A DNA stretch of 64,000 nucleotides, from the IMG/VR virus record IMGVR_UViG_3300025314_000006. One strand, given 5' to 3'. The position numbers and the translations under genes were made by a program. A model generated the notes under the pieces. The model ran no database searches and was not told where the DNA came from. It saw nothing but the letters and a program-made list of their open reading frames with translations. Shown here piece by piece: positions 1-64,000 of this stretch. Source of the stretch: a virus (taxonomy: Duplodnaviria > Caudoviricetes). Within the stretch, counting starts at the first letter, position 1, and every line of letters starts with the position of its first letter.

Positions 1-551
1 GCTATAGTTTGTGCAAAAACTTGCCTTATCATAGGAAATACTATTCCGTCAAAATTTGTTTCTTCCTTTTTTTTCTTGAATATTTTATTCCAGATAGAAA
101 CAAAAAATGATTTTATTTTTAAGAATATCTTTTTCCATTTAGAATCAAAACTTCTACTACTAACACCAATAATAGAAGATGAAAATTTACGTATTAAATC
201 ATTAGTTTCTTTTGTAGTTAATTTTCCAACCGGAACTGTATATGTTCTTTGTATCGGACTATTAACATCATTTATAAAACAAGATGCTTGATTTTCATAT
301 AATTGAACAATATTACTTTTTTGATAACCGTGTAAACCATCAAGGAATCCTGAGTTTTTCCAATTTTTATAAATAATCTTTCTTTGATTTTCTAAATCTA
401 TGGATTTGTTGTGTTTTTCAAAGAGAACTTCTCTGGTTTCAGAACTGCTTTCTTCTTCTACTTTTTTGGTTTCATTTACGAGATTTGTCCAATTACTAAT
501 AACATTGAACACAGAATTATCTCTTTCGGTTATTTTTATATCTAAAGGCAT
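1..551 (-). CDS. Hypothetical protein, runs off the window start; contains a T4 gp23 (major capsid) N-terminal-like motif
   Basis: Manual translation from ATG 551: MPLDIKITERDNSVF...WKNSGFLDGLHGYQKSNIVQLYENQASCFIN, open as far as translated toward position 1; W..SG.L.GL...NI.QL.ENQA recalls the gp23 N-terminus. Confidence 0.55.
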   Translation of the reverse strand, partial: MPLDIKITERDNSVFNVISNWTNLVNETKKVEEESSSETREVLFEKHNKSIDLENQRKIIYKNWKNSGFLDGLHGYQKSNIVQLYENQASCFINDVNSPIQRTYTVPVGKLTTKETNDLIRKFSSSIIGVSSRSFDSKWKKIFLKIKSFFVSIWNKIFKKKKEETNFDGIVFPMIRQVFAQTI

Positions 552-604
552 GTGCAATTTTAACTTATATTTTTGTTAAAATCAATTTTTTAGTTGCCTA
601 TTTT

Positions 605-1072
605 TTAGTCACCTTTTGTAGAAATGTTTTTTTCTTGGTTTCTGGTAAGTTCGTTTTCTACACCTATAGATATGCTTCTAAAAGATTCTGGCGATTTTTC
701 AATAATTTTTAAAATACTTTCAAAATCAAATCTTTGAGCCGAAAATTGTTTTGGCTTATTTAAACTTCCACCAACGTCAACTTTCCATACATACCATTTT
801 GTATCTGGCTCTGTGTATATTACTTTGGATTTTTCCCAATTCTGAATAGCTTCTTCTCCTGTGTTTGAAACTGAATTTGATGGCCAGGAACTTGGGATAT
901 TAATACTTTTTTTAATTTCGTAAACTTCTGGCTTATTGCTATAATGAACCAAATCAATTAATTTCAACAAAAAATAGTTCATTTCTTCAGTAGAATATTC
1001 TCCTGGTTTTGATGTGTTTTCAAAATATGATTCGAAAAGACACTTTCTTATTATTTTTCTAATTTGTTCCAT
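605..1072 (-). CDS. Hypothetical protein with N-terminal IRKIIRKxLxE motif
   Basis: 155-aa ORF; TATTTAT motif at 1078-1084 upstream. Confidence 0.7.
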   Translation of the reverse strand: MEQIRKIIRKCLFESYFENTSKPGEYSTEEMNYFLLKLIDLVHYSNKPEVYEIKKSINIPSSWPSNSVSNTGEEAIQNWEKSKVIYTEPDTKWYVWKVDVGGSLNKPKQFSAQRFDFESILKIIEKSPESFRSISIGVENELTRNQEKNISTKGD

Positions 1073-1109
1073 TGATGATAAATAGATTTAAAATTCTATT
1101 TATCTTTGT

Positions 1110-1565
1110 ATGAGAAACATCAGAAAAATGATAAGGAAAATCTTAATAGAGGAATCAAAACCCACGGTTGTTTATTCTGCTGTTGTTATTGAGAAACTTG
1201 AAGGTATTGGGAAGTTGGATTTGATTTTTAGTAAGTACATCGAAAACGGTTGGCAAAAACCGGTTCATTATCATATGACAATCGGACCGGGAAAATTTCC
1301 TGAGAGCTTGTATTTAAAAGGAGATTTAGATAAAGAAGTAACATTAGAAATAACGTCTGTAGGAATTTCAGAAAATGCTATAGCATTGGGAGTTTCAGGA
1401 TATTATTCAAGAAATGACAATCCACACATTACTATTGCTTTCAATAAAGAAAACGGAGGAAATCCGGAAGATAGCAAAGTGATTGAAAATTGGGGACATA
1501 TTGATAATTTTTATGTGACTGGAATAATAAGAGAAGTTGGCGAAAATAATTTAGTTATTAAATAA
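1110..1565 (+). CDS. 2H phosphoesterase (2',3'-cyclic phosphodiesterase, Trl1-CPD-like)
   Basis: Two HxT motifs (HYHMTI, NPHITIA) about 55 aa apart; N-terminal IRKMIRKILIEE leader. Confidence 0.75.
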   Translation: MRNIRKMIRKILIEESKPTVVYSAVVIEKLEGIGKLDLIFSKYIENGWQKPVHYHMTIGPGKFPESLYLKGDLDKEVTLEITSVGISENAIALGVSGYYSRNDNPHITIAFNKENGGNPEDSKVIENWGHIDNFYVTGIIREVGENNLVIK

Positions 1566-1569
1566 TTAG

Positions 1570-1648
1570 TACCTTCAATAGGATTCGAACCTACATTTTC
1601 AGCTCCGTTACACTTATTGAGTCCGTAGCTCAATGTGGCTATAAAGGC
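1570..1648 (-). tRNA. Atypical tRNA-like element, Arg(ACG) anticodon arm, no normal D-arm
   Basis: Acceptor GCCTTTA/TGAAGGT+A; canonical T-arm GTAGG-TTCGAAT-CCTAT; TTGAG-CTACGGA-CTCAA anticodon arm only 8 nt after the acceptor; 22-nt extra region. Confidence 0.55.
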
Positions 1649-1649
1649 A

Positions 1650-2336
1650 TTATATTAATTCATATCGTTTTGCCCACTTTCTCACCGCAACATCACTAAC
1701 TCCAAATTTTCTACCAAGTGCACAATATGAATTATTTTCTATCATTTCTTTTAATTCTTCTTTAGAGGGTCTGTTTTTTACTTTTCTAAAATTTAATCTA
1801 GGTACATATTTTCTCGTTGTTTTTTTATTTGTTTTATTTTTTTTTGCATTTTTTCTGTCTACGCCAATTTTACCACGGCAATGAGTTTCTAATGTGAAAT
1901 TGCAGTTTGGACATAAAAATCTTAAGTTTTCTAATCTATTATCATTATTTATTCCGTTTTCGTGGTCAATAATTAAACTAATTTTTTTACCTCTCCATAT
2001 TTCTCCTTGTCCACATTCTTTACATTCATATTCTATCATGTTATTATCTCGTATTCTTTTTTTTAAACAAGCCCTTGCAACAGAACTGTTTTCACAAAAA
2101 ATTTCTTCATCACTTTTCCTTAATAATCTGTCTTCATTAAACATTTTTTTAGCAAAATCACTACGGTTTAAAAAATGAGAAGTATCTATTGACCATTTAT
2201 TTAAATTTGTTTTAAGTATTTTATAAGATGAAGAAGAATCGCTTCTTCCAGATTTTACTATAACATCTCTAAATGTGATGCTTTCAGATACTAATTTTTG
2301 TAATTCTTCTTTTGTATATTCTTTATGTTCTTTCAT
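1650..2336 (-). CDS. HNH homing endonuclease
   Basis: CKECG...IDHENGINNDNRLENLRFLCPNC motif; C-terminal HTH; located inside the tRNA operon. Confidence 0.85.
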   Translation of the reverse strand: MKEHKEYTKEELQKLVSESITFRDVIVKSGRSDSSSSYKILKTNLNKWSIDTSHFLNRSDFAKKMFNEDRLLRKSDEEIFCENSSVARACLKKRIRDNNMIEYECKECGQGEIWRGKKISLIIDHENGINNDNRLENLRFLCPNCNFTLETHCRGKIGVDRKNAKKNKTNKKTTRKYVPRLNFRKVKNRPSKEELKEMIENNSYCALGRKFGVSDVAVRKWAKRYELI

Positions 2337-2393
2337 AATTCTAACTTATTTTAATGTAAATAGGTTAGAATTTTTTAATAAAGTAAATAGTTG

Positions 2394-2469
2394 AGGATAA
2401 GAAGAGAATTAAACTCCTGTTAAATATGTTTTGCAGACATATCCCGATTTCAACATTGGGTACTTATCC
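2394..2469 (-). tRNA. tRNA-Cys(GCA)
   Basis: GGATAAG/CTTATCC acceptor, U73; ATATGT-CT GCA AA-ACATAT anticodon arm. Confidence 0.85.
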
Positions 2470-2482
2470 TTGTAAAAATTAA

Positions 2483-2754
2483 AAAAGTAAAATCCTAAGT
2501 ATAGCCGCGATTTTGTTCTATCTCATCATTTATCTGAAGGTATTGCTACCAACTGGAGACTTTAAACGTCTACCACGCACCTACCCGACTATCAACAACG
2601 TAAAGGTTCCCCGTCTACAGTCTGTTTGGCTTGCATCCTATGTTGCGGAAGTACATACGCTATTTGTTATAGCTTCTTCCTCCTTTTAAAAGATGTCGCG
2701 AACTTCCTCTCGATTTTAAGAATCGAGCGATGAGTCCTTCAGGATTTTACTTTT
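2483..2754 (-). ncRNA. rnpB: RNase P RNA (catalytic subunit) with minimised specificity domain
   Basis: 14-bp P1 (AAAAGTAAAATCCT/AGGATTTTACTTTT); P2 CTCATC/GATGAG; P3 CTCGATT/AATCGAG; CR-I GAGGAAGTTCGCGAC pairing (P4) with CR-V ACAAAATCGCGGCTATA; CR-IV AGATAAATGAT; P18-like GGTA-GCAA-TACC. Confidence 0.85.
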
Positions 2755-2758
2755 CTTG

Positions 2759-2830
2759 AGGCTCCACTGACAATCGATGTCAGGACTCAAATTTACAAGA
2801 TTCGTGTTTTGCCACTTAAACTACGGAGCC
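2759..2830 (-). tRNA. tRNA-Thr(TGT)
   Basis: GGCTCCG/TGGAGCC acceptor; loop CT TGT AA; atypical T-loop ATCGATT. Confidence 0.85.
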
Positions 2831-2846
2831 ATTATTTGTTCTTATG

Positions 2847-2920
2847 TGGAATCTACCGGCATTGAACCGGTCTCTCAGGCGTGCAAGGCAAGTGTTCTAA
2901 GCCAAATGAACTAAGACCCC
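2847..2920 (-). tRNA. tRNA-Ala(TGC)
   Basis: GGGGTCT/AGATTCC acceptor with G3:U70; loop CT TGC AC; two mismatches in the anticodon stem. Confidence 0.8.
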
Positions 2921-2958
2921 AATTTAATTTGTTCAAAGTACAAATTATTAAAAACTTT

Positions 2959-3034
2959 TGGCGAGTATGACCGGTCCTGACCCGGCGACCTCCTCATAGA
3001 CAGTGAGGCATTCTTCCAACTGAACTACACACTC
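2959..3034 (-). tRNA. tRNA-Asp(GTC), CCA encoded
   Basis: CCTCA-CT GTC TA-TGAGG; G73; T-loop GTCAGGA. Confidence 0.85.
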
Positions 3035-3046
3035 ATTATTTTTTAA

Positions 3047-3355
3047 AAAAGTAAGACGCCATTTCGCTGATAGCGTTTTTTGTGTTCTGTTTAATGCGCC
3101 AAAGAACATCTGATTATGTTCAGCATTTAGCGTTCATGCTTGGTTATTATAACATACTAACATTCCTAATATTGTCTGATTACCTATTTTGAGTTTGCAT
3201 AGTAGGTTGATTTTTATTTCCAGGGTAAAAATCAACAAACAAACCTAACGTCTGATAAACTTTATTTTTCATCCGGTAAACGTTTTGTACATTGTTTAGT
3301 TCATTAGGCTAAAACAACACGTCTTTTTCACGGACAACATTAGTAACTTACTTTT
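3047..3355 (-). ncRNA. Unassigned structured RNA (~309 nt) between tRNA-Ile and tRNA-Asp
   Basis: 9-bp closing stem AAAAGTAAG/CTTACTTTT; 11-bp hairpin at 3206-3236; several smaller hairpins; four ATCAG motifs; no ORF in the track. Confidence 0.55.
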
Positions 3356-3359
3356 CTTG

Positions 3360-3433
3360 TAGTGCATCTGAGAATTGAACTCAGTACTTCCACGTTATCG
3401 GCGTGGCACTCTGGACCGATGAGTTAATGCACT
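3360..3433 (-). tRNA. tRNA-Ile(GAT)
   Basis: AGTGCAT/ATGCACT acceptor; CCACG-CC GAT AA-CGTGG (C33 instead of U33). Confidence 0.85.
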
Positions 3434-3447
3434 GTTTTTATTTAAAG

Positions 3448-3520
3448 TCTAGGTGGCCTGCTCCGACCAGGCGGTCTCCAGTTCCCAAAACTGGCGGATT
3501 TCCAACTTTCCCACACCTAG
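3448..3520 (-). tRNA. tRNA-Pro(TGG)
   Basis: CTAGGTG/CACCTAG acceptor; CCAGT-TT TGG GA-ACTGG; T-loop GTCGGAG. Confidence 0.85.
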
Positions 3521-3558
3521 AAATTTTGTTTATCTTTCCAAACTGTCTTTTAATAAGA

Positions 3559-3621
3559 GTTCAAGCTCGGTTATCCACCGATTCGAAGGACTGCATTAGC
3601 CTTCTCTGCAGACACTTGAAC
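3559..3621 (-). ncRNA. Compact structured RNA with an H-type pseudoknot
   Basis: GTTCAAG/CTTGAAC closing stem; interleaved CTGCA/TGCAG and GAAGG/CCTTC helices; TCGG-TGGATAA-CCGA hairpin. Confidence 0.5.
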
Positions 3622-3623
3622 AT

Positions 3624-3699
3624 TGGAGCGAAAAACCAGGTTCAAACTGGCGACCCCCAGAGTGGAAATCTGGCGCTCTATCAACTGAGCTATTTTCGC
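3624..3699 (-). tRNA. tRNA-Gly(TCC), CCA encoded
   Basis: GCGAAAA/TTTTCGC acceptor, U73; CCAGA-TT TCC AC-TCTGG. Confidence 0.9.
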
Positions 3700-3788
3700 T
3701 TATGTATATAATTCTCTCAGACCATATTACCAAGATTTACTTTGGACTCACCGTATTTTAAAAGTGAGCAGAATTGTATTTAATTAAA

Positions 3789-4736
3789 TTATTCTAATAA
3801 TAATTCATCAATTGTTAAAATTGAATTTAAATTATCTATTGTTTTTTTAAATATCATTTTAACATTAATGTTGTTTTGTTCTAATACTAAACTCATTTTT
3901 GTTTTATCTATTATTGAATAATATCCTTTAGTTTCTATGTATAAGTTAAAATTTGGCAAATAAAAATCTGGCACATACGTTTTTTCAACACCTTCTTTAA
4001 TATATTGAATATATATTTTTCTAATCCACAATATTTTATTGTCATTTAACCATTGCGACATTTTTAATTCATATTTTCCTCTTAAAGAATATTCTTCACC
4101 AATAATATTTTTTTGTTTATAAAATTTCACATGTTTAAAATTGTTACTTATTTCATTTTCTTCTAACATCTTGGAGTGAGATTTGCTAATTTTCGATTTT
4201 TGTTCAGAAGAAAGTGGCTTTCCTAATTGGTGATGTATTCTCTTACCAGTAGCATACATTTCTTTTTGTTGCTCAGATGCTTTATTTACCCTATTATCAG
4301 TTTCCTTTGTAAGTCCTCTTGACCATCCCATTTTTGATTTAGTCTCTGCATTACTGTATTTTTTATTTTTATATTCAACTCCATCCGGTGTATGCATTTG
4401 AAATATATGACCACATATACCAAGTTTGTGAAATATTAATTCGCAATGAGGACATTTATATTTATCTACATCAACTTTCCAAGATTCATCTACTGTTATT
4501 TGTTTTTTATTAACTGTATTACATTTATTATAATGCCTTTCAAAATTAGAAACAGAAATATTTTTATTACATTTATCACAACATTTTGTGTTTTTAGGTT
4601 TTCCAAGTAAAGAAATACTTAAATTTTTTAATCTTTCTTTTAACTTTGGATTAGATTCACAATTTACTATATGAGCACCAAATTGTTGTGGGATCTCAAA
4701 CTCAAAAGACTCTTTGCAATGCGGACAAGTTTTCAT
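3789..4736 (-). CDS. Putative homing endonuclease (Zn fingers, NUMOD-like region, PD-(D/E)xK C-terminal domain)
   Basis: CPHC zinc motifs; HHQLGKPLSSEQKSKIS NUMOD3-like stretch; YVPDFYLP...YIETKGY nuclease motif. Confidence 0.75.
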   Translation of the reverse strand: MKTCPHCKESFEFEIPQQFGAHIVNCESNPKLKERLKNLSISLLGKPKNTKCCDKCNKNISVSNFERHYNKCNTVNKKQITVDESWKVDVDKYKCPHCELIFHKLGICGHIFQMHTPDGVEYKNKKYSNAETKSKMGWSRGLTKETDNRVNKASEQQKEMYATGKRIHHQLGKPLSSEQKSKISKSHSKMLEENEISNNFKHVKFYKQKNIIGEEYSLRGKYELKMSQWLNDNKILWIRKIYIQYIKEGVEKTYVPDFYLPNFNLYIETKGYYSIIDKTKMSLVLEQNNINVKMIFKKTIDNLNSILTIDELLLE

Positions 4737-4805
4737 ACTTTTTTATTATAAATAGTATAAAAAATTGCAGGTTAGAAAATTGTTAGCACGTTATTGTTTT
4801 TTGAG

Positions 4806-4888
4806 TGGGAGTTGATGGAGACGAGCCACCCGAGTTTTAAAACAACCGATTTACAGTCGGTCCCGCTACCCCTACGGAATAAACTCCC
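4806..4888 (-). tRNA. tRNA-Tyr(GTA)
   Basis: GGGAGTT/AACTCCC acceptor; CCGA-CT GTA AA-TCGG; long variable arm; T-loop CTCGTCT. Confidence 0.85.
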
Positions 4889-4900
4889 ATTTTAATGTTG

Positions 4901-4972
4901 CACAGACGGTTATAATCGAAATAACTACGTGTAGTTTTTGGAGAACTCACCGACACCAAGCCTGTCGTCTGT
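4901..4972 (-). tRNA. tRNA-Trp(CCA)
   Basis: ACAGACG/CGTCTGT acceptor, G73; loop CT CCA AA. Confidence 0.8.
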
Positions 4973-5011
4973 ATTTTATCTATTTTTTAAGCTGTAAGAT
5001 AATTAGCTAAG

Positions 5012-5083
5012 TAGCGAAAACTGGAATCGAACCAATGTAGACACAGCTTATGAGACTGGTGGGAAACCAACATCCTTTTCGCA
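5012..5083 (-). tRNA. tRNA-Met(CAT), initiator-like
   Basis: Loop CT CAT AA; U1:U72 mismatch typical of initiators, but lacks the three G-C anticodon-stem pairs. Confidence 0.75.
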
Positions 5084-5096
5084 ATATATTTTTTTG

Positions 5097-5169
5097 TAGC
5101 CCCTGCCGGTCCTGACCCGACGACTTCATTCATGTAAAAAATGCACTCTACCAACTGAGTTAAGGGGCT
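5097..5169 (-). tRNA. tRNA-Val(TAC)
   Basis: AGCCCCT/AGGGGCT acceptor; CATTT-TT TAC AT-GAATG; T-loop GTCAGGA. Confidence 0.85.
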
Positions 5170-5174
5170 ATTAG

Positions 5175-5248
5175 TAGCATATATCAGAATCAAACTGATG
5201 ACCTTCCTCATATGAAAAGGACGCTCTAATCAACTGAGCTAATATGCT
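5175..5248 (-). tRNA. tRNA with CAT anticodon (elongator Met or lysidine Ile2)
   Basis: AGCATAT/ATATGCT acceptor; TCCTT-TT CAT AT-GAGGA. Confidence 0.8.
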
Positions 5249-5258
5249 ATTTAAAAAG

Positions 5259-5330
5259 AGCGGGTGATGAGGATTAAACTCACGGCCTCATCCTTGGCAA
5301 GGATGCGCTCTATCGCTGAGCTACACCCGC
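5259..5330 (-). tRNA. tRNA-Gly(GCC)
   Basis: GCGGGTG/CACCCGC acceptor, U73; CATCC-TT GCC AA-GGATG. Confidence 0.9.
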
Positions 5331-5403
5331 TTTTTTGATTATCAATATGTCAAATAACTCTGCAAACTTTTAAGTCATTGCTCGACTTGTAAACTTTTTA
5401 AGC

Positions 5404-5435
5404 AACAAAAAACCCGAACCTTTTTTAAGTCCGGG
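5404..5435 (-). terminator. Intrinsic terminator of attenuator 1, upstream of tRNA operon 1
   Basis: CCCGGACTT-AAAA-AAGGTTCGGG followed by TTTTTTGTT. Confidence 0.8.
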
Positions 5436-5475
5436 TGTGTTATGTTGTTTCCCTTTTAAGTTTTTATATCTTACT

Positions 5476-5604
5476 TCATGAAACAAAATGTTTTAACACA
5501 CCCATATTATCGCGGCTATAATCGCCAGGGGTAATACACGCATACCCGACTGTCGGCATGACTGCCCAAATCGTTGTAATTGTTGTATGTGTTAAATTTT
5601 TCAT
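5476..5604 (-). CDS. Attenuator leader peptide 1 (42 aa)
   Basis: MKNLTHTTITTIWAVMPTVGYACITPGDYSRDNMGVLKHFVS*; its GGGTGTGTTA (5494-5503) is complementary to TAACACACCC (5433-5442), which overlaps the terminator 5' arm. Confidence 0.75.
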   Translation of the reverse strand: MKNLTHTTITTIWAVMPTVGYACITPGDYSRDNMGVLKHFVS

Positions 5605-5684
5605 TGAAGATGTTTTCTTTTTAATTAAACTTAAATAGTATAAAAAATTATTTTCTCAAATATTTCTTTCGACCAATTATAACG

Positions 5685-5717
5685 CAAAGATATAATTAAA
5701 GTTTAATAAAAAGCAAA
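5685..5717 (-). promoter_or_regulatory. Bacteroidota primary-sigma promoter for leader 1 and tRNA operon 1
   Basis: TTTG (5714-5717), 21-nt spacer, TATCTTTG (5685-5692); a near-duplicate lies at 14052-14083. Confidence 0.75.
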
Positions 5718-5745
5718 TTTATTTTCATTTATTTTTTATTTAACT

Positions 5746-5810
5746 TGTAAAATCCTGATATTCAGCTAAATAATTTTTTGTAAAATCCTAAACATAATCG
5801 TAAAATCCTG
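5746..5810. repeat. Three direct repeats GTAAAATCCT just upstream of the operon-1 promoter
   Basis: Copies start at 5747, 5780 and 5800. Confidence 0.55.
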
Positions 5811-5916
5811 TCATTGATAATATTAAACAAAAAATCCACAATTTTTTTAAGCAAGGGAGCCAACGAATTTATTCGTTGGAGTATGTCAGTCAATAATATT
5901 TCCTTGCAATTTGTTT

Positions 5917-6120
5917 TTACCAACCTTCTTTAGCAACTCCGGATGCAACTGCAGCTTCTGCGTTAGCAGAGCTCATTATAGCACACATTTTATGTCCTTC
6001 TTTAGTTTCTCCTTTACATACGTATCCACCTTTTGCGTTTTTAGATATGATAGGATTAACGAAAGTTTGTTTGCTTTTTAATTTCATACAATATCCTTCT
6101 AATACGATTAATGTGCTCAT
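5917..6120 (-). CDS. Small DUF5679-like protein, paralog 1
   Basis: GYCMK...KGGYVCKGETKEGHKMCAI; similar to 7515-7715. Confidence 0.55.
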   Translation of the reverse strand: MSTLIVLEGYCMKLKSKQTFVNPIISKNAKGGYVCKGETKEGHKMCAIMSSANAEAAVASGVAKEGW

Positions 6121-6224
6121 GATTTTTAGTTTTAAGTTTTTTATAAATATGAAATATTTTATAAAACAAGTTTTAATATATGTTTATGTTCTAAATTAGC
6201 TTATATTTATATAAAAACAAGCTC

Positions 6225-6395
6225 ATGAAAAATTTAAAAAAAATAATAGAAGAAACAGTAAGTAAAGTTCTGGGTGAAGGCGATTTTTTAACACATCAAA
6301 TAAAAAATTCAATAAGCGTGTTAAATAATGTTTTCAAAGACAACTTAGTTGCAAAGATAAACGAAACAAATGATAAAGATAAACGAAACAAATGA
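6225..6395 (+). CDS. 56-aa N-terminal segment cut off from the downstream ORF by a 22-bp tandem duplication
   Basis: MKNLKKIIEETVSKVLGEGD...; AAAGATAAACGAAACAAATGAT occurs twice (6353-6374, 6375-6396). Confidence 0.6.
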   Translation: MKNLKKIIEETVSKVLGEGDFLTHQIKNSISVLNNVFKDNLVAKINETNDKDKRNK

Positions 6396-6978
6396 TAGTG
6401 TTATTGATGTTTATATTAAGAAATACAATATAAATGCATTAACAAAAATAGATAAAACGATAGAAAATTTAGGATATTTTATTTCTATTTTTAGTATAAA
6501 TGGATTTCAAAAGAAATTTAACAAAGATTCATTTTTTAAAAAAATAAAAGACTTAAAAGAATTAACTCCAATATACCTAAAGCTGGAGAAAAAAATGGAC
6601 TCAAATGAAGATATAGATACAATTATCCCATCTATGTTATATCACATTACACATGAAAGACATCTCGCAAAAATCAAGAAAATAGGTTTAGTTCCAAAAT
6701 CTAAATCTAAAAAATCAGCTCATCCTGAAAGAATATATTTAGCGTGGAATGAAGAATCTGCTATAAAATTAGTAAAAGAATTTTCAGATTTAGAATACGA
6801 ATTTGAACATAATTATGTTTTATTAAAAATTGACACAAGTAAAATTTCTGAGTTTAGACGTGATAAAAATTTCAAATTACATAATGACCCAAACTTTACA
6901 GATGGTTATTTTACATATGATAATATACCTCCTGCTGCAATAAATTTTGAAAATATGAAATTAATAAACCTTGAATAA
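6370..6978 (+). CDS. Tpt1/KptA-like RNA 2'-phosphotransferase or ADP-ribosyltransferase-fold protein
   Basis: LYHIT...IKKIGLVPK...HPERIYLA...VLLKID...DGYFTYDNIPP motifs. Confidence 0.6.
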   Translation: MIKINETNDSVIDVYIKKYNINALTKIDKTIENLGYFISIFSINGFQKKFNKDSFFKKIKDLKELTPIYLKLEKKMDSNEDIDTIIPSMLYHITHERHLAKIKKIGLVPKSKSKKSAHPERIYLAWNEESAIKLVKEFSDLEYEFEHNYVLLKIDTSKISEFRRDKNFKLHNDPNFTDGYFTYDNIPPAAINFENMKLINLE

Positions 6979-7510
6979 TATGAGTTTGTTAGAAAAAATT
7001 AAAATAGAAAGATTTATTTCGGAAGATATTGACGAAGTTAAACAGTTAATTAAAAACATACATTCAAAAATCTGTTTTAATGAAACAAATATTCACATTT
7101 ATAATAATTTAATGTATAAACTTTTTTTTAACGGTTATAGTTTTCTTTTGGATTTTTCATTAAAAGTAACATATAGAAAAAAAATAATAGGAGTTATGTT
7201 ATTATCTGACTTTTCGTTTTATTGGCTATTAGAAACATATAAAGAAGATGACAAAAACATAAGCAAAAAAATAAAAAAATATAAGAACAAAGAAGGTTTA
7301 AGGAGTGTTTTTTTTGGAATTGATAGGAAATATCAAAAAAAAGGATTAGGCTCTAAAATGATTGAATATATACAAAAAAACTATAAGCAGTTTGATTATT
7401 TGTGGGGAATTCAACATAAAGAGATTTCAAATATGGAATTTTTCTTAAAAAGAAGAAAAGTTGTTGCAGAAATAGGAAATTCCGTATATACTGTGCAGGA
7501 TTTGAAATAA
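6971..7510 (+). CDS. GNAT-family acetyltransferase
   Basis: FGIDRKYQKKGLGSKMI acetyl-CoA-binding motif A. Confidence 0.75.
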   Translation: MNNMSLLEKIKIERFISEDIDEVKQLIKNIHSKICFNETNIHIYNNLMYKLFFNGYSFLLDFSLKVTYRKKIIGVMLLSDFSFYWLLETYKEDDKNISKKIKKYKNKEGLRSVFFGIDRKYQKKGLGSKMIEYIQKNYKQFDYLWGIQHKEISNMEFFLKRRKVVAEIGNSVYTVQDLK

Positions 7511-7514
7511 AAGC

Positions 7515-7715
7515 TTAAAACCCTTCTTTAGTAACTCCAGATGCTACGGCAGCTTCTGCGTTGGCTTTACTCATTAATAGACTCATCTTATGTCCATCTT
7601 TACTTTCGCCCTTTGCAATGTACCCACCCTTTTTAGTTAAGCTAATAACAGCATTAACCATTACTCCCTTTGATTTTGTCTTAAGACAATAAGCCTCTAA
7701 TACTACTTTTTCCAT
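7515..7715 (-). CDS. Small DUF5679-like protein, paralog 2
   Basis: AYCLK...KGGYIAKGESKDGHKM...ANAEAAVASGV, shared with 5917-6120. Confidence 0.55.
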   Translation of the reverse strand: MEKVVLEAYCLKTKSKGVMVNAVISLTKKGGYIAKGESKDGHKMSLLMSKANAEAAVASGVTKEGF

Positions 7716-7753
7716 TTTTTTTGGTTTTATAGTAAATATTAAAAATTTTTATT

Positions 7754-8101
7754 TTAAGTCGGTGATGTTATTAATTGAAATTTAGTAGGATGCGACAATC
7801 TATAATCAACTTGTCTTTCATCAACATATTCTCGATAATTAACATAACCTTTAACATATGGAGTTACGCGAGCATCGAAAAAAATAACATCTCCGTTATT
7901 TAACGCTCCTAATTTCTCAAATCCTTTTGTTTTGTTAAACCACAAATGGTCAGTAACAATTTTATCAGACTTATCCTTAATATCTTTTAAGAGTATTGTT
8001 TCTACAGGATATCCATGATAATTCTTCTTTGTTCCAAATTTCTCAAATATTCCACTAAATCTGTCCCGTATATTTTCTATTTTTTCTAAATCTTTTCTCA
8101 T
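7754..8101 (-). CDS. Hypothetical protein
   Basis: 115-aa ORF whose start overlaps the nadD stop. Confidence 0.65.
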   Translation of the reverse strand: MRKDLEKIENIRDRFSGIFEKFGTKKNYHGYPVETILLKDIKDKSDKIVTDHLWFNKTKGFEKLGALNNGDVIFFDARVTPYVKGYVNYREYVDERQVDYRLSHPTKFQLITSPT

Positions 8102-8670
8102 TGATAAAACCCTTTTCTTTTTATATAATTAGCAACTTGCGGTGCTAAAAAATCTTTCACATCTCTATTTTCCTTTATCTCGTTTCGGATAAATGTGGAA
8201 GACATTTCAATTAAATTAACATCAAACATTTTTACTTTTGGATGTAAAATTAGATTACCGCCATCGCTGGAGCTACGTGAATATACATAAATTTGATATT
8301 CTTCAAGTATTTTTTGATAATCTTTCCACTTGTGTAAGTTTTCTAAATTATCAGTTCCCATTATTATAACAAATTCATTTTCTTTAAATGTTTCTTTTAA
8401 TAAATTGAGCGTATCTATAGTATACGAAGGTTTTGATAAATTAAATTCAATATCACTGGCTCTCATATGTTCATTATCAATTAATGCCATATTAACCATT
8501 TTTAACCTTTCTTTTTCTGATAGTAGAGAATTTTTATCCTTGAGAGGATTGTGAGGAGATATTATAAACCACACACATTCCAATTCGGTATGTTCAAGCA
8601 TGTAAGACGCCAATATTGTGTGACCGTTGTGGATTGGATTAAAACTACCGAAGAATAAACCTATTTTCAT
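8098..8670 (-). CDS. nadD: Nicotinate/nicotinamide mononucleotide adenylyltransferase
   Basis: KIGLFFGSFNPIHNGH (HxGH), SPHNPLK, PSYTIDTL, IMGTDN, MSSTFIR; likely start is ATG 8670. Confidence 0.92.
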   Translation of the reverse strand: MKIGLFFGSFNPIHNGHTILASYMLEHTELECVWFIISPHNPLKDKNSLLSEKERLKMVNMALIDNEHMRASDIEFNLSKPSYTIDTLNLLKETFKENEFVIIMGTDNLENLHKWKDYQKILEEYQIYVYSRSSSDGGNLILHPKVKMFDVNLIEMSSTFIRNEIKENRDVKDFLAPQVANYIKRKGFYQ

Positions 8671-8752
8671 ATGTGATATTATTAAACGAAGATAATCATT
8701 ATAATGTTGCAACTAACTTTTTTAAACTATTTATTGAAAAAAGAAATATAAA

Positions 8753-10126
8753 ATGAATAATAAAGAACTAAGAAAATCGATAAGAAGGATTTTAAAGGAA
8801 AATCTTGAAAATTCTGATTGGGTGAATGCCAGTGATGCTCAAAAAGCTGCAATGCAAGATATAGACTCAGAAGATGAATTTGAACACTTAGGAACTAATA
8901 GGTTTGAAAAAGATTTTGATGTTGAAGATTTTCTATATGATTTAGAAGCTCAAAAAAATATGTCTGAGCCATCTGTAAAAAGATTAGAAAAACAAATTGG
9001 GCAATTAAAAAGATTTGGAAAGGGTTCTTTGAATGAATTATCGCCAGAAATAAGACAATCCGCACTTAAAAAAGCTGTTGATTATATTGAACAACCTGGA
9101 GATACCTATCATAAAGACCCGCTCCAATATATTAAGAAAAAAAACCAAGCAAATTCATTTATTTCTCATGTTAATCCTGAGTTAAAAAAAGAAGCTATGG
9201 AAATAGCAAAAATGATAGATGTAAATTGTGAAAGTCGTATAGAAAAAGAAGCGGTAGGAAGTACACTTGAACCAAATGTTGTATTATATTTTGGTCAAAA
9301 CATTGCAGATTTAAGTAATCAAATACTTAAAATTGCCATTAAAAAAGATAATCATACATGGGAAACCAAAAAATTTATTCCTGAAAATATTCAAAGAAGA
9401 TTGGCTAATTTTATAAAAAAGATTCAAACAAAAGAAATATCTAGTCCAGTTAAACAATTGAATGAGAGATTTCTTGGTGGATGGCATTATTTCGCAACTC
9501 CAGAAGGTAAAGAAGAATATATTAAAGACCTCGAGTCTAAAAAGATTAATGCAAAAGGAGAAGAATTAGAGCAAATTGAAAAAGAACTTAAAAAGTTAAA
9601 ATCAATAAAACCAAAATCCTTAAAAGAAGAAACATCAAAACTTGACAAGCCAAAAGATTCTGCAGGAAATTCAATATCATCCGGAGTGAGAGTTGAAGAT
9701 TTAGAGTCGGGTAGTGCTGGACGAGTTGAGAGATTTGGTATTGACGACAAAGGACAATTAACAGTTCATGTTGCTTGGATAACAAAATATGGACAGATAG
9801 CTCCAAAGTCCATTGTTTATCCCAAAAATATAATTGTTAAAGATTCTGCAAAAAAGATAACAGACGAAGGAATTAAAGATACTTTAAAAAATATTTATAA
9901 AGAATTGAATCCTATTGAAAAATGGAAACAAATGAAAGAAAATCGTAAAAAGCTCGAAAAAGAAGTTAGTGATTTACGAAGAGAAGTTTCTGAAAAGGAA
10001 AAAGAATTAGAAAAAATAGTGAATAGTAATCATATTAAAGCTGATGTAAGTAATGATGTTGACGAAGGAATTGGAGCTGGATTATCACTTCCAATAAAAA
10101 AAGGAGCCGGAAGCAGATTTAAATAA
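8753..10126 (+). CDS. Hypothetical protein, putative protease-processed virion polyprotein
   Basis: N-terminal LRKSIRRILKE; internal SLNE, QLNE and SLKEE linkers; TATTTAT at 8728-8734. Confidence 0.6.
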   Translation: MNNKELRKSIRRILKENLENSDWVNASDAQKAAMQDIDSEDEFEHLGTNRFEKDFDVEDFLYDLEAQKNMSEPSVKRLEKQIGQLKRFGKGSLNELSPEIRQSALKKAVDYIEQPGDTYHKDPLQYIKKKNQANSFISHVNPELKKEAMEIAKMIDVNCESRIEKEAVGSTLEPNVVLYFGQNIADLSNQILKIAIKKDNHTWETKKFIPENIQRRLANFIKKIQTKEISSPVKQLNERFLGGWHYFATPEGKEEYIKDLESKKINAKGEELEQIEKELKKLKSIKPKSLKEETSKLDKPKDSAGNSISSGVRVEDLESGSAGRVERFGIDDKGQLTVHVAWITKYGQIAPKSIVYPKNIIVKDSAKKITDEGIKDTLKNIYKELNPIEKWKQMKENRKKLEKEVSDLRREVSEKEKELEKIVNSNHIKADVSNDVDEGIGAGLSLPIKKGAGSRFK

Positions 10127-10133
10127 AACTATT

Positions 10134-11147
10134 TTGGAAAATAAGTTAAGAAAATATATTCAAAAAATCCTTCAAGAATCTTTAAATACAGAAGACATTC
10201 CTGAAGACATCCCCATTAAAAAAGATTTAAAATTCACTGAGACCTCAAGAGGTTCGCATCATGGCCAGCAGGATTTAACAGCTTATGCCACAATAGAGGG
10301 AATAGTAGTTGGCTATGTTGAATATTCTATATTTCAGAACGAAATCCACATAGAAATGATTGAAGTTGTTGAAGAACAAAAAAGACAAGGAATAGCAACA
10401 AAATTATTTCATTTTATAAGACTTAAAAATTCTGGTATGAAAATTATTCCAGGATATTCAACCGAAGAAGGAAGTAAATTTTATAATGCTTATAAAAGCA
10501 AAAAACTAAAAGAAGATATAAATGTTCCTATAAATGTTGGAGATACCGTTCTTGGTGGCCGTTTTAAAAATAAAAAAATTATTATTAAAGATATAGGAAA
10601 GTCAGATAAGGGCGACATTACAATTAATGACAAGCCTCTTTTAAAAGTTAGGATTCCAAAGAAAATAAATGAAGAAAAATTGACATGTTTATATATTCAT
10701 GGTTTAGGAGCTGAAATATCTGATGATATTAAAAATTCTCTTTCCAAATACAATCTCATATATCCCAAAATAAACTACGACAAAACAACAAAACCATATT
10801 ATCAATGTTTAGAAATATTAAATAAAGATAAGGTGGATTTTATAATAGGTCATTCTATAGGTGGAGTTATGGGTTATTATTTAGCTAAAGAAACAAATAT
10901 TCCAGCTTTATTATTATGTCCGGCATTTGGAGATGAATATAAAGTTCTCACAAGTAAGTTAGTTAAAGATAATAACCCAAAAATAGTTGTTATCATAGGA
11001 AAAAAAGATGATGAAGTTGATAATAAAAAAGTTAAATCCACTTTAGAAAATCAACCCAATTGTGTTATTAAAGAATTAAATATCGGACATGATATTACAG
11101 AAAAAAATCTGATTTTATTTGCTGATGGTTTTGTTGAAAATTTATAA
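10134..11147 (+). CDS. Multidomain protein: GNAT, small module, alpha/beta-hydrolase (YqiA-like)
   Basis: KRQGIATKL GNAT motif; YIHGLG and GHSIGG nucleophile elbow; domains separated by KLKED and KINEE. Confidence 0.75.
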   Translation: MENKLRKYIQKILQESLNTEDIPEDIPIKKDLKFTETSRGSHHGQQDLTAYATIEGIVVGYVEYSIFQNEIHIEMIEVVEEQKRQGIATKLFHFIRLKNSGMKIIPGYSTEEGSKFYNAYKSKKLKEDINVPINVGDTVLGGRFKNKKIIIKDIGKSDKGDITINDKPLLKVRIPKKINEEKLTCLYIHGLGAEISDDIKNSLSKYNLIYPKINYDKTTKPYYQCLEILNKDKVDFIIGHSIGGVMGYYLAKETNIPALLLCPAFGDEYKVLTSKLVKDNNPKIVVIIGKKDDEVDNKKVKSTLENQPNCVIKELNIGHDITEKNLILFADGFVENL

Positions 11148-11174
11148 TTGAAATTATTATTTTTTAATATAAAG

Positions 11175-11247
11175 TGCTTCCAGTTGGACTTGAACCAACG
11201 ACCCGAAAATTAAGAATTTCCTACTCTACCATCTGAGCTATGAAAGC
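11175..11247 (-). tRNA. tRNA-Lys(CTT)
   Basis: GCTTTCA/TGGAAGC acceptor; loop TT CTT AA. Confidence 0.85.
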
Positions 11248-11335
11248 AATAATTTATAATGTATTATAGATATATGTTGAGTAAAATCCACAGAATGTTC
11301 TATTTTATGGATTGTGCTCAACAAATATGTAATTG

Positions 11336-11409
11336 TGTGTCCGACAAGATTTGAACTTGTGACCTCCGCATTAAAAGTGCGGTATTCTAACCAGCTGAAT
11401 TACGAACAC
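11336..11409 (-). tRNA. tRNA-Lys(TTT)
   Basis: GTGTTCG/CGGACAC acceptor; CCGCA-CT TTT AA-TGCGG. Confidence 0.9.
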
Positions 11410-11413
11410 ATAG

Positions 11414-11500
11414 TGTACCCAGAAAGATTCGAACTTTCAACGGCCTTTCGGCTCCCCACAGGGTAAAAACCTGTTGCTCTACCAATTGAGCCATGGGTAC
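11414..11500 (-). tRNA. tRNA-Lys(TTT) with a long variable arm
   Basis: GTACCCA/TGGGTAC acceptor; ACAGG-TT TTT AC-CCTGT; 19-nt variable region with a GCC-GAAA-GGC hairpin. Confidence 0.8.
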
Positions 11501-11504
11501 AAAT

Positions 11505-11536
11505 AAAAAAGCCTGAATCTACACAGAGACTCAGGC
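11505..11536 (-). terminator. Intrinsic terminator of attenuator 3, 4 nt before the first tRNA-Lys
   Basis: 10-bp stem GCCTGAGTCT/AGATTCAGGC followed by TTTTTT. Confidence 0.85.
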
Positions 11537-11556
11537 TTTTTGGACTTATAAAAAAG

Positions 11557-11622
11557 TCAATGAGCTATCGTCCCCGGAGACCAGGGTTTCTTAGATTTTT
11601 TTATTTTGATTATTGTTAACAT
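11557..11622 (-). CDS. Attenuator leader peptide 3 (21 aa, Lys-rich)
   Basis: MLTIIKIKKSKKPWSPGTIAH*; five Lys codons in seven (four AAA, one AAG). Confidence 0.75.
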   Translation of the reverse strand: MLTIIKIKKSKKPWSPGTIAH

Positions 11623-11733
11623 TTTGTTTATTTTTTTAAATTAAAAAGAGCCCACACTCAACTGGTGGCTAATTTTTATGAACGAGTATTACCCAAGTTC
11701 TGTCATCCACTATGACAAATTTCTATTGTTATT

Positions 11734-12086
11734 TTAACCTTGAATATCTTGACATTCCGTGATGTTATAGGTCTTTATAAAATCCTTACCATCAGTTATT
11801 ATTAAATCCAAGTTACTTGAATAGTACCCGTTATTAGAACCGTGTCCAGCTATTTTTACAGAATGTCCTTGTATTGGAATTAATTCAATTCCGTAATCAG
11901 GAATTCTTTTGAAGAAATCATCATTTGTTAAATCAAATTCTAATCCTTCAAATCAGCGATTGTTAAATCATCTAATGTTAATGAATGTGATTCACAACAA
12001 TCTGATTCATGATTTGAATATAACTTTACTTCATTTTCAAATTCAATTGCATCTGAGTCAACTTTTACTACTTTTAATTTGTTCAT
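11734..12086 (-). pseudogene. Conserved-looking phage hypothetical gene with a 1-nt frameshift near 11948
   Basis: First frame ends ...ADLKD* at 11940; the shifted frame continues EGLEFDLTNDDFFKRIPDYGIELIP...GHGSNNGYYSSNLDL...* to 11734. Confidence 0.6.
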
Positions 12087-12102
12087 TTTATTTATGTTTT
12101 TG

Positions 12103-12176
12103 GGTGCTATATCGGCTACGACCCGATTACCTTCTGTACCACAAACAGACACTCTACCAATTGAGCTAATAACACC
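12103..12176 (-). tRNA. tRNA-His(GTG)
   Basis: Encoded G-1:C73 pair; TCTGT-TT GTG GT-ACAGA; T-loop GTCGTAG. Confidence 0.85.
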
Positions 12177-12189
12177 ATATTAAATTTGT

Positions 12190-12960
12190 TTAAAATACAA
12201 ATTTTAAGACTTTAATATTATTTACTTTTTCACTATATCCAAAATTTCTAATTTCATCATGTATTTCTATGTGACAATTTGCACAAACCATAATACATTT
12301 ATCAACTTCTACTTTTAATCTTTCAAAACCATAAGATTTGCCACCAATAGTAAAATCTTTTTCACTTGGATTTGTATGATGAAATTGTAAAACTGATGTT
12401 GATTTATTATATCCACAACATTCACATTTCCATCCTTTATATTCAATTAATCTAATTTTACTTCTTTTTCTCCAATCTATAACAGCCTGACTTTTGGTTT
12501 TAGTTTTTTGTCTTTTTTTATTTGTTTTAATCAAATCATCAGAAATGTAATTTCTAATTGTTGTCCTATCTACCTTAAAATAAGCGGCTGTTTTTCTTAA
12601 AGACTTACTTTCTATATAAAAATTAACAACTTCTATTTCAATAAGTTCTTTTTTCTTAAATGTACCACTTGATTTATTTAATCCATACAAATTACATATT
12701 TTAATTAACTTATCTTCTCCAATGTCCAAAATTGACCTTATTTCGTCATAGCTTTTCAATTCTCTTCTGTAAGCAATTATTTTGTTTATAACTTCATCAG
12801 TTATTCCAATTAAAAAACTGTTTCTTACTCCGCCAAGTCCAACATTATTTATGTGATAAGACACAGTGCTTTTTGAACACTTTAATTGTTCAACTATTTC
12901 TTTTATAGTTGAGCCTTTTTCTCTTAAAGAGATAATTTTATTTTTCAAACCTTTATCCAT
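12190..12960 (-). CDS. HNH homing endonuclease with N-terminal HTH repeats
   Basis: KCECCGY...LQFHH...CIMVCANCHIEIH; likely start MDKGLK at 12960. Confidence 0.85.
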   Translation of the reverse strand: MDKGLKNKIISLREKGSTIKEIVEQLKCSKSTVSYHINNVGLGGVRNSFLIGITDEVINKIIAYRRELKSYDEIRSILDIGEDKLIKICNLYGLNKSSGTFKKKELIEIEVVNFYIESKSLRKTAAYFKVDRTTIRNYISDDLIKTNKKRQKTKTKSQAVIDWRKRSKIRLIEYKGWKCECCGYNKSTSVLQFHHTNPSEKDFTIGGKSYGFERLKVEVDKCIMVCANCHIEIHDEIRNFGYSEKVNNIKVLKFVF

Positions 12961-13031
12961 ATTATTAACTTTATTTGTTAATAAATATGGGATAAAATTC
13001 AAAAAAACAAAATTTATTTCAAAGAACGTTG

Positions 13032-13103
13032 CGGACCCGCCTGGACTTGAACCAGAAAACGCAGATTAACAATCTGAAGTGATACCAATTTCACCACAGG
13101 TCC
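13032..13103 (-). tRNA. tRNA-Asn(GTT)
   Basis: GGACCTG/CGGGTCC acceptor, G73; loop TT GTT AA. Confidence 0.85.
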
Positions 13104-13109
13104 CAATAT

Positions 13110-13430
13110 TTATTTTTTAATTTCTTCTTTAGTAATAGAATCACCAACCTCTATTACTTTGCCAAAAACTTTTTTTGTCCAACCATTTATTCCTCCTTTA
13201 TTATTTCCTATTAAACAACCTTTTTGTGCATTAATTGCTTTTACTAAATGTGTGTAGAAATTGCCGTGCACTTTCGCATAGACTATATCTCCTACTTTAA
13301 CTTCATCTATTGTAATTGGGGCAATTTTATGTTCTTGTCCCGACTTAATTAAAGGAACCATTGAGTTTCCTTTTTCACTGGTGACGAAAGTCTCACCGTT
13401 TTGTAATCTTTCTAATTTATAATTTCTCAT
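13110..13430 (-). CDS. S24/S26 peptidase-like protein
   Basis: KGNSMVPLI...VGDIVY motif. Confidence 0.6.
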   Translation of the reverse strand: MRNYKLERLQNGETFVTSEKGNSMVPLIKSGQEHKIAPITIDEVKVGDIVYAKVHGNFYTHLVKAINAQKGCLIGNNKGGINGWTKKVFGKVIEVGDSITKEEIKK

Positions 13431-13446
13431 TTTTTATTATTTGTTT

Positions 13447-13535
13447 TGGCGGAAAACGGGCAAATCGAATACCATTCAAATTAACGAACCTCTCGCTTAG
13501 CAGGCGGAGACAACTCCCTGGTTGTTTCGTTTTCC
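13447..13535 (-). tRNA. tRNA-Ser(GCT), CCA encoded
   Basis: Loop CT GCT AA; long variable arm; G73. Confidence 0.85.
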
Positions 13536-13562
13536 ATTTATTATTTCAAAGAACATTTTTTG

Positions 13563-13648
13563 CAGAGGCTAAGAGAGTTCAACTCTTACAACCTTTTCAA
13601 GTCCTAGCTATTTTCAAGATAGTGTACCTCCGTCAACTGGGAGCCTCT
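13563..13648 (-). tRNA. tRNA-Ser(TGA)
   Basis: AGAGGCT/AGCCTCT acceptor, G73; CTAT-CT TGA AA-ATAG; long variable arm. Confidence 0.85.
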
Positions 13649-13727
13649 ATGTTTGCCTATTAACTCTATCACTCACCTAAACGGTGGATTACAGAACTTC
13701 GGCAGGATTTTATTCCTGTTCAGTTAG

Positions 13728-13804
13728 TGGAGATTGCCAGAATTGAACTGGCGTTAATTTCACGGTTCTTCAAACCGCAGCTAGACCGTCTCAGCTAAAT
13801 CTCC
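13728..13804 (-). tRNA. tRNA-Phe(GAA)
   Basis: GGAGATT/AATCTCC acceptor; GCGGT-TT GAA GA-ACCGT. Confidence 0.85.
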
Positions 13805-13825
13805 ATTATTTTCAAAAAACGTTAT

Positions 13826-13860
13826 AAAACAAAAAACCCGAACTCTTTTGTAAGTCCGGG
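13826..13860 (-). terminator. Intrinsic terminator of attenuator 2
   Basis: CCCGGACT-TACAAAAG-AGTTCGGG followed by TTTTTTGTTTT; near-identical to 5404-5435. Confidence 0.8.
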
Positions 13861-13889
13861 TGTGTTTATGTTGTTTTAATTTTAATCTT

Positions 13890-13979
13890 TTACGATTCAA
13901 AAGGACAATACACACCCGCTCGGCTTTTATTACTAAAACTCGATTTGTTAAAATGCTTATGTGTATTATTTGTTGTCAT
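13890..13979 (-). CDS. Attenuator leader peptide 2 (29 aa)
   Basis: MTTNNTHKHFNKSSFSNKSRAGVYCPFES*; CGGGTGTGT (13910-13918) is complementary to ACACACCCG (13857-13865). Confidence 0.75.
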   Translation of the reverse strand: MTTNNTHKHFNKSSFSNKSRAGVYCPFES

Positions 13980-14051
13980 TTTGTATTCTTAATATTCTTT
14001 AAATAGTATAAAAAATTATTTTTCTAAAAATTCTTATTATCAATTATAACG

Positions 14052-14083
14052 CAAAGATATAATTAAAGTTTCAAAAAAGCAAA
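14052..14083 (-). promoter_or_regulatory. Bacteroidota primary-sigma promoter for leader 2 and tRNA operon 2
   Basis: TTTG, 20-nt spacer, TATCTTTG. Confidence 0.75.
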
Positions 14084-14121
14084 TTTATTTTGATTTATTT
14101 TTTATTTCATTAAAAAAGGTA

Positions 14122-14401
14122 TCTCGGGTTTTCTGATAATTTGCCGTTGTCATACTGATTAGAGTCGAACTAATCGTGTTGCGTTTCTACATTTCTACAA
14201 TTTACATTTTTACAAAGTCGGCCTTTTTGATTCTATTGCCTTTTCCATAAGGATGTCTTGTGAGACTTGTTTTTTGTATTTATCTCCTTTCGAAGTTAAT
14301 TACTATGAACGTTTTTTAGAAACTTTCTTGAAACTATCTGGTGTATCGTCACCTGAACCTATCCGGTAAATGTTGCCGGAACCATCCATACTGGCCCGAG
14401 A
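14122..14401 (-). ncRNA. Candidate ~280-nt structured RNA directly downstream of the coiled-coil gene
   Basis: 7-bp closing stem TCTCGGG/CCCGAGA; CCGG/CCGG and GGTG/CACC hairpins; T-arm-like GATTAG-TTCGACT-CTAATC (14157-14175); four TGTARA repeats. Confidence 0.5.
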
Positions 14402-14407
14402 ATGTTT

Positions 14408-14944
14408 TTATTCAGAACTCATAAGAGATTCTAAATCTACATGAGAAAAAGAAAGCTCTATTGTTTTTTGATTTAATATTTCAATTTCATTTTGAGTGGT
14501 TCTGTACTTTGTTTTGAAGTGTGAAATTTTACTTTTCACTTCCGTAGAAGTAACAGCCGGAATATATTCAACTTTTATTGATTTTCTTGTTCCGTTTCCA
14601 AGGTTCTCAAATTTTGTTGTTTTTGTTGGTTTAGTGCGAGCTAATGCATTTTCATAAATTGATAATAGCAATTTGTTATTATGCATAGAGCGAACTTTAT
14701 TGTCTACTTGATTTTCTTTGTTAAAAGAAGAAATCTTTGAATTTATTTCTTCAGAAAATCCAAGGGCTTTTTCCAAACGAGAAACAGCTTCTCCAAATTT
14801 TTTAATATCTGCCTCATCAGTAATGACCTGGTCATCTTCTTTAGTTGAACCAAGTGGAGCTCTAAAAGTTTCACTTTGAATAGATTGAACTGATTTAGAA
14901 ATTTCATTTTTAAGTCTTAGTGCTTCTGATACAGTAATGTTCAT
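14408..14944 (-). CDS. Coiled-coil protein (DIP1984/DUF6847-like)
   Basis: N-terminal SEALRLKNEI and C-terminal QNEIEILNQKT pattern; own promoter TTTG-19-TACATTTG at 14979-15009. Confidence 0.5.
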   Translation of the reverse strand: MNITVSEALRLKNEISKSVQSIQSETFRAPLGSTKEDDQVITDEADIKKFGEAVSRLEKALGFSEEINSKISSFNKENQVDNKVRSMHNNKLLLSIYENALARTKPTKTTKFENLGNGTRKSIKVEYIPAVTSTEVKSKISHFKTKYRTTQNEIEILNQKTIELSFSHVDLESLMSSE

Positions 14945-15010
14945 GATGATATATTTTAATTATTTATTGTTTGGGATACAAATGTAATAATAAATTTAAT
15001 ACAAACAAAT

Positions 15011-15160
15011 TTATTTACATTTTTCTTCTTTAGATAACTCTTCTATAATAACAGAAAGTTGTCCACATGCGGCACCGTTGTTAATTTCTGATTGAGTTGC
15101 CACTGCTACGGCATATTCAAAACCGCTTTCTTCTAATTGTTTTTTTATTTCTTCGTTCAT
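15011..15160 (-). CDS. 49-aa protein matching the C-terminal fragment of an RlmN-like enzyme
   Basis: MNEEIKKQLEESGFEYAVAVATQSEINNGAACGQLSVIIEELSKEEKCK*; contains the RlmN/Cfr AACGQL motif; absent from the ORF track. Confidence 0.7.
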   Translation of the reverse strand: MNEEIKKQLEESGFEYAVAVATQSEINNGAACGQLSVIIEELSKEEKCK

Positions 15161-15172
15161 TTTTTTGTTTTT

Positions 15173-16060
15173 TTAAATTAAAGTTAAACCGTTAAATCCA
15201 AATTTTAAATTCTTACCATTAAATACAACTAAATTAGAAGGATGTTCTGGCTTTAAAACGCATCTTGAGTATGCTTTTACAACCTCTATATCTAATTTTT
15301 CTGGTATATATAAATAGTTATTACATTTACAACTATCAAAATAATTCCATTGTTTTGATAATAACATTCTTTTCGTTTTAAAATCAAAACTCGAAAAGTC
15401 TATAAAATTTTCTTTACAAAAGTCATTAATTTTCATCAAAGAAACAAATCCAACATCATATATTTTTAAAAAATTTGCAAATTCTAAAAATTCGTATATT
15501 TCTTTCTCAGAATCAATATTGTTTTTAATTAGATTACAACTTAAATGTAGTAAGTTTTTGTTAATTAATTTTTCTTGAGCTCTTTTTAACTCTACGGTAG
15601 ATAATGCCTTAAAACCTAAAATTTCATTATTCTTAACATCTTCATAGTGATGTCTACTAATAGAAATGCTATCAAAATTATTTATTTCGCCATTCTCGAA
15701 TAAATTTAATAATTGAAATCCATTTGTGTTCATTACAAGAAATGTTTCCGGAAAGTAAAATCGAATTAAATCAATTATTTTATAAAGTTTTTTTAGTTCT
15801 AAAGTTGGTTCACCTCCAGTGATTGATATTTTTTTAACTTCAATTTCTTCTTTTAATGAAATTAAAGTTTGTTCAAATTTTTCAAAATCAAAAGCGTTTG
15901 CTACATTTTTAAACTCACAAAAAGAACAATTTGCGTTACATCCATTTAATTGAACATATAAATTAATATACGGTTCCGTTATTGGAACCATTTCACAGCC
16001 ATTTAATGAACAGTTATGAGATTTTAAATCTATAGTTTTCCCAAAAATAGTTGTTTGCAT
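15173..16060 (-). CDS. Radical SAM protein
   Basis: CNANCSFC (CxxxCxxC), ITGGEPT, NTNG. Confidence 0.9.
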   Translation of the reverse strand: MQTTIFGKTIDLKSHNCSLNGCEMVPITEPYINLYVQLNGCNANCSFCEFKNVANAFDFEKFEQTLISLKEEIEVKKISITGGEPTLELKKLYKIIDLIRFYFPETFLVMNTNGFQLLNLFENGEINNFDSISISRHHYEDVKNNEILGFKALSTVELKRAQEKLINKNLLHLSCNLIKNNIDSEKEIYEFLEFANFLKIYDVGFVSLMKINDFCKENFIDFSSFDFKTKRMLLSKQWNYFDSCKCNNYLYIPEKLDIEVVKAYSRCVLKPEHPSNLVVFNGKNLKFGFNGLTLI

Positions 16061-16062
16061 TT

Positions 16063-16374
16063 TTAACAGTGGCTAAAATTACTTGTTTTACCTCCTCTAC
16101 CACACGGATCTACATCAGAAGAATTAGAAGAAGATTTTCTCTTTAAGTCTTCAATTTCTTTTTTTAATTTTTCCAACTCTAAACATTTTTTATCTAATTC
16201 AATTTGTGTTTTACACTTTAATTTGAATTCTTTCAAAACTGCTTCTGAAATTTGCCCAGTATCAACAAGTGTTTTTTCTGCTGCTTCAACAAAAGTTTCC
16301 ATATCGTTTGGGTGAGTTTTAGAAAAAAATTTATAATATTCTTCCAAAAATGCTATTTCGTCTTTTTTTGCCAT
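16063..16374 (-). CDS. Hypothetical protein with a low-complexity Cys-containing tail
   Basis: Ends SSSNSSDVDPCGRGGKTSNFSHC. Confidence 0.65.
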   Translation of the reverse strand: MAKKDEIAFLEEYYKFFSKTHPNDMETFVEAAEKTLVDTGQISEAVLKEFKLKCKTQIELDKKCLELEKLKKEIEDLKRKSSSNSSDVDPCGRGGKTSNFSHC

Positions 16375-16381
16375 GTTGTTT

Positions 16382-17167
16382 TTATTTTAAATTTACACCT
16401 TCAATAACTCCTTCTCCAAGATGGTTATTATTAGAAACTTCATTTGGATTTATAGGACTTAATTTAATGAAAAAATTGTCCTTATCAAAATTTTCTTTTA
16501 ATTTATCAATATTAAAATCACTTTCATCAACTAAAGTCATGTTTAAAGTAGTTTTTAAGTTGCTGAAAGTTTTTATTTTTCCAAGTTCTGAAATTGTCAT
16601 TTTCTTTTTGTATGGAATTAGCCAATTTCTTTTTTCATCTTCCAGTGAATGCAAAGATACTTGAAGAGTGATATTATCTTTTATCCAACTAAAATCAGCA
16701 TCTTTAATTCCAATTGTAGAAACATAATGATGGGTATTTGAATACAAACTTGTAATTCTACGAATTGCTTCTTTAACATTTTCAACATTAAGTCCGAAAT
16801 CACCCATTCTGGTATAATTAATTTTAAACTCCTGGCTTTTAGATGGATCAATATCTTTATTTTTTTCAATGACAAACATTACTTGTTCAACTATTTCCTG
16901 AGCTGTTAAATTTCTCCATTTTTTCATTTGTCCAGTTGCACAAAATTTACAACGAATAGGACATCCTGACATTACGCTTACACCAATCATATAGCGCTCT
17001 TTTCGACTTCCTAAATTTTCATCTTTTAAAAAATTTTGGTGTTTACCTATTGCGTTTTTTGTGTAAAATGGAAGAAATGTATCAGTGGTTTCTATCAACA
17101 TTCCATCTTTTAACTTTAAACAATACACGGCTCCATTTGAGAATTCTTTTTTACCGGCGATTTCCAT
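16382..17167 (-). CDS. RlmN/Cfr-like radical SAM protein lacking its C-terminal catalytic-Cys segment
   Basis: VSVMSGCPIRCKFCATG, NLTAQEIVEQV, RMGD, VSTIG, LQVSLHS; no ACGQL in this ORF. Confidence 0.8.
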   Translation of the reverse strand: MEIAGKKEFSNGAVYCLKLKDGMLIETTDTFLPFYTKNAIGKHQNFLKDENLGSRKERYMIGVSVMSGCPIRCKFCATGQMKKWRNLTAQEIVEQVMFVIEKNKDIDPSKSQEFKINYTRMGDFGLNVENVKEAIRRITSLYSNTHHYVSTIGIKDADFSWIKDNITLQVSLHSLEDEKRNWLIPYKKKMTISELGKIKTFSNLKTTLNMTLVDESDFNIDKLKENFDKDNFFIKLSPINPNEVSNNNHLGEGVIEGVNLK

Positions 17168-17168
17168 A

Positions 17169-17417
17169 TTATTCTAATTCTTTCTTAATTTTTAATTTAG
17201 CTTGTTGCCTGGTTCTGTGTTTTTCAACCTTTTTTTCAGTTTTAATATCTGCTCTTTCTCTTTTAGCATCTCCTATATTATCATAATTTTCATAAGAAGT
17301 ATTATGGTCTATAAAAGCCGGAGTATTACGTTTATCTCCGGTTAAACAATAAGGTTTCATTTTCCTTTGTTTTATCCAGTTTTTTATTTTTTTGTTTATT
17401 TTTTTAGTTCTGCTCAT
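17169..17417 (-). CDS. Hypothetical basic protein
   Basis: 82-aa ORF in operon. Confidence 0.55.
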   Translation of the reverse strand: MSRTKKINKKIKNWIKQRKMKPYCLTGDKRNTPAFIDHNTSYENYDNIGDAKRERADIKTEKKVEKHRTRQQAKLKIKKELE

Positions 17418-17441
17418 ATTTAAAAAGTTGCAAATTATTCT

Positions 17442-18347
17442 TTAATGTCTTTGTGGGTCTATTTTTTTATGACAATTAACACAACAAGTTATTCCATCAA
17501 TATTTTCATGTTCTTTTATTACTAATATAATTAAATTTTCAAATTCCTCATTATTTAATTCTGCTATTTTCCTTCCACTTAATATACCTAAAACTATATC
17601 ATTAAATGATTTACTTTTATGATGCACTTCCAATTCTCTATTTTTAACAAAACAAAATTGACATGTAAAATCATCTCTTATCAATATTGGTTTTACCCAT
17701 ACTGGATATAATCTTGTTCGTATAACTTGATTTCTTTCTCTATTTCCTTTCCAAAACCAATGTTTTTCTCCGGTTACTTTCTTTATTCTTCCAGACGTAT
17801 AGCCTTCAATTAGTGATTTTGAAACTTTTTCTTTTGTTTCTTCATTTTTCATTGGATTTTTATTACCCTTCATTCTGTCTGAATTTAATTTTGATACTTG
17901 TTTTTTAGTTAATCTTTTCTTTTTAACAGTTCTTCCATATTTTTTTATAGATGGATTATTGTCAGATTTCATTAAATCCACTATTTTCTTTTTATTTTTT
18001 TTCTTACATTTTTCACATTTTTTTCCTAATATTATTCTGGATTTTGTTTTTGTTGCATTTCTTTTTACAGTAGCATAAATTTTGTTACACTGTGGACATT
18101 TTATTTTTTTTTCTACAGTTTTATAATTGTTATGTTTGGTACCTTTACATTTCTCACACAAAACTTGATGTTTTGTTCCTGTAAATTTGTTTAAACAATA
18201 CTTACACTCTTTATCTTCATGTCTTTGCTTGTAGTTTTCTGATGCTATCTTATTAGAAAGTATTCTTCTACATTCCTTAGAACAAATTTGCTGAACTTTT
18301 GTTCCTACAAATTTAGCATTACATATTACACAATTTTTATCTTCCAT
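17442..18347 (-). CDS. HNH homing endonuclease
   Basis: Multiple CxxC; RMKGNKNPMK NUMOD-like; RDDFTCQFC...LEVHH...CCVNCH. Confidence 0.8.
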   Translation of the reverse strand: MEDKNCVICNAKFVGTKVQQICSKECRRILSNKIASENYKQRHEDKECKYCLNKFTGTKHQVLCEKCKGTKHNNYKTVEKKIKCPQCNKIYATVKRNATKTKSRIILGKKCEKCKKKNKKKIVDLMKSDNNPSIKKYGRTVKKKRLTKKQVSKLNSDRMKGNKNPMKNEETKEKVSKSLIEGYTSGRIKKVTGEKHWFWKGNRERNQVIRTRLYPVWVKPILIRDDFTCQFCFVKNRELEVHHKSKSFNDIVLGILSGRKIAELNNEEFENLIILVIKEHENIDGITCCVNCHKKIDPQRH

Positions 18348-18436
18348 ATTATTTACACCAACTTAACATACGTGTCAATTGTAAATATATGTGAATTTTA
18401 TTTCAAAACAAATTATTAATAAAATGTTGTGAATTT

Positions 18437-19171
18437 TTACTGAAAAGCTGGCAATAAATCAGAAACTTCTGATTCGTGAAGTATTATTCCATTTTGGGCA
18501 CAGAATTTTATAATTGACAAACAACTGTCTTTTTGGGCAGGATGGTTTCCATATGCCTTTAATTGATTGAAATATAACTGATGTTTCTCAGACTCTTGTC
18601 TTCTAACACATCCCAATGTAAGTCTTTCATTTGTTTTGTCATTAAAAACACGAAAACCTATATAATGTTTTTCAATTACATAATTATAATATGAAGCAAT
18701 GCAATGATTCATTGTTGAGCCTTCATGATTTAATTCGTCAATAGTTGCAATCAACTCTATTCTAATATCTCCATATGCACCTGATAATTTAACGAATGGA
18801 GCTACTGCTTTTTTAAACTCTTCAGCGAGTTTTTTATCTAAACTTCCATCGGTTTTAAACTCGGATACAAGTTTATTATGAAGAATTTCAACAGAATATT
18901 TATTGAGATTTAAAATTTCATTTTCGTCTCTACCATAAATCTTTAACATGCGAACTGTGTCTACATATATCGTCAAATAATCTTTACCAGACACAGAAGG
19001 TTCATTCATACCTTGAGTGAAAAATGATTGTATTTGTTCAAAAGATAAAATTTCACCATCACCAAAATTACAATTTAATCTCAGGAAGAATTTTTCAATA
19101 TCTTCTTCAGTGGAAAATTGTTTTAATATTTCTATTTGGTCCGGTGTTATTTTTTTGAGAGTTTCGGTCAT
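18437..19171 (-). CDS. PcfJ-like domain protein
   Basis: ELNHEGSTMNHCIASY...RLTL...QLKAYGN motif. Confidence 0.7.
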   Translation of the reverse strand: MTETLKKITPDQIEILKQFSTEEDIEKFFLRLNCNFGDGEILSFEQIQSFFTQGMNEPSVSGKDYLTIYVDTVRMLKIYGRDENEILNLNKYSVEILHNKLVSEFKTDGSLDKKLAEEFKKAVAPFVKLSGAYGDIRIELIATIDELNHEGSTMNHCIASYYNYVIEKHYIGFRVFNDKTNERLTLGCVRRQESEKHQLYFNQLKAYGNHPAQKDSCLSIIKFCAQNGIILHESEVSDLLPAFQ

Positions 19172-19219
19172 GAATATTTTTTACTTAATTAAACGATAAA
19201 GTTAATAAAATGTTTCCAA

Positions 19220-21121
19220 TTAACTTTTTTTATTTAAAAATATCTTTATCAAATCTTTAAATACGGTACTTTCTACTTTATTTGATTGCGTAAACGTTTC
19301 TTCACCATCTAAAACTTTGGAAATAACTTTTTCTTTTTCTTTCAATAAATTCATTATATCTTCATCAATAGTTTCGCAGCAGTATAGTGTGATAATTTGT
19401 ACATTGCCAATTGTTGTTGCTCTATGAATTCTGTCATGAGCTTGCGTATTAATGCTTGGACTGAATGACTGAGAAATCACAATAGCAGTATTTGCTATAG
19501 TGAGTGTTATCCCAACCGAGGCGGCGCCTAAACTTCCAAGAAACACCATAACTTCACTATCTTTATCCATGAATTTTTGAACTGCTTCATTCTTTTCATC
19601 CATTGATTTCTTACCGGTAAAAACCACCGATTTATTACCAAAGTATTGATGTAATTCGTCAATGTTTTTTAAAAATTCTGCAAATACAACAATTTTTTCA
19701 CCATTTTCAATATAATTTTCAATTATCTCAATGGCTTGTTTTGTCTTTATGGAGCAAGTTATTTGTTTTAGTTTTTGGGCTTTAGCTAAGTATCCCAATT
19801 CGGTTTCTACTTCTGTAATTTCATCAACAACACCTTTTTCAGCTTTTTTATATTCTCGCCACTGTTCCAAAGAAAGTTCAATAGGAATGTCGGTAAAAGT
19901 TTTTGGAGGTAAATGCTTAAGGATGTCTTCTTTTTTTCTTCTTATAAAATATGGAGATATTCTTTCGCTTAATTCTTCTAAATTAGAATTTCCACTAAAA
20001 TCCCAATATCCATATTCATTTTCGTGACCATTACAATATCTAACACCAAAATGATGCTGATTTTTAAATTCATCTGGAGCTATCATATTTAATAGAGGAA
20101 ATAGTTCGTAGCTCCTATTTAAAATAGCGGTTCCCGACATGAGAATCTTCCTTTTAATGCTTTTAAAAGCCTTTCTTGAAATTTTGGAACGAGCACTATC
20201 CATGTTTTTTAAATAATGTGCTTCATCAAATATTATTAAATCATAATCCTCTACCCTTAGTTCAACGTCGTCTTTTTTAATAAATTCCAAAGCATCAGCC
20301 TTAGTTTTTATCGATTTTTGTCTTTTACAGTTTGGACATTCTTTGTATTTTTTCCTATCATTAATTTCAATAAATCCACATTTTGGCGTTGTGCATTTGT
20401 GAGAAAAATTATATCTTATAAAACTCTCAAGACTTTCATAATTAATAATATGAAATAAACTTTCTTCTTTTGTATATACTACTTCATTTGATTTTCTTCT
20501 TGGTTTCCATTTATACACAAAGGCTTTTTCATTAGAAAACTTTAAAACTTCATTTCTAAAATTTAATTTAAGACTGGCCGGCATAATTGCTAAAATTTTT
20601 TTGTCTTTTTTTGTCATTATACCATACAAAATACTCTCTAAACTTTTACCGGTTCCTGGTTCATCACCGATTATGGCCAATCCTCTACTTTTATCACAGA
20701 AAATAGCTGCTTGTTTTTGATATTCATACGGTTCTATTTTCATAAAGCCCCAATCAATAACAGAAGTGTCTATTGTTTCGTATTTGGCCTGAAGTGCTTC
20801 TTTTTTTGTTTTTAGTCTCAATTCAAATTCCTTCTTCAACTTTTCAACATCTTCCGGCTCCATATTCGTAAACTTGAACTTCAAATTATTAGACTTAATA
20901 AAATCAATAATTTTAGCCAAAGCAGCTTCATTAACTACGCGATACCAATCATTGAATATTGTTCCGTCTTCTTTCCTAACAGAATCCATTTTGGTTTGTT
21001 GTTGGTCTTTAGGCAAGGACTTAATAAACTCAGACAACGATTTATTAAAATGAAAATAAGGCTTAATAAAATTAAACCTTACTTCAAAATTTGTTCTTAA
21101 TTTTTTTATTTCTATTGACAT
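19220..21121 (-). CDS. SNF2/HARP-like superfamily 2 helicase
   Basis: GDEPGTGKS, DEAH, MSGT, QAHDRIHR helicase motifs. Confidence 0.9.
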   Translation of the reverse strand: MSIEIKKLRTNFEVRFNFIKPYFHFNKSLSEFIKSLPKDQQQTKMDSVRKEDGTIFNDWYRVVNEAALAKIIDFIKSNNLKFKFTNMEPEDVEKLKKEFELRLKTKKEALQAKYETIDTSVIDWGFMKIEPYEYQKQAAIFCDKSRGLAIIGDEPGTGKSLESILYGIMTKKDKKILAIMPASLKLNFRNEVLKFSNEKAFVYKWKPRRKSNEVVYTKEESLFHIINYESLESFIRYNFSHKCTTPKCGFIEINDRKKYKECPNCKRQKSIKTKADALEFIKKDDVELRVEDYDLIIFDEAHYLKNMDSARSKISRKAFKSIKRKILMSGTAILNRSYELFPLLNMIAPDEFKNQHHFGVRYCNGHENEYGYWDFSGNSNLEELSERISPYFIRRKKEDILKHLPPKTFTDIPIELSLEQWREYKKAEKGVVDEITEVETELGYLAKAQKLKQITCSIKTKQAIEIIENYIENGEKIVVFAEFLKNIDELHQYFGNKSVVFTGKKSMDEKNEAVQKFMDKDSEVMVFLGSLGAASVGITLTIANTAIVISQSFSPSINTQAHDRIHRATTIGNVQIITLYCCETIDEDIMNLLKEKEKVISKVLDGEETFTQSNKVESTVFKDLIKIFLNKKS

Positions 21122-21128
21122 ATACTTT

Positions 21129-21719
21129 TTAATCCCACCAATGATTTATTCTTTCGTTCAATACTTTAAACAACAATTCTTGACATCTTTTTTGATTAAA
21201 ATCAGCTAACATCATTGCTAACTTTTTTTTGCTTGATGTTAAATTTCTATCTTGTTTAAGAACTTTTTTTACACTTGCTTTGTGTTTTCCAAAATAATCA
21301 TCAAATTTTTCCCATACAGGGATAATATCCAACTCATGACAATCTGCATGTTCCTCAGATTGAATCCAATTAAAATCATCTTTACAATAATCCATATATT
21401 CCATACTATAATATTCTTCTTGAACTTTTTCTATCAAATTAAGGCATAATGTAATGTCTTTATTAAGAGCTTCTACTCCTGTATGTCTATTTGCCTCAAC
21501 AAGATATTTGCGTTGCTGTAATAGCTTAAATTTGATTATTTCAAAAATATAGTGGTCATCCCAATTTTTATCTTTATAAATAATCGGAATCCAAGTAATA
21601 ATAGATTTAATTCCTTCAATAAATTGATTTAACCAAATAGGTAAATATCTTTTTATTGACTTTCTATTCCAAGCAGAATCTGCTGGAACCTGTAATTGTT
21701 TATGTTGTTTTGTTTCCAT
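21129..21719 (-). CDS. Hypothetical phage protein
   Basis: 196-aa ORF ending ERINHWWD. Confidence 0.7.
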   Translation of the reverse strand: METKQHKQLQVPADSAWNRKSIKRYLPIWLNQFIEGIKSIITWIPIIYKDKNWDDHYIFEIIKFKLLQQRKYLVEANRHTGVEALNKDITLCLNLIEKVQEEYYSMEYMDYCKDDFNWIQSEEHADCHELDIIPVWEKFDDYFGKHKASVKKVLKQDRNLTSSKKKLAMMLADFNQKRCQELLFKVLNERINHWWD

Positions 21720-21825
21720 TTTATATTATAAATAACCGTAAATGCAAATAAAACTGTTTTTAATGTAAAATGCAATGTTCGTTTAATAAATTATTAGATA
21801 TTTATAAGAATAAAACCATATTAAC

Positions 21826-22329
21826 ATGTCATTAGAAATAAAAAGAAGTGAACTCGATTCCTTAATTCAGGAAGAGGTTTTAAAACAAAATAAGAAACTT
21901 GCTTTAGAAAGCAAAAAAAATAAGATATTAAAAAGCTTAAATGAGCTTGATGGTTCCGGCCAAAACACAGCAGGCGAACTTAATGCTGCTGTATCCACTC
22001 CAACACCAAGCACTCCACCTCCAAGCACTCCAGCACCGAGTGAAGCTGGAAAAAAAGAAGAAAAACAAGAAAGCATTTTTGATGCTAAGCCCGGAGAAAC
22101 AGTTATTTTCAACTTTCAGGATGTAACAATCAAAGTACAAAGGCAATTGGACGATTTATTTCGTGTGGTTGATGCTTCTGAGAGTAAAAAACTTAAAGAT
22201 GGGGATTATGTAAAAATTCAAGGAAATGATACTCTTGCTAATGGTAAAAAGTTTAAATTTATAATCTTAAGACAAGCATTAAATTATGAATCAAATCCGC
22301 TACAATCTTGGAAAGTAATTAAAAATTAA
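21826..22329 (+). CDS. Hypothetical protein, putative virion protein
   Basis: LDSLIQEEV and KSLNEL motifs; TATTTAT at 21799-21805. Confidence 0.65.
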   Translation: MSLEIKRSELDSLIQEEVLKQNKKLALESKKNKILKSLNELDGSGQNTAGELNAAVSTPTPSTPPPSTPAPSEAGKKEEKQESIFDAKPGETVIFNFQDVTIKVQRQLDDLFRVVDASESKKLKDGDYVKIQGNDTLANGKKFKFIILRQALNYESNPLQSWKVIKN

Positions 22330-22349
22330 CTAACCACAGTTAAAGAATT

Positions 22350-22384
22350 AAAAACCCTCTCAATTTATCGTTGAGAGGGTTTTT
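22350..22384. terminator. Bidirectional intrinsic terminator
   Basis: AAAAACCCTCTCAA/TTGAGAGGGTTTTT between convergent genes. Confidence 0.85.
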
Positions 22385-22403
22385 GTTGTTAAAAGCTTTA
22401 TTT

Positions 22404-22988
22404 TTACAATCCGGCCAATCTTCTCATTCTTTCTCCGCTATTCATTATGGTATCTTTTCTACTTGTATTAATTCTTGAAGCTTTGTTTTTGCTATTATTA
22501 CTATTTCCGACAAGAAGTCCTTCTGACATAGGTGGCGGACCTTGAACTGGAGCTTCTGGTGTATTGTTAGATTCTGGTCCGGCTAAATCAGGTGTTTGCT
22601 CTGGTTGAGAAAGCGTATCTCCACCTTCTTTTGGTTCAGTTATTGATTTAGCAACTTCTCCCTGCCATGATTTGAAAAAGTCATATAGATTAGCTGGAAT
22701 TTTATAATTATTTTCATCAAGACTCATTTTAGACTCAACGAAAACTCCATTCGTCACAGAGAAACTCCATTTAAGATAATTGTCAGATTTTAAAATAATT
22801 GTTCCTGACCACAAGGAATCAACTCCGCTTTCTCCATTGTAAAATTTCATAGAATATCCATTATCCTGTTTGTCAAATTTAACAAGAGGACTAACTTTTT
22901 CTCTAAAATCATTTTCCCATTTTATAACTTCTGCCTTTGTTATCTTTGGTGCTTGCGTTTCTTTTGGTATTGTGTTTTCTGGTTCCAT
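22404..22988 (-). CDS. Hypothetical protein
   Basis: 194 aa, ends ERMRRLAGL. Confidence 0.65.
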   Translation of the reverse strand: MEPENTIPKETQAPKITKAEVIKWENDFREKVSPLVKFDKQDNGYSMKFYNGESGVDSLWSGTIILKSDNYLKWSFSVTNGVFVESKMSLDENNYKIPANLYDFFKSWQGEVAKSITEPKEGGDTLSQPEQTPDLAGPESNNTPEAPVQGPPPMSEGLLVGNSNNSKNKASRINTSRKDTIMNSGERMRRLAGL

Positions 22989-23002
22989 TTTAATTTTTTT
23001 TG

Positions 23003-23197
23003 TTAAGCTTTCATGCCGGCTCTAAATAAATATTCATCTATCTCGCCCTCATCTTTAAGTGCTGGATTAAATACTTGTTTAAGCGGATTCATTGGAAGTT
23101 GTTTTTCAGGCTCTCGAATAGTCTCGTTAGCTACTTTTGTAACTTCTGCTTCAATTAACTTTAATAATTCTTTCTTTGTCATTTTATAATTCTTCAA
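23003..23197 (-). CDS. Small hypothetical protein
   Basis: MTKKELLKLIEAEV motif. Confidence 0.55.
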   Translation of the reverse strand: MKNYKMTKKELLKLIEAEVTKVANETIREPEKQLPMNPLKQVFNPALKDEGEIDEYLFRAGMKA

Positions 23198-23399
23198 TAA
23201 AATAATTAGCCTTTAACCAAAGGGTTTTATAATGTTTTTTTAATAAATCTTTTATAATGGTTTTGACTTTTTCTTCATCAGTGATTTTTCCATCTTTTAT
23301 TCTACTTTTTAATTCTGTATCTAAAACGTCTTTAATCAAGTCTTTTATTTCAGTCTTGGTCATTTCTGTTTCTAATATTATTTGTGTTTTTGTATTCAT
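23184..23399 (-). CDS. Small hypothetical protein
   Basis: 71-aa ORF in operon. Confidence 0.55.
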   Translation of the reverse strand: MNTKTQIILETEMTKTEIKDLIKDVLDTELKSRIKDGKITDEEKVKTIIKDLLKKHYKTLWLKANYFIEEL

Positions 23400-23405
23400 T
23401 ATATA

Positions 23406-24269
23406 TTATAATTTAGAATATTCCCATTTAAATCCACCAGCAGTATATTTATTATTTTTTAAACATTTTGATATTTGTTTTCTTGAAACATTTAATGTTT
23501 CAAAAGCGTTTTTTATACTTCTAAAACAATTTATAAAAACACCATTTTTATCCAATTGATTTATTTTCTTGGTATTTTTTGGAATATTTCCAATTCTTTT
23601 ATATGGCTCAAAAATAAAATTTTTAATTTCACATTCATAACACCAATAAAAACCTCCGGCACTTTTTCCATTTTTTTTACAACACCTACTTAATGATGAG
23701 TTATTTATTCCTGTTATATATTCAGCCTCTGTTAGTGATTTGAATTTTTGTATTATTTCTCCAGTTTTTATATTAATCTGTATTATCCCTTTAAAAAAAT
23801 TTTCATTTTTCTGACCAAGATGAGATTCTCTTAAATTTTCAATATGAGAATCTGAAAAAATAATTCCTTTTTTATTATCTGACATTAATTTTTTTGTTTC
23901 CTCAGAATGTTTCCTGTTTGTACTTGAAATTGATATTCTCTTTTTTGTTTCTTCGGAGTGTTTAAAATTTATAGCCCCTGTTCCTTTCGCATTTGCATTA
24001 ACAAGTTTAAAACCCCATACTTTAAATTGGCAAATCCAATATTGCTCCCAAAATTCCCAATCATTATTATCTACAATATCTAATATTTCGAAAATTGGAA
24101 ATAATTTCTGTTTCCGCAATGATTTAATCCAATTAACTCTATAACTTCTTCCTTTTTTGTCTTTTTTGTGAGAGCGAAACCTAACCTTTGGATTAATTGT
24201 TTTTCCAACATATCTCACTTGTTGAGTATTGGGGTCAGTCAAAGTGTATATATAACAAAGATTATCCAT
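23406..24269 (-). CDS. GIY-YIG homing endonuclease with NUMOD3/NUMOD1 motifs
   Basis: YIYTL...RYVGKT; KHSEETKK repeats; KSAGGFYW and TAGGFKW. Confidence 0.85.
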   Translation of the reverse strand: MDNLCYIYTLTDPNTQQVRYVGKTINPKVRFRSHKKDKKGRSYRVNWIKSLRKQKLFPIFEILDIVDNNDWEFWEQYWICQFKVWGFKLVNANAKGTGAINFKHSEETKKRISISSTNRKHSEETKKLMSDNKKGIIFSDSHIENLRESHLGQKNENFFKGIIQINIKTGEIIQKFKSLTEAEYITGINNSSLSRCCKKNGKSAGGFYWCYECEIKNFIFEPYKRIGNIPKNTKKINQLDKNGVFINCFRSIKNAFETLNVSRKQISKCLKNNKYTAGGFKWEYSKL

Positions 24270-25176
24270 TAAATTCTTTTGAAAGCTTATTAAGTATGTT
24301 TATAATATTTTTATTAGGAAAAATATCAGATTTATCAAGTCTCACATTACAATGAGTAAAAATTCCAGGCAATGTATTATCAATTACTGCTTGATTATAT
24401 TCAAACCAATTATAATCAAAAGAAGTTTGAACCTTTATTTTATAAGTTTTTATTAAAACTCTTAATAATTTTTCAACATTAGATATCTGAGTATCTGTGA
24501 AGTTTTCAAAAAAACTATAACCCCTAAATGGTTTATCTAATTTTAGAACATTCGCTTCTGGGACTTCTTTATTTACATAATTATAGTATTTTCCGTCTTT
24601 AAAAGTTAATGGACCCCAAGAACAGATTTCTATTCCTATAGAAGTTCTATCTAATCTTCCGTTGGTACCTTTAAGACCTAAGTGATAACTATAATATTTG
24701 GGGTCAAAACATTCATAAACTTCACCTGTATTTCTATCTATAACAAATGCTGTTGATACAGTTGTTTCATCAGCATTCCATCCTCCAATTACATTTTTCG
24801 CAATTGGACCACCAGCTGTAAAATGCAGAAATATTTGCGTTTTAGAAGTTTCTTTTTTAATGTATTGAGCATCAGGTTGTCTTATGCTTTTATTTACTAC
24901 TAAATCGCCATAATTAACAGGTGGTTGAACTTTTAATGGAGAAAGTGATGGATTGCCAGTGAGTTCTGATTTAGACTTTAAAAAAATTATAAGTAATTGT
25001 CCAACTATTCCATCGGCTTTAAGATTATTGTGAGATTGAAAATCAATAACACCCAATTCGGTTCTTGAGCCAAAATCTCCATCTATTATTAAGTCATAAC
25101 CATTTAATGAAAGTAGTTTTTGTACTTCAGATACAGTTTCGTTTCTATCTCCTTTTTTTACTGGTAAATTAGCCAT
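24262..25176 (-). CDS. Endolysin: peptidoglycan-binding domain plus N-acetylmuramoyl-L-alanine amidase
   Basis: VSEVQKLL...DGDFGSRT...ADGIVG PG-binding domain; FLHFTAG, SIGIEI, FTH...KSD Amidase_2 motifs. Confidence 0.88.
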   Translation of the reverse strand: MANLPVKKGDRNETVSEVQKLLSLNGYDLIIDGDFGSRTELGVIDFQSHNNLKADGIVGQLLIIFLKSKSELTGNPSLSPLKVQPPVNYGDLVVNKSIRQPDAQYIKKETSKTQIFLHFTAGGPIAKNVIGGWNADETTVSTAFVIDRNTGEVYECFDPKYYSYHLGLKGTNGRLDRTSIGIEICSWGPLTFKDGKYYNYVNKEVPEANVLKLDKPFRGYSFFENFTDTQISNVEKLLRVLIKTYKIKVQTSFDYNWFEYNQAVIDNTLPGIFTHCNVRLDKSDIFPNKNIINILNKLSKEFNG

Positions 25177-25235
25177 ATGCTTATTTTGTAATAAATAGGC
25201 TAAAATTCTTTGATTCTTATTTAATTCTTAATATA

Positions 25236-25676
25236 TTATAATTCCAAATACATATAAATTTCCCCTTTTCTTTTATGATATTCTTTAAAACCAAATTTTT
25301 CATAAATTCTTATTGCTACTGAATTTCCTTCATAAACTCCTAAAATAGCAATATCTATATTTTTCTTTTTCATTTGTTTAATCGCTTCTTTTAAAAGTAA
25401 TTTACTATAACCTTTTCCTCTAAATTCTTTACCAACACTAACATCAGATACTATACATAATTTTTTATTTTTAAAGTAAGAAATTGCCAATCGGTCAAAA
25501 TGAAATTCTTTATAAATTTTATAAAACAACATTATTTGTCCAATTATATCCATTTTTGATGATAAAGAAACCCTATCATATCCTTGGTCTTCATGACTAT
25601 AAAATTTAAGAGTAGGAGAGTCTAAAGTTTTTTTAACTTCTTCTTTTATAATGATTTTTAGTTTCGATAGGTTCAT
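25236..25676 (-). CDS. GNAT-family acetyltransferase
   Basis: VGKEFRGKGYSKLL; NSVAIRIYEKFGF. Confidence 0.85.
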   Translation of the reverse strand: MNLSKLKIIIKEEVKKTLDSPTLKFYSHEDQGYDRVSLSSKMDIIGQIMLFYKIYKEFHFDRLAISYFKNKKLCIVSDVSVGKEFRGKGYSKLLLKEAIKQMKKKNIDIAILGVYEGNSVAIRIYEKFGFKEYHKRKGEIYMYLEL

Positions 25677-25696
25677 CAGAAATAAATAGCGATAAA

Positions 25697-26110
25697 TTAT
25701 TCTTTTAAAATCCCTGACAGTTTTCTCATTCTTAAGCGCTCCCCTTCAAGAGTTAATCCACGTAGTATTATAGAGTCATCAAAAAACTCAAAAAAATCCT
25801 TAATTTCTTTTGTGGATTGTTCGTATATTTTAGACTTAAATTCAGAATTAAAATCGGCGTCTTTAGTAGTATTTAAAAATTCATTCAGGAAAGTTTCAAC
25901 ATTTCTTTCTTTCATTTCCAGAGAGGGAAACTCTTTTCCGTTTTTTGATATATTAAAATTAATTGATTTAGAACCTTTATCGCTAAGTCCGGAACCCTTC
26001 AAAATATAATGGTCATTAGTAAAATCGTCTTGATATATTACTTCTAAAATTATCTCAGGAGCTTCGGACTTTATTTGCGCCTGAACTTTATGTTCTATGG
26101 CTTTTTTCAT
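25697..26110 (-). CDS. Hypothetical protein
   Basis: 137 aa, ends RMRKLSGILKE. Confidence 0.6.
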   Translation of the reverse strand: MKKAIEHKVQAQIKSEAPEIILEVIYQDDFTNDHYILKGSGLSDKGSKSINFNISKNGKEFPSLEMKERNVETFLNEFLNTTKDADFNSEFKSKIYEQSTKEIKDFFEFFDDSIILRGLTLEGERLRMRKLSGILKE

Positions 26111-26859
26111 TTTTTCTTCATTGTTACCGGCGTTAATTTAAAAAATTTGCCATCAATTTTAGCAATGTCTTCTCTTACCATTTCTGCTTTTTTTACTTTT
26201 TCATTTTCCTTTATAAGACTTGGAACGGAAACTAATAATTCACTCATAAATTTTTTCATAAGATTAGAAGAAATTTCAGTTATTGTTCTTTTTAATTCAA
26301 CTTCATTTATAAGCTTATATCCTTCTGGAACATTTTGAGTCCTATTAGTTTGATTTTCATTTAAAAGAACTTGTCCATTTCCTTGTTTAGCTTTATTTTG
26401 CTTTTCTGCAAGTCTATTTTTGATGTCCGTGAAAAAATCTGTACCATTATTTTCTGATTCCACATCAGATGAATAACTTCTTGTAGGAGAAGAAGCTCTT
26501 TCAAATGTATCGCTTGATGGGGTGTTATCTCCATATAATGCTTTTTCATAAGCATCAAAACTTGGACCTGAAACTGATGGTTTTGCTATACTTTCTGCTA
26601 TTTGTTTTTGTTGAGGTTGGCCTGGAATATTTTTCTTAACAGGAAGTTCAAGTGGAATAAATCCATTTTGAGCTTTTTCTTTTTCGATAAAAGTATTTAT
26701 TTCTTCTTTCTTTTTACCATTTTTTATTTCCATAAGCTTTCTTGCAAATTCAGTATTTCTAACCGGAAGTTGAACTGTAGCTGGGTCAACAGGAGACATT
26801 GGAAGTGGAATTCCCATATCTTTAAATTTTTTTAATCTATCTTCGTTAATATTAGCCAT
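26107..26859 (-). CDS. Hypothetical protein
   Basis: 250-aa ORF. Confidence 0.65.
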   Translation of the reverse strand: MANINEDRLKKFKDMGIPLPMSPVDPATVQLPVRNTEFARKLMEIKNGKKKEEINTFIEKEKAQNGFIPLELPVKKNIPGQPQQKQIAESIAKPSVSGPSFDAYEKALYGDNTPSSDTFERASSPTRSYSSDVESENNGTDFFTDIKNRLAEKQNKAKQGNGQVLLNENQTNRTQNVPEGYKLINEVELKRTITEISSNLMKKFMSELLVSVPSLIKENEKVKKAEMVREDIAKIDGKFFKLTPVTMKKK

Positions 26860-26884
26860 TTTGTTTTATTTACTATTAAATATA

Positions 26885-27274
26885 TTAAAAATCATCAAAA
26901 TCTTCCTCTTCTCCTTCTTCTTCTGAAATATTACCTTCACCTGATAACTTATCAGTCAATATAGTCACATTAGAAACAACCCACTCATGAATTAATTTAA
27001 TTTGATTTTTTTCTAATATATTTTTAAATTTTTCAATTTCATAACTTAACATATCGGCTTTTAATGTTAATATATTTCCTATTCTTCCATATTTTCTAAA
27101 TTTTATACCTCTACCTATTTTTTCAAACATTAATTCTTTAAATTCTATATAACTGCTTTGTTCTAATTCTTGATAAGATACATTATCTCCATAACATTCT
27201 TCAAATGCATTCATAGAAGAAAAATATTGTAAATCAATAAGGACGCACGTAGTACTAAGTCTTTCTGGTTTCAT
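26885..27274 (-). CDS. Hypothetical protein with acidic tail
   Basis: 129-aa ORF. Confidence 0.6.
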   Translation of the reverse strand: MKPERLSTTCVLIDLQYFSSMNAFEECYGDNVSYQELEQSSYIEFKELMFEKIGRGIKFRKYGRIGNILTLKADMLSYEIEKFKNILEKNQIKLIHEWVVSNVTILTDKLSGEGNISEEEGEEEDFDDF

Positions 27275-27603
27275 TATTTGTATTTTAGTTTAATTACTTG
27301 AATATTTTCTTCATCCCACCAAGCATAATAATTAGGATAAATATTTTTTTCAGTTATAAAAAGCTTTTCTATTTGTTCGGATATTTTTATTTTATTGAAC
27401 TTATTGGTAAGTTTCTCCTTCTCCAAGTTAACAACCTTGTCTTTAGTTTCTATTTTAGCAAGCTCTCTTTTGGCTTGCTTAAACTCAACTTTTAAAGAAT
27501 CTACAATTTCTTTCTTAAATTTTTTTTGATTTTCTAATATTTGCTTCCTGCTGTGCATAGATAAGTTCAAATATAAGCTGTCATTATTTAATGTAAAGGG
27601 CAA
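27274..27603 (-). CDS. Hypothetical protein
   Basis: 109-aa ORF. Confidence 0.55.
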   Translation of the reverse strand: MPFTLNNDSLYLNLSMHSRKQILENQKKFKKEIVDSLKVEFKQAKRELAKIETKDKVVNLEKEKLTNKFNKIKISEQIEKLFITEKNIYPNYYAWWDEENIQVIKLKYK

Positions 27604-27634
27604 ACAATTTTGTTATAATTCCGTTTAAACAACT

Positions 27635-28237
27635 ATGAGTCAGCCGGCAATTAAAGAAAAACAAGAAAAAGTTAAGAATACGCCATGGACAAACATTGGT
27701 ATAAAGGTGGATTTGTGTTCATTTTTGACGAGGAAAGTATTAACTGAAAAGTTTTCTCCTCAAAAAGCTAAAAAAATAGAAATGCGTAATTTCTTTATTT
27801 CGAAGATTGATGGGTGTGAATTATACGTGAATGATATCTATCCTGATTACATATTTTACATTAAAAATATCAATGGAAATAATGAGATTTTAATGGAAAA
27901 AAGTGAAAAAAACAAGACGTTTTATATAAAATATACCGGTATTTGGTCAGTTTTCGAGAGCCTGTACCTACTTGAATACTCTGATATTCAATCATTTACA
28001 CAGATTGCCCTTGAAGAGCTCCTAAAATTACAAGGGTATAAAACTCTCCGCGGGATTCAATGCGTACATTACGGCCTTGAAGAGCTCCTAAAATTACAAG
28101 GGTATAAAACACGGCATCGGGGACAGGCTATTTTGCAAGTCCTTGAAGAGCTCCTAAAATTACAAGGGTATAAAACTGATTGCCCTACAACAATACTTTT
28201 TCCTTCCCTTGAAGATGGTCTAAAATCTAACGATTAA
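27635..28237 (+). CDS. Array-associated protein, paralog 1; reads in frame through the whole mini-array
   Basis: Repeat translates as LEELLKLQGYK three times; high identity to 46803-47249. Confidence 0.7.
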   Translation: MSQPAIKEKQEKVKNTPWTNIGIKVDLCSFLTRKVLTEKFSPQKAKKIEMRNFFISKIDGCELYVNDIYPDYIFYIKNINGNNEILMEKSEKNKTFYIKYTGIWSVFESLYLLEYSDIQSFTQIALEELLKLQGYKTLRGIQCVHYGLEELLKLQGYKTRHRGQAILQVLEELLKLQGYKTDCPTTILFPSLEDGLKSND

Positions 28238-28242
28238 AAAAC
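28009..28242 (+). CRISPR. CRISPR-like mini-array 1: three identical 36-nt repeats, one degenerate terminal repeat, three 30-nt spacers; no cas genes adjacent
   Basis: CCTTGAAGAGCTCCTAAAATTACAAGGGTATAAAAC at 28009, 28075 and 28141; degenerate copy at 28207-28242. Confidence 0.75.
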
Positions 28243-29085
28243 TTCGCAACTTTCTGAACACCCATTGCTTATATCTAAGTCATTGCCATTAATATCGAAT
28301 TGTTCATATTTTGTAGCGTCGTCCATGGCTTTTTCAAATGGTTCCTTGCTTAAATCTATTATTTCCTGAGCCATCATATTTTTTCTGAAAAATCTTAATT
28401 TTTTTTCTGTATTTCCATATTTTTCTTCCATTCTTTTAGGAAAATCAAAATATTCCGGATTTTCAACAGCTATAGTAAGATGTTTTCTTAAACTTTTTTT
28501 CCAACACCACTTACAGTTTCCTTGATAACCTTTAAGTTCTAATCTGAATGGCATTTGATTCCAAAAGAAATTTATTTTTTGTTTTGTCATCGGCATAATT
28601 GAAACCAATGGATAAAAAAGTTTTTCTTCTGCAAATTTTTCATTTACCCGGTCTATCTCATCTACTCTGATTCCGATTGCTGTTTCATAGTCTCTTTTTT
28701 TCCAACCAATAGACCTGGCATAATGTTTTATTGGAACCTGTTTTAACTCCCTTGTGCAGTGTGGAAATTTTATACTTGGTATTGTGTATTTTTTTATTAC
28801 TTCTTCAAATGGTTCGCCTTTGCGACTAGCAGTTTCGAATGTTACGATTTTACTTTTTGTTCCTTTTCCTTTTTCAGAAACAACATCTGCCTCAATCCAA
28901 ACTACTGGAAAACCAAAATGGTCAGAACATTTTTGAACGAAGTCTAAAGTTTGTTCATTCTCTTCTCCAGTGTTGGCAAATACAAAAATCATATCATATT
29001 CATCTTGCTTATTCTTCCAAAGCCACTGAGCCATAAAACCAGATGTTTCACCTCCACTAAAACTTACTAATAATTTTTTTTTCAT
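28234..29085 (-). CDS. PAPS-reductase-family (PP-loop) protein
   Basis: LVSFSGGETSG, FANTGEE, CTRELK, GNCKWCWKK, CSESC. Confidence 0.8.
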   Translation of the reverse strand: MKKKLLVSFSGGETSGFMAQWLWKNKQDEYDMIFVFANTGEENEQTLDFVQKCSDHFGFPVVWIEADVVSEKGKGTKSKIVTFETASRKGEPFEEVIKKYTIPSIKFPHCTRELKQVPIKHYARSIGWKKRDYETAIGIRVDEIDRVNEKFAEEKLFYPLVSIMPMTKQKINFFWNQMPFRLELKGYQGNCKWCWKKSLRKHLTIAVENPEYFDFPKRMEEKYGNTEKKLRFFRKNMMAQEIIDLSKEPFEKAMDDATKYEQFDINGNDLDISNGCSESCEVF

Positions 29086-29259
29086 TTATTTAAAATCACA
29101 ATTTTCCTTGATCCAATTAATCCAATTTTCAGACACCCTATTAACTGATTCATATTCTTCTTCGGTCATCACAGGTTTTATTATTGTATTTTTCGCAATG
29201 ACTAATGGTGTTATTTTTCCAAAAATATATTCTGAATTTATTGATTCTTCTTTTTTCAT
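29086..29259 (-). CDS. Small hypothetical protein (57 aa)
   Basis: Manually translated; fills the gap between two operon genes. Confidence 0.5.
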   Translation of the reverse strand: MKKEESINSEYIFGKITPLVIAKNTIIKPVMTEEEYESVNRVSENWINWIKENCDFK

Positions 29260-29265
29260 TATAAT

Positions 29266-30210
29266 TTAATTATATAAAACTTTTACATCTTCTCCTTTTT
29301 CTATTGAAATTCTTCTTTCTCTATGTTCATCAAGCATGTATTTGTATTGATTTTCATTGTTATTACATAATGTAGGATTTGATTTATATTGACAAAAGAA
29401 ACAGTCTTTTTTTCTGTCAACACATTTAGCTTTTTGAAAGTCTTTATTAATGTGTATATCTCGTAATGTGTTAGCCACAAGAGTTACTGCTTCATTAATG
29501 TCATCATTCGTTGAGAAGATTTCTACCGGCTGTATAGCTCCAAATCCTAATTCTGGACATTTTTTGCTTTTTAATCGATTTAGAACAATGTATTTACAAT
29601 CAATTTCATCCATAGGTACATTGAATTTTCTTGAATAAAAATATTTATATAATCTCATTTGAGCCACAAATATTTTATCTTTCTTTTTCTTTTGTACATC
29701 CCACTGTTCGGAACTGGACTTCCAATCAATAATTAATATTCTTCCAGTTTTTTTATCTTTTAAAATCAAATCTATAAATCCTTTAAAATGAAAATTATTA
29801 AATAAATTTTCATAAAGAAGCATTTCTACGCCTATCAAATCGTATTTTTCAAGTATTTTTTCAGTGGATAAGAGTCGTAGTATATGTTCACCTTGTTCAG
29901 TGAATGATTCTACGTTTTCATAATCTTTTGTATTCATCATTTTATCCATCATTTCTTTTGTGAAATATTCTTTAAAATGAGCTATTCTTCCTTCTAAATT
30001 TATTTTATCTCTAACTCCAATTTCTAAAGCCGAATGTATTGCACTTCCAAATATCAAGTGAATAGACGTAGGAGAAACTGCTAATTTTAAATATTTCTCA
30101 AGTAAATGTTTATGACCACATCCTCTGAATTGTGTTAATTCGCTAAAACTTATGTGTATAAGATTAGGATTTTTACTTTTAATCTCTTCGTATTCTGTGT
30201 TTTTGTCCAT
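29266..30210 (-). CDS. PD-(D/E)XK nuclease (RecB/AddB/Cas4-like with Fe-S cysteines)
   Basis: ISFSEL...C; FKGFIDLI...IIDWKS; C-terminal CFFC...C. Confidence 0.8.
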   Translation of the reverse strand: MDKNTEYEEIKSKNPNLIHISFSELTQFRGCGHKHLLEKYLKLAVSPTSIHLIFGSAIHSALEIGVRDKINLEGRIAHFKEYFTKEMMDKMMNTKDYENVESFTEQGEHILRLLSTEKILEKYDLIGVEMLLYENLFNNFHFKGFIDLILKDKKTGRILIIDWKSSSEQWDVQKKKKDKIFVAQMRLYKYFYSRKFNVPMDEIDCKYIVLNRLKSKKCPELGFGAIQPVEIFSTNDDINEAVTLVANTLRDIHINKDFQKAKCVDRKKDCFFCQYKSNPTLCNNNENQYKYMLDEHRERRISIEKGEDVKVLYN

Positions 30211-30280
30211 AAATTCAAAAATAACTGGTTTTTATGTTAAAAACAACTATTTATATTATATAAACTAAAAATAATTTACA

Positions 30281-30625
30281 ATGAAACTAAATTTAAAAAT
30301 GTGGAAAGATATTCTTACCGAAAAAGTTGGTACTGAAAAATTGTATTCTCAAGGAAGAGTGTATTTGTTATTTTCCGTAATAGCTTATTATATAACTTTG
30401 GGTTTTGTTACTTGGAAGGCTTTAAAGCCAACAATTGACATAGCCGAGCCAACACTAAATACAATAATAGATGCGTTACAATGGGCAATTTTACTTTTCG
30501 CTTCGTATTCTATGGGAACTAAAGTGATTGGCGGAGTTAAAACCGTATTAGGAAAAACACCACAATTACCGCAAGAACCAGTTGTTGTTCCTAAAGATGA
30601 AAACGTTGATAACGCCGGAGCATAA
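30281..30625 (+). CDS. Putative holin or membrane protein
   Basis: Two hydrophobic segments; SQGRVYLLFS motif. Confidence 0.55.
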   Translation: MKLNLKMWKDILTEKVGTEKLYSQGRVYLLFSVIAYYITLGFVTWKALKPTIDIAEPTLNTIIDALQWAILLFASYSMGTKVIGGVKTVLGKTPQLPQEPVVVPKDENVDNAGA

Positions 30626-30629
30626 TTAA

Positions 30630-31382
30630 ATGTTGATTAGCGAATCATATAAAAACAGATTAAGAGAACTTGCTGGAATAAAAATAATTTCAGAAGCAAA
30701 TGGAGACGATGAAAGAACGGCAGCTTTTGCTATGAGCAATCAAAGAGTTCCTTATAATAAAGATTTAATGATTCAAGCAATTGAAGAAGGTAGAGAAGTT
30801 GGTATTTTATTTCAAAGTAATAATGAGAAATATAAAATGCCAGTAGCTAAGTACAGAACAATCTTTCCGGTTTGTTTAGGCACGTCTAAAGCTGGTAAAC
30901 AGGTAATTAGAGCTGTACATAAAATAGGTCAGTCAGAGTCAGCCGCTTTAAAAACTGGAAAAAGAAGCCAAGAAGTAAAAGACGAGTGGAGAATGTTTAA
31001 AGTGTCTAATATTAAATCGATGTGGATGACTGGAAAATTTTTCAGTATTCCGCCAAAAAATTACAATGCAGCAGATAAAGGGATGGTGAACATAGAAGTG
31101 GCGGCAGATTTCGATAAAATACAGAAATTTCAATCTGAACTTATTAAAAACATGGGAATTGAGGGTAGACCAAAACCAAATATTATTCCCTTATTTAAAG
31201 AACCAGAACAAGTCATAAATCCTGAACAACAAACAGATGCCATAAAAGAACCTAAACCTAAAAAGGCAAAAGGTACAATAACGCCGATAAAGACAATACC
31301 AACTCCATCATCAAGAGTTAAAAAAACAATTCCACCACCTCCTACAATAGCAAGAAAACAAAAAAAGAAAGACAACATTTAA
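30630..31382 (+). CDS. WYL-like domain protein
   Basis: QAIEEGREVGILF...RTIFPVCLG...EWRMFKVSNI pattern. Confidence 0.5.
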   Translation: MLISESYKNRLRELAGIKIISEANGDDERTAAFAMSNQRVPYNKDLMIQAIEEGREVGILFQSNNEKYKMPVAKYRTIFPVCLGTSKAGKQVIRAVHKIGQSESAALKTGKRSQEVKDEWRMFKVSNIKSMWMTGKFFSIPPKNYNAADKGMVNIEVAADFDKIQKFQSELIKNMGIEGRPKPNIIPLFKEPEQVINPEQQTDAIKEPKPKKAKGTITPIKTIPTPSSRVKKTIPPPPTIARKQKKKDNI

Positions 31383-31393
31383 GTTTCCTTTTC

Positions 31394-32032
31394 TTATTTA
31401 CAGAAGTGGTCGGCTGCATAGCTTGCTGCCCACGAACATGGTTTAACCTCTAAATTAAATCCCAAATATTTCATGTAGTTTTTTGCTTCCTGAATCACGC
31501 CTGATGATTTATATTGAATACTTAAGTTATAATCAGAGTGCACCTCAAAATTAATTTTATTTTTCTTTAAAAAAGGTTTAAGATTTCTCACAACTTCGCC
31601 GGTTATATCAGTTTCCCTTAATAATCTATATCTGTAATCATACATTTTAGGAAGGTCAAACCTTGATACGACAACGTGTGCACCGTTACCATCTACGTAT
31701 AATACAATCACAGACACAAACCTTGTGTAAGAAAGATAGCTTTGAGAATCTGTTCCAAAAAAAATGGAAATTTCTTTTTCTATTTTAGAAATCTTTTGTT
31801 TTTCCTTTTCTACTGTTATGAAATTTAAAATGTAATCCTTTATATCACAATCAATTTTTGTAAGGTGTTTTTCTTCTCCTTGTTCGGTTTTCCAAACGAA
31901 GTTATATCTATCACTTATAACATACTTATTATTAATTGTTTCACCCCAATTCAATGGAGGTGTGGAATTATATAGTAAATCACTCTTTTCTTTTAATTCT
32001 TTAAAAAAATCCTTATTATATCTTTTTGCCAT
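31394..32032 (-). CDS. Ribonuclease H-like YkuK (DUF458) family protein
   Basis: IFFGTDSQ, GNGAH, RLLRET, EVHSD; likely start MAKRYN at 32032. Confidence 0.75.
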   Translation of the reverse strand: MAKRYNKDFFKELKEKSDLLYNSTPPLNWGETINNKYVISDRYNFVWKTEQGEEKHLTKIDCDIKDYILNFITVEKEKQKISKIEKEISIFFGTDSQSYLSYTRFVSVIVLYVDGNGAHVVVSRFDLPKMYDYRYRLLRETDITGEVVRNLKPFLKKNKINFEVHSDYNLSIQYKSSGVIQEAKNYMKYLGFNLEVKPCSWAASYAADHFCK

Positions 32033-32112
32033 TTTATTTCCATTCTTTATAATTATTAAAAAAGGCAGAGAAAACTCCCTGCCTTTGAACAACGCATTGT
32101 GGTTAATTGTTC

Positions 32113-32412
32113 CTATTGCTGTGCATTAAAATGTTCAGCAAGAGCAGTTGTTGATACAACAAATTCTTCTTCTTTTTTTGATTCTTTTTCAGCAGAAGTC
32201 ATTCCACTTGGATTTTCAACAATTGTCAATCCTTGCTTCCAGTTAGATAATCTTTTTCGGAAACCCATCATTACACTTTCTTGAATTTCGTTACTTTGTG
32301 ATTGTAATTTTTTAGAAAGTTTTGGTATAATGTTTTTATACCCGGCATGTCTCGCTCTTGATTTAAGCTCAAGAAGCTCTAATTCAATTTCTGCTATTTT
32401 TTCTTGTTTCAT
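32113..32412 (-). CDS. Hypothetical protein
   Basis: 99-aa ORF. Confidence 0.55.
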   Translation of the reverse strand: MKQEKIAEIELELLELKSRARHAGYKNIIPKLSKKLQSQSNEIQESVMMGFRKRLSNWKQGLTIVENPSGMTSAEKESKKEEEFVVSTTALAEHFNAQQ

Positions 32413-32423
32413 AATATATTTTT

Positions 32424-32696
32424 TTATTTCATTTTTCTACAATCAGTTGGAAAAACCTTTATGGAGTTAGCATAGATGTCATAAGTTGCATGAACTATGT
32501 CCAATACATACTTTTGGCCATCCGCATCTGATGTTATACATTTTCCTTCTCCATCCGGATGTCTAAATGCTTTCAACACCTTGGATGTTGCATCGTTAAA
32601 ACTTTCCTGTTCTTCATACACCAATTCTACTGGATTCCATTTTCCAGTTGATTTATTAAATTCTGGCGTTTCAAAAGTATACCCTAAATATTCCAT
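32424..32696 (-). CDS. Hypothetical protein
   Basis: 90-aa ORF with TATCTTTG promoter element upstream. Confidence 0.55.
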   Translation of the reverse strand: MEYLGYTFETPEFNKSTGKWNPVELVYEEQESFNDATSKVLKAFRHPDGEGKCITSDADGQKYVLDIVHATYDIYANSIKVFPTDCRKMK

Positions 32697-32768
32697 ATAT
32701 TAAAATTATTTGTTTGTTTGCTTCAACAAAGATATAGAGTAGTATTTAAAAAACCAAGAAATTTTAAA

Positions 32769-33212
32769 TTATTCTATAATATTAAAAAAGAAATACGGAA
32801 TTATTGGGGAATCTTCTCTATAATCACAATCGAAAGTATAACCTTTATAGATAACATCTAAATCAAATTGTCTATGTTCATTTCCTAAACCATCTAAAAG
32901 ATATATTTTTATTATATTAACTCTCTCAAAATCATGAATCCATTCTTTAATATGAATAGCAGTACTTATTTTTATTGTTTTTTCATTGTTGAAATTTGAG
33001 ATGAAAAATCCTTGTATATTATCATTATTAATTATTTCATCGTCGATTTGCATTTCTACTATAAATCTATTTTTTCTTAAAAAGTCCATAGTAAAAAACA
33101 ACGGTAATCCATAACGTTTCAACATGCCATCTTTAGAAATGTTGTGACCACAAGAAACCTTTTCTATAAATACTGATCTTTTTCTACCTATATAAGTTTC
33201 ATTGCTGTCCAT
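32769..33212 (-). CDS. Hypothetical protein
   Basis: 147-aa ORF. Confidence 0.6.
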   Translation of the reverse strand: MDSNETYIGRKRSVFIEKVSCGHNISKDGMLKRYGLPLFFTMDFLRKNRFIVEMQIDDEIINNDNIQGFFISNFNNEKTIKISTAIHIKEWIHDFERVNIIKIYLLDGLGNEHRQFDLDVIYKGYTFDCDYREDSPIIPYFFFNIIE

Positions 33213-33933
33213 TAAACCACTTATCTTTATACTTTAGTATTTTTTGCATCTTTATAGCATCTAATATTAAGCCTTTTCCATTATTCAATGTTATGGTGTA
33301 GTTTTTTGATAAAGCGTTCTCTAAAGCCTCAAAACTAAGTCTTGTTCCCTCTATGGAAAAGCCTCTTTCTGTGAATTTCACATCAAATGGTCTTTGTGAA
33401 GTTTTATCAAATTTAACCAAATAAGCTTTGTTTGAAGGTAATGATTCAGTGGGGGTTTGAACTGGTGCCTGAACTGGCGAACTTTGTTCTGCAAACGTTC
33501 TTTTTATTATTGGTGCTGACATTTTTTTTATTACTTTCTTTATATGTTCTGTTATGGCAGAAGTTTGTGTTGTTGTCTGTGAACTTACATCCGGTTGATT
33601 TGAAATATTTTGTTGCATTTTTGAAAGTTTTATTTTATCTTCCGCTTTTTTCTTTTGGTCTTCGACACTTTTTTTCATTGTATCAAGTTTTTTCATTTTT
33701 TCTTTCTGAGCTTTCATATTTAGACCTTCTGCATTTCTTTTGTTTGGTTCCTTTAATGCACTCATCATTTTCACAGAACCTTGAATAGATAAATTGGATT
33801 GTGTTTTTTCATCATCAATGAAAGAATCCATTTTGTCAAAAGTACTTAATGTTTCTTCATCACTTTTTTCATCATCTTCCTGCTCTTGTTCTTTGATTAT
33901 TTTATTAATTTCAAAAAGAACAGCTTTATCCAT
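33199..33933 (-). CDS. Hypothetical protein
   Basis: Likely start MDKAVLFEINKIIKE at 33933. Confidence 0.6.
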   Translation of the reverse strand: MDKAVLFEINKIIKEQEQEDDEKSDEETLSTFDKMDSFIDDEKTQSNLSIQGSVKMMSALKEPNKRNAEGLNMKAQKEKMKKLDTMKKSVEDQKKKAEDKIKLSKMQQNISNQPDVSSQTTTQTSAITEHIKKVIKKMSAPIIKRTFAEQSSPVQAPVQTPTESLPSNKAYLVKFDKTSQRPFDVKFTERGFSIEGTRLSFEALENALSKNYTITLNNGKGLILDAIKMQKILKYKDKWFNGQQ

Positions 33934-34031
33934 ATATCTTAAACCAGATTTCATAATAATAAATAGCATTAAAAAAGGAAAGGCCACCATAAACCGGCAA
34001 CCTTTCAATTCTACTTGTTTTAAGATTAAAA

Positions 34032-34208
34032 CTACTTTTGACCAAATAGGTCTTTCATATGTTTCTCAAATTTCTTTTCAGCAATTTTCCTGGCATCTAC
34101 CAATTCTTTTTTTCTTACATGCTTAACTTTTTGCGTAGCTTTGAGTCTTTTATTTCTTTTAAGTCCTCTTTTTTGAGTGGCTTTTTTCTTATTAGCTGGT
34201 TTTTTCAT
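34032..34208 (-). CDS. Small basic protein (58 aa)
   Basis: MKKPANKKKATQKRGLKRNKRLK..., manually translated. Confidence 0.5.
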   Translation of the reverse strand: MKKPANKKKATQKRGLKRNKRLKATQKVKHVRKKELVDARKIAEKKFEKHMKDLFGQK

Positions 34209-34259
34209 AATTCTTTTTTTGATAAAAATAAAGCCAAAACAAACTAAAGTAAAGAACTA

Positions 34260-35900
34260 TTATCTACGATTTATTTCATCTCTAACTTGTGCCGCTTTTC
34301 TATAGTCTTCATATTCTAAAGCTTTCTCAAGTTCGATGTTTAATTCATCTATATTCATATCAGTTACATTTTTTGTCGGAGCCGGTCCTTTTTCTTCTTC
34401 TGGAGTTCTCGTTAATAAATCTTCTTGATTTCTACCTAACAAAGCTGCTATTTCATCTTCATGTTCTGGAGGAAACATATCTTCTGGTTCAGGAATTTCC
34501 TCTCCTTGATTCTCATATGCTTCAATTTCACCACTTACAAGTCTTACTATTTGTTTTATTTTTTCTATAGCTCTTGGTCCGTCATGAATTGTGTCATCCA
34601 TTAATGTCATAAATTCGTCAGGTTCCATTGAGGCCATTTTATTAAGAACATAAGCTATTATGGTATAATCTTCACCTTCTTCGACAACAACAAACGATAA
34701 TGCATCATGAAGATATTTCCAAAATTGAGGTCCAATTAATTTTAACCAATGCTCATCATAATAAGAATCAGCCTGTTTAACAACTTCTTTAGCCAAAGGT
34801 TCTCCATGTTTTTCTTGAATGTCTGACAAATGTTGTAAAAACAAGATTTCAACTGCAGCTTTTGCTACTTCATGTAAAAGAACTGGAAATATAATAGCCG
34901 TTGCTTCTGCTTTCACTTCATCTCCTTGAGTATCTAACTTAGAACTTCCCCACATCTGTCTTGCTCCAAATGATTGTTCTACTGGCATTTTCCACATAAA
35001 TATTTCAACATTTGGCATCATTTTATTATATAAAGGATAAAGTCTTGGGTCAATTCCATCTAATGCATTTTTTATTTCATCAAAAACTTTATGTGCTCTA
35101 TATCCGGCACCCATCATAAGAGTATTGCTTACAATTCTCTTATTTACATGTTTTTTTATAATTTCTAATTCTTCTGGAGTAAACTGTTGTGCAACTTCTT
35201 CTTCTGGATCATCGTTATCTTCAGGTGGTTCGATTTCACCTGGGTTTTTTAATTTAGCATCAATCATTTGCATCACTTCATCAGAAAGACCAAATTTTCT
35301 TTTCACAATTTCTTTAGCTAAATTTTCTAATGCCCCTCTATTTCTTCTTTCATAAGTAAGAATCATATTAAGAGCATTTTGAATTTCCATCATGCTCATT
35401 GAACCGACGTCACCTAAAGTTCTTACAATTGATTTAAATTCTTCACTTCCTATTTTTTCAATAGTACTTTGGTCAAGTCTTTGTTTTGAAAATAATTCAA
35501 CATTACCAAAAGGCGTTTCTGATTGTCCTTGAATTCCACTTCTGATTGATGGATGTGGCTCGTGTTCTCCTGGGTCAATATCCATTGGAGCCTCTTTTAT
35601 AAGGCGCTTCATTCTGGATTTTTCTTTTTCTAACTTAGCCATTTTAACCCACTCATTAAGAAATTCTTCTGTTTTTATAGAATTTTGAATTTCTTTCTTT
35701 TTAGCTTTAGGATTTGGCTTTGGAAAAGTTCCGGGCTTAGGTATCTTAATAGGATTTGGACGTCTTTCTCTTTGTGGAGTTATTACCGGAGCTGGCTTAG
35801 TTGTTGGAGCAGGCTGTGCACCATTTTCTTTTAAAAATTTTTTGACTCCCTCTGAAATAAACTTTTGAAGTTGTTTTTTGGTAAGTTTTATGTTTTTCAT
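34260..35900 (-). CDS. Hypothetical protein with C-terminal UVR (UvrB/C) motif
   Basis: LEKALEYEDYRKAAQVRDEI C-terminus; N-terminal LTKKQLQKFISE...FLKE. Confidence 0.65.
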   Translation of the reverse strand: MKNIKLTKKQLQKFISEGVKKFLKENGAQPAPTTKPAPVITPQRERRPNPIKIPKPGTFPKPNPKAKKKEIQNSIKTEEFLNEWVKMAKLEKEKSRMKRLIKEAPMDIDPGEHEPHPSIRSGIQGQSETPFGNVELFSKQRLDQSTIEKIGSEEFKSIVRTLGDVGSMSMMEIQNALNMILTYERRNRGALENLAKEIVKRKFGLSDEVMQMIDAKLKNPGEIEPPEDNDDPEEEVAQQFTPEELEIIKKHVNKRIVSNTLMMGAGYRAHKVFDEIKNALDGIDPRLYPLYNKMMPNVEIFMWKMPVEQSFGARQMWGSSKLDTQGDEVKAEATAIIFPVLLHEVAKAAVEILFLQHLSDIQEKHGEPLAKEVVKQADSYYDEHWLKLIGPQFWKYLHDALSFVVVEEGEDYTIIAYVLNKMASMEPDEFMTLMDDTIHDGPRAIEKIKQIVRLVSGEIEAYENQGEEIPEPEDMFPPEHEDEIAALLGRNQEDLLTRTPEEEKGPAPTKNVTDMNIDELNIELEKALEYEDYRKAAQVRDEINRR

Positions 35901-36129
35901 GGTCTCAGTATTATGATTTACATTAAATAGGTCAAATTAATGTGTTTTCATAATCATTAAAACAATTCTATTTCTCCAAAAGATATTGCTTTTAACAAAT
36001 CATCAATAGTTTGAAGTTGCTCTTTGGTAAAATCCTTTTTTGCCACTATAAATTGTTTTTATTAAATAGTTTTAAATTAAGAAACCATCTTTTTTAGAGA
36101 TGGCTTCTTTGGTTAACGATAGGTTAAAA

Positions 36130-38700
36130 TTATGAACATTTGCTTGAGGAACAATTTATGCAAACAACGCACCCTTCTTGATAAACAAGTGTATTTTTAG
36201 CATTGCAATTAGAACAGGTTTCTGTACTTTTTTCACCATCTAATATGTATTTTTTTAAAGTTCTACCAATTGCTCTTGCAAAAGATGTTATATTTCCCTC
36301 TGATTTATTTAGTTGTTCAACAATGAATTTTATATCAGAACCATGTCTCAATGAAAGCGAAATCATACGAGTTAAAGCCTCTTGTTCATCAGTTTCAAAG
36401 TGCTCTACAATATTTTCAATTATCATTCCATCTGCATCAAGGTCATATCTTCCTCTTTTCACTTTTGTAAGAGTGCCATTTTTTAATTTTACCGGTAAGT
36501 GGATGGATTTTTCTTTAAAAGTAAAAACCTCATAAGGTTCTTCTGAAAGAAGCCCAACAAGAACAATCCATTTTTTACCATCGGTTGTTACGTGATATAT
36601 ATCACATGGTAGTGTTTTTGGTCTATGTGGAGCTGTTGTTTTATTAATTTTATTTGATTTTTCTTCTTCTTTTTTTTCTGCTGAACCAAGAACTTCTGTC
36701 ATTGTTCCTGCTCTATATGTAGTTCCTCCTTTTACGGTTTTAGTGTTAAATAAATCCATATATAGTTTTTTGAAATTTTCAAATGGGTAATCACTTGGTA
36801 TATTTACCGTTTTACTCATTGCTGAATCAATATATTTAGACATAACCTCCATTGTTTTTGAGTGTTCGTCAATTCCTAACTGAACAGTTGTTGCCGCCCA
36901 TTCAGCAGTATTTTCCCATTTGTTTTTTAATTCAAGGAAACGAACAGCATAATCTTTAACAACAGTTTCTCTTAATAGCCCTCTTGATTTATCAATCTTC
37001 CAAGAATATCCATCAAAATCTGTTTTTAATAAATTTTCATCCCCTTCCTTAATCCATTTCCACGACTGTAAGTTATCTGAATTAAGAGAAGATGGTTGTG
37101 TATTAAAGGCTTTATTCTCCCAATCAATATTGGAAGGCACAACAAGACCTTCTGGTGGATAAGGCATCATTGTCGTTCTTGTATACGTAGGCATAAATAC
37201 TGGTTCTAAACCACCACTTACAACATTTGCAAAAATAGAAGAGTTTCCTGTCGGTTGAATAGAAAGTAAGTGGGAATTTCTGATTCCATATCTTTCAATC
37301 ATAGATTGAGTTTCAGTGGAAAGATTTGAAATAAATTTACTTGCAAGATATTTTTCTTTATCAAATAATGGAAATGCTCCTTTTTCTTTTGCAATTAAAG
37401 AAGACGCCTGATAAGATTCATTTGCTATAAATTTCATTAGATTTTCTGTTATTTCTAAAGCGTAATCAGAACCATATCTTATATTTAACATCATTAAAGC
37501 TGAACCATATCCCATAATTCCAAGTCCAATTCTTCTTTTGCTTTTTAGATTTTCTTTTTGAGAGTCAAGAGGTACACTAGTTATATCATTAACATTATCC
37601 ATGAAACGTATTGCTATTGGTATTATTTCTTTAATTTTTTTATAATCCCAATCTTTTTTTTCAAAATCAATAAATTGCGTTAAATTTATTGAGCCAAGTA
37701 AACAGACACCGCCAGTTGGAAGTAATTGTTCACCACAAGGATTACTTGCTGATATATATTCATTATAATATAAATTATTTAATCTATTAATTGTATCAAC
37801 GAAAAGAACTCCTGGTTCATTTCTGTTATATGTGGATTTCATTATTAAATCCCATAATTCATTTGCATTTTTATAAGTTTTATAAATAATTACTGGATAA
37901 CCTTTTTCTTTCCATTTTTTCAGGTTTCCATCCCACTCTTTATTATATATATCTTTATTAAAATCAAAATCAGGAAATTCCAAATTCCAAGGAAGATTAT
38001 TTTGTACAGATTTCATAAATTCATCCGTTATTAAAAGTGACATATTAAATTTTGTCAACCTTCCAGGTGTTTGTTTTGCTGTTATAAACTCCTCAATATC
38101 AGGATGATAACACGACATTGTTACCATCTGGGCACCTTTTCTTATTTTTCCTTTTGCTTTTTCGTTTTTTGACTTTTTACCACTTCCTTCTGTTATCACA
38201 GCAGATTGTGTATCCCACATATCAAGCATTCTAACAGAACCAGGACTTTCATTCCCAATCCCTTCAATAAATCCACCTCTTGGCCTCATTGTATCAGCAC
38301 AAAATCCATAACCACCTTCAGACTTTAAAATAAGAGCTTGTCTTCTTAAAGCCGACAAGATTCCTTCCATAGAATCTCTGTCTTCTCCAACGAATCCATC
38401 TACAAAACAATTAATATAAGTGGTGCCCTTTATTCCGGTTCCAGCATTTGATGTAATTCTTCCTCCTGGAACGAATTTAAAATCTTCAAGCGCCCACATA
38501 AACTGATTTGTCCAATATTCTTGATTTAATTCTACTTTTGCTAAATCTTTAGCAACCCTCAATTGAGTTTCATCAATTGTTTCATTTAAATATTTATATG
38601 TTTGTTCATAAATTTCTTTACTAAATTCATCTACAAATTTCGTCCCTTTTATTTCTTTTAATTTTCCTTTTGTTTGATTTTCCATTGTTTCTATTGCCAT
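36130..38700 (-). CDS. nrdJ: Class II (adenosylcobalamin-dependent) ribonucleotide reductase
   Basis: PGGRI...NCFV, GGYG, KFNMS, SNPCGEQ, RRIGLG, QPTGN, SAMSKTVN, C-terminal EGCxxC zinc ribbon. Confidence 0.9.
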   Translation of the reverse strand: MAIETMENQTKGKLKEIKGTKFVDEFSKEIYEQTYKYLNETIDETQLRVAKDLAKVELNQEYWTNQFMWALEDFKFVPGGRITSNAGTGIKGTTYINCFVDGFVGEDRDSMEGILSALRRQALILKSEGGYGFCADTMRPRGGFIEGIGNESPGSVRMLDMWDTQSAVITEGSGKKSKNEKAKGKIRKGAQMVTMSCYHPDIEEFITAKQTPGRLTKFNMSLLITDEFMKSVQNNLPWNLEFPDFDFNKDIYNKEWDGNLKKWKEKGYPVIIYKTYKNANELWDLIMKSTYNRNEPGVLFVDTINRLNNLYYNEYISASNPCGEQLLPTGGVCLLGSINLTQFIDFEKKDWDYKKIKEIIPIAIRFMDNVNDITSVPLDSQKENLKSKRRIGLGIMGYGSALMMLNIRYGSDYALEITENLMKFIANESYQASSLIAKEKGAFPLFDKEKYLASKFISNLSTETQSMIERYGIRNSHLLSIQPTGNSSIFANVVSGGLEPVFMPTYTRTTMMPYPPEGLVVPSNIDWENKAFNTQPSSLNSDNLQSWKWIKEGDENLLKTDFDGYSWKIDKSRGLLRETVVKDYAVRFLELKNKWENTAEWAATTVQLGIDEHSKTMEVMSKYIDSAMSKTVNIPSDYPFENFKKLYMDLFNTKTVKGGTTYRAGTMTEVLGSAEKKEEEKSNKINKTTAPHRPKTLPCDIYHVTTDGKKWIVLVGLLSEEPYEVFTFKEKSIHLPVKLKNGTLTKVKRGRYDLDADGMIIENIVEHFETDEQEALTRMISLSLRHGSDIKFIVEQLNKSEGNITSFARAIGRTLKKYILDGEKSTETCSNCNAKNTLVYQEGCVVCINCSSSKCS

Positions 38701-38803
38701 TTGTTTTAATTTATTTTTTGTTGAATTAAATAATAAGTATTTTTCTTAATGTTCAGAGAAAAGAGGATAGTCCTAAAAAGAAATGCTAAAATAATAGAAT
38801 ATT

Positions 38804-39241
38804 TTAATTACGATTTCTAATTTGAGCTTCCATAGTTAACGCCTTAATGCCGGATTTTATATTTGCGTTATTTTCATCTTCTATTTGTATATCTATTTTT
38901 GAAGTGTCAAAGATCATTCTTAACGAATATCCATCTTCTCCATTTCTGTTTTTTAAAACCATCATTGTGGCTTTCTTAATAACTTTATCCTCATCTGGTC
39001 TCGCAATTCCTAAAATAATATCAGCTGTTTGTGCTTTACCAAGGCTTTCAGAGATTGTATCGAGACCGAACTTGTCTTTATTCATTGAACTATTATGAGT
39101 GTAAATGTCATTTGCAAAAAACATATGTGCATCCTCCACTGTTATATCAACAGTTTCTTCTTCTCCAATTAATTCTATGGACATTATTTCATCTTCTAAA
39201 ATGTCTATTATTGACTCACTTACTATATTCTGTTTTTTCAT
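38804..39241 (-). CDS. dnaB: Split DnaB helicase, C part: IntC (50 aa) plus C-extein
   Basis: ...DITVEDAHMFFANDIYTHN|S splice junction at 39092/39091, followed by ISESLGKAQTAD...KNRNG. Confidence 0.88.
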   Translation of the reverse strand: MKKQNIVSESIIDILEDEIMSIELIGEEETVDITVEDAHMFFANDIYTHNSSMNKDKFGLDTISESLGKAQTADIILGIARPDEDKVIKKATMMVLKNRNGEDGYSLRMIFDTSKIDIQIEDENNANIKSGIKALTMEAQIRNRN

Positions 39242-40472
39242 TTTTTATAAAATTTATACATTTTTCTATTATTTGTTTTTTGTCGTTTTTATAATCTAAC
39301 TCTGGTATTCTTAACACTTCATATCCTTTACTAATTAAAAAACAATCTCTCAAAATATCTCTTTCTTTTTGTTTCGTGGATGAATGCCAAAAATCACCAT
39401 CAAATTCTATTATTTTATTTTCAAATTTAAAATCCACACTTATAACATATATATCATTTTGATATGTATAAAAAACATGTTCCTCATTAAGTTCTGCAAA
39501 ATAACATTTACTTTTTTCGAATTCATCAATTTGTTCATATATGCTCCAAAACAATTCTTGTGATATTTTACTATAATTTTTTAAAAATCTTCCATTAATA
39601 ATAAGCTGTGTAAATCGTTCTTGTCTTTTTATGGGACCAACAATTGGACCATACCTTTCTATATAACCCTCAACAGAATTTGAATAAGAAACTTTTTTAC
39701 AATATTCTTCGTATCTTTTTTTGCCATCAACCTCACCGTATCTTTTTTTAAATGCTTTTAAACTTGTTTTATCCATTGATTTGCAATATTTTTCATATTC
39801 ATCTTTACCTTTTTCTTCGCCATGCTTTTCAATATACGTTTCAAGAGAATTCCTTTTTGACATTCTAATTGAATTTTCATTCCAAATTCTTGTACCTTCT
39901 TCTTCTCCATATATCTCAATGCGCCTTTCTAATGTGGACCCATTTTTCCAATCTCCTTTTTCTTTTTTCTTTTGAATTCCGACTCTCCATTTCTCTAAAT
40001 AAGAATTCCATCTTTTTAAACCCTCTTCTTCTCCATATCTTTCGGTCATTATTTCTAATGATACACTTCTTTTACTTTTTCTAATTTCATCCCAAATTTT
40101 ATTACCCTCATCTTCTCCTAATTTAACAATAAGTTTTTCAAGAGTGACAACACATTTTTCATTTTTTTCATCAAATTGCTTTTGACCCTCAACCTCTCCA
40201 TATCTTAATATGAAAGATTCTAATGATGATGAATTTCTATTAAATTTTTCTTTTATTAATTTTATTCTCGTTATCCAATCACATTCTATATTATTTATTA
40301 TAAAGTCTACTATTAATTTAAAATTGTTATGTATAAAAATTTTATTAAATTCTTCTATAATATTTGTTAATTGTTCTTTTTGAAACTCATTAATTTTATT
40401 AACATCTAAACATTTTAAAGATTTAATATTTAATAATTCTTCTATTGTTTTAAACTTTTTTATTTTTTCCAT
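39216..40472 (-). CDS. Free-standing endonuclease between the split intein halves
   Basis: Repeated (R/K)YGEEEG motifs; C-terminal IIEFDGDFWH...RD Vsr/DUF559-like domain. Confidence 0.8.
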   Translation of the reverse strand: MEKIKKFKTIEELLNIKSLKCLDVNKINEFQKEQLTNIIEEFNKIFIHNNFKLIVDFIINNIECDWITRIKLIKEKFNRNSSSLESFILRYGEVEGQKQFDEKNEKCVVTLEKLIVKLGEDEGNKIWDEIRKSKRSVSLEIMTERYGEEEGLKRWNSYLEKWRVGIQKKKEKGDWKNGSTLERRIEIYGEEEGTRIWNENSIRMSKRNSLETYIEKHGEEKGKDEYEKYCKSMDKTSLKAFKKRYGEVDGKKRYEEYCKKVSYSNSVEGYIERYGPIVGPIKRQERFTQLIINGRFLKNYSKISQELFWSIYEQIDEFEKSKCYFAELNEEHVFYTYQNDIYVISVDFKFENKIIEFDGDFWHSSTKQKERDILRDCFLISKGYEVLRIPELDYKNDKKQIIEKCINFIKNEKTEYSK

Positions 40473-40515
40473 ACATATAAATAGTATGAAAATAAAATTT
40501 TGAGAGCGACACAAA

Positions 40516-41865
40516 CTACTTTTTAGAAAATAAAAAATCTCCTTTTGATAATCCGCTTTCTATAGATTTATATTCATTATTTTTTATTGGAAAAAAATGT
40601 TTTGAAGAACATAATATTTCCTTTCCGCTTTTTAGTTTAATTTTATACACACTTTGTTTTTCAATTGGGAAAATATTAATTACTTTTTTAAAACCAAGAT
40701 GTGTCAAAATTAAATCATTAACTTTTAAGTATTGTATTTCTTTTTTACCATCTGGAGTATCAATTAGAGAATTTAACCCTAAACATCTTCCACTCTGAGA
40801 AGCTGTCCAGATTGGAATATTCATTTCCATTGCCATTCCTCTCAGACCTTCATAAATTGAAGTCAGTGCAAATCTTTTTTCTGAAAAACTTGATGTAGCC
40901 TTCATTATGTCAGCATAATCAATAATAATTACATCTGGCACAATACCTTCTCTTTCTAAAACTTTAAGATGCGATTTAATAGTATTTAAAGACGCTGAAC
41001 CAGTTGGAAATTCCTTAATTATAAGATTTCCACCTTGTTTTGAAATTTCTAAAAGAGTTTCTCTTATTACATCAGGATATTCAATAACATCTTTTAAAGG
41101 TAAACCGGTTAAACACGAATCTATTCTATTGCCAATAGCACTTTCCTGTAACTCGAGTGTATAATATATTACTTGTTTTCCTGCCTTTAATGCAGTACAC
41201 GCAAATTTTACTAACATCATGGATTTTCCTCCACCAGTTGGAGAAAGTATAATTCCAAGCTCTCCACCAGCAAGACCTCCACCTATTTTTGAATCAAGAC
41301 CACTCATTGCCGGAATTGGAGTTCTATATTTTTTTATTAATCTCTTTTCCATATCCTTAAGATAATTGTGACCACTACTTTTTGGCTCACCAACCTTAAG
41401 CGCTTCGGAAATTATTTGAGCTATATTTTCATAATCTCCCTTTTCCCAATTATCAACAGCATCAATAAGTCCCTTTTTTAACGATTGTTTACGACAAAAA
41501 TTTAAAGCAATATCTTTTACATTAAGCTTATCAGTAATTCTCTGTTCTTCAATAAGCCGGATTAATTCAATGAGATTGTCTTTTAATTGTCCTTCGAGTT
41601 CTTTTTCGTTTACTATATCTCTAAGAGTTTGATATTCTGGTATAATATTGTATTTTGTAACAAAATCAAGAATATGCCTAATTAATGTTTTGATATATAT
41701 ACCATCAAAATATTCCGGCTTTAAAATATCTATAATTTGTGTTGAGAATTCGCCTTGTTTATCTTCTATTATAACTTTGATTAACTTTTTTTGAAAATTT
41801 AAATCCAGTAAGGTAAGGGGCTGATTAACATTTTTTATTGCACTATTAATTTCAGTATTTTCCAT
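40516..41865 (-). CDS. dnaB: Split DnaB/gp41-like helicase, N part: N-extein plus IntN (89 aa)
   Basis: SPTGGGKS Walker A, IIIDYAD, IWTASQSGR|CLGLNS...TPDG...CSSKH; intein starts at Cys codon 40785. Confidence 0.9.
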   Translation of the reverse strand: MENTEINSAIKNVNQPLTLLDLNFQKKLIKVIIEDKQGEFSTQIIDILKPEYFDGIYIKTLIRHILDFVTKYNIIPEYQTLRDIVNEKELEGQLKDNLIELIRLIEEQRITDKLNVKDIALNFCRKQSLKKGLIDAVDNWEKGDYENIAQIISEALKVGEPKSSGHNYLKDMEKRLIKKYRTPIPAMSGLDSKIGGGLAGGELGIILSPTGGGKSMMLVKFACTALKAGKQVIYYTLELQESAIGNRIDSCLTGLPLKDVIEYPDVIRETLLEISKQGGNLIIKEFPTGSASLNTIKSHLKVLEREGIVPDVIIIDYADIMKATSSFSEKRFALTSIYEGLRGMAMEMNIPIWTASQSGRCLGLNSLIDTPDGKKEIQYLKVNDLILTHLGFKKVINIFPIEKQSVYKIKLKSGKEILCSSKHFFPIKNNEYKSIESGLSKGDFLFSKK

Positions 41866-42124
41866 GTCACGTATTTTTATAATACCAATATGATATTATT
41901 CCTGCTTTAACACAAACCTGTGCGTTTGCTCCAACAAACACAGATTCGATTCTTTTATTATGTTGCAAATGTATTTAACTTTTTTCCATTCCAGAGCTTA
42001 ATAAATAAAAACTATTAACAAAATAAAAGATTATTATTAACCAGCTTACTTTATTAAATAGGCTATTATTTAAAGAACAATTTTAAATTCGTTTAGTTGA
42101 TTTTAGACGTTTTTGTGGTGGATA

Positions 42125-42421
42125 TCAACTTTTTTCTATGTCATGATTTTCTGACCACAACTTATCCATTTGTTCTTTTTTAATTTTCTCAAGAATTTCC
42201 TGCTCACTCTTTCTGAGTTCTTCTTGGATTTTTCTAACAAAATCTACCATCAGAAAATGTAAACTACTTTTTTCAATTGATTCCGGCGAGTATTTATCTG
42301 CTGGAAAATCTCTTTTAACAACAATAACTTTTCCATTATATTCAAGTTTTAAAGAGAAAAAGTTAGCTGTTTTCCCAGCCTCGTTTAATTTTTTAATAAG
42401 TTCTTTATCTTTTTTTTCCAT
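42125..42421 (-). CDS. Hypothetical protein
   Basis: 98-aa ORF. Confidence 0.6.
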   Translation of the reverse strand: MEKKDKELIKKLNEAGKTANFFSLKLEYNGKVIVVKRDFPADKYSPESIEKSSLHFLMVDFVRKIQEELRKSEQEILEKIKKEQMDKLWSENHDIEKS

Positions 42422-42422
42422 T

Positions 42423-43451
42423 TTAATTTCCTAAAATTTTCCGTGAATACTCAGTTTCTTTGGCAACCAACCTAAAAAATGGCCGGAAGAAAAAATCCAT
42501 ATTTTCTTGCCATACTAATTTATTATAACCATCTTTTATCATCATTTTCATCGCATTTGATATGCTTCTTTGTGTAAAACTGTTGTCTTCTACAATTACA
42601 CATTCTCGTATGGTTTCAATTTCTTCAATAGCTTCTTCTGTTAAAAACGGATTATGTAAATCCATAAGCTTTTTATTACGCTCTATAGTTCTTCTGCATC
42701 CAATTATTTTTTCAAATAATTTTATTTTTTTATTTTGATATAATTCTACCGCTTCTTTAATAAATCGTTCGATGTCGTACACTTCATCAGCAAACCTTGG
42801 AAAGTATTTTAAAATGGATTTTTCAGCCACTCCGTCTACTCCTGGAATGCAATCTGATGTGTCTCCTTCAAAACATTTCATTATCAAAGAATTTTCCGGA
42901 ATATAACCAAACGTTTCTTTGAAGTTATTATATGTAATCAAGAAATTATCTGATGGTCTAAGAACCGAAACTCCTTCTGAAATTAACTGATAATAATCTT
43001 TATCAGAACTGAATATTACAATATTTTCTTCCGGCTCTTTTAAAAGAACATATTTTGCTATTAAATCATCCGCCTCAATCAAATTTACTTCTACTTGCCT
43101 AATATATAATTCTTCTAAATAATTTTTAACTTTTATTTTTTGAGTTAACTGGCTGTATTTTTTTGCAGCCTCATGACCGGTTTCTTCCTCTGTAAGAAGA
43201 TATGATTCTTCGTCCCAGCTTTTATCCCTATTTTCCTTGTAGTGAGGGTAGATATCGTGTCGGAATTTTCCGCCTGCGATTCCGTCCCACATCGCAACTA
43301 CGCGGTCCGGTGACTCTTTGTTTATCACAGCTCGTAGACTTTCTAAAAAACCAAAAGAACCTCCACAGTGTTCGCCTTTAGCAAACATGTTTTCTCTTTT
43401 TTTAAAATTTCTTTTAAGATTCCAATCCGAGTCCAAAATCAACACACGCAT
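42423..43451 (-). CDS. 5'-3' exonuclease/flap endonuclease (Pol I N-terminal or T4 RNase H-like)
   Basis: YKENR, EADDLIA, SSDKDYYQL, GDTSDCIPGVDGVAEK. Confidence 0.9.
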   Translation of the reverse strand: MRVLILDSDWNLKRNFKKRENMFAKGEHCGGSFGFLESLRAVINKESPDRVVAMWDGIAGGKFRHDIYPHYKENRDKSWDEESYLLTEEETGHEAAKKYSQLTQKIKVKNYLEELYIRQVEVNLIEADDLIAKYVLLKEPEENIVIFSSDKDYYQLISEGVSVLRPSDNFLITYNNFKETFGYIPENSLIMKCFEGDTSDCIPGVDGVAEKSILKYFPRFADEVYDIERFIKEAVELYQNKKIKLFEKIIGCRRTIERNKKLMDLHNPFLTEEAIEEIETIRECVIVEDNSFTQRSISNAMKMMIKDGYNKLVWQENMDFFFRPFFRLVAKETEYSRKILGN

Positions 43452-43466
43452 AATTTTATTTTTTAT

Positions 43467-44624
43467 TTAACTTCTTTTGATATTAGATTCTTTGAAAGTA
43501 TAATTTTGAAACTTTTCTTCATATTTTTCAGTGAAAGTGATGATTTTCTCATCATGTAATTTTTGTAATTCTTCAAAAGAAATTTTATCTATATCTATCA
43601 GTTCGTATGTAAAATTATTAAGTTCACAAAATTTTTCAGCAGCCAATTTTTTAGCAAGAACAGCTGGAGAATTATGTAATTTTTGTGGTTTACATTCAAT
43701 TATTCGTTTACCTTCAATTACAAAATCAGGAAAATAATTTCTTGTTTCACCAGTATAATCAATGTATTCGATTTTATATTTTTGAGATTCTCCTGTTTCC
43801 CATTTTAATTCTTCTTTTTCTATAACATTAATCATATAAGACAATTCTCTTAAACTTCTGAAAAACCAATTTTTATACCAACCAGACCAACCGTTACCGG
43901 AGCCATTTGGAGATGGTTTTCCAAACATTGGATTATTTTCTCCAGACGAATTTTTGCTTTGCAATTTTAACCACTCGTCATTTCTTTTATTTCCTTCTTC
44001 TTCTCCTAATTTTTTTATCCAAATATCTTTCAGAGTCCCTCTACCAAATGCTGGATTGTTTTCACCAGAAAGTTTTTCACTTATTTTTTTTCTAAACTCG
44101 TCTGTTTGTTGTCGCTCTTGAAAATTTGCCCAAGATTCTGATGTTTGATGTGAATTTTGTATTTTATTTATAGTTTCTTGTGAATGTGTTTTTCCATAAA
44201 ATGAATTTTTATCTCCTTTACTACCACAAGATTTACATAATCTTTTTTCTTTTTCAGCCTCATCTCTATCAAATTTTGCGACATATGATATTTCTTCTAC
44301 ACACTCTGGACAGTTTCTGTAATATTTTTGTTCTTTTTTATTTTTATAAAATTCTTTAATTAAAGGCTGTATGGATTTTACGAACTTTTCCCAACGCGCT
44401 CCATTTTTTTGAAATAAAATTATTATTTTATCATTTGTATCTGCGTCAAATTTGTGAAGATAAACTTCTTTCATCTTAATTTCATTTTCTTCAAAAAACC
44501 TATTATTAACACATTTTCTACAGAGTTTTTTCTTTCTTTCAGAATTGTTTCTGTTTTTTTTATTTGTGTAATAAATATTTTCATTACATTGAGGACAATT
44601 TCTTTCAAATTTTTCTTTTTCCAT
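43467..44624 (-). CDS. Putative homing endonuclease (NUMOD3 plus TnsA-like PD-(D/E)xK)
   Basis: FYGKTHSQET, GENNPMFGK, YFPDFVI...IIECKP. Confidence 0.8.
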   Translation of the reverse strand: MEKEKFERNCPQCNENIYYTNKKNRNNSERKKKLCRKCVNNRFFEENEIKMKEVYLHKFDADTNDKIIILFQKNGARWEKFVKSIQPLIKEFYKNKKEQKYYRNCPECVEEISYVAKFDRDEAEKEKRLCKSCGSKGDKNSFYGKTHSQETINKIQNSHQTSESWANFQERQQTDEFRKKISEKLSGENNPAFGRGTLKDIWIKKLGEEEGNKRNDEWLKLQSKNSSGENNPMFGKPSPNGSGNGWSGWYKNWFFRSLRELSYMINVIEKEELKWETGESQKYKIEYIDYTGETRNYFPDFVIEGKRIIECKPQKLHNSPAVLAKKLAAEKFCELNNFTYELIDIDKISFEELQKLHDEKIITFTEKYEEKFQNYTFKESNIKRS

Positions 44625-44694
44625 GATTTATTTTTATTATAAATAGAATAATTATTCCAGAATCACTTCAACCTAAAAACATTTTTAACACCGG

Positions 44695-45741
44695 CTAATC
44701 ATTTCCATATTTATCCCAGTCTTTTGCAAATTTTAATTCCCAACTATCCTTGTGTTGCTTTTTATATTCATCAATTGCTTCTTTGCTATCCATAATAAAT
44801 CCGTGTGCTGTACAAATTATTTTTGCCTTAACAGAAACATTGGTAATGTGATTTTTTTCCACAACAATTGATGTTTTAATAGCATAAGCCATTTCTACGC
44901 CATCTTTTACCGCATAACACTTTGTTGAATTTGATAAAATTCCACCCATTCTTATTGATAAAGTGGCTGCTTTTAAAACGCCACGACCTCCGTATGGAGT
45001 CAATGTATTAGCCATTGTACCTTGATAAGCATGATTAACAACAAATAAAGTGGCATTATAAGGATATTCTTCTTTTCTTGTATCAGAAATTCTTTTTTCA
45101 ATTATTCGGTGAATTTGTTGTGTTAATAATTTTGCAGTTGCCATAATTGCACTAGTATCACCTTTTTCGTCCGCCCTTAGTTCTGCCCCCGAAATAACGT
45201 TTCCGATAGAATCCCAAACAAACACAATGTCAGTAGGAAGTCTTCCTTCTTTTTGATCTCTTAACCTTTCTTTAATAAACTCACAACAATCTTCTACTGT
45301 CTCTAATGAATCAACATATATCATATTATCTTTATCTACTCCCATAGTTTCAGCATGCTCCCAATTGAACTTTTTTTCAGTGTTGATTAATATTGGAAGT
45401 ATGCCTTTTTTTTGAGCATTTGCCATCAATTCTAATGCTACGCTCGATTTTCCAGAATCTTCGAAACCCCAGCAGGCTATTACCCTCCCTTCTGGGATCC
45501 CCGGTAATTGGGTGGTTTCCATAAATGCTTTACTCATAGGAATCCATGAATCTGGTTTGTAATTTACAATAGGAATTTTAATTTCTTTTTGATAATCCGC
45601 CAAAGAAAAATTACTTTTTGATTTTATTTTAATTTTCTTTGCTTCCTTCTCAGCCGGTTCATTCTCTCCAGAAAACTTTGCTTCCATTTCTGCCTGAGAT
45701 AATCCATCAACTACCTCATTGTCTTTTTTTGTTTTTGCCAT
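44695..45741 (-). CDS. recA: RecA/UvsX-like recombinase
   Basis: GFEDSGKS Walker A, INTE, VWDSIG, VVNH, PYGG. Confidence 0.85.
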   Translation of the reverse strand: MAKTKKDNEVVDGLSQAEMEAKFSGENEPAEKEAKKIKIKSKSNFSLADYQKEIKIPIVNYKPDSWIPMSKAFMETTQLPGIPEGRVIACWGFEDSGKSSVALELMANAQKKGILPILINTEKKFNWEHAETMGVDKDNMIYVDSLETVEDCCEFIKERLRDQKEGRLPTDIVFVWDSIGNVISGAELRADEKGDTSAIMATAKLLTQQIHRIIEKRISDTRKEEYPYNATLFVVNHAYQGTMANTLTPYGGRGVLKAATLSIRMGGILSNSTKCYAVKDGVEMAYAIKTSIVVEKNHITNVSVKAKIICTAHGFIMDSKEAIDEYKKQHKDSWELKFAKDWDKYGND

Positions 45742-45768
45742 TTTTTTGCTCCTTATTTTAGTTAATTA

Positions 45769-46104
45769 TTATTCATTAATCTTTGGTTCGAATTTTACCC
45801 AGTCAAGACTTTTGTCATCTTTTGTTGTTAAGTACACCACGCTGGTATCTTTCTTTTGCTTTCCGAAATTCAAAGTTGACTTACATTTTTTACATCTCAC
45901 ATAAGCATATTCAAAATTATCTTCTTTCGTTACATGACCATGCAAGAACAAGTCATCATTTCCACATATTCCACATGTGTCAACGTCTCCAAATGATAAT
46001 TTTGAAGACTCTATTACCACCTCATGAAAAGAAGGTGCGGACAACATAAAAGTATAGACATTCTTGCCTATCTTTTTTTTAACAACCATTTCAATTTTTG
46101 CCAT
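45769..46104 (-). CDS. Zinc-finger hypothetical protein
   Basis: CGIC...CKKC. Confidence 0.6.
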   Translation of the reverse strand: MAKIEMVVKKKIGKNVYTFMLSAPSFHEVVIESSKLSFGDVDTCGICGNDDLFLHGHVTKEDNFEYAYVRCKKCKSTLNFGKQKKDTSVVYLTTKDDKSLDWVKFEPKINE

Positions 46105-46250
46105 TTTATTATTTTAACCGGATAAGACCAGATTTTACATATGCAAATAAAACGAGTAGAAACATAAAAAGCAAGTTACATCACATTATTATTAAATTTA
46201 TTTTAAATGCGTTGTGTTTACTTTTTAAAAATAAAGTTTTTTATTACATA

Positions 46251-46766
46251 ATGGCAATACCAAAAATTAACAGATTTAATTCCAAGCCATTATATTATCT
46301 TCAAATGCTACATGAAGGAAATATTTTCACTTGGAAGATTGAGAACTTTACAATAACATCAACTCCTCGTTTTAATTTTATTTCAACAAATTTTGCCGAA
46401 GTTTCACATAAGGATGAAAATATTATAGAATTGGAATTAAATGCAGAATCATACTTAAATGATACACTTTTAACCAGAATTGTACTTGTAGAAAAAATTG
46501 GTAATAAAAAAGTAGAAATAGGAGACCCTTTGATAAGATGGGCACTTCATGATTTACAAAAAATTCCTTTTATAAATACAAGAGATTTTTTAATTAAAAC
46601 ATTAATAGAATCACCAGTGGAAAGAAAAATATTTTTAGAACAATGTGTATTGTTAAAATACCAGACATCAGATTTATGTGATTACAACCTTGAAGAACAG
46701 TTTGAACAAGTTCCAACCATTATAAAACTTAAATTAAAACCAAAAATCATAATGCAATATCCATAA
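46251..46766 (+). CDS. Hypothetical protein
   Basis: Likely start MAIPK at 46251. Confidence 0.55.
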   Translation: MAIPKINRFNSKPLYYLQMLHEGNIFTWKIENFTITSTPRFNFISTNFAEVSHKDENIIELELNAESYLNDTLLTRIVLVEKIGNKKVEIGDPLIRWALHDLQKIPFINTRDFLIKTLIESPVERKIFLEQCVLLKYQTSDLCDYNLEEQFEQVPTIIKLKLKPKIIMQYP

Positions 46767-46802
46767 CTACAACAAATGATAGGATTTTTCGTTTAAACAG
46801 TT

Positions 46803-47249
46803 ATGAAACAATCAACAATCAAAGAAAACCAAGAAAAAATAAAGGATACACCATGGACAAAACTTGGGATAAAGGTAGATTTATGTTCGTTTTTGACGAG
46901 GAAAGTGTTGGTTGAAAAGTTTTCTCCTCAAAAAGCTAAAAAAATAGAAATGCGTAATTTCTTTATTTCGAAGATTGATGGGTGTGAATTATACGTGAAT
47001 GATATCTATCCTTATTACATATTTTACATTAAAAATATCAATGGAAATAATGAGATTTTAATGGAAAAACATGAAAAAAGCAAGACGTTTTGCATAAAAT
47101 ATGATGGCATATGGTCAGTTTTTGAGAGCTTGTACATGCTCCAATATGATGAGATTCAGTCATTTACACAGATTACCTTTGATGAGCTCCTAAAATTACA
47201 AGGGTATAAAACCTGTCTTTTGATTTTCCCTGTTAATTGTTTTCTTTGA
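46803..47249 (+). CDS. Array-associated protein, paralog 2; ends just inside repeat 2 after a 31-nt spacer shifts the frame
   Basis: ...SFTQITFDELLKLQGYKTCLLIFPVNCFL*. Confidence 0.7.
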   Translation: MKQSTIKENQEKIKDTPWTKLGIKVDLCSFLTRKVLVEKFSPQKAKKIEMRNFFISKIDGCELYVNDIYPYYIFYIKNINGNNEILMEKHEKSKTFCIKYDGIWSVFESLYMLQYDEIQSFTQITFDELLKLQGYKTCLLIFPVNCFL

Positions 47250-47414
47250 TGAGCTCCTAAAATTACAAGGGTATAAAACAAAGGTGTTGCAAGATCAAAT
47301 CGTAAAATACTTTGATGAGCTCCTAAAATTACAAGGGTATAAAACGAGACCAGTTATCCGGGCAGGAAGCATAAATGACTTTGATGAGCTCCTAAAATTA
47401 CAAGGGTATAAAAC
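47177..47414 (+). CRISPR. CRISPR-like mini-array 2: four identical 36-nt repeats, spacers of 31, 30 and 33 nt; no cas genes adjacent
   Basis: CTTTGATGAGCTCCTAAAATTACAAGGGTATAAAAC at 47177, 47244, 47310 and 47379. Confidence 0.8.
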
Positions 47415-47420
47415 TTAATT

Positions 47421-49097
47421 TCAAAAATTTGTAAAATCAACCTCTCCTTCTGCTATTCCGCATTCATATAAATTACTACCTTCTGAGGAACCTACTTGGA
47501 GGGAAATATTTGTAAAATCCGACAGAACACTCTTAATTTCTTCAATTATACTAAATTCTTCTGGATGAACATCAATTATGAAAGAGTCGTGTACCTGAAA
47601 TATAAATTTTGATTTTTTGTCTGCAAAAAACTTTCTTATAAGATAAAGTTTTTCTACCAAAATATCAGCAGCCATGGCTGATATAAAATTACTAAATGTA
47701 GCCCATGTTTTTTGTGGCTTAACAATGGTACTAAAACTATTTACTATATATCCTAATTCGTCATAAGAACATTGTATTTGTTTTGAAAATTCTATAATTG
47801 GGTTTAAAAATTCTCTCACTCTTAAAATTGCATCATTAACATCCGGAACTTCTTTTAATATTTTTTTTAACACTTCTTCTCCTCCACCATAAATTAATGT
47901 ATGATTAATAGATTTGCCAATAGAGCGTTCTTTTGCATTCACTTTTTTATTCTTAAAAATAACTTTTGCAGTTTCTTCATGCAAATCTTTATCTTTAAAT
48001 TTTTTTATAAAATCCTTATCCTGAGAAAAGAATAAAGCTAATTTTGTTTCAAAAGAAACATAATCCAATACAACTATTTTTCCGCCCTTAAATCTTGAAA
48101 CAATCATTTTTCTATCATTACTATCCTTTGCTAACATTTGAGGGTTAAACCTTCTATCAACACAGTTTATACGTCCAGTTATTGTTCTTTTATTGGAATA
48201 CAGCAATCTTACATATTGCATTCCATCAGAAGTCTTTTTAAAGTCTATTTTTTCATTTTCATATTTTTTATCGAAAAACAACTCTCTTTTAGAGAGCCAG
48301 TCAGTTATGATGTCTTTTTTATTTAATCTAATGATGTATGATTTTTCATGGTCAGTTATTTCCTGTCTTTTATATAATTCATGCATAACAAATGGAATAA
48401 ACCGGTCAGATTCAGTATCCATAATAAAATCATAGAAGTATTTCTCGGATATTTCTTCAAAATATCTTGACCAAAAAAGATTTTCTATAGTTTCAAAAAA
48501 CGGTTCATGCTTTTCTGTTAGATATGGGCTTACATTAGAATAACTTAAACAAATTGGAGAGTATTTTTCAATAATAGAAGTAACTGATTTTCTTATATCC
48601 ATTCCAAAATATCTCATGCTTTCAAGATTTATTCCTATTATTTTTTTGCAATCTTCTGAATTATACAAGTACATGGCCTTACCAGAAAAATATGCATAAA
48701 ATTTATATGGTTTAATAAAGTTTTTTTCCAAAAACTTGGATAATTTTCCATCCAAAATACAGTCATATGTAATGTATGTATCTGGCAACCAGTTTGATAT
48801 TATGTTCTTTATAAAGGTTTTTGTGTTTAATATAGTGTTCGACTTTTCTTCGGAAGTGCTGTAAGCCCAAGAAATGTTATTTGAAATTTTGTGCTGAGAA
48901 ACTCTCTGAGCCGGAAATAACTTTTTTACATATTCCCATCCAACTATTATAGTTGGTACATTTTCTTCTTCAATTTTTTTTTCAATGTCACAAAGAATAA
49001 TATCGACTCCAGAAGTAGAAAACTCCAAGCTAAATGCCAATAAATCCTCTTCTAAAAAAGTAAGTATTTTGCATATTTTTATTTCTTTGTTTAACAT
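47421..49097 (-). CDS. polA: Family A DNA polymerase (polymerase domain)
   Basis: TITGRI, motif A LDYVSFE, motif B GKSINHTLIYGG, motif C QVHDS. Confidence 0.8.
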   Translation of the reverse strand: MLNKEIKICKILTFLEEDLLAFSLEFSTSGVDIILCDIEKKIEEENVPTIIVGWEYVKKLFPAQRVSQHKISNNISWAYSTSEEKSNTILNTKTFIKNIISNWLPDTYITYDCILDGKLSKFLEKNFIKPYKFYAYFSGKAMYLYNSEDCKKIIGINLESMRYFGMDIRKSVTSIIEKYSPICLSYSNVSPYLTEKHEPFFETIENLFWSRYFEEISEKYFYDFIMDTESDRFIPFVMHELYKRQEITDHEKSYIIRLNKKDIITDWLSKRELFFDKKYENEKIDFKKTSDGMQYVRLLYSNKRTITGRINCVDRRFNPQMLAKDSNDRKMIVSRFKGGKIVVLDYVSFETKLALFFSQDKDFIKKFKDKDLHEETAKVIFKNKKVNAKERSIGKSINHTLIYGGGEEVLKKILKEVPDVNDAILRVREFLNPIIEFSKQIQCSYDELGYIVNSFSTIVKPQKTWATFSNFISAMAADILVEKLYLIRKFFADKKSKFIFQVHDSFIIDVHPEEFSIIEEIKSVLSDFTNISLQVGSSEGSNLYECGIAEGEVDFTNF

Positions 49098-49128
49098 AAA
49101 AACAAAGATAAGAAAATATTATGATTTT

Positions 49129-52100
49129 CTAAGTTGATGGTGTAATTAAATTACTTAAACCTAAATCTGTGTAAAATAATGATGAATTACGCGATTGTAT
49201 TGAGCCTGGAAATGTAGCTGGATTAGACATGTCAGCAAATCCTCCATATGGACCTAATTTTGCTAAATCTGGCCTATAATCGAAATGCCATTCTTCTCCT
49301 TTTACAGTACGAACGAATCCAAATTTCCAACTATTTTGAATTAACCATATATAAGTAGCGTCTTTTAGTGGAGAAGTGTGATTTTTATCAATATTTCTTG
49401 TCCCTGTATTTAAATCTAACGCAATACCATTTCCATGGTTAGACTGACCTGGCGCAGCGACATTAGCAAGGAAATATCCTTGAGTTTTATTTGGTGAAAT
49501 TTGAATGAATTTTTGAGGTTTTAATGTATCACTATCTACATTTACATTAATTCCTTGTGGATTTGTTATATTGTTTTGGTCTGGATAATTAGGTGTTTTT
49601 AAATTTGAAACTCTAAGAGTATGTTGACTTTCAGCTTTTACTAACACGCCTTTAGAAGACACAACGTTAAGATTTCCTCCAAATTGAGGTCTGAAACCGC
49701 TAATAATCCTAAAACTAATACCTTCTTTACTGGCAGCACTTTGCATTGTTAAATATGCTTTAGCTGTGACCATTTCAACGGGTCGACCATCAACTTGAAT
49801 TAATGTTATTGGTTTTTTATTGTTATTCAAGTAAGTTCCAGGTATTAAATCTAAATCTGAATTGTTTGGCACATCCTGAAATGGATTAAGTAATCCTTGT
49901 AAAACAGCTCCTTCAAATGATGTTGGAGAGGTTGTTCCAACATTTGGTTGAATAATTGAACTTTCCTCAGAACAAAGAGCTTTTAATGACTCAAGAGTAA
50001 TTGGTCCAATTCCTTTCATTGAAGTACCGTCAAATCTCATTTTTATTCCCTCAAATGTTGTAGACATATCATTCGGTTTTATAGAATGTGTCACATTCAT
50101 AATTTGATATAATCCAGAAAATATAGGGTGCTTTGCAACATGAAAATATTGCATAGGAGATATTTGTGCATTACCAATTACATCCACTTTCATTTTATAA
50201 CTCCTTCCTTCCATTACAGATAAAATACTACAATCAGTTGTAACCACCTTATTTGAATTGTCTTTATCAACTAATCTTTGTAAATTTAAAATACTTTCAG
50301 CAGTAGGTCTTGATTCATCTGTAGAAACATCTATGTTTTTGACCACTGGATTATCTGGTGAACCAAAATTAATTTCAAAAGCATCCATTTTTGAATTTTG
50401 TGCAACAGAAGTTAAACTTAATGATGTTCCATCATTTTCTTTTGTTCTATTTTCTGGAGTTGGAGTAAAGAGAACATGAAAAACATTGCCAATTTTTGGT
50501 TCTACATTATTTGATGGTTTAAAAATTTCAGATATGTTAGAATAATCAATATTTCCAGGAATTGGAATAAACATAAAATTGTTTTTTGTACATAATTGTT
50601 GAATTATGTTCAATAAAGTTGTGTTTGCATTTGGTTTATAAAGCGAGTCAATATTTATTATTGAATGGGCGACATTTGTTAATATAGCCGGTGGATTTAT
50701 TTTCTCCATCGGAAAATCATACTTAAATCCAGTTGATGAAGTTAATGTACCTAATGATGATTTTTCTCCAGGTAAATCTTCAACACTTCTCGATTTGGTT
50801 ATTTTTCCACCTTCAATTTCTTCGATTATTGTACCATATTCTTTTTCTAAAGTATCAGCTATTGTTTTAGGTTCTATTGGTTGATTTTTAGGTTTATTAG
50901 AGCCATCAGAAGACTTATTTGTATTAATACTTACGTTATCCATGCTATACCCCAAAACACCCCATTGGTGGAATATGTGATGCATCTGAATGTATAAAGA
51001 GTTTTCATTAGATTGAGCCCTACCAAGTACTTGACTTAAAATATTGTTTTTCTCATCTTCAAGCTTGCTCATTCTATTTTCAATATCAACACATATTTTT
51101 CTTAAAAATATTCTTTGGTTTTTGCCTCTAACATCAGTTGCGTTTTGTTTTGGTAAAAATAATCCCCACGTTAATCTCGGACTATTATCATCTGTAATTT
51201 GAGAATAAGCAAGATATGTTACTCCATTTCCAATATTATCTTGATCTATAATTTTATAATAATAAACTCCTTTACCATCATTTAACATAGAAACATCCGG
51301 ATAGCCATCTAATAAAGGAATTGATTTTAAGTTTTGCAATTTTGAATAATCAAATACGGTACAAAATGGTATATGCGAATTTATTGTTTTTACTCTTTGA
51401 AATTCGTCTTTATTTTGTTCTTCATCAGAATTTCCATTAGATATTTTTACTACTCCTAACGGCTCTTCTGTTTCTTTGTGCTTTTTATCACTAAACTCTG
51501 AATCAGTATCACTATTTTGTACACCATCTATTGCTCCTTGATCAGATGATTTATCAAAAATAACAAAACTATATTTTATTTTGTTTAAAGGAGTGTCTGA
51601 TAATGGATTTAAAAACGAATCTATTGACGTCAATGTTTTGTATGCGTCAATATCTGGAATCATCCATAATGTATTGTTGTTATATAAATATTTAGCGGTG
51701 AAATCATCATAATTTATACTGTCAGAAATTTCTCTTGTATATGTTGCATCACTTCCTGGATAAAAAATTGATTTTGTATTTCCTGTTCCTAAAAAATTTT
51801 TAAACATAGAATCTACAGTTCCTAAAAATTCTTTTGACTCTCCAGTTCCTTTTGCAATAACTGCGTGTGTCTTTATTGTTTGTATTGGAGTTTTTGATAC
51901 TTTAACTATTTCGGTTTCTGTATTAGAATTTATTCCATACATATAAAGTCCTTCCCCATCTGAAGTAAGTAAATTATTTATAAATCTACAAAACTTTTTA
52001 ACATAACCATAATCTTCTGTTGTTAGGGATGAAAGAATCACATCTGTTATGTTTTTTAATTCTTTATCCGCAAGTTTTTCTATTTGATCTGGACTATCAT

Positions 52101-53739
52101 CATCTAATCCTGATGTATTATAATCCCCAGGTTGATTAGAATCAAATGAGCGAGTTATAAAAGCTGCTATTCCAGAACGCACTAAAAGAGTTTCTAAAAA
52201 TTGTTGTCCACTAGCATCTTTATATGGATTTGGACTTATAATTTCAAGATTATTAATTCTTGATATTATTTTATTTTCACTATTATTTAATGCATCTTGA
52301 TTTTGGCTTGATTGATTTTCTGCAATACCTTCACTAATTGCCGTTAAAAACCTTCTCACAAAACTCATTTCACATCCTTCTGTTTCTATTCCAGCTTCAG
52401 TGGCTGGAACTTGCTCTCCTTTACTATCAATAGTTAATGGAAAAAACTTACCAATCAACTTATCGCCATTAGGTAATTTATTTAAAATTCTTACTTTTTC
52501 ATTTAGATTATAGCCATTATATCCAGCATCAAGTATTGAACCTAAAATGTACCCTCCGTCAGCAGCTAATCTTGAAAATACTTCTGAAATAGTGACTGCC
52601 CCCAATTGAGTTTCTGACGTTTGAAATAATCTCCTTTTTTTCTCAACTTCAATAAGATTAAGATTATCATCTATTTTTTTTAAACCAGCTTTTACATCAT
52701 TTTGAAAAGAAGTTGCAGAAGCATCAGCAAATTTTCCAGTTAAAGTTCCATTAGAATCGCTTCCTAAAATAGTCATATTTTTGGCAACACTATCCGGATT
52801 TCCTATTAATGCTATAATTTTTCTATGTTCAATATTTGATTGAGTAGGATTTCCCTTTAAAGATTTAAGAACCTCTTGAAATTTTGAACTGTTACCGGAG
52901 TCTTTTTCAAGACTTGGTGGAAGTTTAATTGTTATTATGGAAAATGCTGGCAAATCATTTTGTCCAGATACATTTTTTACTCTCGCTATTGTTGGTCTTC
53001 CTGCTACTTTTCCATTAATAACATCTCTTGGTTCAAAATCTTTATTAATTAAACCATCTATAGAGTTTATTTTTAATATAGAAAGTTGTTTTTGTAATTT
53101 ATCATATTCTTTTGTTACTTGTTTTGTTTTTGTTTCTATAGTTTTACCTATTTTAATTATATCAAATATAGATTCAATTTTATTTTGTTTAGGAAGAATA
53201 TTAGTGTTAGAATTAGCTTCGCCATTAACATCTCTTTTTAATCTTTTTTTTGCAAGAAGATATAAAAATGGAATATCCGCTAGGAATCCAAATTGGTTAG
53301 GCACAAACGACGCCTTTATTTCATAACTTCCATCAGAAGAATTATATCTTGTATGAGTTTTTTTTAGATTCATTATCCAAACAACCGGCTTACCAAGATA
53401 ACCTTTAAATGTGAACCTAAATTTTGGTGGTGGCCAATCAAATAAAAGAGAATAGTCTAATTCACTTCCATTTCCATCAACATTATCTAATTTTTCAAAA
53501 ACAGTATTTCCATATAAATCCTTAAAGGTGATATCAATTATTGGTTGTAGAGACGTTTTTGTTTCTACTTGAATATCTATTATCCCAAAACCTTTATTTT
53601 CTCTCATCATTCCAACAGAAAAAGTTTTACTTCCCATTAAATCAACCACGCTATTTTTTAACAAAGGAATTGCCTCAAGCCTTATATCTAAATAAAGTTT
53701 GTCCATTTCTAAAAAAGTTGGAAGAGGTTGAAAGCTCAT
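49129..53739 (-). CDS. Large baseplate hub/tail protein with C-terminal M15 (VanY-like) peptidase
   Basis: N-terminal GFGIIDIQV...IDITFKD hub pattern; VIGNAQISPMQYF; C-terminal ISGFR, SNHGNGIALD, EEWHFDY. Confidence 0.7.
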   Translation of the reverse strand: MSFQPLPTFLEMDKLYLDIRLEAIPLLKNSVVDLMGSKTFSVGMMRENKGFGIIDIQVETKTSLQPIIDITFKDLYGNTVFEKLDNVDGNGSELDYSLLFDWPPPKFRFTFKGYLGKPVVWIMNLKKTHTRYNSSDGSYEIKASFVPNQFGFLADIPFLYLLAKKRLKRDVNGEANSNTNILPKQNKIESIFDIIKIGKTIETKTKQVTKEYDKLQKQLSILKINSIDGLINKDFEPRDVINGKVAGRPTIARVKNVSGQNDLPAFSIITIKLPPSLEKDSGNSSKFQEVLKSLKGNPTQSNIEHRKIIALIGNPDSVAKNMTILGSDSNGTLTGKFADASATSFQNDVKAGLKKIDDNLNLIEVEKKRRLFQTSETQLGAVTISEVFSRLAADGGYILGSILDAGYNGYNLNEKVRILNKLPNGDKLIGKFFPLTIDSKGEQVPATEAGIETEGCEMSFVRRFLTAISEGIAENQSSQNQDALNNSENKIISRINNLEIISPNPYKDASGQQFLETLLVRSGIAAFITRSFDSNQPGDYNTSGLDDDSPDQIEKLADKELKNITDVILSSLTTEDYGYVKKFCRFINNLLTSDGEGLYMYGINSNTETEIVKVSKTPIQTIKTHAVIAKGTGESKEFLGTVDSMFKNFLGTGNTKSIFYPGSDATYTREISDSINYDDFTAKYLYNNNTLWMIPDIDAYKTLTSIDSFLNPLSDTPLNKIKYSFVIFDKSSDQGAIDGVQNSDTDSEFSDKKHKETEEPLGVVKISNGNSDEEQNKDEFQRVKTINSHIPFCTVFDYSKLQNLKSIPLLDGYPDVSMLNDGKGVYYYKIIDQDNIGNGVTYLAYSQITDDNSPRLTWGLFLPKQNATDVRGKNQRIFLRKICVDIENRMSKLEDEKNNILSQVLGRAQSNENSLYIQMHHIFHQWGVLGYSMDNVSINTNKSSDGSNKPKNQPIEPKTIADTLEKEYGTIIEEIEGGKITKSRSVEDLPGEKSSLGTLTSSTGFKYDFPMEKINPPAILTNVAHSIINIDSLYKPNANTTLLNIIQQLCTKNNFMFIPIPGNIDYSNISEIFKPSNNVEPKIGNVFHVLFTPTPENRTKENDGTSLSLTSVAQNSKMDAFEINFGSPDNPVVKNIDVSTDESRPTAESILNLQRLVDKDNSNKVVTTDCSILSVMEGRSYKMKVDVIGNAQISPMQYFHVAKHPIFSGLYQIMNVTHSIKPNDMSTTFEGIKMRFDGTSMKGIGPITLESLKALCSEESSIIQPNVGTTSPTSFEGAVLQGLLNPFQDVPNNSDLDLIPGTYLNNNKKPITLIQVDGRPVEMVTAKAYLTMQSAASKEGISFRIISGFRPQFGGNLNVVSSKGVLVKAESQHTLRVSNLKTPNYPDQNNITNPQGINVNVDSDTLKPQKFIQISPNKTQGYFLANVAAPGQSNHGNGIALDLNTGTRNIDKNHTSPLKDATYIWLIQNSWKFGFVRTVKGEEWHFDYRPDLAKLGPYGGFADMSNPATFPGSIQSRNSSLFYTDLGLSNLITPST

Positions 53740-53740
53740 G

Positions 53741-54046
53741 TTATTTATTTTTTAGAATTACTACTTTTTGTTCATATTCTGTTTCTGCATCCCTAAGCGG
53801 AAATGCAACTCTAATTACTGTATTGTTGGGAATGTCAAATTCTAATGCATATTCCGGATTAGCTAATGAAATAAGCCAAGAGTATGTGTCGTCATTGTAT
53901 ATATCAGCAGCAATGGTATCAAATCTCATCTTATCTGAATTATATATAACAAACTTATCAGTATCTCTTTTAGATATGGTAATTGCTGGTACGGTCATCA
54001 TTTCTCTGTTGACAGTGATTAAATGTTTATATCTGCTGGTTGCCAT
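53741..54046 (-). CDS. Baseplate wedge (gp53/tail X-like) protein
   Basis: RFDTIAADIYND...WLISLANP...IP...IRV. Confidence 0.65.
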   Translation of the reverse strand: MATSRYKHLITVNREMMTVPAITISKRDTDKFVIYNSDKMRFDTIAADIYNDDTYSWLISLANPEYALEFDIPNNTVIRVAFPLRDAETEYEQKVVILKNK

Positions 54047-54096
54047 TGTTTTAAAATTAACTTATTATTAATTAAAATAAATAATAGAAAACTATT

Positions 54097-57000
54097 TTAT
54101 TTTATTCTTGCTTGATAGAATCCTCCAATATCGTCAGCGAGAGGAGCATTACTTCCACTTGTAGACTCACCCCAATTTCCGACTATGTTGAAACTCAGGG
54201 TCGCAACACACCACATAGGCTGAACTCGGCCACCAGAGCCATCTATAGACCAAGGTGAGTCATCATATGAAAACGAAATATTATTTATAATAACATCATA
54301 GTTGAACCAATCACCTAATTTTAAATGACTTACAGGTGGATATGTAAAAGAAAATCCTTTGCCAGAAGTATTTCTTGATGGTCTAGTAAGTTTGGATAAA
54401 AATTCCATTCTTGTTAAGAAATCTACTTTATCACCGGAAAAGAAAGCTGGCTGAAACATAAGATCTTTTTTCATTTCTTTTAATCTTTCTTTGGTTTCCT
54501 TAGTTTTTAAAGAAATGTCCCCAGAAGAATTAGTTTCTTCTCCACCTTTAATTAATTCTCTATAAATTTTTCCACCTTCATCTCCATATTTACGATTTCC
54601 CACATTTGAAGAATTATCTTTTTGTTTAGCTTCTAAATTTGAAATTTCGGAATTCAATTCACTTATTTGAGATTTTAAAGTAGAAGTGTTTCCAACATCA
54701 TCAGATGCTATAGCTAATAATTGAGCGTTATATTCAGATATTTGTTTCTTCTTATTTTTTATTTCTACTTCAATATTATCATTTGCTGTATTTATTCCAT
54801 TTTCCGATTCAAAATGTTTACTAAAAGTTTCTGAATATGTTGTTGAATCTTCCCAATTAACACCAACATCAACAGTTTGAGAATAATCAGTTAAAACAAA
54901 AAAGGATATGGAGCCTTCTCTATTTGAATTAGAATAAGTATAAATTGGCTCCGGTCTTCCAAGAAAATCTACCTTATTCCAATTTGCACTATCGCTATTT
55001 GAAAAAGACTTAACATATGGAGGAAAACTCATTGTATGATTAAGAGTAGAATCCCCATTTTGAATAGCGTAATTTTTTATTCTCAATTCAAGGGTCCCAG
55101 CATCTTTACTTGGTTTATAGGGATTGGCTATTGTATATCTGGCATAAGCTTTTTTAGCATTTGGGTCAGCACTAATTAAAAATTTTTTAGTTCTTTGATT
55201 ATAATTTTTAGATAAATCTATTCCTTCTGTTCCGGGAGCATTCTTTATTGTATTTATAATATGAGTAACGCCTCTTTCATGTTTATTAAAATCAACAGCA
55301 ATTGCATCTCCTGGAACTGTGTTTGACATCATAGAAATAGCCGTTCCTATTTCTCCATTTGTTGGTTTTAACAATTGTGTAACAGGAGATATTCCATCAG
55401 AATATTCCCCCGGAGATTGTAATCCTACATATGTTCCACCCTTAGCGCTAACTACTCCTGCTGGAGTTGAATTAGTAGATAATACTTTTTCGTTTTTAAG
55501 CGTACTGTTAGATAATGATAACAGCTCTTTAAACCCTCCAGCGTTATGTCCATTTAATATACTGTATCCATCTAATAAATCATCATATCTATTCCTGAAA
55601 ACATTTTTCTGTAAATTATAAAGTTGAGCAGCATTGGTTATTTTCGCTAAAGGAATTCCAGAATCTGGTTTTGTTTCAAGCCCATAAATTGGTTTTAAAT
55701 TTTTGGTTGCGTCAAGTATTGTTCCTTTAAATTTCATAAGCTCTCTTATTGGAGCGCTCATAATTTCTAAATTAGATACACCTACAAATGTGCTTGTTCC
55801 TCCCATCATTAAAGAAGTACCAAGACCATTAGAATTTCCATTTTTTGTTAATAAATTATGTCTAGTAGCATTTGCAATAGTTATTATAGTATTTGGTCTA
55901 TCAACATTTTTAGATAATAGAGAATTTCTTGTACCTACAGAATCAGATTCTAAGCTTAAATATTGAGGAACATTTGCTGATAATAAATCATTTCTTATAC
56001 TTAATGAATTCTGATCTAAATCAATATTATTTACGACATTACTCGCCAATAATGCATTTCTTGAAATTAGTGCATCTCCATCTAAATCAATAACTACAGG
56101 AACGTTTGCAGCAAGAAGAGCTCCTCTCGGAACCGCAGATAAAACATCTAAATCTGTATTTGACGGAACATTACTAGATAATAATGTGTCTCTTAGAATT
56201 ATTGAATTAGCGTCCAAATCAATATTGTTTGGTACATTGCTTGCCAATAATGAATCTCTTGGAATTACTGAATTTGCGTCTAAGTCAATATTATTTGGAA
56301 CATTACTTGCTAATAGCGTGTTTCTTGGAGCAGTTGAGTTCGCATCTAAATCGATATTCACTGGAACGTTGTTTGCCAATAATGTATTTCTCGGAACAGT
56401 TGAGTTTGCATCTAAATCTATATTCGCTGGAACGTTACTTGATAACAAATTTTCTCTTGCAGTTGTTGAGTTAGAATCTAAGTTAGTATTCGCTGGCACA
56501 TTACTTGCTAATAATGAATCTCTTGGAACAGTTGAGCTTGCATCTAAATCTATATTCGCTGGAACGTTACTTGATAACAAATTTTCTCTCGTAGTCGTTG
56601 AGTTCGAATCTAAATTAACATTCGCTGTCACATTTGCTGAAAGTAATCCATCTCTTGTAATTGTTGAGTTCGCGTCTAAATTAACTTTTGACGGCACATT
56701 TGATGATAGTAAACTTTCTCTTGTTACTGTCGACTTTGAATCTAAATTAATATTCGGTGCCACATTTGATGACAATAAACTATCTCTTGTAGCTGTTGAA
56801 TTTGCGTCTAAATTAGCACTTATAGGAACATTTGACGACAACAAACTATCCCTTGAGATTGTTGAGTTTGCGTCTAAATCAATTTTTGATTGTACATTTG
56901 ATAACAACAAGCTATCCCTTATGGCGGTTGAATTTGCATCTAAGTCAATTTTTTTAGATACATTACTCGATAATAAATTATCTCTTGTAGAAACTGCAGA

Positions 57001-57747
57001 TAAATCAAGATTTATGTTTTTCTCTATATTTTTAAATTCCTGAGCTTCTCTGAACTGGGATGAATCTTTGTCGATATCAATTTTACCTTCAATATTTTTA
57101 GATAAGGAAGCATTTCTTAATTTTAAAGACTCATTATCAATATTGATGTTGGACTTAATATTTGAGCCCAACATTTCTTCTCTTGTTGATATTGCTTTTG
57201 ATTCTAAGTCTAAATTAGCCGGCACATTGCTCGATAATAAATTCTCTCTTACGCTAACAGATTTATCATCAAGATTTATCTTTTTCTCTACGTTATGAGA
57301 AATATTTGAATTTCTTGCATCTTTTGATTGAATATCTAAATTTGTTTCATGAGGAATGTTTTTTGATAATAGATTTTCTCTCACTGAGTCAGATAACTCT
57401 TCTAATCCAACAGAAGATTTAAGTAAACTATTTTTTGAAATTTGTGATTGTCTATAATTTTCTCCAGATATGTCTAAATCGATTTGTTTTTCTACATGTT
57501 TAGAAATCATTGTATTTCTGATGTTTGTAGAATTTTCATCAAGATTCGCTGTAAAAGTTGACTCGTTTTTTGCGAGCATTGTTTTTCTCGTTTCTGTATA
57601 CAAAACATCATAAAGATTCTCCGGCCTCTTTACGTTTTTTGACAAAAGGGTTTTTCTAACTTCAGCAGAATATTGTCCAAAGAAGTGTTCTAACTTCTCA
57701 CGAGCTTGTTGTTCTTCAAATGTTTCGTCATAATATTCTGTTGACAT
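54097..57747 (-). CDS. Baseplate/tail-tube-initiator-like protein with ~27 tandem 22-aa repeats
   Basis: C-terminal SFPPYVKSFSNSDSANWNKVDFLGRPEPIYTY motif; N-terminal LLSSNVPANIDLDANSTxxR repeats. Confidence 0.65.
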   Translation of the reverse strand: MSTEYYDETFEEQQAREKLEHFFGQYSAEVRKTLLSKNVKRPENLYDVLYTETRKTMLAKNESTFTANLDENSTNIRNTMISKHVEKQIDLDISGENYRQSQISKNSLLKSSVGLEELSDSVRENLLSKNIPHETNLDIQSKDARNSNISHNVEKKINLDDKSVSVRENLLSSNVPANLDLESKAISTREEMLGSNIKSNINIDNESLKLRNASLSKNIEGKIDIDKDSSQFREAQEFKNIEKNINLDLSAVSTRDNLLSSNVSKKIDLDANSTAIRDSLLLSNVQSKIDLDANSTISRDSLLSSNVPISANLDANSTATRDSLLSSNVAPNINLDSKSTVTRESLLSSNVPSKVNLDANSTITRDGLLSANVTANVNLDSNSTTTRENLLSSNVPANIDLDASSTVPRDSLLASNVPANTNLDSNSTTARENLLSSNVPANIDLDANSTVPRNTLLANNVPVNIDLDANSTAPRNTLLASNVPNNIDLDANSVIPRDSLLASNVPNNIDLDANSIILRDTLLSSNVPSNTDLDVLSAVPRGALLAANVPVVIDLDGDALISRNALLASNVVNNIDLDQNSLSIRNDLLSANVPQYLSLESDSVGTRNSLLSKNVDRPNTIITIANATRHNLLTKNGNSNGLGTSLMMGGTSTFVGVSNLEIMSAPIRELMKFKGTILDATKNLKPIYGLETKPDSGIPLAKITNAAQLYNLQKNVFRNRYDDLLDGYSILNGHNAGGFKELLSLSNSTLKNEKVLSTNSTPAGVVSAKGGTYVGLQSPGEYSDGISPVTQLLKPTNGEIGTAISMMSNTVPGDAIAVDFNKHERGVTHIINTIKNAPGTEGIDLSKNYNQRTKKFLISADPNAKKAYARYTIANPYKPSKDAGTLELRIKNYAIQNGDSTLNHTMSFPPYVKSFSNSDSANWNKVDFLGRPEPIYTYSNSNREGSISFFVLTDYSQTVDVGVNWEDSTTYSETFSKHFESENGINTANDNIEVEIKNKKKQISEYNAQLLAIASDDVGNTSTLKSQISELNSEISNLEAKQKDNSSNVGNRKYGDEGGKIYRELIKGGEETNSSGDISLKTKETKERLKEMKKDLMFQPAFFSGDKVDFLTRMEFLSKLTRPSRNTSGKGFSFTYPPVSHLKLGDWFNYDVIINNISFSYDDSPWSIDGSGGRVQPMWCVATLSFNIVGNWGESTSGSNAPLADDIGGFYQARIK
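55838..57650 (-). repeat. Coding tandem repeat, 66-nt unit, about 27 copies
   Basis: Units counted in the translation; also produces the antisense shadow ORF 56186-57043. Confidence 0.85.
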
Positions 57748-57968
57748 AATAAAAATCTTTTATTTAAATTAAATAGGAATGGATAATTTTTTGAGATTGA
57801 GATTGTTTTAGGAAATTATGAATTGGGAATTTGATTTTTTGATGGTGATAAACAGTTTTTTGGGGATTTTACGGCTCGGTAATGGGTGGATTTTACATTT
57901 TTATTTTGCTGAGCTTGACATGTTAGGATTTTTCTTATATATTTACATGAAACATAAATGATTTATAA

Positions 57969-58172
57969 ATGGAAACTATAAAAAAACAAAAAAGAGTTTT
58001 TAACTTTAATTTACCAGATGATCTAAGAGAGTATCTTAAATATAAAGCTAGTTTAAAAAGAACAACAATATCACAACACATTATTGATTTAATTGTTTCT
58101 GATATGGAAATTGAGAAACAAAAAATAACTAAAAATATTAATTGGGGAATAAACAATGAAAGTAAAAACTAA
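57969..58172 (+). CDS. Ribbon-helix-helix DNA-binding protein
   Basis: RVFNFNLPDDLREYLKYKA...TISQHIIDLI pattern. Confidence 0.65.
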   Translation: METIKKQKRVFNFNLPDDLREYLKYKASLKRTTISQHIIDLIVSDMEIEKQKITKNINWGINNESKN

Positions 58173-59457
58173 ATTCACACTAAATGAAGTATTAGACACT
58201 TTAAAAGAAAAGAAACTCAATAGAGACGAGTATTCGTTATTGTATAGTAGCTATGAAACACAGATTGGCAAAGATGGTTATCTGCAATTCAAATTAACAG
58301 AAAAAGATAATTGGAAAAATGTTCATACGCTCGTTAATCAATATTTTAATTCGGAAGAGCACGATAAAAAACATATAGAGCTAATAGAAACTAAAATCGA
58401 AAAATGTTTAGTGACTCATCATGTTAATTTTTTTGAGAAAGAAAACAAGATAAATAATCATCCGGATAACTTATTGTGGTTAGGACTGGATGAACATAGG
58501 ATTTTACATGAGAAAATAATGTGTGAGGTAGTTGACAAAATGTGGAATCCCGAAAATACTGAATACTGTAATTTTGAAGTGCAGAGAGAAAAAATAAAAT
58601 TAGCAGCATCTGAAAATGGTAGAAAGCATTTTGAAATATTGTGGCACGGAGAAAATAATGAAGAGTTTAGAGCAAAAATATTACCTATTCTAATCGAAAA
58701 TGGTAAAAAAATAATGAATGAAAATTGGCATGGAGAAAATAGTGAAGTGTTTAGAGAAAAAATGAAATTAATCAAGAGTGAAAACAATTATGAATTATGG
58801 CACGGAGAAAATAGTGAAGTGTTTAGAACTAAAATATTACCTACTCAAATTGAGAATGGGAAAAAAATAATGAATGAAAGATGGCATGGAGAAAATAATG
58901 AAGAGTACAGAAAAAAAATGAAATTAATCCGTAGTGAAAATAATTATGAATTATGGCACGGAGAAAATAATAAAGAGTTTAGAACAAAAATGAAACCATT
59001 TCAAATCGAATCTGGCAAAAAAGTAATGAAGGAATTATGGCATGGAGAAAACAACGAAGAATTCAGAGAAAAAATGTTAACTGTTGCTATAAATAATATT
59101 TCTGAACATAATGATACTTTTTGGAATGGTGAAGATAATAAATTAAGAAGAAAAGAGCAGAGCGAAAGAATAAAGGGAATATCAGAAAATTTTTGGTACG
59201 GAGAAAATAATGAAGAAAATCGTAAAAATCATGCAGAGAGATTGTCGAAAAGAAATGCTGACCCAGAACATAAACGAAAAGTAATAGAAGGTAAGATATT
59301 TAAAATTTTCAAAAAAATATTAGAAGCAGGAGAAGAAATCTCAAATGAAACTTTCATTAAATACAAATTTAATGGAGCTCCATACCCAATAACTGTTTTT
59401 GGTTCTATAGAAATTGCTATAGAAAAACTAAAAGATTATCATGAAAAGGTTAAATAA
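58156..59457 (+). CDS. HNH-type endonuclease with tandem WHGEN repeats
   Basis: VTHHVNFFEKENKINNHPDNLLWL...EHRILH; 6 near-perfect and 3 degenerate WHGENxExFR repeats. Confidence 0.7.
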   Translation: MKVKTKFTLNEVLDTLKEKKLNRDEYSLLYSSYETQIGKDGYLQFKLTEKDNWKNVHTLVNQYFNSEEHDKKHIELIETKIEKCLVTHHVNFFEKENKINNHPDNLLWLGLDEHRILHEKIMCEVVDKMWNPENTEYCNFEVQREKIKLAASENGRKHFEILWHGENNEEFRAKILPILIENGKKIMNENWHGENSEVFREKMKLIKSENNYELWHGENSEVFRTKILPTQIENGKKIMNERWHGENNEEYRKKMKLIRSENNYELWHGENNKEFRTKMKPFQIESGKKVMKELWHGENNEEFREKMLTVAINNISEHNDTFWNGEDNKLRRKEQSERIKGISENFWYGENNEENRKNHAERLSKRNADPEHKRKVIEGKIFKIFKKILEAGEEISNETFIKYKFNGAPYPITVFGSIEIAIEKLKDYHEKVK

Positions 59458-59459
59458 CA

Positions 59460-62400
59460 CTAACTCACAAGCTTAGTATCTTCAATCACGAGATTTTGAA
59501 TTTCGCGCCCGTTGAGGCGTAAGTTTATTGTTATTGGTGCAATTTTTACAGTTTGTTCTGTTTGTCCTTTTTCAGAACTTCCACCAAAAACTGCATTTGC
59601 TAAACCAGAAATAGCTGAAGCGGTTGAAAGACGTTCAGCAGCTGAGGCCATATTATTTAATTTTTCAACATCAAGTCCCTTAACTGCTTCTTTTAATTTT
59701 CCAATTCCTTCTGCCATAGAATTTGTTGCAATAGCTGATATTTGCATTGCTGGAGCTAAAATAACCATAACAGCAGCAAGACTTCCAAGCGCAAATGACA
59801 TCATCAATAATCCAGGAATAGCAAATAAACCAATTCCAGCAAGACCTAATAATCCAGGAAGAATAGAAACCAATGCGCTTCCCATTCCTGAAAATCCATT
59901 CCAATCTACAGTTGACATAGCGTTAAATCCAGATGCAGCAACTAATAAAGAAGCCCCAAATAACATTAATGATAAACCGGCAATTGCAAGAGCTCCTGCT
60001 CCAAAAAGAAAAGCAAGACCAGCAGGAGTCATCATAATTGCACCAATTCCAGCAAGAGCTAACACTGCAAGTGCTGCCATTCCAATAGAAATAAGCATTT
60101 GCGACCAAGGTATTCCTGCCATCATTTGCATTGCAAATGCGAATGGTATTAAAGCAACGGACATAACAAGCATAGCAAAACTTCCTTTTAGAATATCTCC
60201 GGAACTTATTTTCCCCATTATTTTACTCATAATCCACATAGCCCCAGCTAATTCAACTAAAGAGAATCCAAATGCCACTAATAATACTGGATTTATAGAA
60301 GAAAACACAGCAGCTAAAATACCAAGTGAACCACCAATTAACAAAACTGATATTGCTAATGTACCAGCACCTTGTATTATTTTTTTAGAATTAGCTCCAC
60401 CAAATGCTTTTAATCCTGATGCTATACTCTCTAAAAAACCTCCAGGTTTTTTACCTTCCGGAACTTCTCCAGCACCTTTAACTTTTGGCATGCCGTAACT
60501 TCTTGGTTTAAATACTTTTTCAGCACCACCTCCAAATAATTTTCCTGTAATACCTTTAATGCTACCTAATAATTTTGTAAAAGCACTACCTCCAAACGCC
60601 AAATATAAAGCAGCGGTTAGAGCGATTATTGCACCTACAATTTGTCCTCCACCACCAAATATTTCATCCCATCCTTTTTGAAGTAAGGAAAATCCAGAAG
60701 TTATTACGTTTAAAACCCAACCTATACCTTTTAAAACTGGCTCAAACACAGTCATTGTTGCTAAAAGAGAAGTCACAAAACTATCAAAACTTTGTTTCAT
60801 AGATTGATTTGCAATATTTCTCGCTTCTAAATCAGTAGCATCATTTACTGCTTTTTCTCTAGCTATTTTAATCATTTCTGGAGTTAATTTTGATAAATCT
60901 GTAACTCCACCAACATCTAATTTTATTTCACCTTTATCTCCTATACTTGATAAGTTCGTTATAAACTCTTGGTCTTCAGGAGATAACCCCTGAAGTGTTG
61001 AACCTAATAAATCTATTTTTTTATTTTTTAAAGCAGCTTGTGATATATAATTATACATTTCATCAGTTGATAAATGTAATGCTTCTGCAGCCATTGCTAA
61101 TCTTTTTTTATCTACTGGGTTGATTTGAAATTTTCCATCTTTATTAATTTCTCCAATATCTGCCCCTAATTTACTAATCATATCTATCATAGCATCGCCG
61201 CCCTCTTGGGAGGCGCTCATGAGTGAAAAAGGATCAACGTTTGCAAACGATCCTCCCACGAGCTGAAGTTGTGCGGCTGAATCGATCGAATTTTCTAAAT
61301 TCATCTGGAAAGCCTCTGTTACCTTTAGAATAGAGTCCATTGATACTCCCATTTTTTCTGCTTTTACAGCCATTTTAGCTAATGATGCCTCTCCTTCTTT
61401 AAATCCCATTTTTTGCCATCTTGGTAATTCTTTTGCAATTTCAGAAGTCACCTTCGATACGTTTACTCCATAAATTTTAGAAGTTTTTGCTATGTTAGTA
61501 AACATATTTTTAATATCTTCTGTGGAAGAACCCAAAAACTTCATTTGTCCAACTATTCCATTAACTTCTTCTCCTGTAGCTCCAAGAGCTCCTGGAATTG
61601 CTTGAAATTGTTTTGCGAGTTCAGCTACTGCTGGAATATTATTTGTTTTAAGAGTATTAGCTAATTGTTCAACGTTTTTAAAAGATTCTTCAGTACTAAC
61701 TCCAAATTGTGCACCATTAGATACTAAGGATGACATAGACTCAGAAGTCGCTCTAATTTGGTCACCGGTTACACTAAATTTTCTTTGAATGTCTGATAAT
61801 TTATCATCAAACATCATTAAAGTATCAACTATTTTTTGTGGACTTATATTTTGTGCGAAATTTTTTCCAATTTTTGTTAAAGCATTTGATAAAGAGAAAA
61901 CTTTTTTATTGGCTTCTTCTAATTCTGCTGTTGCTTTTTTTAAATCTTTATTAATTTCTATAAGTCCTTCTGGTCCATTTTTTTTAAAAAAATCAGAAAG
62001 ACCGTCTTTATCTTTTAATTTATTCGTTATTTTTTTAAAAGCACTTAACCCATCTTCTCCCCACTTATCTATAAAAGCACTAAAATCTTTTGTTTTTAAA
62101 GCCTCCGCTAAGGCTTTTCCCATGTCTGGCGTTTTTTTTGAAAAATCTTTTACTAATTTTTCTAAGTTCCCAGTATTTCCGTAAATTGCTTTTTTAAAGT
62201 CTTTATTTAAAACTTCTGCAGATTCATTAAAAGCTTCCTTTAATATATCAACCTCTTTTGTCATCTTTGAAATATCTTCAGCAGAAGAATTCATTTTAAC
62301 AAAAAAATCACTTTTATTTATTCCTATTATAGCATTAGATATTGAATTAAAATTTTCGTCTGATTTTTCAATGTCAGCAGAAAAGTCATAACCTGATTTT

Positions 62401-62489
62401 TGCATATCGGACATCAATTTTGCTATCTTAGATGCTCTTTTTTCATCTGATGCACTAAATTTTCCGCTATCGTTATTTTGCTTTGCCAT
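59460..62489 (-). CDS. Tail tape measure protein
   Basis: 1009 aa, Ala/Gly-rich helical, long hydrophobic C-terminal half; adjacent to baseplate genes. Confidence 0.8.
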   Translation of the reverse strand: MAKQNNDSGKFSASDEKRASKIAKLMSDMQKSGYDFSADIEKSDENFNSISNAIIGINKSDFFVKMNSSAEDISKMTKEVDILKEAFNESAEVLNKDFKKAIYGNTGNLEKLVKDFSKKTPDMGKALAEALKTKDFSAFIDKWGEDGLSAFKKITNKLKDKDGLSDFFKKNGPEGLIEINKDLKKATAELEEANKKVFSLSNALTKIGKNFAQNISPQKIVDTLMMFDDKLSDIQRKFSVTGDQIRATSESMSSLVSNGAQFGVSTEESFKNVEQLANTLKTNNIPAVAELAKQFQAIPGALGATGEEVNGIVGQMKFLGSSTEDIKNMFTNIAKTSKIYGVNVSKVTSEIAKELPRWQKMGFKEGEASLAKMAVKAEKMGVSMDSILKVTEAFQMNLENSIDSAAQLQLVGGSFANVDPFSLMSASQEGGDAMIDMISKLGADIGEINKDGKFQINPVDKKRLAMAAEALHLSTDEMYNYISQAALKNKKIDLLGSTLQGLSPEDQEFITNLSSIGDKGEIKLDVGGVTDLSKLTPEMIKIAREKAVNDATDLEARNIANQSMKQSFDSFVTSLLATMTVFEPVLKGIGWVLNVITSGFSLLQKGWDEIFGGGGQIVGAIIALTAALYLAFGGSAFTKLLGSIKGITGKLFGGGAEKVFKPRSYGMPKVKGAGEVPEGKKPGGFLESIASGLKAFGGANSKKIIQGAGTLAISVLLIGGSLGILAAVFSSINPVLLVAFGFSLVELAGAMWIMSKIMGKISSGDILKGSFAMLVMSVALIPFAFAMQMMAGIPWSQMLISIGMAALAVLALAGIGAIMMTPAGLAFLFGAGALAIAGLSLMLFGASLLVAASGFNAMSTVDWNGFSGMGSALVSILPGLLGLAGIGLFAIPGLLMMSFALGSLAAVMVILAPAMQISAIATNSMAEGIGKLKEAVKGLDVEKLNNMASAAERLSTASAISGLANAVFGGSSEKGQTEQTVKIAPITINLRLNGREIQNLVIEDTKLVS

Positions 62490-62514
62490 ATCTATAAAAT
62501 AAATAACTAAAAAT

Positions 62515-62543
62515 AAAAAACCAAGCCTTATGAGCTTGGTTTT
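62515..62543. terminator. Intrinsic terminator hairpin
   Basis: AAAAAACCAAGC-CTTATGA-GCTTGGTTTT. Confidence 0.7.
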
Positions 62544-62565
62544 AATTTAAATATATTGCAATATC

Positions 62566-63414
62566 TTATTTTTTCCCATACAACTCTTTTAGCTTGTCGT
62601 ATTTTCCAGATGTAGAGCACATCGAGAGTTGCCCATCCAAATACTCAAAAGCTTCTCTTTCATTGTTTGACATTGGTTTTTGAAAGTTTGAATATGTAGC
62701 AAACCCAGTTTTGCCCATCTCTTCCATTTTATTAGTAGTTGATTTCTGACAAAGGACTCCATCTCTAAATTCAAAAGCTTCTTTTATGTTATTGTAGTTT
62801 CCGTTTTCGAAATTAGAATAATTTTTCATATTAGAATGAGCTCCGGTCAAAACTAATAAAGAAGAGAAAAATCCAATAACTATTGTTATTAATACAATTA
62901 AACTCAATACAATTGAAAGGAATTTATTTAAATATAAATAATTACTAGTAAATTCCAAATATTCTCTTTGGTTATAAAAAACTGTTTGTCCATAATATAT
63001 TATTGCAAAAAACGATACAAATCTAAAAACTCCCAACCAAGGAGAATAAGAATTTGGAAAAGCGAATAATGATTTATAAATGAAAACAAATGGAAAAACA
63101 GGAATAGATTTTATTATTTCTATTATTCTGTCTCTTCTAAGTTCTTTAAGTAATTCTTCTCCTGCTTTTTTTATTTCTTCAGGACTCATTTTTGATGATT
63201 TGCTTGTTTTTTTATTTTCATCTTGAGTATTTTCTGACTTTGTAAATATTCCGGAAAGCAACACATAGATAACATAAAGAGGATAAGTAATAAGCCTGAA
63301 TGTAAACATTAAGGCATACACAAAAGAAAATGGTTCCTTTACAACTTTTTCTTGTGTTTTAGAACGAGGCTTTTTAACTTTTGTTTTTTTAGATATTTTT
63401 GTTGTTGTTTTCAT
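62566..63414 (-). CDS. Membrane protein
   Basis: Several hydrophobic segments. Confidence 0.6.
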   Translation of the reverse strand: MKTTTKISKKTKVKKPRSKTQEKVVKEPFSFVYALMFTFRLITYPLYVIYVLLSGIFTKSENTQDENKKTSKSSKMSPEEIKKAGEELLKELRRDRIIEIIKSIPVFPFVFIYKSLFAFPNSYSPWLGVFRFVSFFAIIYYGQTVFYNQREYLEFTSNYLYLNKFLSIVLSLIVLITIVIGFFSSLLVLTGAHSNMKNYSNFENGNYNNIKEAFEFRDGVLCQKSTTNKMEEMGKTGFATYSNFQKPMSNNEREAFEYLDGQLSMCSTSGKYDKLKELYGKK

Positions 63415-63564
63415 AATTGTTGTTCTTTTTATGATTAAACGTAAAAATAGAACAAATGTTGCAAGATTAATAAATATAAAAAATATAATTAGCCAGCTCT
63501 TTTTTATTTAGTGCTTTTATAGAAAACAATGTTTTTCTGAAGAAATTAAAAGTTAATCTTATAA

Positions 63565-63981
63565 TTAATTTGGAAGTCTATACATTAACATACCCATTCG
63601 GTTAACGTCATTTGTTTCTTCAAAATTAAATTTTTTATAAAATTTTATAAGTCGATTTGTATCAGAACCATAAAAATCAGATGCTCTTAGTTTAATTTCT
63701 AAATTATTTTTATCAGCAAATTTTGTTATTTTTTCAAATAACACCGTTCCACTCCCTCTTTCTAAATCAGTTTTTATGACAAAATCGTCTATCCATAAAA
63801 CATATTGATTATTTTCTTTTTTAATTTTATATTCTATCTTACTTTCAGCTTGTTTATTGATAAAATTATTAAAAAACTCACCACTTATCTCATAAGTGTG
63901 TTCATCATAATTTTCAGTGTCTATTTGTTTATAACCACAATTACTACACCTTTCAGAACCTGTTGGAAAAGAATTTTTCAT
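63565..63981 (-). CDS. GNAT-family acetyltransferase
   Basis: ERGSGTVLF...LIKFYKKFNF. Confidence 0.7.
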   Translation of the reverse strand: MKNSFPTGSERCSNCGYKQIDTENYDEHTYEISGEFFNNFINKQAESKIEYKIKKENNQYVLWIDDFVIKTDLERGSGTVLFEKITKFADKNNLEIKLRASDFYGSDTNRLIKFYKKFNFEETNDVNRMGMLMYRLPN

Positions 63982-64000
63982 TCCACAGGTTTGACAAAAA

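Follow-up and report, generated by a model that had tools for sequence, protein, structure and literature searches.

The window analysed here is the whole stretch of 64,000 nucleotides that was taken from the genome of a huge groundwater phage. On its plus strand, an open reading frame (ORF) of 200 amino acids (27635-28237) joins a conserved domain to three in-frame repeat-spacer units, together termed cassette 1. Residues 1-125 make up the body of a small gene (27635-28008), which doubles as the leader of the array that follows. Three identical 36-nt repeats lie at 28009-28044, 28075-28110 and 28141-28176, with a start-to-start spacing of exactly 66 nt. Repeat 1 opens with the final base of an Ala codon, continues with 11 codons (LEELLKLQGYK) and closes with two bases of a Thr codon, and the ORF contains LEELLKLQGYKT three times, each copy followed by 10 further residues. 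The intervening plus-strand spacers are 30 nt each and unique: spacer 1 at 28045-28074 (GC 0.53), spacer 2 at 28111-28140 (GC 0.53) and spacer 3 at 28177-28206 (GC 0.37). A fourth, degenerate repeat of the LEDGLKSNGYKT type, also seen in the related phage contigs L001 and G001, closes the array at 28207-28242 (28207-28243, with 70% identity, over the 37-nt register of the repeat-finding tool). The ORF ends within this repeat, as LEDGLKSND-stop. Its stop at 28237 overlaps that of a convergent minus-strand neighbour outside the cassette, a PAPS-reductase-like gene (28234-29085; PAPS_reduct, PF01507, E 9.4e-8). A preliminary description, made from the sequence alone, had reported in-frame 36+30-nt units that read LEELLKLQGYK three times and a degenerate fourth repeat lying across both stops, and these coordinates bear it out.

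Allowing up to three mismatches, the 36-mer occurs seven times in the window, three times in cassette 1 and four times at 47177-47414, against 0 of 100 shuffles. Two of the three cassette 1 spacers look foreign by their GC content of 0.53, set against 0.25-0.34 for the window, as had been proposed. Upstream of the gene, an alignment of six cassettes reveals a conserved block before each ATG, composed of AAC, 16 nt and CGTTTAAAC; in cassette 1 it spans 27603-27630 (plus strand) and ends 4 nt before the start codon. This block is a candidate ECF-type promoter of cassette 1, and also a candidate for the 5′ edge of a mobile unit. The protein encoded by the 200-aa ORF is identical to a sequence (P0004) present on 11 contigs.

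Cassette 1 has a sister in the same window. Cassette 2 (46803-47414, plus strand) has a paralogous gene (148 aa) and four repeats, between which lie spacers of 31, 30 and 33 nt. With these lengths the frame is lost after spacer 1, so the ORF stops in the second repeat, and two more perfect repeats follow. Strain variants of cassette 2 carry zero and two spacers. Aligned with their spacers included, cassettes 1 and 2 share a mean nucleotide identity of 87%, and their similarity starts about 12 nt before the ATG; homology between cassettes begins 12-32 nt upstream of it. A third paralog (L005) resides on the same 503,412-bp contig and differs from array L004 by one duplicated unit. This paralog and relatives (L001-3 and L016) bear variant repeats and unrelated spacers of 29-33 nt. 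Cassette 1 alone, with spacers of 30, 30 and 30 nt, cannot separate a length set by insertion from one set by reading frame. The sister arrays can: their spacers measure 27-33 nt, and 8 of the 22 in young arrays break the frame, so that spacer length is independent of it.

Strain comparisons reveal turnover of whole units. In one variant (L058), with flanks 100% identical to those of the window, a lone repeat is followed directly by TAA and the gene ends GYKT-stop. Another (P0174) has spacers 2 and 3 only, where the window has spacers 1, 2 and 3. Further spacers, set between repeats of the terminal-repeat type, appear on contigs from other sequencing runs. The degenerate repeat stands at the distal end in cassette 1 and in the L028, L032, L033 and G004 arrays. 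Accordingly, the gene side behaves as a leader, and the strain variation in unit number fits gene-proximal gain, although it also fits deletions. The terminal repeat of cassette 1 may be read as a relic of an older array state; its G001 type is expected if the gene-proximal first repeat is the one copied at each insertion.

The copies also appear to exchange sequence. Three strain variants of the window cassettes (P0168, P0005 and P0171) are chimeras of paralogous cassettes: in one form the N-terminus of cassette 1 is joined to the C-terminus and spacer of cassette 2, and in another a cassette-1-like gene is combined with the other repeat type and a spacer known from G001. Cassettes 1 and 2 share a tract of about 150 nt in mid-gene that is 100% identical. 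The chimeras and this tract together show frequent gene conversion between copies.

The array of cassette 1 is a genuine CRISPR-type array, with both the anatomy and the dynamics of one. It has near-identical 36-nt direct repeats and unique 30-nt spacers, it belongs to a family of arrays whose spacer lengths ignore the reading frame, it is polarised, with a degenerate repeat at the far end and unit variation that fits gain at the leader end, and its repeat family is physically associated with cas1-cas2 in related phages (below). One usual element is replaced. Where a non-coding, AT-rich leader would be expected, the 374 nt ahead of repeat 1 code for a protein on which purifying selection acts (dN/dS 0.22 between cassettes 1 and 2). 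The preliminary description had held that the first repeat of a CRISPR-type array is the 3′ coding end of a phage gene and that the coding side serves as 'leader'. The first claim is upheld by the frame-breaking sisters, the strain variants and the cas1-cas2 adjacency, and the second agrees with the distal position of the degenerate repeat and with variation in unit number that fits gene-proximal gain.

The small gene belongs to a large family. A profile search returned 401 clusters at E ≤ 1e-3, mostly of 110-180 aa, which share the C-terminal motif (hydrophobic)ExxLKLxG(Y/F)(K/T)(T/P). Many members read second and third copies of this motif, in frame or shifted, which indicates that the array is present across the family. 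The repeat register of one base, 11 codons and two bases is kept in the L028, L032, L033, L035, L036, L037 and G004 arrays. No relative of the small protein was found among 185,579 prokaryote species genomes, and the family, of at least 401 clusters, is phage-only as judged from these sequence searches. Other phage contigs carry up to seven cassettes in 72 kb. In comparisons between phages, homology starts about 30 nt upstream, covers the gene and stops where the array ends. The flanks are non-homologous, so the cassette occurs in unrelated contexts and looks mobile.

The 125-aa domain is modelled confidently by AlphaFold (pLDDT 86.9), in a model where the repeat-encoded residues complete the last helix and supply a short strand. 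The protein has no match in Pfam, PHROGs or the ESM Atlas, and Foldseek found none in the PDB. Against AFDB, Foldseek returned only uncharacterised proteins, 33% and 28% identical and apparently of the same family, and a wide fold search with VIA-align gave no fold match (best Z 4.0). Our best guess is that the small protein is a factor encoded with each array that would serve adaptation or guide maturation.

The window itself contains no cas gene, TnpB-like genes included, and none stands beside cassettes 1 and 2; its large ORFs include no Cas9. The genome from which it derives is RIF_PHAGE_CU_29_17, a manually curated phage genome of 503,412 bp (Al-Shayeb et al. 2020, PMC7162821). The entry for this phage in Table S1 of that paper records a CRISPR-Cas system with Cas1, Cas2 and the interference gene cas14K, of type V, and a Bacteroidetes host profile; the published table is the basis for assigning these three genes to the window's own genome. 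Five related contigs, all fragments, yielded neither Cas1 nor Cas9. In three other related phage contigs, cas1-cas2 end 1-17 nt from a repeat of the family. In L016, an array at 5375-5613 (plus strand) is followed on the minus strand by cas2 (5630-5932; TIGR01573, 55 bits), cas1 (5942-6847; the type II model cas1_NMENI, 289 bits), an ISL3-family transposase (7085-7924) and, beyond it, a TnpB/Cas12f-like gene of 405 aa. In L059 and L060, whose Cas1 proteins are 63-65% identical to that of L016, a repeat starts 8 and 0 nt after cas2, respectively. Both contigs end inside this first repeat, about 30 nt after cas2, and the view stops short of a small gene. Read on the other strand, these repeats encode DLLKLEGYK in L060 and SLLKSEGYK in L059, and they agree with the window repeat at 26 of 30 and 23 of 30 positions, respectively. 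The nearest named relatives of the phage-type Cas1 are type II Cas1 of Bacteroidetes, at about 50% identity.

TnpB-like genes are recurrent neighbours, lying 0.4-1.3 kb from cassettes in L037, L028 and G004, and 0.4-2.6 kb away when L016 is included, in no fixed arrangement. None was found within 5 kb upstream of cas1 in L059 or L060. L016 overlaps phage contig G001, whose left end contains the same transposase and TnpB-like gene at 100% identity. G001 itself starts at the ISL3 transposase element of L016 (7085-7924), and the ISL3 insertion in L016 may have split an effector-cas1-cas2 operon. In two lineages, a 1250-aa SbcC-like gene (Metallophos and AAA_23 domains) is found upstream of the phage-type cas1-cas2, at a distance of 0.6 kb in L059 (650-4402) and 3.4 kb in L060 (1-1554). 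A candidate tracrRNA had been suggested as a search target; no anti-repeat rose above shuffled controls in L016 or at the start of G001.

These findings bear directly on the original reading of cassette 1 as a Cas-less mini-array, in which host Cas1-Cas2 captures spacers and a host Cas9 or Cas13 uses the guides, for example against competing phages. The cas-free window and surroundings of both cassettes agree with it, as does the resemblance of the repeat to cellular class 2 repeats. Since the phage-type Cas1 is about 50% identical to type II Cas1 of Bacteroidetes, the predicted host phylum, host proteins might also recognise these repeats. We nevertheless judge such borrowing unlikely. The phage is listed with its own Cas1 and Cas2, and cas1-cas2 touch the array in relatives; given both, cassette 1 is Cas-less only locally. 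The recommended search for cas genes came up empty in the window and succeeded in L016, L059 and L060. Nor does borrowing explain why distant family members carry the repeat in the same register on their C-terminal codons. Finally, no host array with the window repeat was found in the 185,579 species genomes, nor was any cellular genome found to hold this repeat together with the family gene. The locus accordingly does not fit a viral mini-array of the kind that lacks cas genes and copies a host repeat.

The repeat itself offers only modest hints of affiliation. A pattern scan of species genomes recovered real arrays that share its final 11 nt, one of them beside a Cas9 II-A locus and a second beside a Cas13a-like ORF that scores below the model cut-off. 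Outside the shared 11 nt, similarity to those arrays is modest (shuffle p 0.002-0.05), in tests that compared the 5′ 25 nt of the window repeat with stand-in repeats beside Cas9 and Cas13a-like genes. A resemblance to the S. aureus Cas9 repeat and a Cas13a-like repeat layout had been proposed. The latter did not hold up: the minimum-energy fold of the window repeat is a different pairing from the Cas13a-type hairpin, and the fold is no better than those of synonymous recodings (z -0.39). The repeats of the family fold in different ways, with stems placed differently from one subfamily to the next, so a shared RNA hairpin backed by covariation is rejected, and the conserved repeat stem-loop with an 8-nt 3′ flank that marks type VI-A is not seen. 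A search of Rfam up to E 10 recovered neither CRISPR-DR nor any other family, and G001-G003 contain no Cas13a gene. The only Cas13a-like neighbour of a matching repeat comes from an unrelated Clostridia MAG. Assignment to the Cas13a type through the L025 neighbour was rejected; that protein matches the Cas13a model over its full length but below the cut-off, and has no Pfam or PDB match. In the direction of the cas operon, the family repeat begins GTTTTATA. Given the modest likeness and the unsupported hairpin, this orientation and the type II-like Cas1 are the firmer clues.

The spacers have so far led to no target. A search of 530 kb of related phage DNA with 53 spacers yielded no protospacer, a result that counts against a CRISPR explanation. 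The database comparison recommended at the outset was likewise negative: the three spacers of cassette 1 had no match in INPHARED, and exact 20-mers from cassette 1 spacers 1 and 2 and cassette 2 spacer 3 had none in IMG/VR. Nor did any spacer match its own contig or the window, which covers 64 kb of the 503-kb genome. An origin of spacers as captured flanks of other cassettes was considered and rejected, again for lack of matches.

The behaviour of the reading frame is a feature that a CRISPR array does not require. Across the spacers examined, cassette 1 being left out of the count, the gene frame contains 5 stops in 356 codons against 15-26 in each of the other five frames (353-390 codons), a depletion with a Fisher p of 7.6e-4 that was matched by 0 of 5000 shuffles. 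The signal depends on the age of the array. Young arrays, those with identical repeats (22 spacers of 27-33 nt), lose the frame in 36% of their spacers and show no depletion of stops (6, with 5-13 in the other frames). In old arrays, with diverged repeats, all 25 of 25 spacers are in frame, 24 of them 30 nt long and one 27 nt, and the gene frame holds 2 stops against 10-19 in the others. The frame is broken in cassette 2, L001, L005, L016 and L028, and the preliminary view that units keep frame as a property of the array cannot be sustained. Repeats of different arrays differ chiefly at the third base of codons (42 differences, with 17 and 9 at the other two positions). Substitutions among the repeats of a single array look neutral, with 14 synonymous and 40 non-synonymous.

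One might argue from the old arrays that the main product is the protein: a globular domain with 22-residue units, 12 residues constant and 10 hypervariable, or a library of C-terminal tails exchanged by recombination, for which CRISPR-like insertion only supplies diversity. The stop depletion and the unbroken frame of old arrays speak for this, as do the G004 ORFs examined, which end in or near the terminal repeat, the weak codon-usage and GC3 signal of spacers in the gene frame, and the confidently modelled helix whose end the repeat encodes. So does an extreme case of arrays absorbed into the frame, at L036 4001-6283, where five shortened copies of the family domain follow one another in tandem, with 2-3 repeat units apiece, in a single stop-free ORF of 760 aa. 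We regard this reading as improbable. It is at odds with the frame-breaking, stop-bearing young arrays, with the two perfect repeats that cassette 2 retains beyond its stop, with the neutral look of substitutions within arrays and with spacer peptides that share no common pattern, and it leaves the link to cas1-cas2 unexplained. A protein tandem repeat would be always in frame, free of stops and conserved in its amino acids. The preliminary description had named such constancy as the sign of a protein repeat, and half of it is seen in old arrays only, which are in frame and stop-free; the other half is contradicted, as the spacers are not conserved.

Our reading of these patterns is that units are inserted regardless of frame, and that the arrays that persist would be those with an open frame. 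Because young sister arrays break frame, the full read-through of cassette 1 reflects three 30-nt spacers that happen to be stop-free. On this reading, such read-through is no designed property, though it may be a first step toward old coding arrays. That only frame-keeping, stop-free arrays persist in the long term implies that translation through the array, or the extended protein, matters too. The old arrays thus point to a protein- or translation-level function that CRISPR does not predict.

Taken together, we consider it likely that the phage carries a CRISPR-Cas system of its own, with several dispersed arrays of which cassette 1 is one. Under this model, the phage's own Cas1-Cas2, which are type II-like and have their nearest named relatives in Bacteroidetes, would act in trans on the cassettes; the host Cas1-Cas2 invoked at first would not be needed, as the genome is listed with its own pair and three related contigs encode one. 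Cas1-Cas2 would insert foreign pieces of about 30 nt at the point where the body of the small gene meets its final 36 nt, and every insertion would duplicate those 36 nt. Through this duplication, new units would enter beside the gene, and the old degenerate repeat would stay at the far end. The gene and its array would be co-transcribed from the cassette's own promoter, and the guides would probably be used by a miniature TnpB-like type V effector (Cas14k).

A bolder extension, which we hold only tentatively and think rather doubtful, is that gene plus array constitutes an autonomous mobile CRISPR module. The leader would have turned into a protein gene, the protein would be a new CRISPR accessory factor encoded with every array, for example one that flags the end of its own gene to Cas1-Cas2 or takes part in guide maturation, and ageing arrays would become hypervariable coding repeats. 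Very improbable is a decoy role, in which the cassettes would imitate crRNAs or a leader-repeat junction and so titrate the effector or adaptation complex of the host, either as an RNA anti-CRISPR or as a spacer sink: phages are known to use solitary repeats and mini-arrays as RNA anti-CRISPRs, the cassettes are multi-copy with a candidate promoter each, and protospacers were not found (in 530 kb of related phage DNA, or for three spacers in IMG/VR), but the phage lineage has its own cas1-cas2 beside such an array, a decoy needs neither a conserved protein nor regular spacer turnover, and the 185,579 species genomes offer no matching host repeat.

On the model of a phage-carried system with dispersed arrays, several known systems invite comparison. 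Type II-C CRISPR loci combine a Neisseria-type Cas1 with 36-nt repeats and 30-nt spacers. The phage loci resemble them in the cas1_NMENI match of L016, in 36-nt repeats and a modal spacer of 30 nt, in an array directly after cas2, and in a GTTTTATA start in the cas direction like that of type II repeats. They differ in that the loci and related contigs searched hold no Cas9 and the L016 and G001-start searches no anti-repeat, with a TnpB-like gene instead, and in having a protein gene on the leader side. The Cas-less mini-arrays and solitary repeat units of viruses, including the archaeal SPV type, copy the repeat and leader of the host. The cassettes are likewise short (2-6 repeats), are carried by viruses and in many cases have no cas gene nearby, but their repeat follows the C-terminal codons of a phage gene across at least 401 clusters, in a lineage with its own Cas1-Cas2.

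Overlap between coding and guide functions has a precedent in IS200/IS605 elements, whose TnpB omega-RNA overlaps the 3′ end of the tnpB reading frame. The cassettes share the overlap of a guide-RNA element with a coding 3′ end, with the guide coming next, and TnpB-like genes lie near several of them. Here, in contrast, the overlapped gene encodes a 125-aa protein, not TnpB, and the units form regular arrays of repeats and spacers with a link to Cas1-Cas2. Type III toxin-antitoxin systems (ToxIN) pair 36-nt RNA repeats with an adjacent small protein gene, and the cassettes similarly combine a small protein and tandem 36-nt repeats in one transcription unit. ToxI repeats, however, are spacer-less and precede the gene without overlapping it, and nothing in the cassettes is toxin-like.

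CRISPR leaders are taken to be non-coding, and to our knowledge no described leader is a protein under purifying selection. In the cassettes, the leader-repeat junction lies inside a conserved gene, the last 12 codons of which are repeat 1. If phage Cas1-Cas2 do write into this coding end, this would be a new architecture for an integration site and a naturally occurring example of a single adaptation module that serves many dispersed arrays in trans. It would also show arrays taken over as protein-coding repeats, and the mobile-module extension, if true, would offer a route from immune memory to new protein sequence. The set of parts is compact: Cas1-Cas2, a TnpB-like effector, a small protein and short arrays. 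Such cassettes may account for many of the "orphan" arrays reported in huge phages. The CRISPR-Cas systems catalogued in huge phages, including this very genome, are alike in their compact arrays on phage DNA, with a median of six repeats, and in a miniature TnpB-like type V effector (Al-Shayeb et al. 2020, PMC7162821). Within Table S1 and, by word search, the text of that paper, there is no mention of a first repeat that is the coding end of a conserved gene, of dispersed multi-copy cassettes or of a large gene-plus-array family. Literature word searches likewise returned no description of gene-embedded arrays or of a protein-gene leader. Hence the phage-borne system is already catalogued, and its architecture of protein-gene leader, dispersed and seemingly mobile cassettes, and a large phage-only family in which old arrays turn into coding sequence is one that we found described nowhere.

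Other elements of the window deserve brief mention. In the tRNA region, 5837-5889 matches two segments of L016 (8187-8214 and 9718-9761) that flank its TnpB-like gene, at 100% over 28 nt and 93% over 45 nt; these could be IS200/IS605-type ends or a shared hairpin signal. A tandem repeat at 56145-56990, with a period of 66 (also 132 and 198) and about 10 copies at 71-77% identity, lies inside a minus-strand ORF (54097-57747, 1216 aa) that gave no family match. This looks like a genuine protein repeat, and the 22-residue period that it shares with the cassettes is probably a coincidence. Further tandem repeats (58612-59079; periods 72, 84 and 156) fall in an ORF of 433 aa (58156-59457) that has only a faint GroES-like match. 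Lastly, a DnaB-like helicase ORF (40516-41865) ends in a match to an intein-splicing domain (PF14890), and the ORF next to it (39216-40514) carries a DUF559/REase-like endonuclease domain, which suggests an intein-interrupted helicase.

Follow-up and report, generated by a model that had tools for sequence, protein, structure and literature searches.

A conserved coding gene as leader of phage CRISPR-type mini-arrays, with its last twelve codons as the first repeat

We describe a CRISPR-type mini-array of a phage in which a conserved coding gene stands in the position of the leader, and the last 12 codons of this gene are the first repeat. A non-coding leader is generally taken to be a requirement of CRISPR arrays, and searches for them normally look between genes; in this case a gene takes the place of the leader, and the first repeat codes for protein. 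A literature search did not turn up any account of a gene-array fusion or of a first repeat that lies within a gene. The DNA analysed is a 64-kb stretch (64,000 nt, hereafter the window) of RIF_PHAGE_CU_29_17, a 503-kb groundwater and Rifle sediment phage, and the arrays of this phage are already on record as CRISPR arrays (Al-Shayeb et al. 2020, PMC7162821). We think it probable, though far from certain, that a protein-coding gene serves here as the leader of a CRISPR-type mini-array of the phage, which grows by an integrase-type reaction and carries its guides on the mRNA of the gene.

Anatomy and surroundings of the cassettes

Cassette 2 (46803-47414, plus strand, as are all of its parts) consists of a 137-codon gene running into four identical 36-nt repeats. 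The core of the gene starts with the ATG at 46803, extends to about 47213-47215 and ends in FDELLKLQGYKT, and it is this C-terminal stretch, codons 126-137, that constitutes repeat 1 (47177-47212). The array repeat, CTTTGATGAGCTCCTAAAATTACAAGGGTATAAAAC, recurs as exact copies in repeat 2 (47244-47279), repeat 3 (47310-47345) and the last repeat, repeat 4 (47379-47414), with the four starts at 47177, 47244, 47310 and 47379 lying 67, 66 and 69 nt apart. The intervening spacers are S2a (47213-47243, 31 nt, gene-proximal), S2b (47280-47309, 30 nt) and S2c (47346-47378, 33 nt). For the repeats of this array and of its paralog, array 1, we obtained 0 matches in 100 shuffles, and none is expected by chance. 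The first-pass annotation had reported spacers of 31, 30 and 33 nt that break the reading frame, and both the lengths and the effect were confirmed: because the 31-nt spacer shifts the frame, the cassette 2 ORF as read here stops at 47247-47249, within repeat 2, after an 11-aa spacer-coded tail. A TAA in the codon phase of the repeat (47416-47418) is the stop of the gene in the spacer-less allele L054 and yields a 137-aa product.

Array 2 is bounded by a convergent DNA polymerase A-family (PolA) gene on the minus strand (47421-49097), which lies 6 nt past repeat 4, as had been annotated. The wider claim that the cassettes are antisense to their neighbours stands for this convergent gene and fails on the other side, where an ORF on the same strand (46098-46766) lies directly upstream of cassette 2. 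The ORFs upstream of cassettes 2 and 4 were compared as a possible second gene of the module and proved to be unrelated. Directly 5' of the start codon of cassette 2 is the motif TTCGTTTAAACAG (46788-46800, plus strand), which is shared with cassette 1 (27620-27632) and with the cassettes in three other loci (L002, L025 and L028); within the window it occurs only before the two cassettes, apart from one site with a single mismatch at 18186. This motif may be a promoter or a translation signal.

Cassette 1 (27635-28242, plus strand) carries a paralog of the gene, with 85% identity across the 137 aa and 87% at the DNA level, and both window cassette proteins are encoded on the 503,412-bp contig CACVIJ010000001.1. 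Array 1 comprises three identical repeats at 28009, 28075 and 28141 (28009-28176), separated by the 30-nt spacers S1a and S1b, and continues with the 30-nt spacer S1c and a terminal degenerate (fossil) repeat at 28207-28242 (together 28177-28242). The three 30-nt spacers keep the frame open, and a 200-aa ORF (27635-28237) passes through the whole array. As originally proposed, the repeats of arrays 1 and 2 differ from each other at positions 2 and 7 only and are homogeneous, as exact copies, within each array. The fossil repeat of cassette 1 is 2 nt off the variant of cassette 4 and further from the variant used in array 1 itself.

Array-bearing cassettes number at least four in this phage, and each of them uses a repeat variant of its own. 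Cassette 3 lies ~6.5 kb past the end of the window (L002; 3-4 repeats), and cassette 4 was found in IMG/VR fragments (L010; 4 repeats), its protein being identical to P0177 of the 503-kb contig; spacers break the frame in both of these cassettes as well. We had considered whether the fragments G001-3 stem from a different phage with an unusually conserved, and hence mobile, cassette, and rejected this since the cassette protein is identical to one on the 503-kb contig. Judged by this identity, G001-3 come from the same phage or a near-identical one and cover a different region.

The paralogous cassettes evidently exchange segments, as far as their sequences can tell. The two window genes differ by 1 base over gene nucleotides 111-267 (27745-27901 vs 46913-47069) and at many positions toward both ends, a mid-gene divergence of a single base that fits gene conversion, and in the database alleles P0169, P0172, P0179 and P0180 the gene body comes from one paralog and the tail with its array from another.

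The window as a whole is phage-like, with 29% GC, and encodes a UvsX-type recombinase, PolA, ribonucleotide reductase, several homing-endonuclease-type genes and 13 tRNAs. The tRNA genes lie in blocks on the minus strand between 1570 and 13804 (Rfam), and they are the only Rfam matches in the window, with nothing on the array. The homing-endonuclease-type genes, at 23406-24269, 39216-40514, 43467-44624 and 40516-41865, have GIY-YIG plus NUMOD, DUF559/MTES_1575 and NUMOD3 matches, and a weak intein-splicing signal was seen at the end of a DnaB-like helicase in the same set of window regions. Cassettes on other contigs (L001, L028) are also near DUF559/Vsr-like genes. Two other ORFs of the window contain tandem repeats. 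The minus-strand ORF 54097-57747 (1216 aa) has imperfect ones at 56145-56990, with periods of 66, 132 and 198 nt and ~10 copies at 71-77% matches, and looks like a 22-residue-repeat protein; its 66-nt period equals that of the cassettes, perhaps by coincidence. The plus-strand ORF 58156-59457 (433 aa, no Pfam match) has tandem repeats at 58612-59079 with periods of 72, 84 and 156 nt.

The protein family that carries the arrays

The cassette gene encodes a real protein, as the first-pass annotation had concluded from synonymous changes between the two cassettes. The gene body is under purifying selection, with a dN/dS of 0.19-0.43 between paralogs and 0.22 between cassettes 1 and 2. In a profile search, the family extends to 394 clusters (50% identity) at E ≤ 0.001, nearly all of them 100-200 aa long. 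An AlphaFold2 model built from a 137-sequence alignment is confident (pLDDT 87.8, pTM 0.77), an earlier one from 13 sequences having been poor (pLDDT 52). In the confident model residues 115-129 make up the last helix and the score is still about 88 at the very end of the chain, so that the residues encoded by repeat 1 (126-137) are predicted to belong to the fold as its last helix and tail.

The fold and sequence gave no lead to a function in the resources searched. Foldseek returned 0 matches at E ≤ 0.001 against the PDB and uncharacterised family members only against AFDB; the best hit in a wide VIA-align structure search had a Z of 4.0, which is noise level; and Pfam, PHROGs, PADLOC and the protein atlas contained nothing for the cassette protein. 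No nuclease domain is recognisable in its ~137 aa.

The gene-plus-array layout recurs across this large phage gene family. Relatives at only 30-50% identity have a similar 12-residue motif at the C-terminus, such as VEEHLKLEGFTP, and this motif recurs in frame in 32 of the 163 family proteins retrieved, 31 of them at a 22-aa (66-nt) period, although this count is inflated because gene callers take the longest ORF. In other phages, a family gene bears four repeats of GGTGGAAACTGATTTAAAATTGGGATCAATCACACC plus a truncated fifth (L058) or four repeats of GTTGTGAGTACACACAATATAGAGGTGAAACACACC (L064). The repeats of such distant relatives differ in sequence and keep the 36 + 30 geometry in arrays of 66-nt period. 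One family member (L028) has a single repeat, and members without any repeat also exist (G001:2877-3885 and 10872-11225).

Strain variation, array growth and spacers

Spacer variation among strains, whose absence the first-pass annotation had named as a refuting observation, is present: alleles of cassette 2 have 0, 2 or 3 spacers. At this locus, L054 has one repeat and no spacer between flanks of 1910 and 1540 nt that are 100% identical to the window, the allele represented by the protein P0166 has S2b and S2c and is missing the gene-proximal S2a, and six other contigs match the window exactly, with all three spacers. The alleles of cassette 4 likewise have 0, 2 or 3 spacers, the 2-spacer form again being the one without the gene-proximal spacer. 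In cassette 3, the gene is identical at protein residues 1-124 and yet is followed by unrelated spacer sets in different strains. The alleles differ by whole units, and by these comparisons the content of the arrays turns over faster than point substitutions accumulate. As a separate observation on cassette 3 (L002 3440-3607 vs L001 3440-3541), the 503-kb contig and one JGI contig show four repeats, and four other assemblies show three. The additional unit copies the second spacer exactly, implying a unit duplication or an assembly difference and not a new spacer.

The earlier proposal that each array grew by copying its own first repeat fits these data. A change of spacers at the leader end between close strains, a generic trait of CRISPR arrays, is present at cassettes 2 and 4, where the alleles, few as were sampled, are without exactly the gene-proximal spacer or without all spacers. 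A degenerate terminal repeat, also a generic trait, is present in cassette 1, cassette 2 having four identical repeats. Repeats 1-3 of cassette 1 carry the variant now present at the 3' end of its gene, and together with them the fossil repeat fits the pattern expected if only the first repeat is copied and the last one keeps an older state. From these comparisons the growth of the arrays looks polar, with units added beside the gene. The nested alleles alone are no proof of polar gain, as recombination between repeats 1 and 2 could equally drop the proximal spacer.

We collected 14 distinct spacers, six from the window and eight from related cassettes. They have no similarity to one another, and about half are exactly 30 nt long. 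Their GC content averages ~0.39 and reaches up to 0.53, compared with 29% for the phage and window, and none of the 14 matches the window, the related loci or G001-3 (~170 kb or more of this phage). The higher GC and the absence of a match in the readable ~170 kb of the phage fit a foreign origin of the spacers. INPHARED (50,697 cultured-phage records) had no significant match for any of the 14, including all six from the window, and an exact search of IMG/VR with the cores of five of the six window spacers found no match. According to the supplement of PMC7162821, one spacer of this phage targets a class II (probably glycyl) tRNA synthetase of the host. This published match suggests that the guides act on host genes.

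CRISPR type, proposed mechanism and rival explanations

Array 2 has generic traits of a CRISPR array, namely at least three near-identical direct repeats of 23-47 nt that are evenly spaced (here 4 × 36 nt) and unique spacers of similar length (31, 30 and 33 nt). In place of the non-coding AT-rich leader stands a gene on which purifying selection acts, and repeat 1 belongs to its coding sequence. The combination of a 36-nt repeat with ~30-nt spacers is a class 2-like geometry.

We found no cas gene among the 30 ORFs scanned in the window and no Cas1 in the 106-kb fragment from another part of the phage (G001-3). Table S1 of PMC7162821 lists RIF_PHAGE_CU_29_17 as positive for CRISPR-Cas, Cas1 and Cas2, with cas14K as the interference gene and type V as the type, and the same source gives Bacteroidetes as the best-hit host phylum. 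If the table is right, the Cas1 of the phage sits in the ~300 kb outside the fragments read here. The link between array and cas14K in PMC7162821 is their co-occurrence in one genome. In the fragment analysed here, the cas14K-like gene has the look of a TnpB carried by an IS element, at a distance from any array: its 405-aa product (G001:1334-2551; PF07282 and PF01385, TnpB-type) adjoins an ISL3 transposase, the nearest cassette (cassette 4) is ~71 kb away, no array or anti-repeat lies beside the gene, and the duplex energies of its flanks with the repeats are within background. Nor was there any anti-repeat, as in the tracrRNA of type II arrays, in the form of an antisense match of at least 13 nt in the window or G001-3. 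Just downstream of the cas14K-like gene (region 187-3885 of G001, IMGVR_UViG_3300025319_000008; loci L057 and L029) we observed a 2 × 45-nt tandem repeat (1072-1161), and on its other side three tandem small genes (105, 130 and 101 aa) with no repeat or array. The middle one of these has a weak family match (E 1.7e-5), and all three show, by eye, the family's N-terminal R-x-V/I-L-x-E-K.

The repeat itself bears a modest likeness, at the level of sequence, to the type VI-B repeats of Bacteroidota. It ends in C(C/U)UU...AAAC, with an A-rich centre on the strand of the gene, and its RNA has no stable fold (-2.4 kcal/mol, z 0.2). Against the F. columnare VI-B repeat (Flavobacterium repeats as printed in PMC5395568), variants v1-v3 scored a z of 3.4-4.3 over shuffles and v4 a weaker 2.6, and the corresponding comparison with the II-C repeat gave no signal. 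All nine repeats compared retain two end pairs, and one of these pairs covaries (U-A vs G-C); the repeats of L058 and L064 are nearer to the VI-B ends (GGUG/GUUG...CACC). In Bacteroidota, VI-B (Cas13b) arrays acquire their spacers in trans, by way of the Cas1-Cas2 of another system (bioRxiv 10.1101/092577; PMC8092290). In common with the cassettes they have the 36-nt repeat, the ~30-nt spacers and no adjacent cas1 or cas2, and the host phylum predicted for the phage is likewise Bacteroidota. VI-B repeats are defined by 5'-GUUG and CAAC-3' ends, a poly-U loop and a conserved hairpin (bioRxiv 10.1101/092577), whereas the window repeats are without such ends, poly-U loop or stable hairpin; the window, furthermore, shows no cas13b, and the leader is a coding gene.

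Among the closest known systems are the compact arrays of huge phages in PMC7162821, which are also small and mostly far from cas genes, this very genome included. The searched text and supplements of that paper are silent on arrays that start within a conserved gene, on several dispersed cassettes with their own repeat variants and on membership of the gene in a large family.

On the reading that we favour, a mini-array led by a coding gene, the last 36 bases of the gene (residues 126-137) would double as the first repeat, and new units, each a ~30-nt spacer plus a copy of the repeat, would be inserted beside the gene in the way that Cas1-Cas2 duplicates a leader-proximal repeat. Units would be lost through recombination between repeats, always leaving the gene with one repeat intact, and repeat 1 would be protected because it is part of a selected protein. 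The putative integrase is most likely the phage's own Cas1-Cas2, which the literature reports for this genome, or else that of the host; a host type II or type VI Cas1-Cas2 is unneeded if Table S1 is right on the phage's own Cas1 and Cas2. The array would presumably be transcribed as a 3' extension of the gene's mRNA, and guide RNAs may be released from it by cutting; the class 2 effector that uses them would be a phage protein or an enzyme of the Cas13b kind from the presumed Bacteroidota host.

An alternative that we regard as unlikely is that the cassettes act as a decoy or sink: the repeat at the 3' end of the transcript would be an RNA anti-CRISPR, a mimic that ties up a Cas effector of the host, or the repeat DNA would be a decoy for host Cas1-Cas2, the spacers being targetless by-products in either case. 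Viral solitary repeat units and mini-arrays known as RNA anti-CRISPRs (Racr; Camara-Wilpert et al. 2023, PMC10651486) likewise are CRISPR repeats on a virus without nearby cas genes, and single-repeat alleles are found here too (L054, L028). The decoy explanation agrees with the lack of a target in INPHARED, in the readable part of the phage and, for five of the six window spacers, in IMG/VR, with the very small size at which the arrays stay, with the commonness of spacer-less alleles and with the presence of several repeat variants together in one phage. The viral-repeat survey of PMC10651486 masked ORFs before the search and found no type VI units, and a survey of this kind would miss mimics embedded in genes. 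However, Racr units are non-coding, have their own promoter and match the host repeat at ≥90% (PMC10651486), whereas the cassette repeat is coding and no host repeat for it to mimic was found, its 23-nt core having no exact match in 185,579 species genomes, nor in IMG/VR. In addition, the published host-gene match of one spacer suggests guiding and not inert filler, and the cassette repeat is without the hairpin by which a protein of the Cas6 or Cas13b type usually holds a repeat.

Cas1-Cas2 can integrate off target, and a repeat-like site outside a canonical array can then seed a new array (neo-CRISPR); the omega RNA of TnpB is another precedent, as a guide RNA that overlaps the 3' end of its gene. 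If the 3' end of the cassette gene happened to resemble a CRISPR repeat, occasional off-target integration could have left functionless arrays behind it. The existence of spacer-less alleles, in which the gene works as a 137-aa protein with its own stop, and of family members without an array would be in line with such an accident. We nevertheless find it improbable, as the layout recurs in relatives of 30-50% identity with the 36 + 30 geometry kept despite differing repeats, all four paralogs in one phage bear arrays, and a chance resemblance is not expected to persist so widely. The conservation of the arrangement across a large family and the small protein without a recognisable nuclease domain set the cassettes apart from neo-CRISPR and omega RNA alike.

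Very improbable is a device at the protein level, in which the array would be translated, either as a C-terminal tail of variable sequence or as a domain of 22-residue tandem repeats: the ORF of cassette 1 that is open through all three spacers, the motif in frame in some family proteins (the inflated count given above) and the frame-keeping 30 nt of about half of the spacers speak for it, but the 31-nt spacer of cassette 2 breaks the frame and brings a stop in repeat 2, cassettes 3 and 4 behave likewise, the repeats are identical as DNA and the spacers share nothing, unlike in protein-repeat evolution, and 30 ± 1 nt is the usual class 2 spacer length.

Going beyond the mini-array reading, we offer a more tentative proposal, possible though on the doubtful side, for the family as a whole. 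Gene and array would form one unit of a phage-specific CRISPR subsystem in which the C-terminal coding sequence is a dedicated landing pad for spacers; the dispersed, deletion-proof mini-arrays would record the DNA of hosts or rivals and supply guides or decoys, and the protein would be a new array-associated factor that, for example, marks the integration site or handles the transcript.

Since the first repeat is coding, viral-repeat surveys that mask ORFs (PMC10651486) would miss this whole class of arrays. The finding bears on how phage arrays without Cas genes gain spacers, on the purpose of phage spacers against host genes and on the birth of new arrays. If the arrays act as guides or decoys, huge phages would have a CRISPR layer of their own, one that is dispersed, renews itself and is independent of a cas locus.
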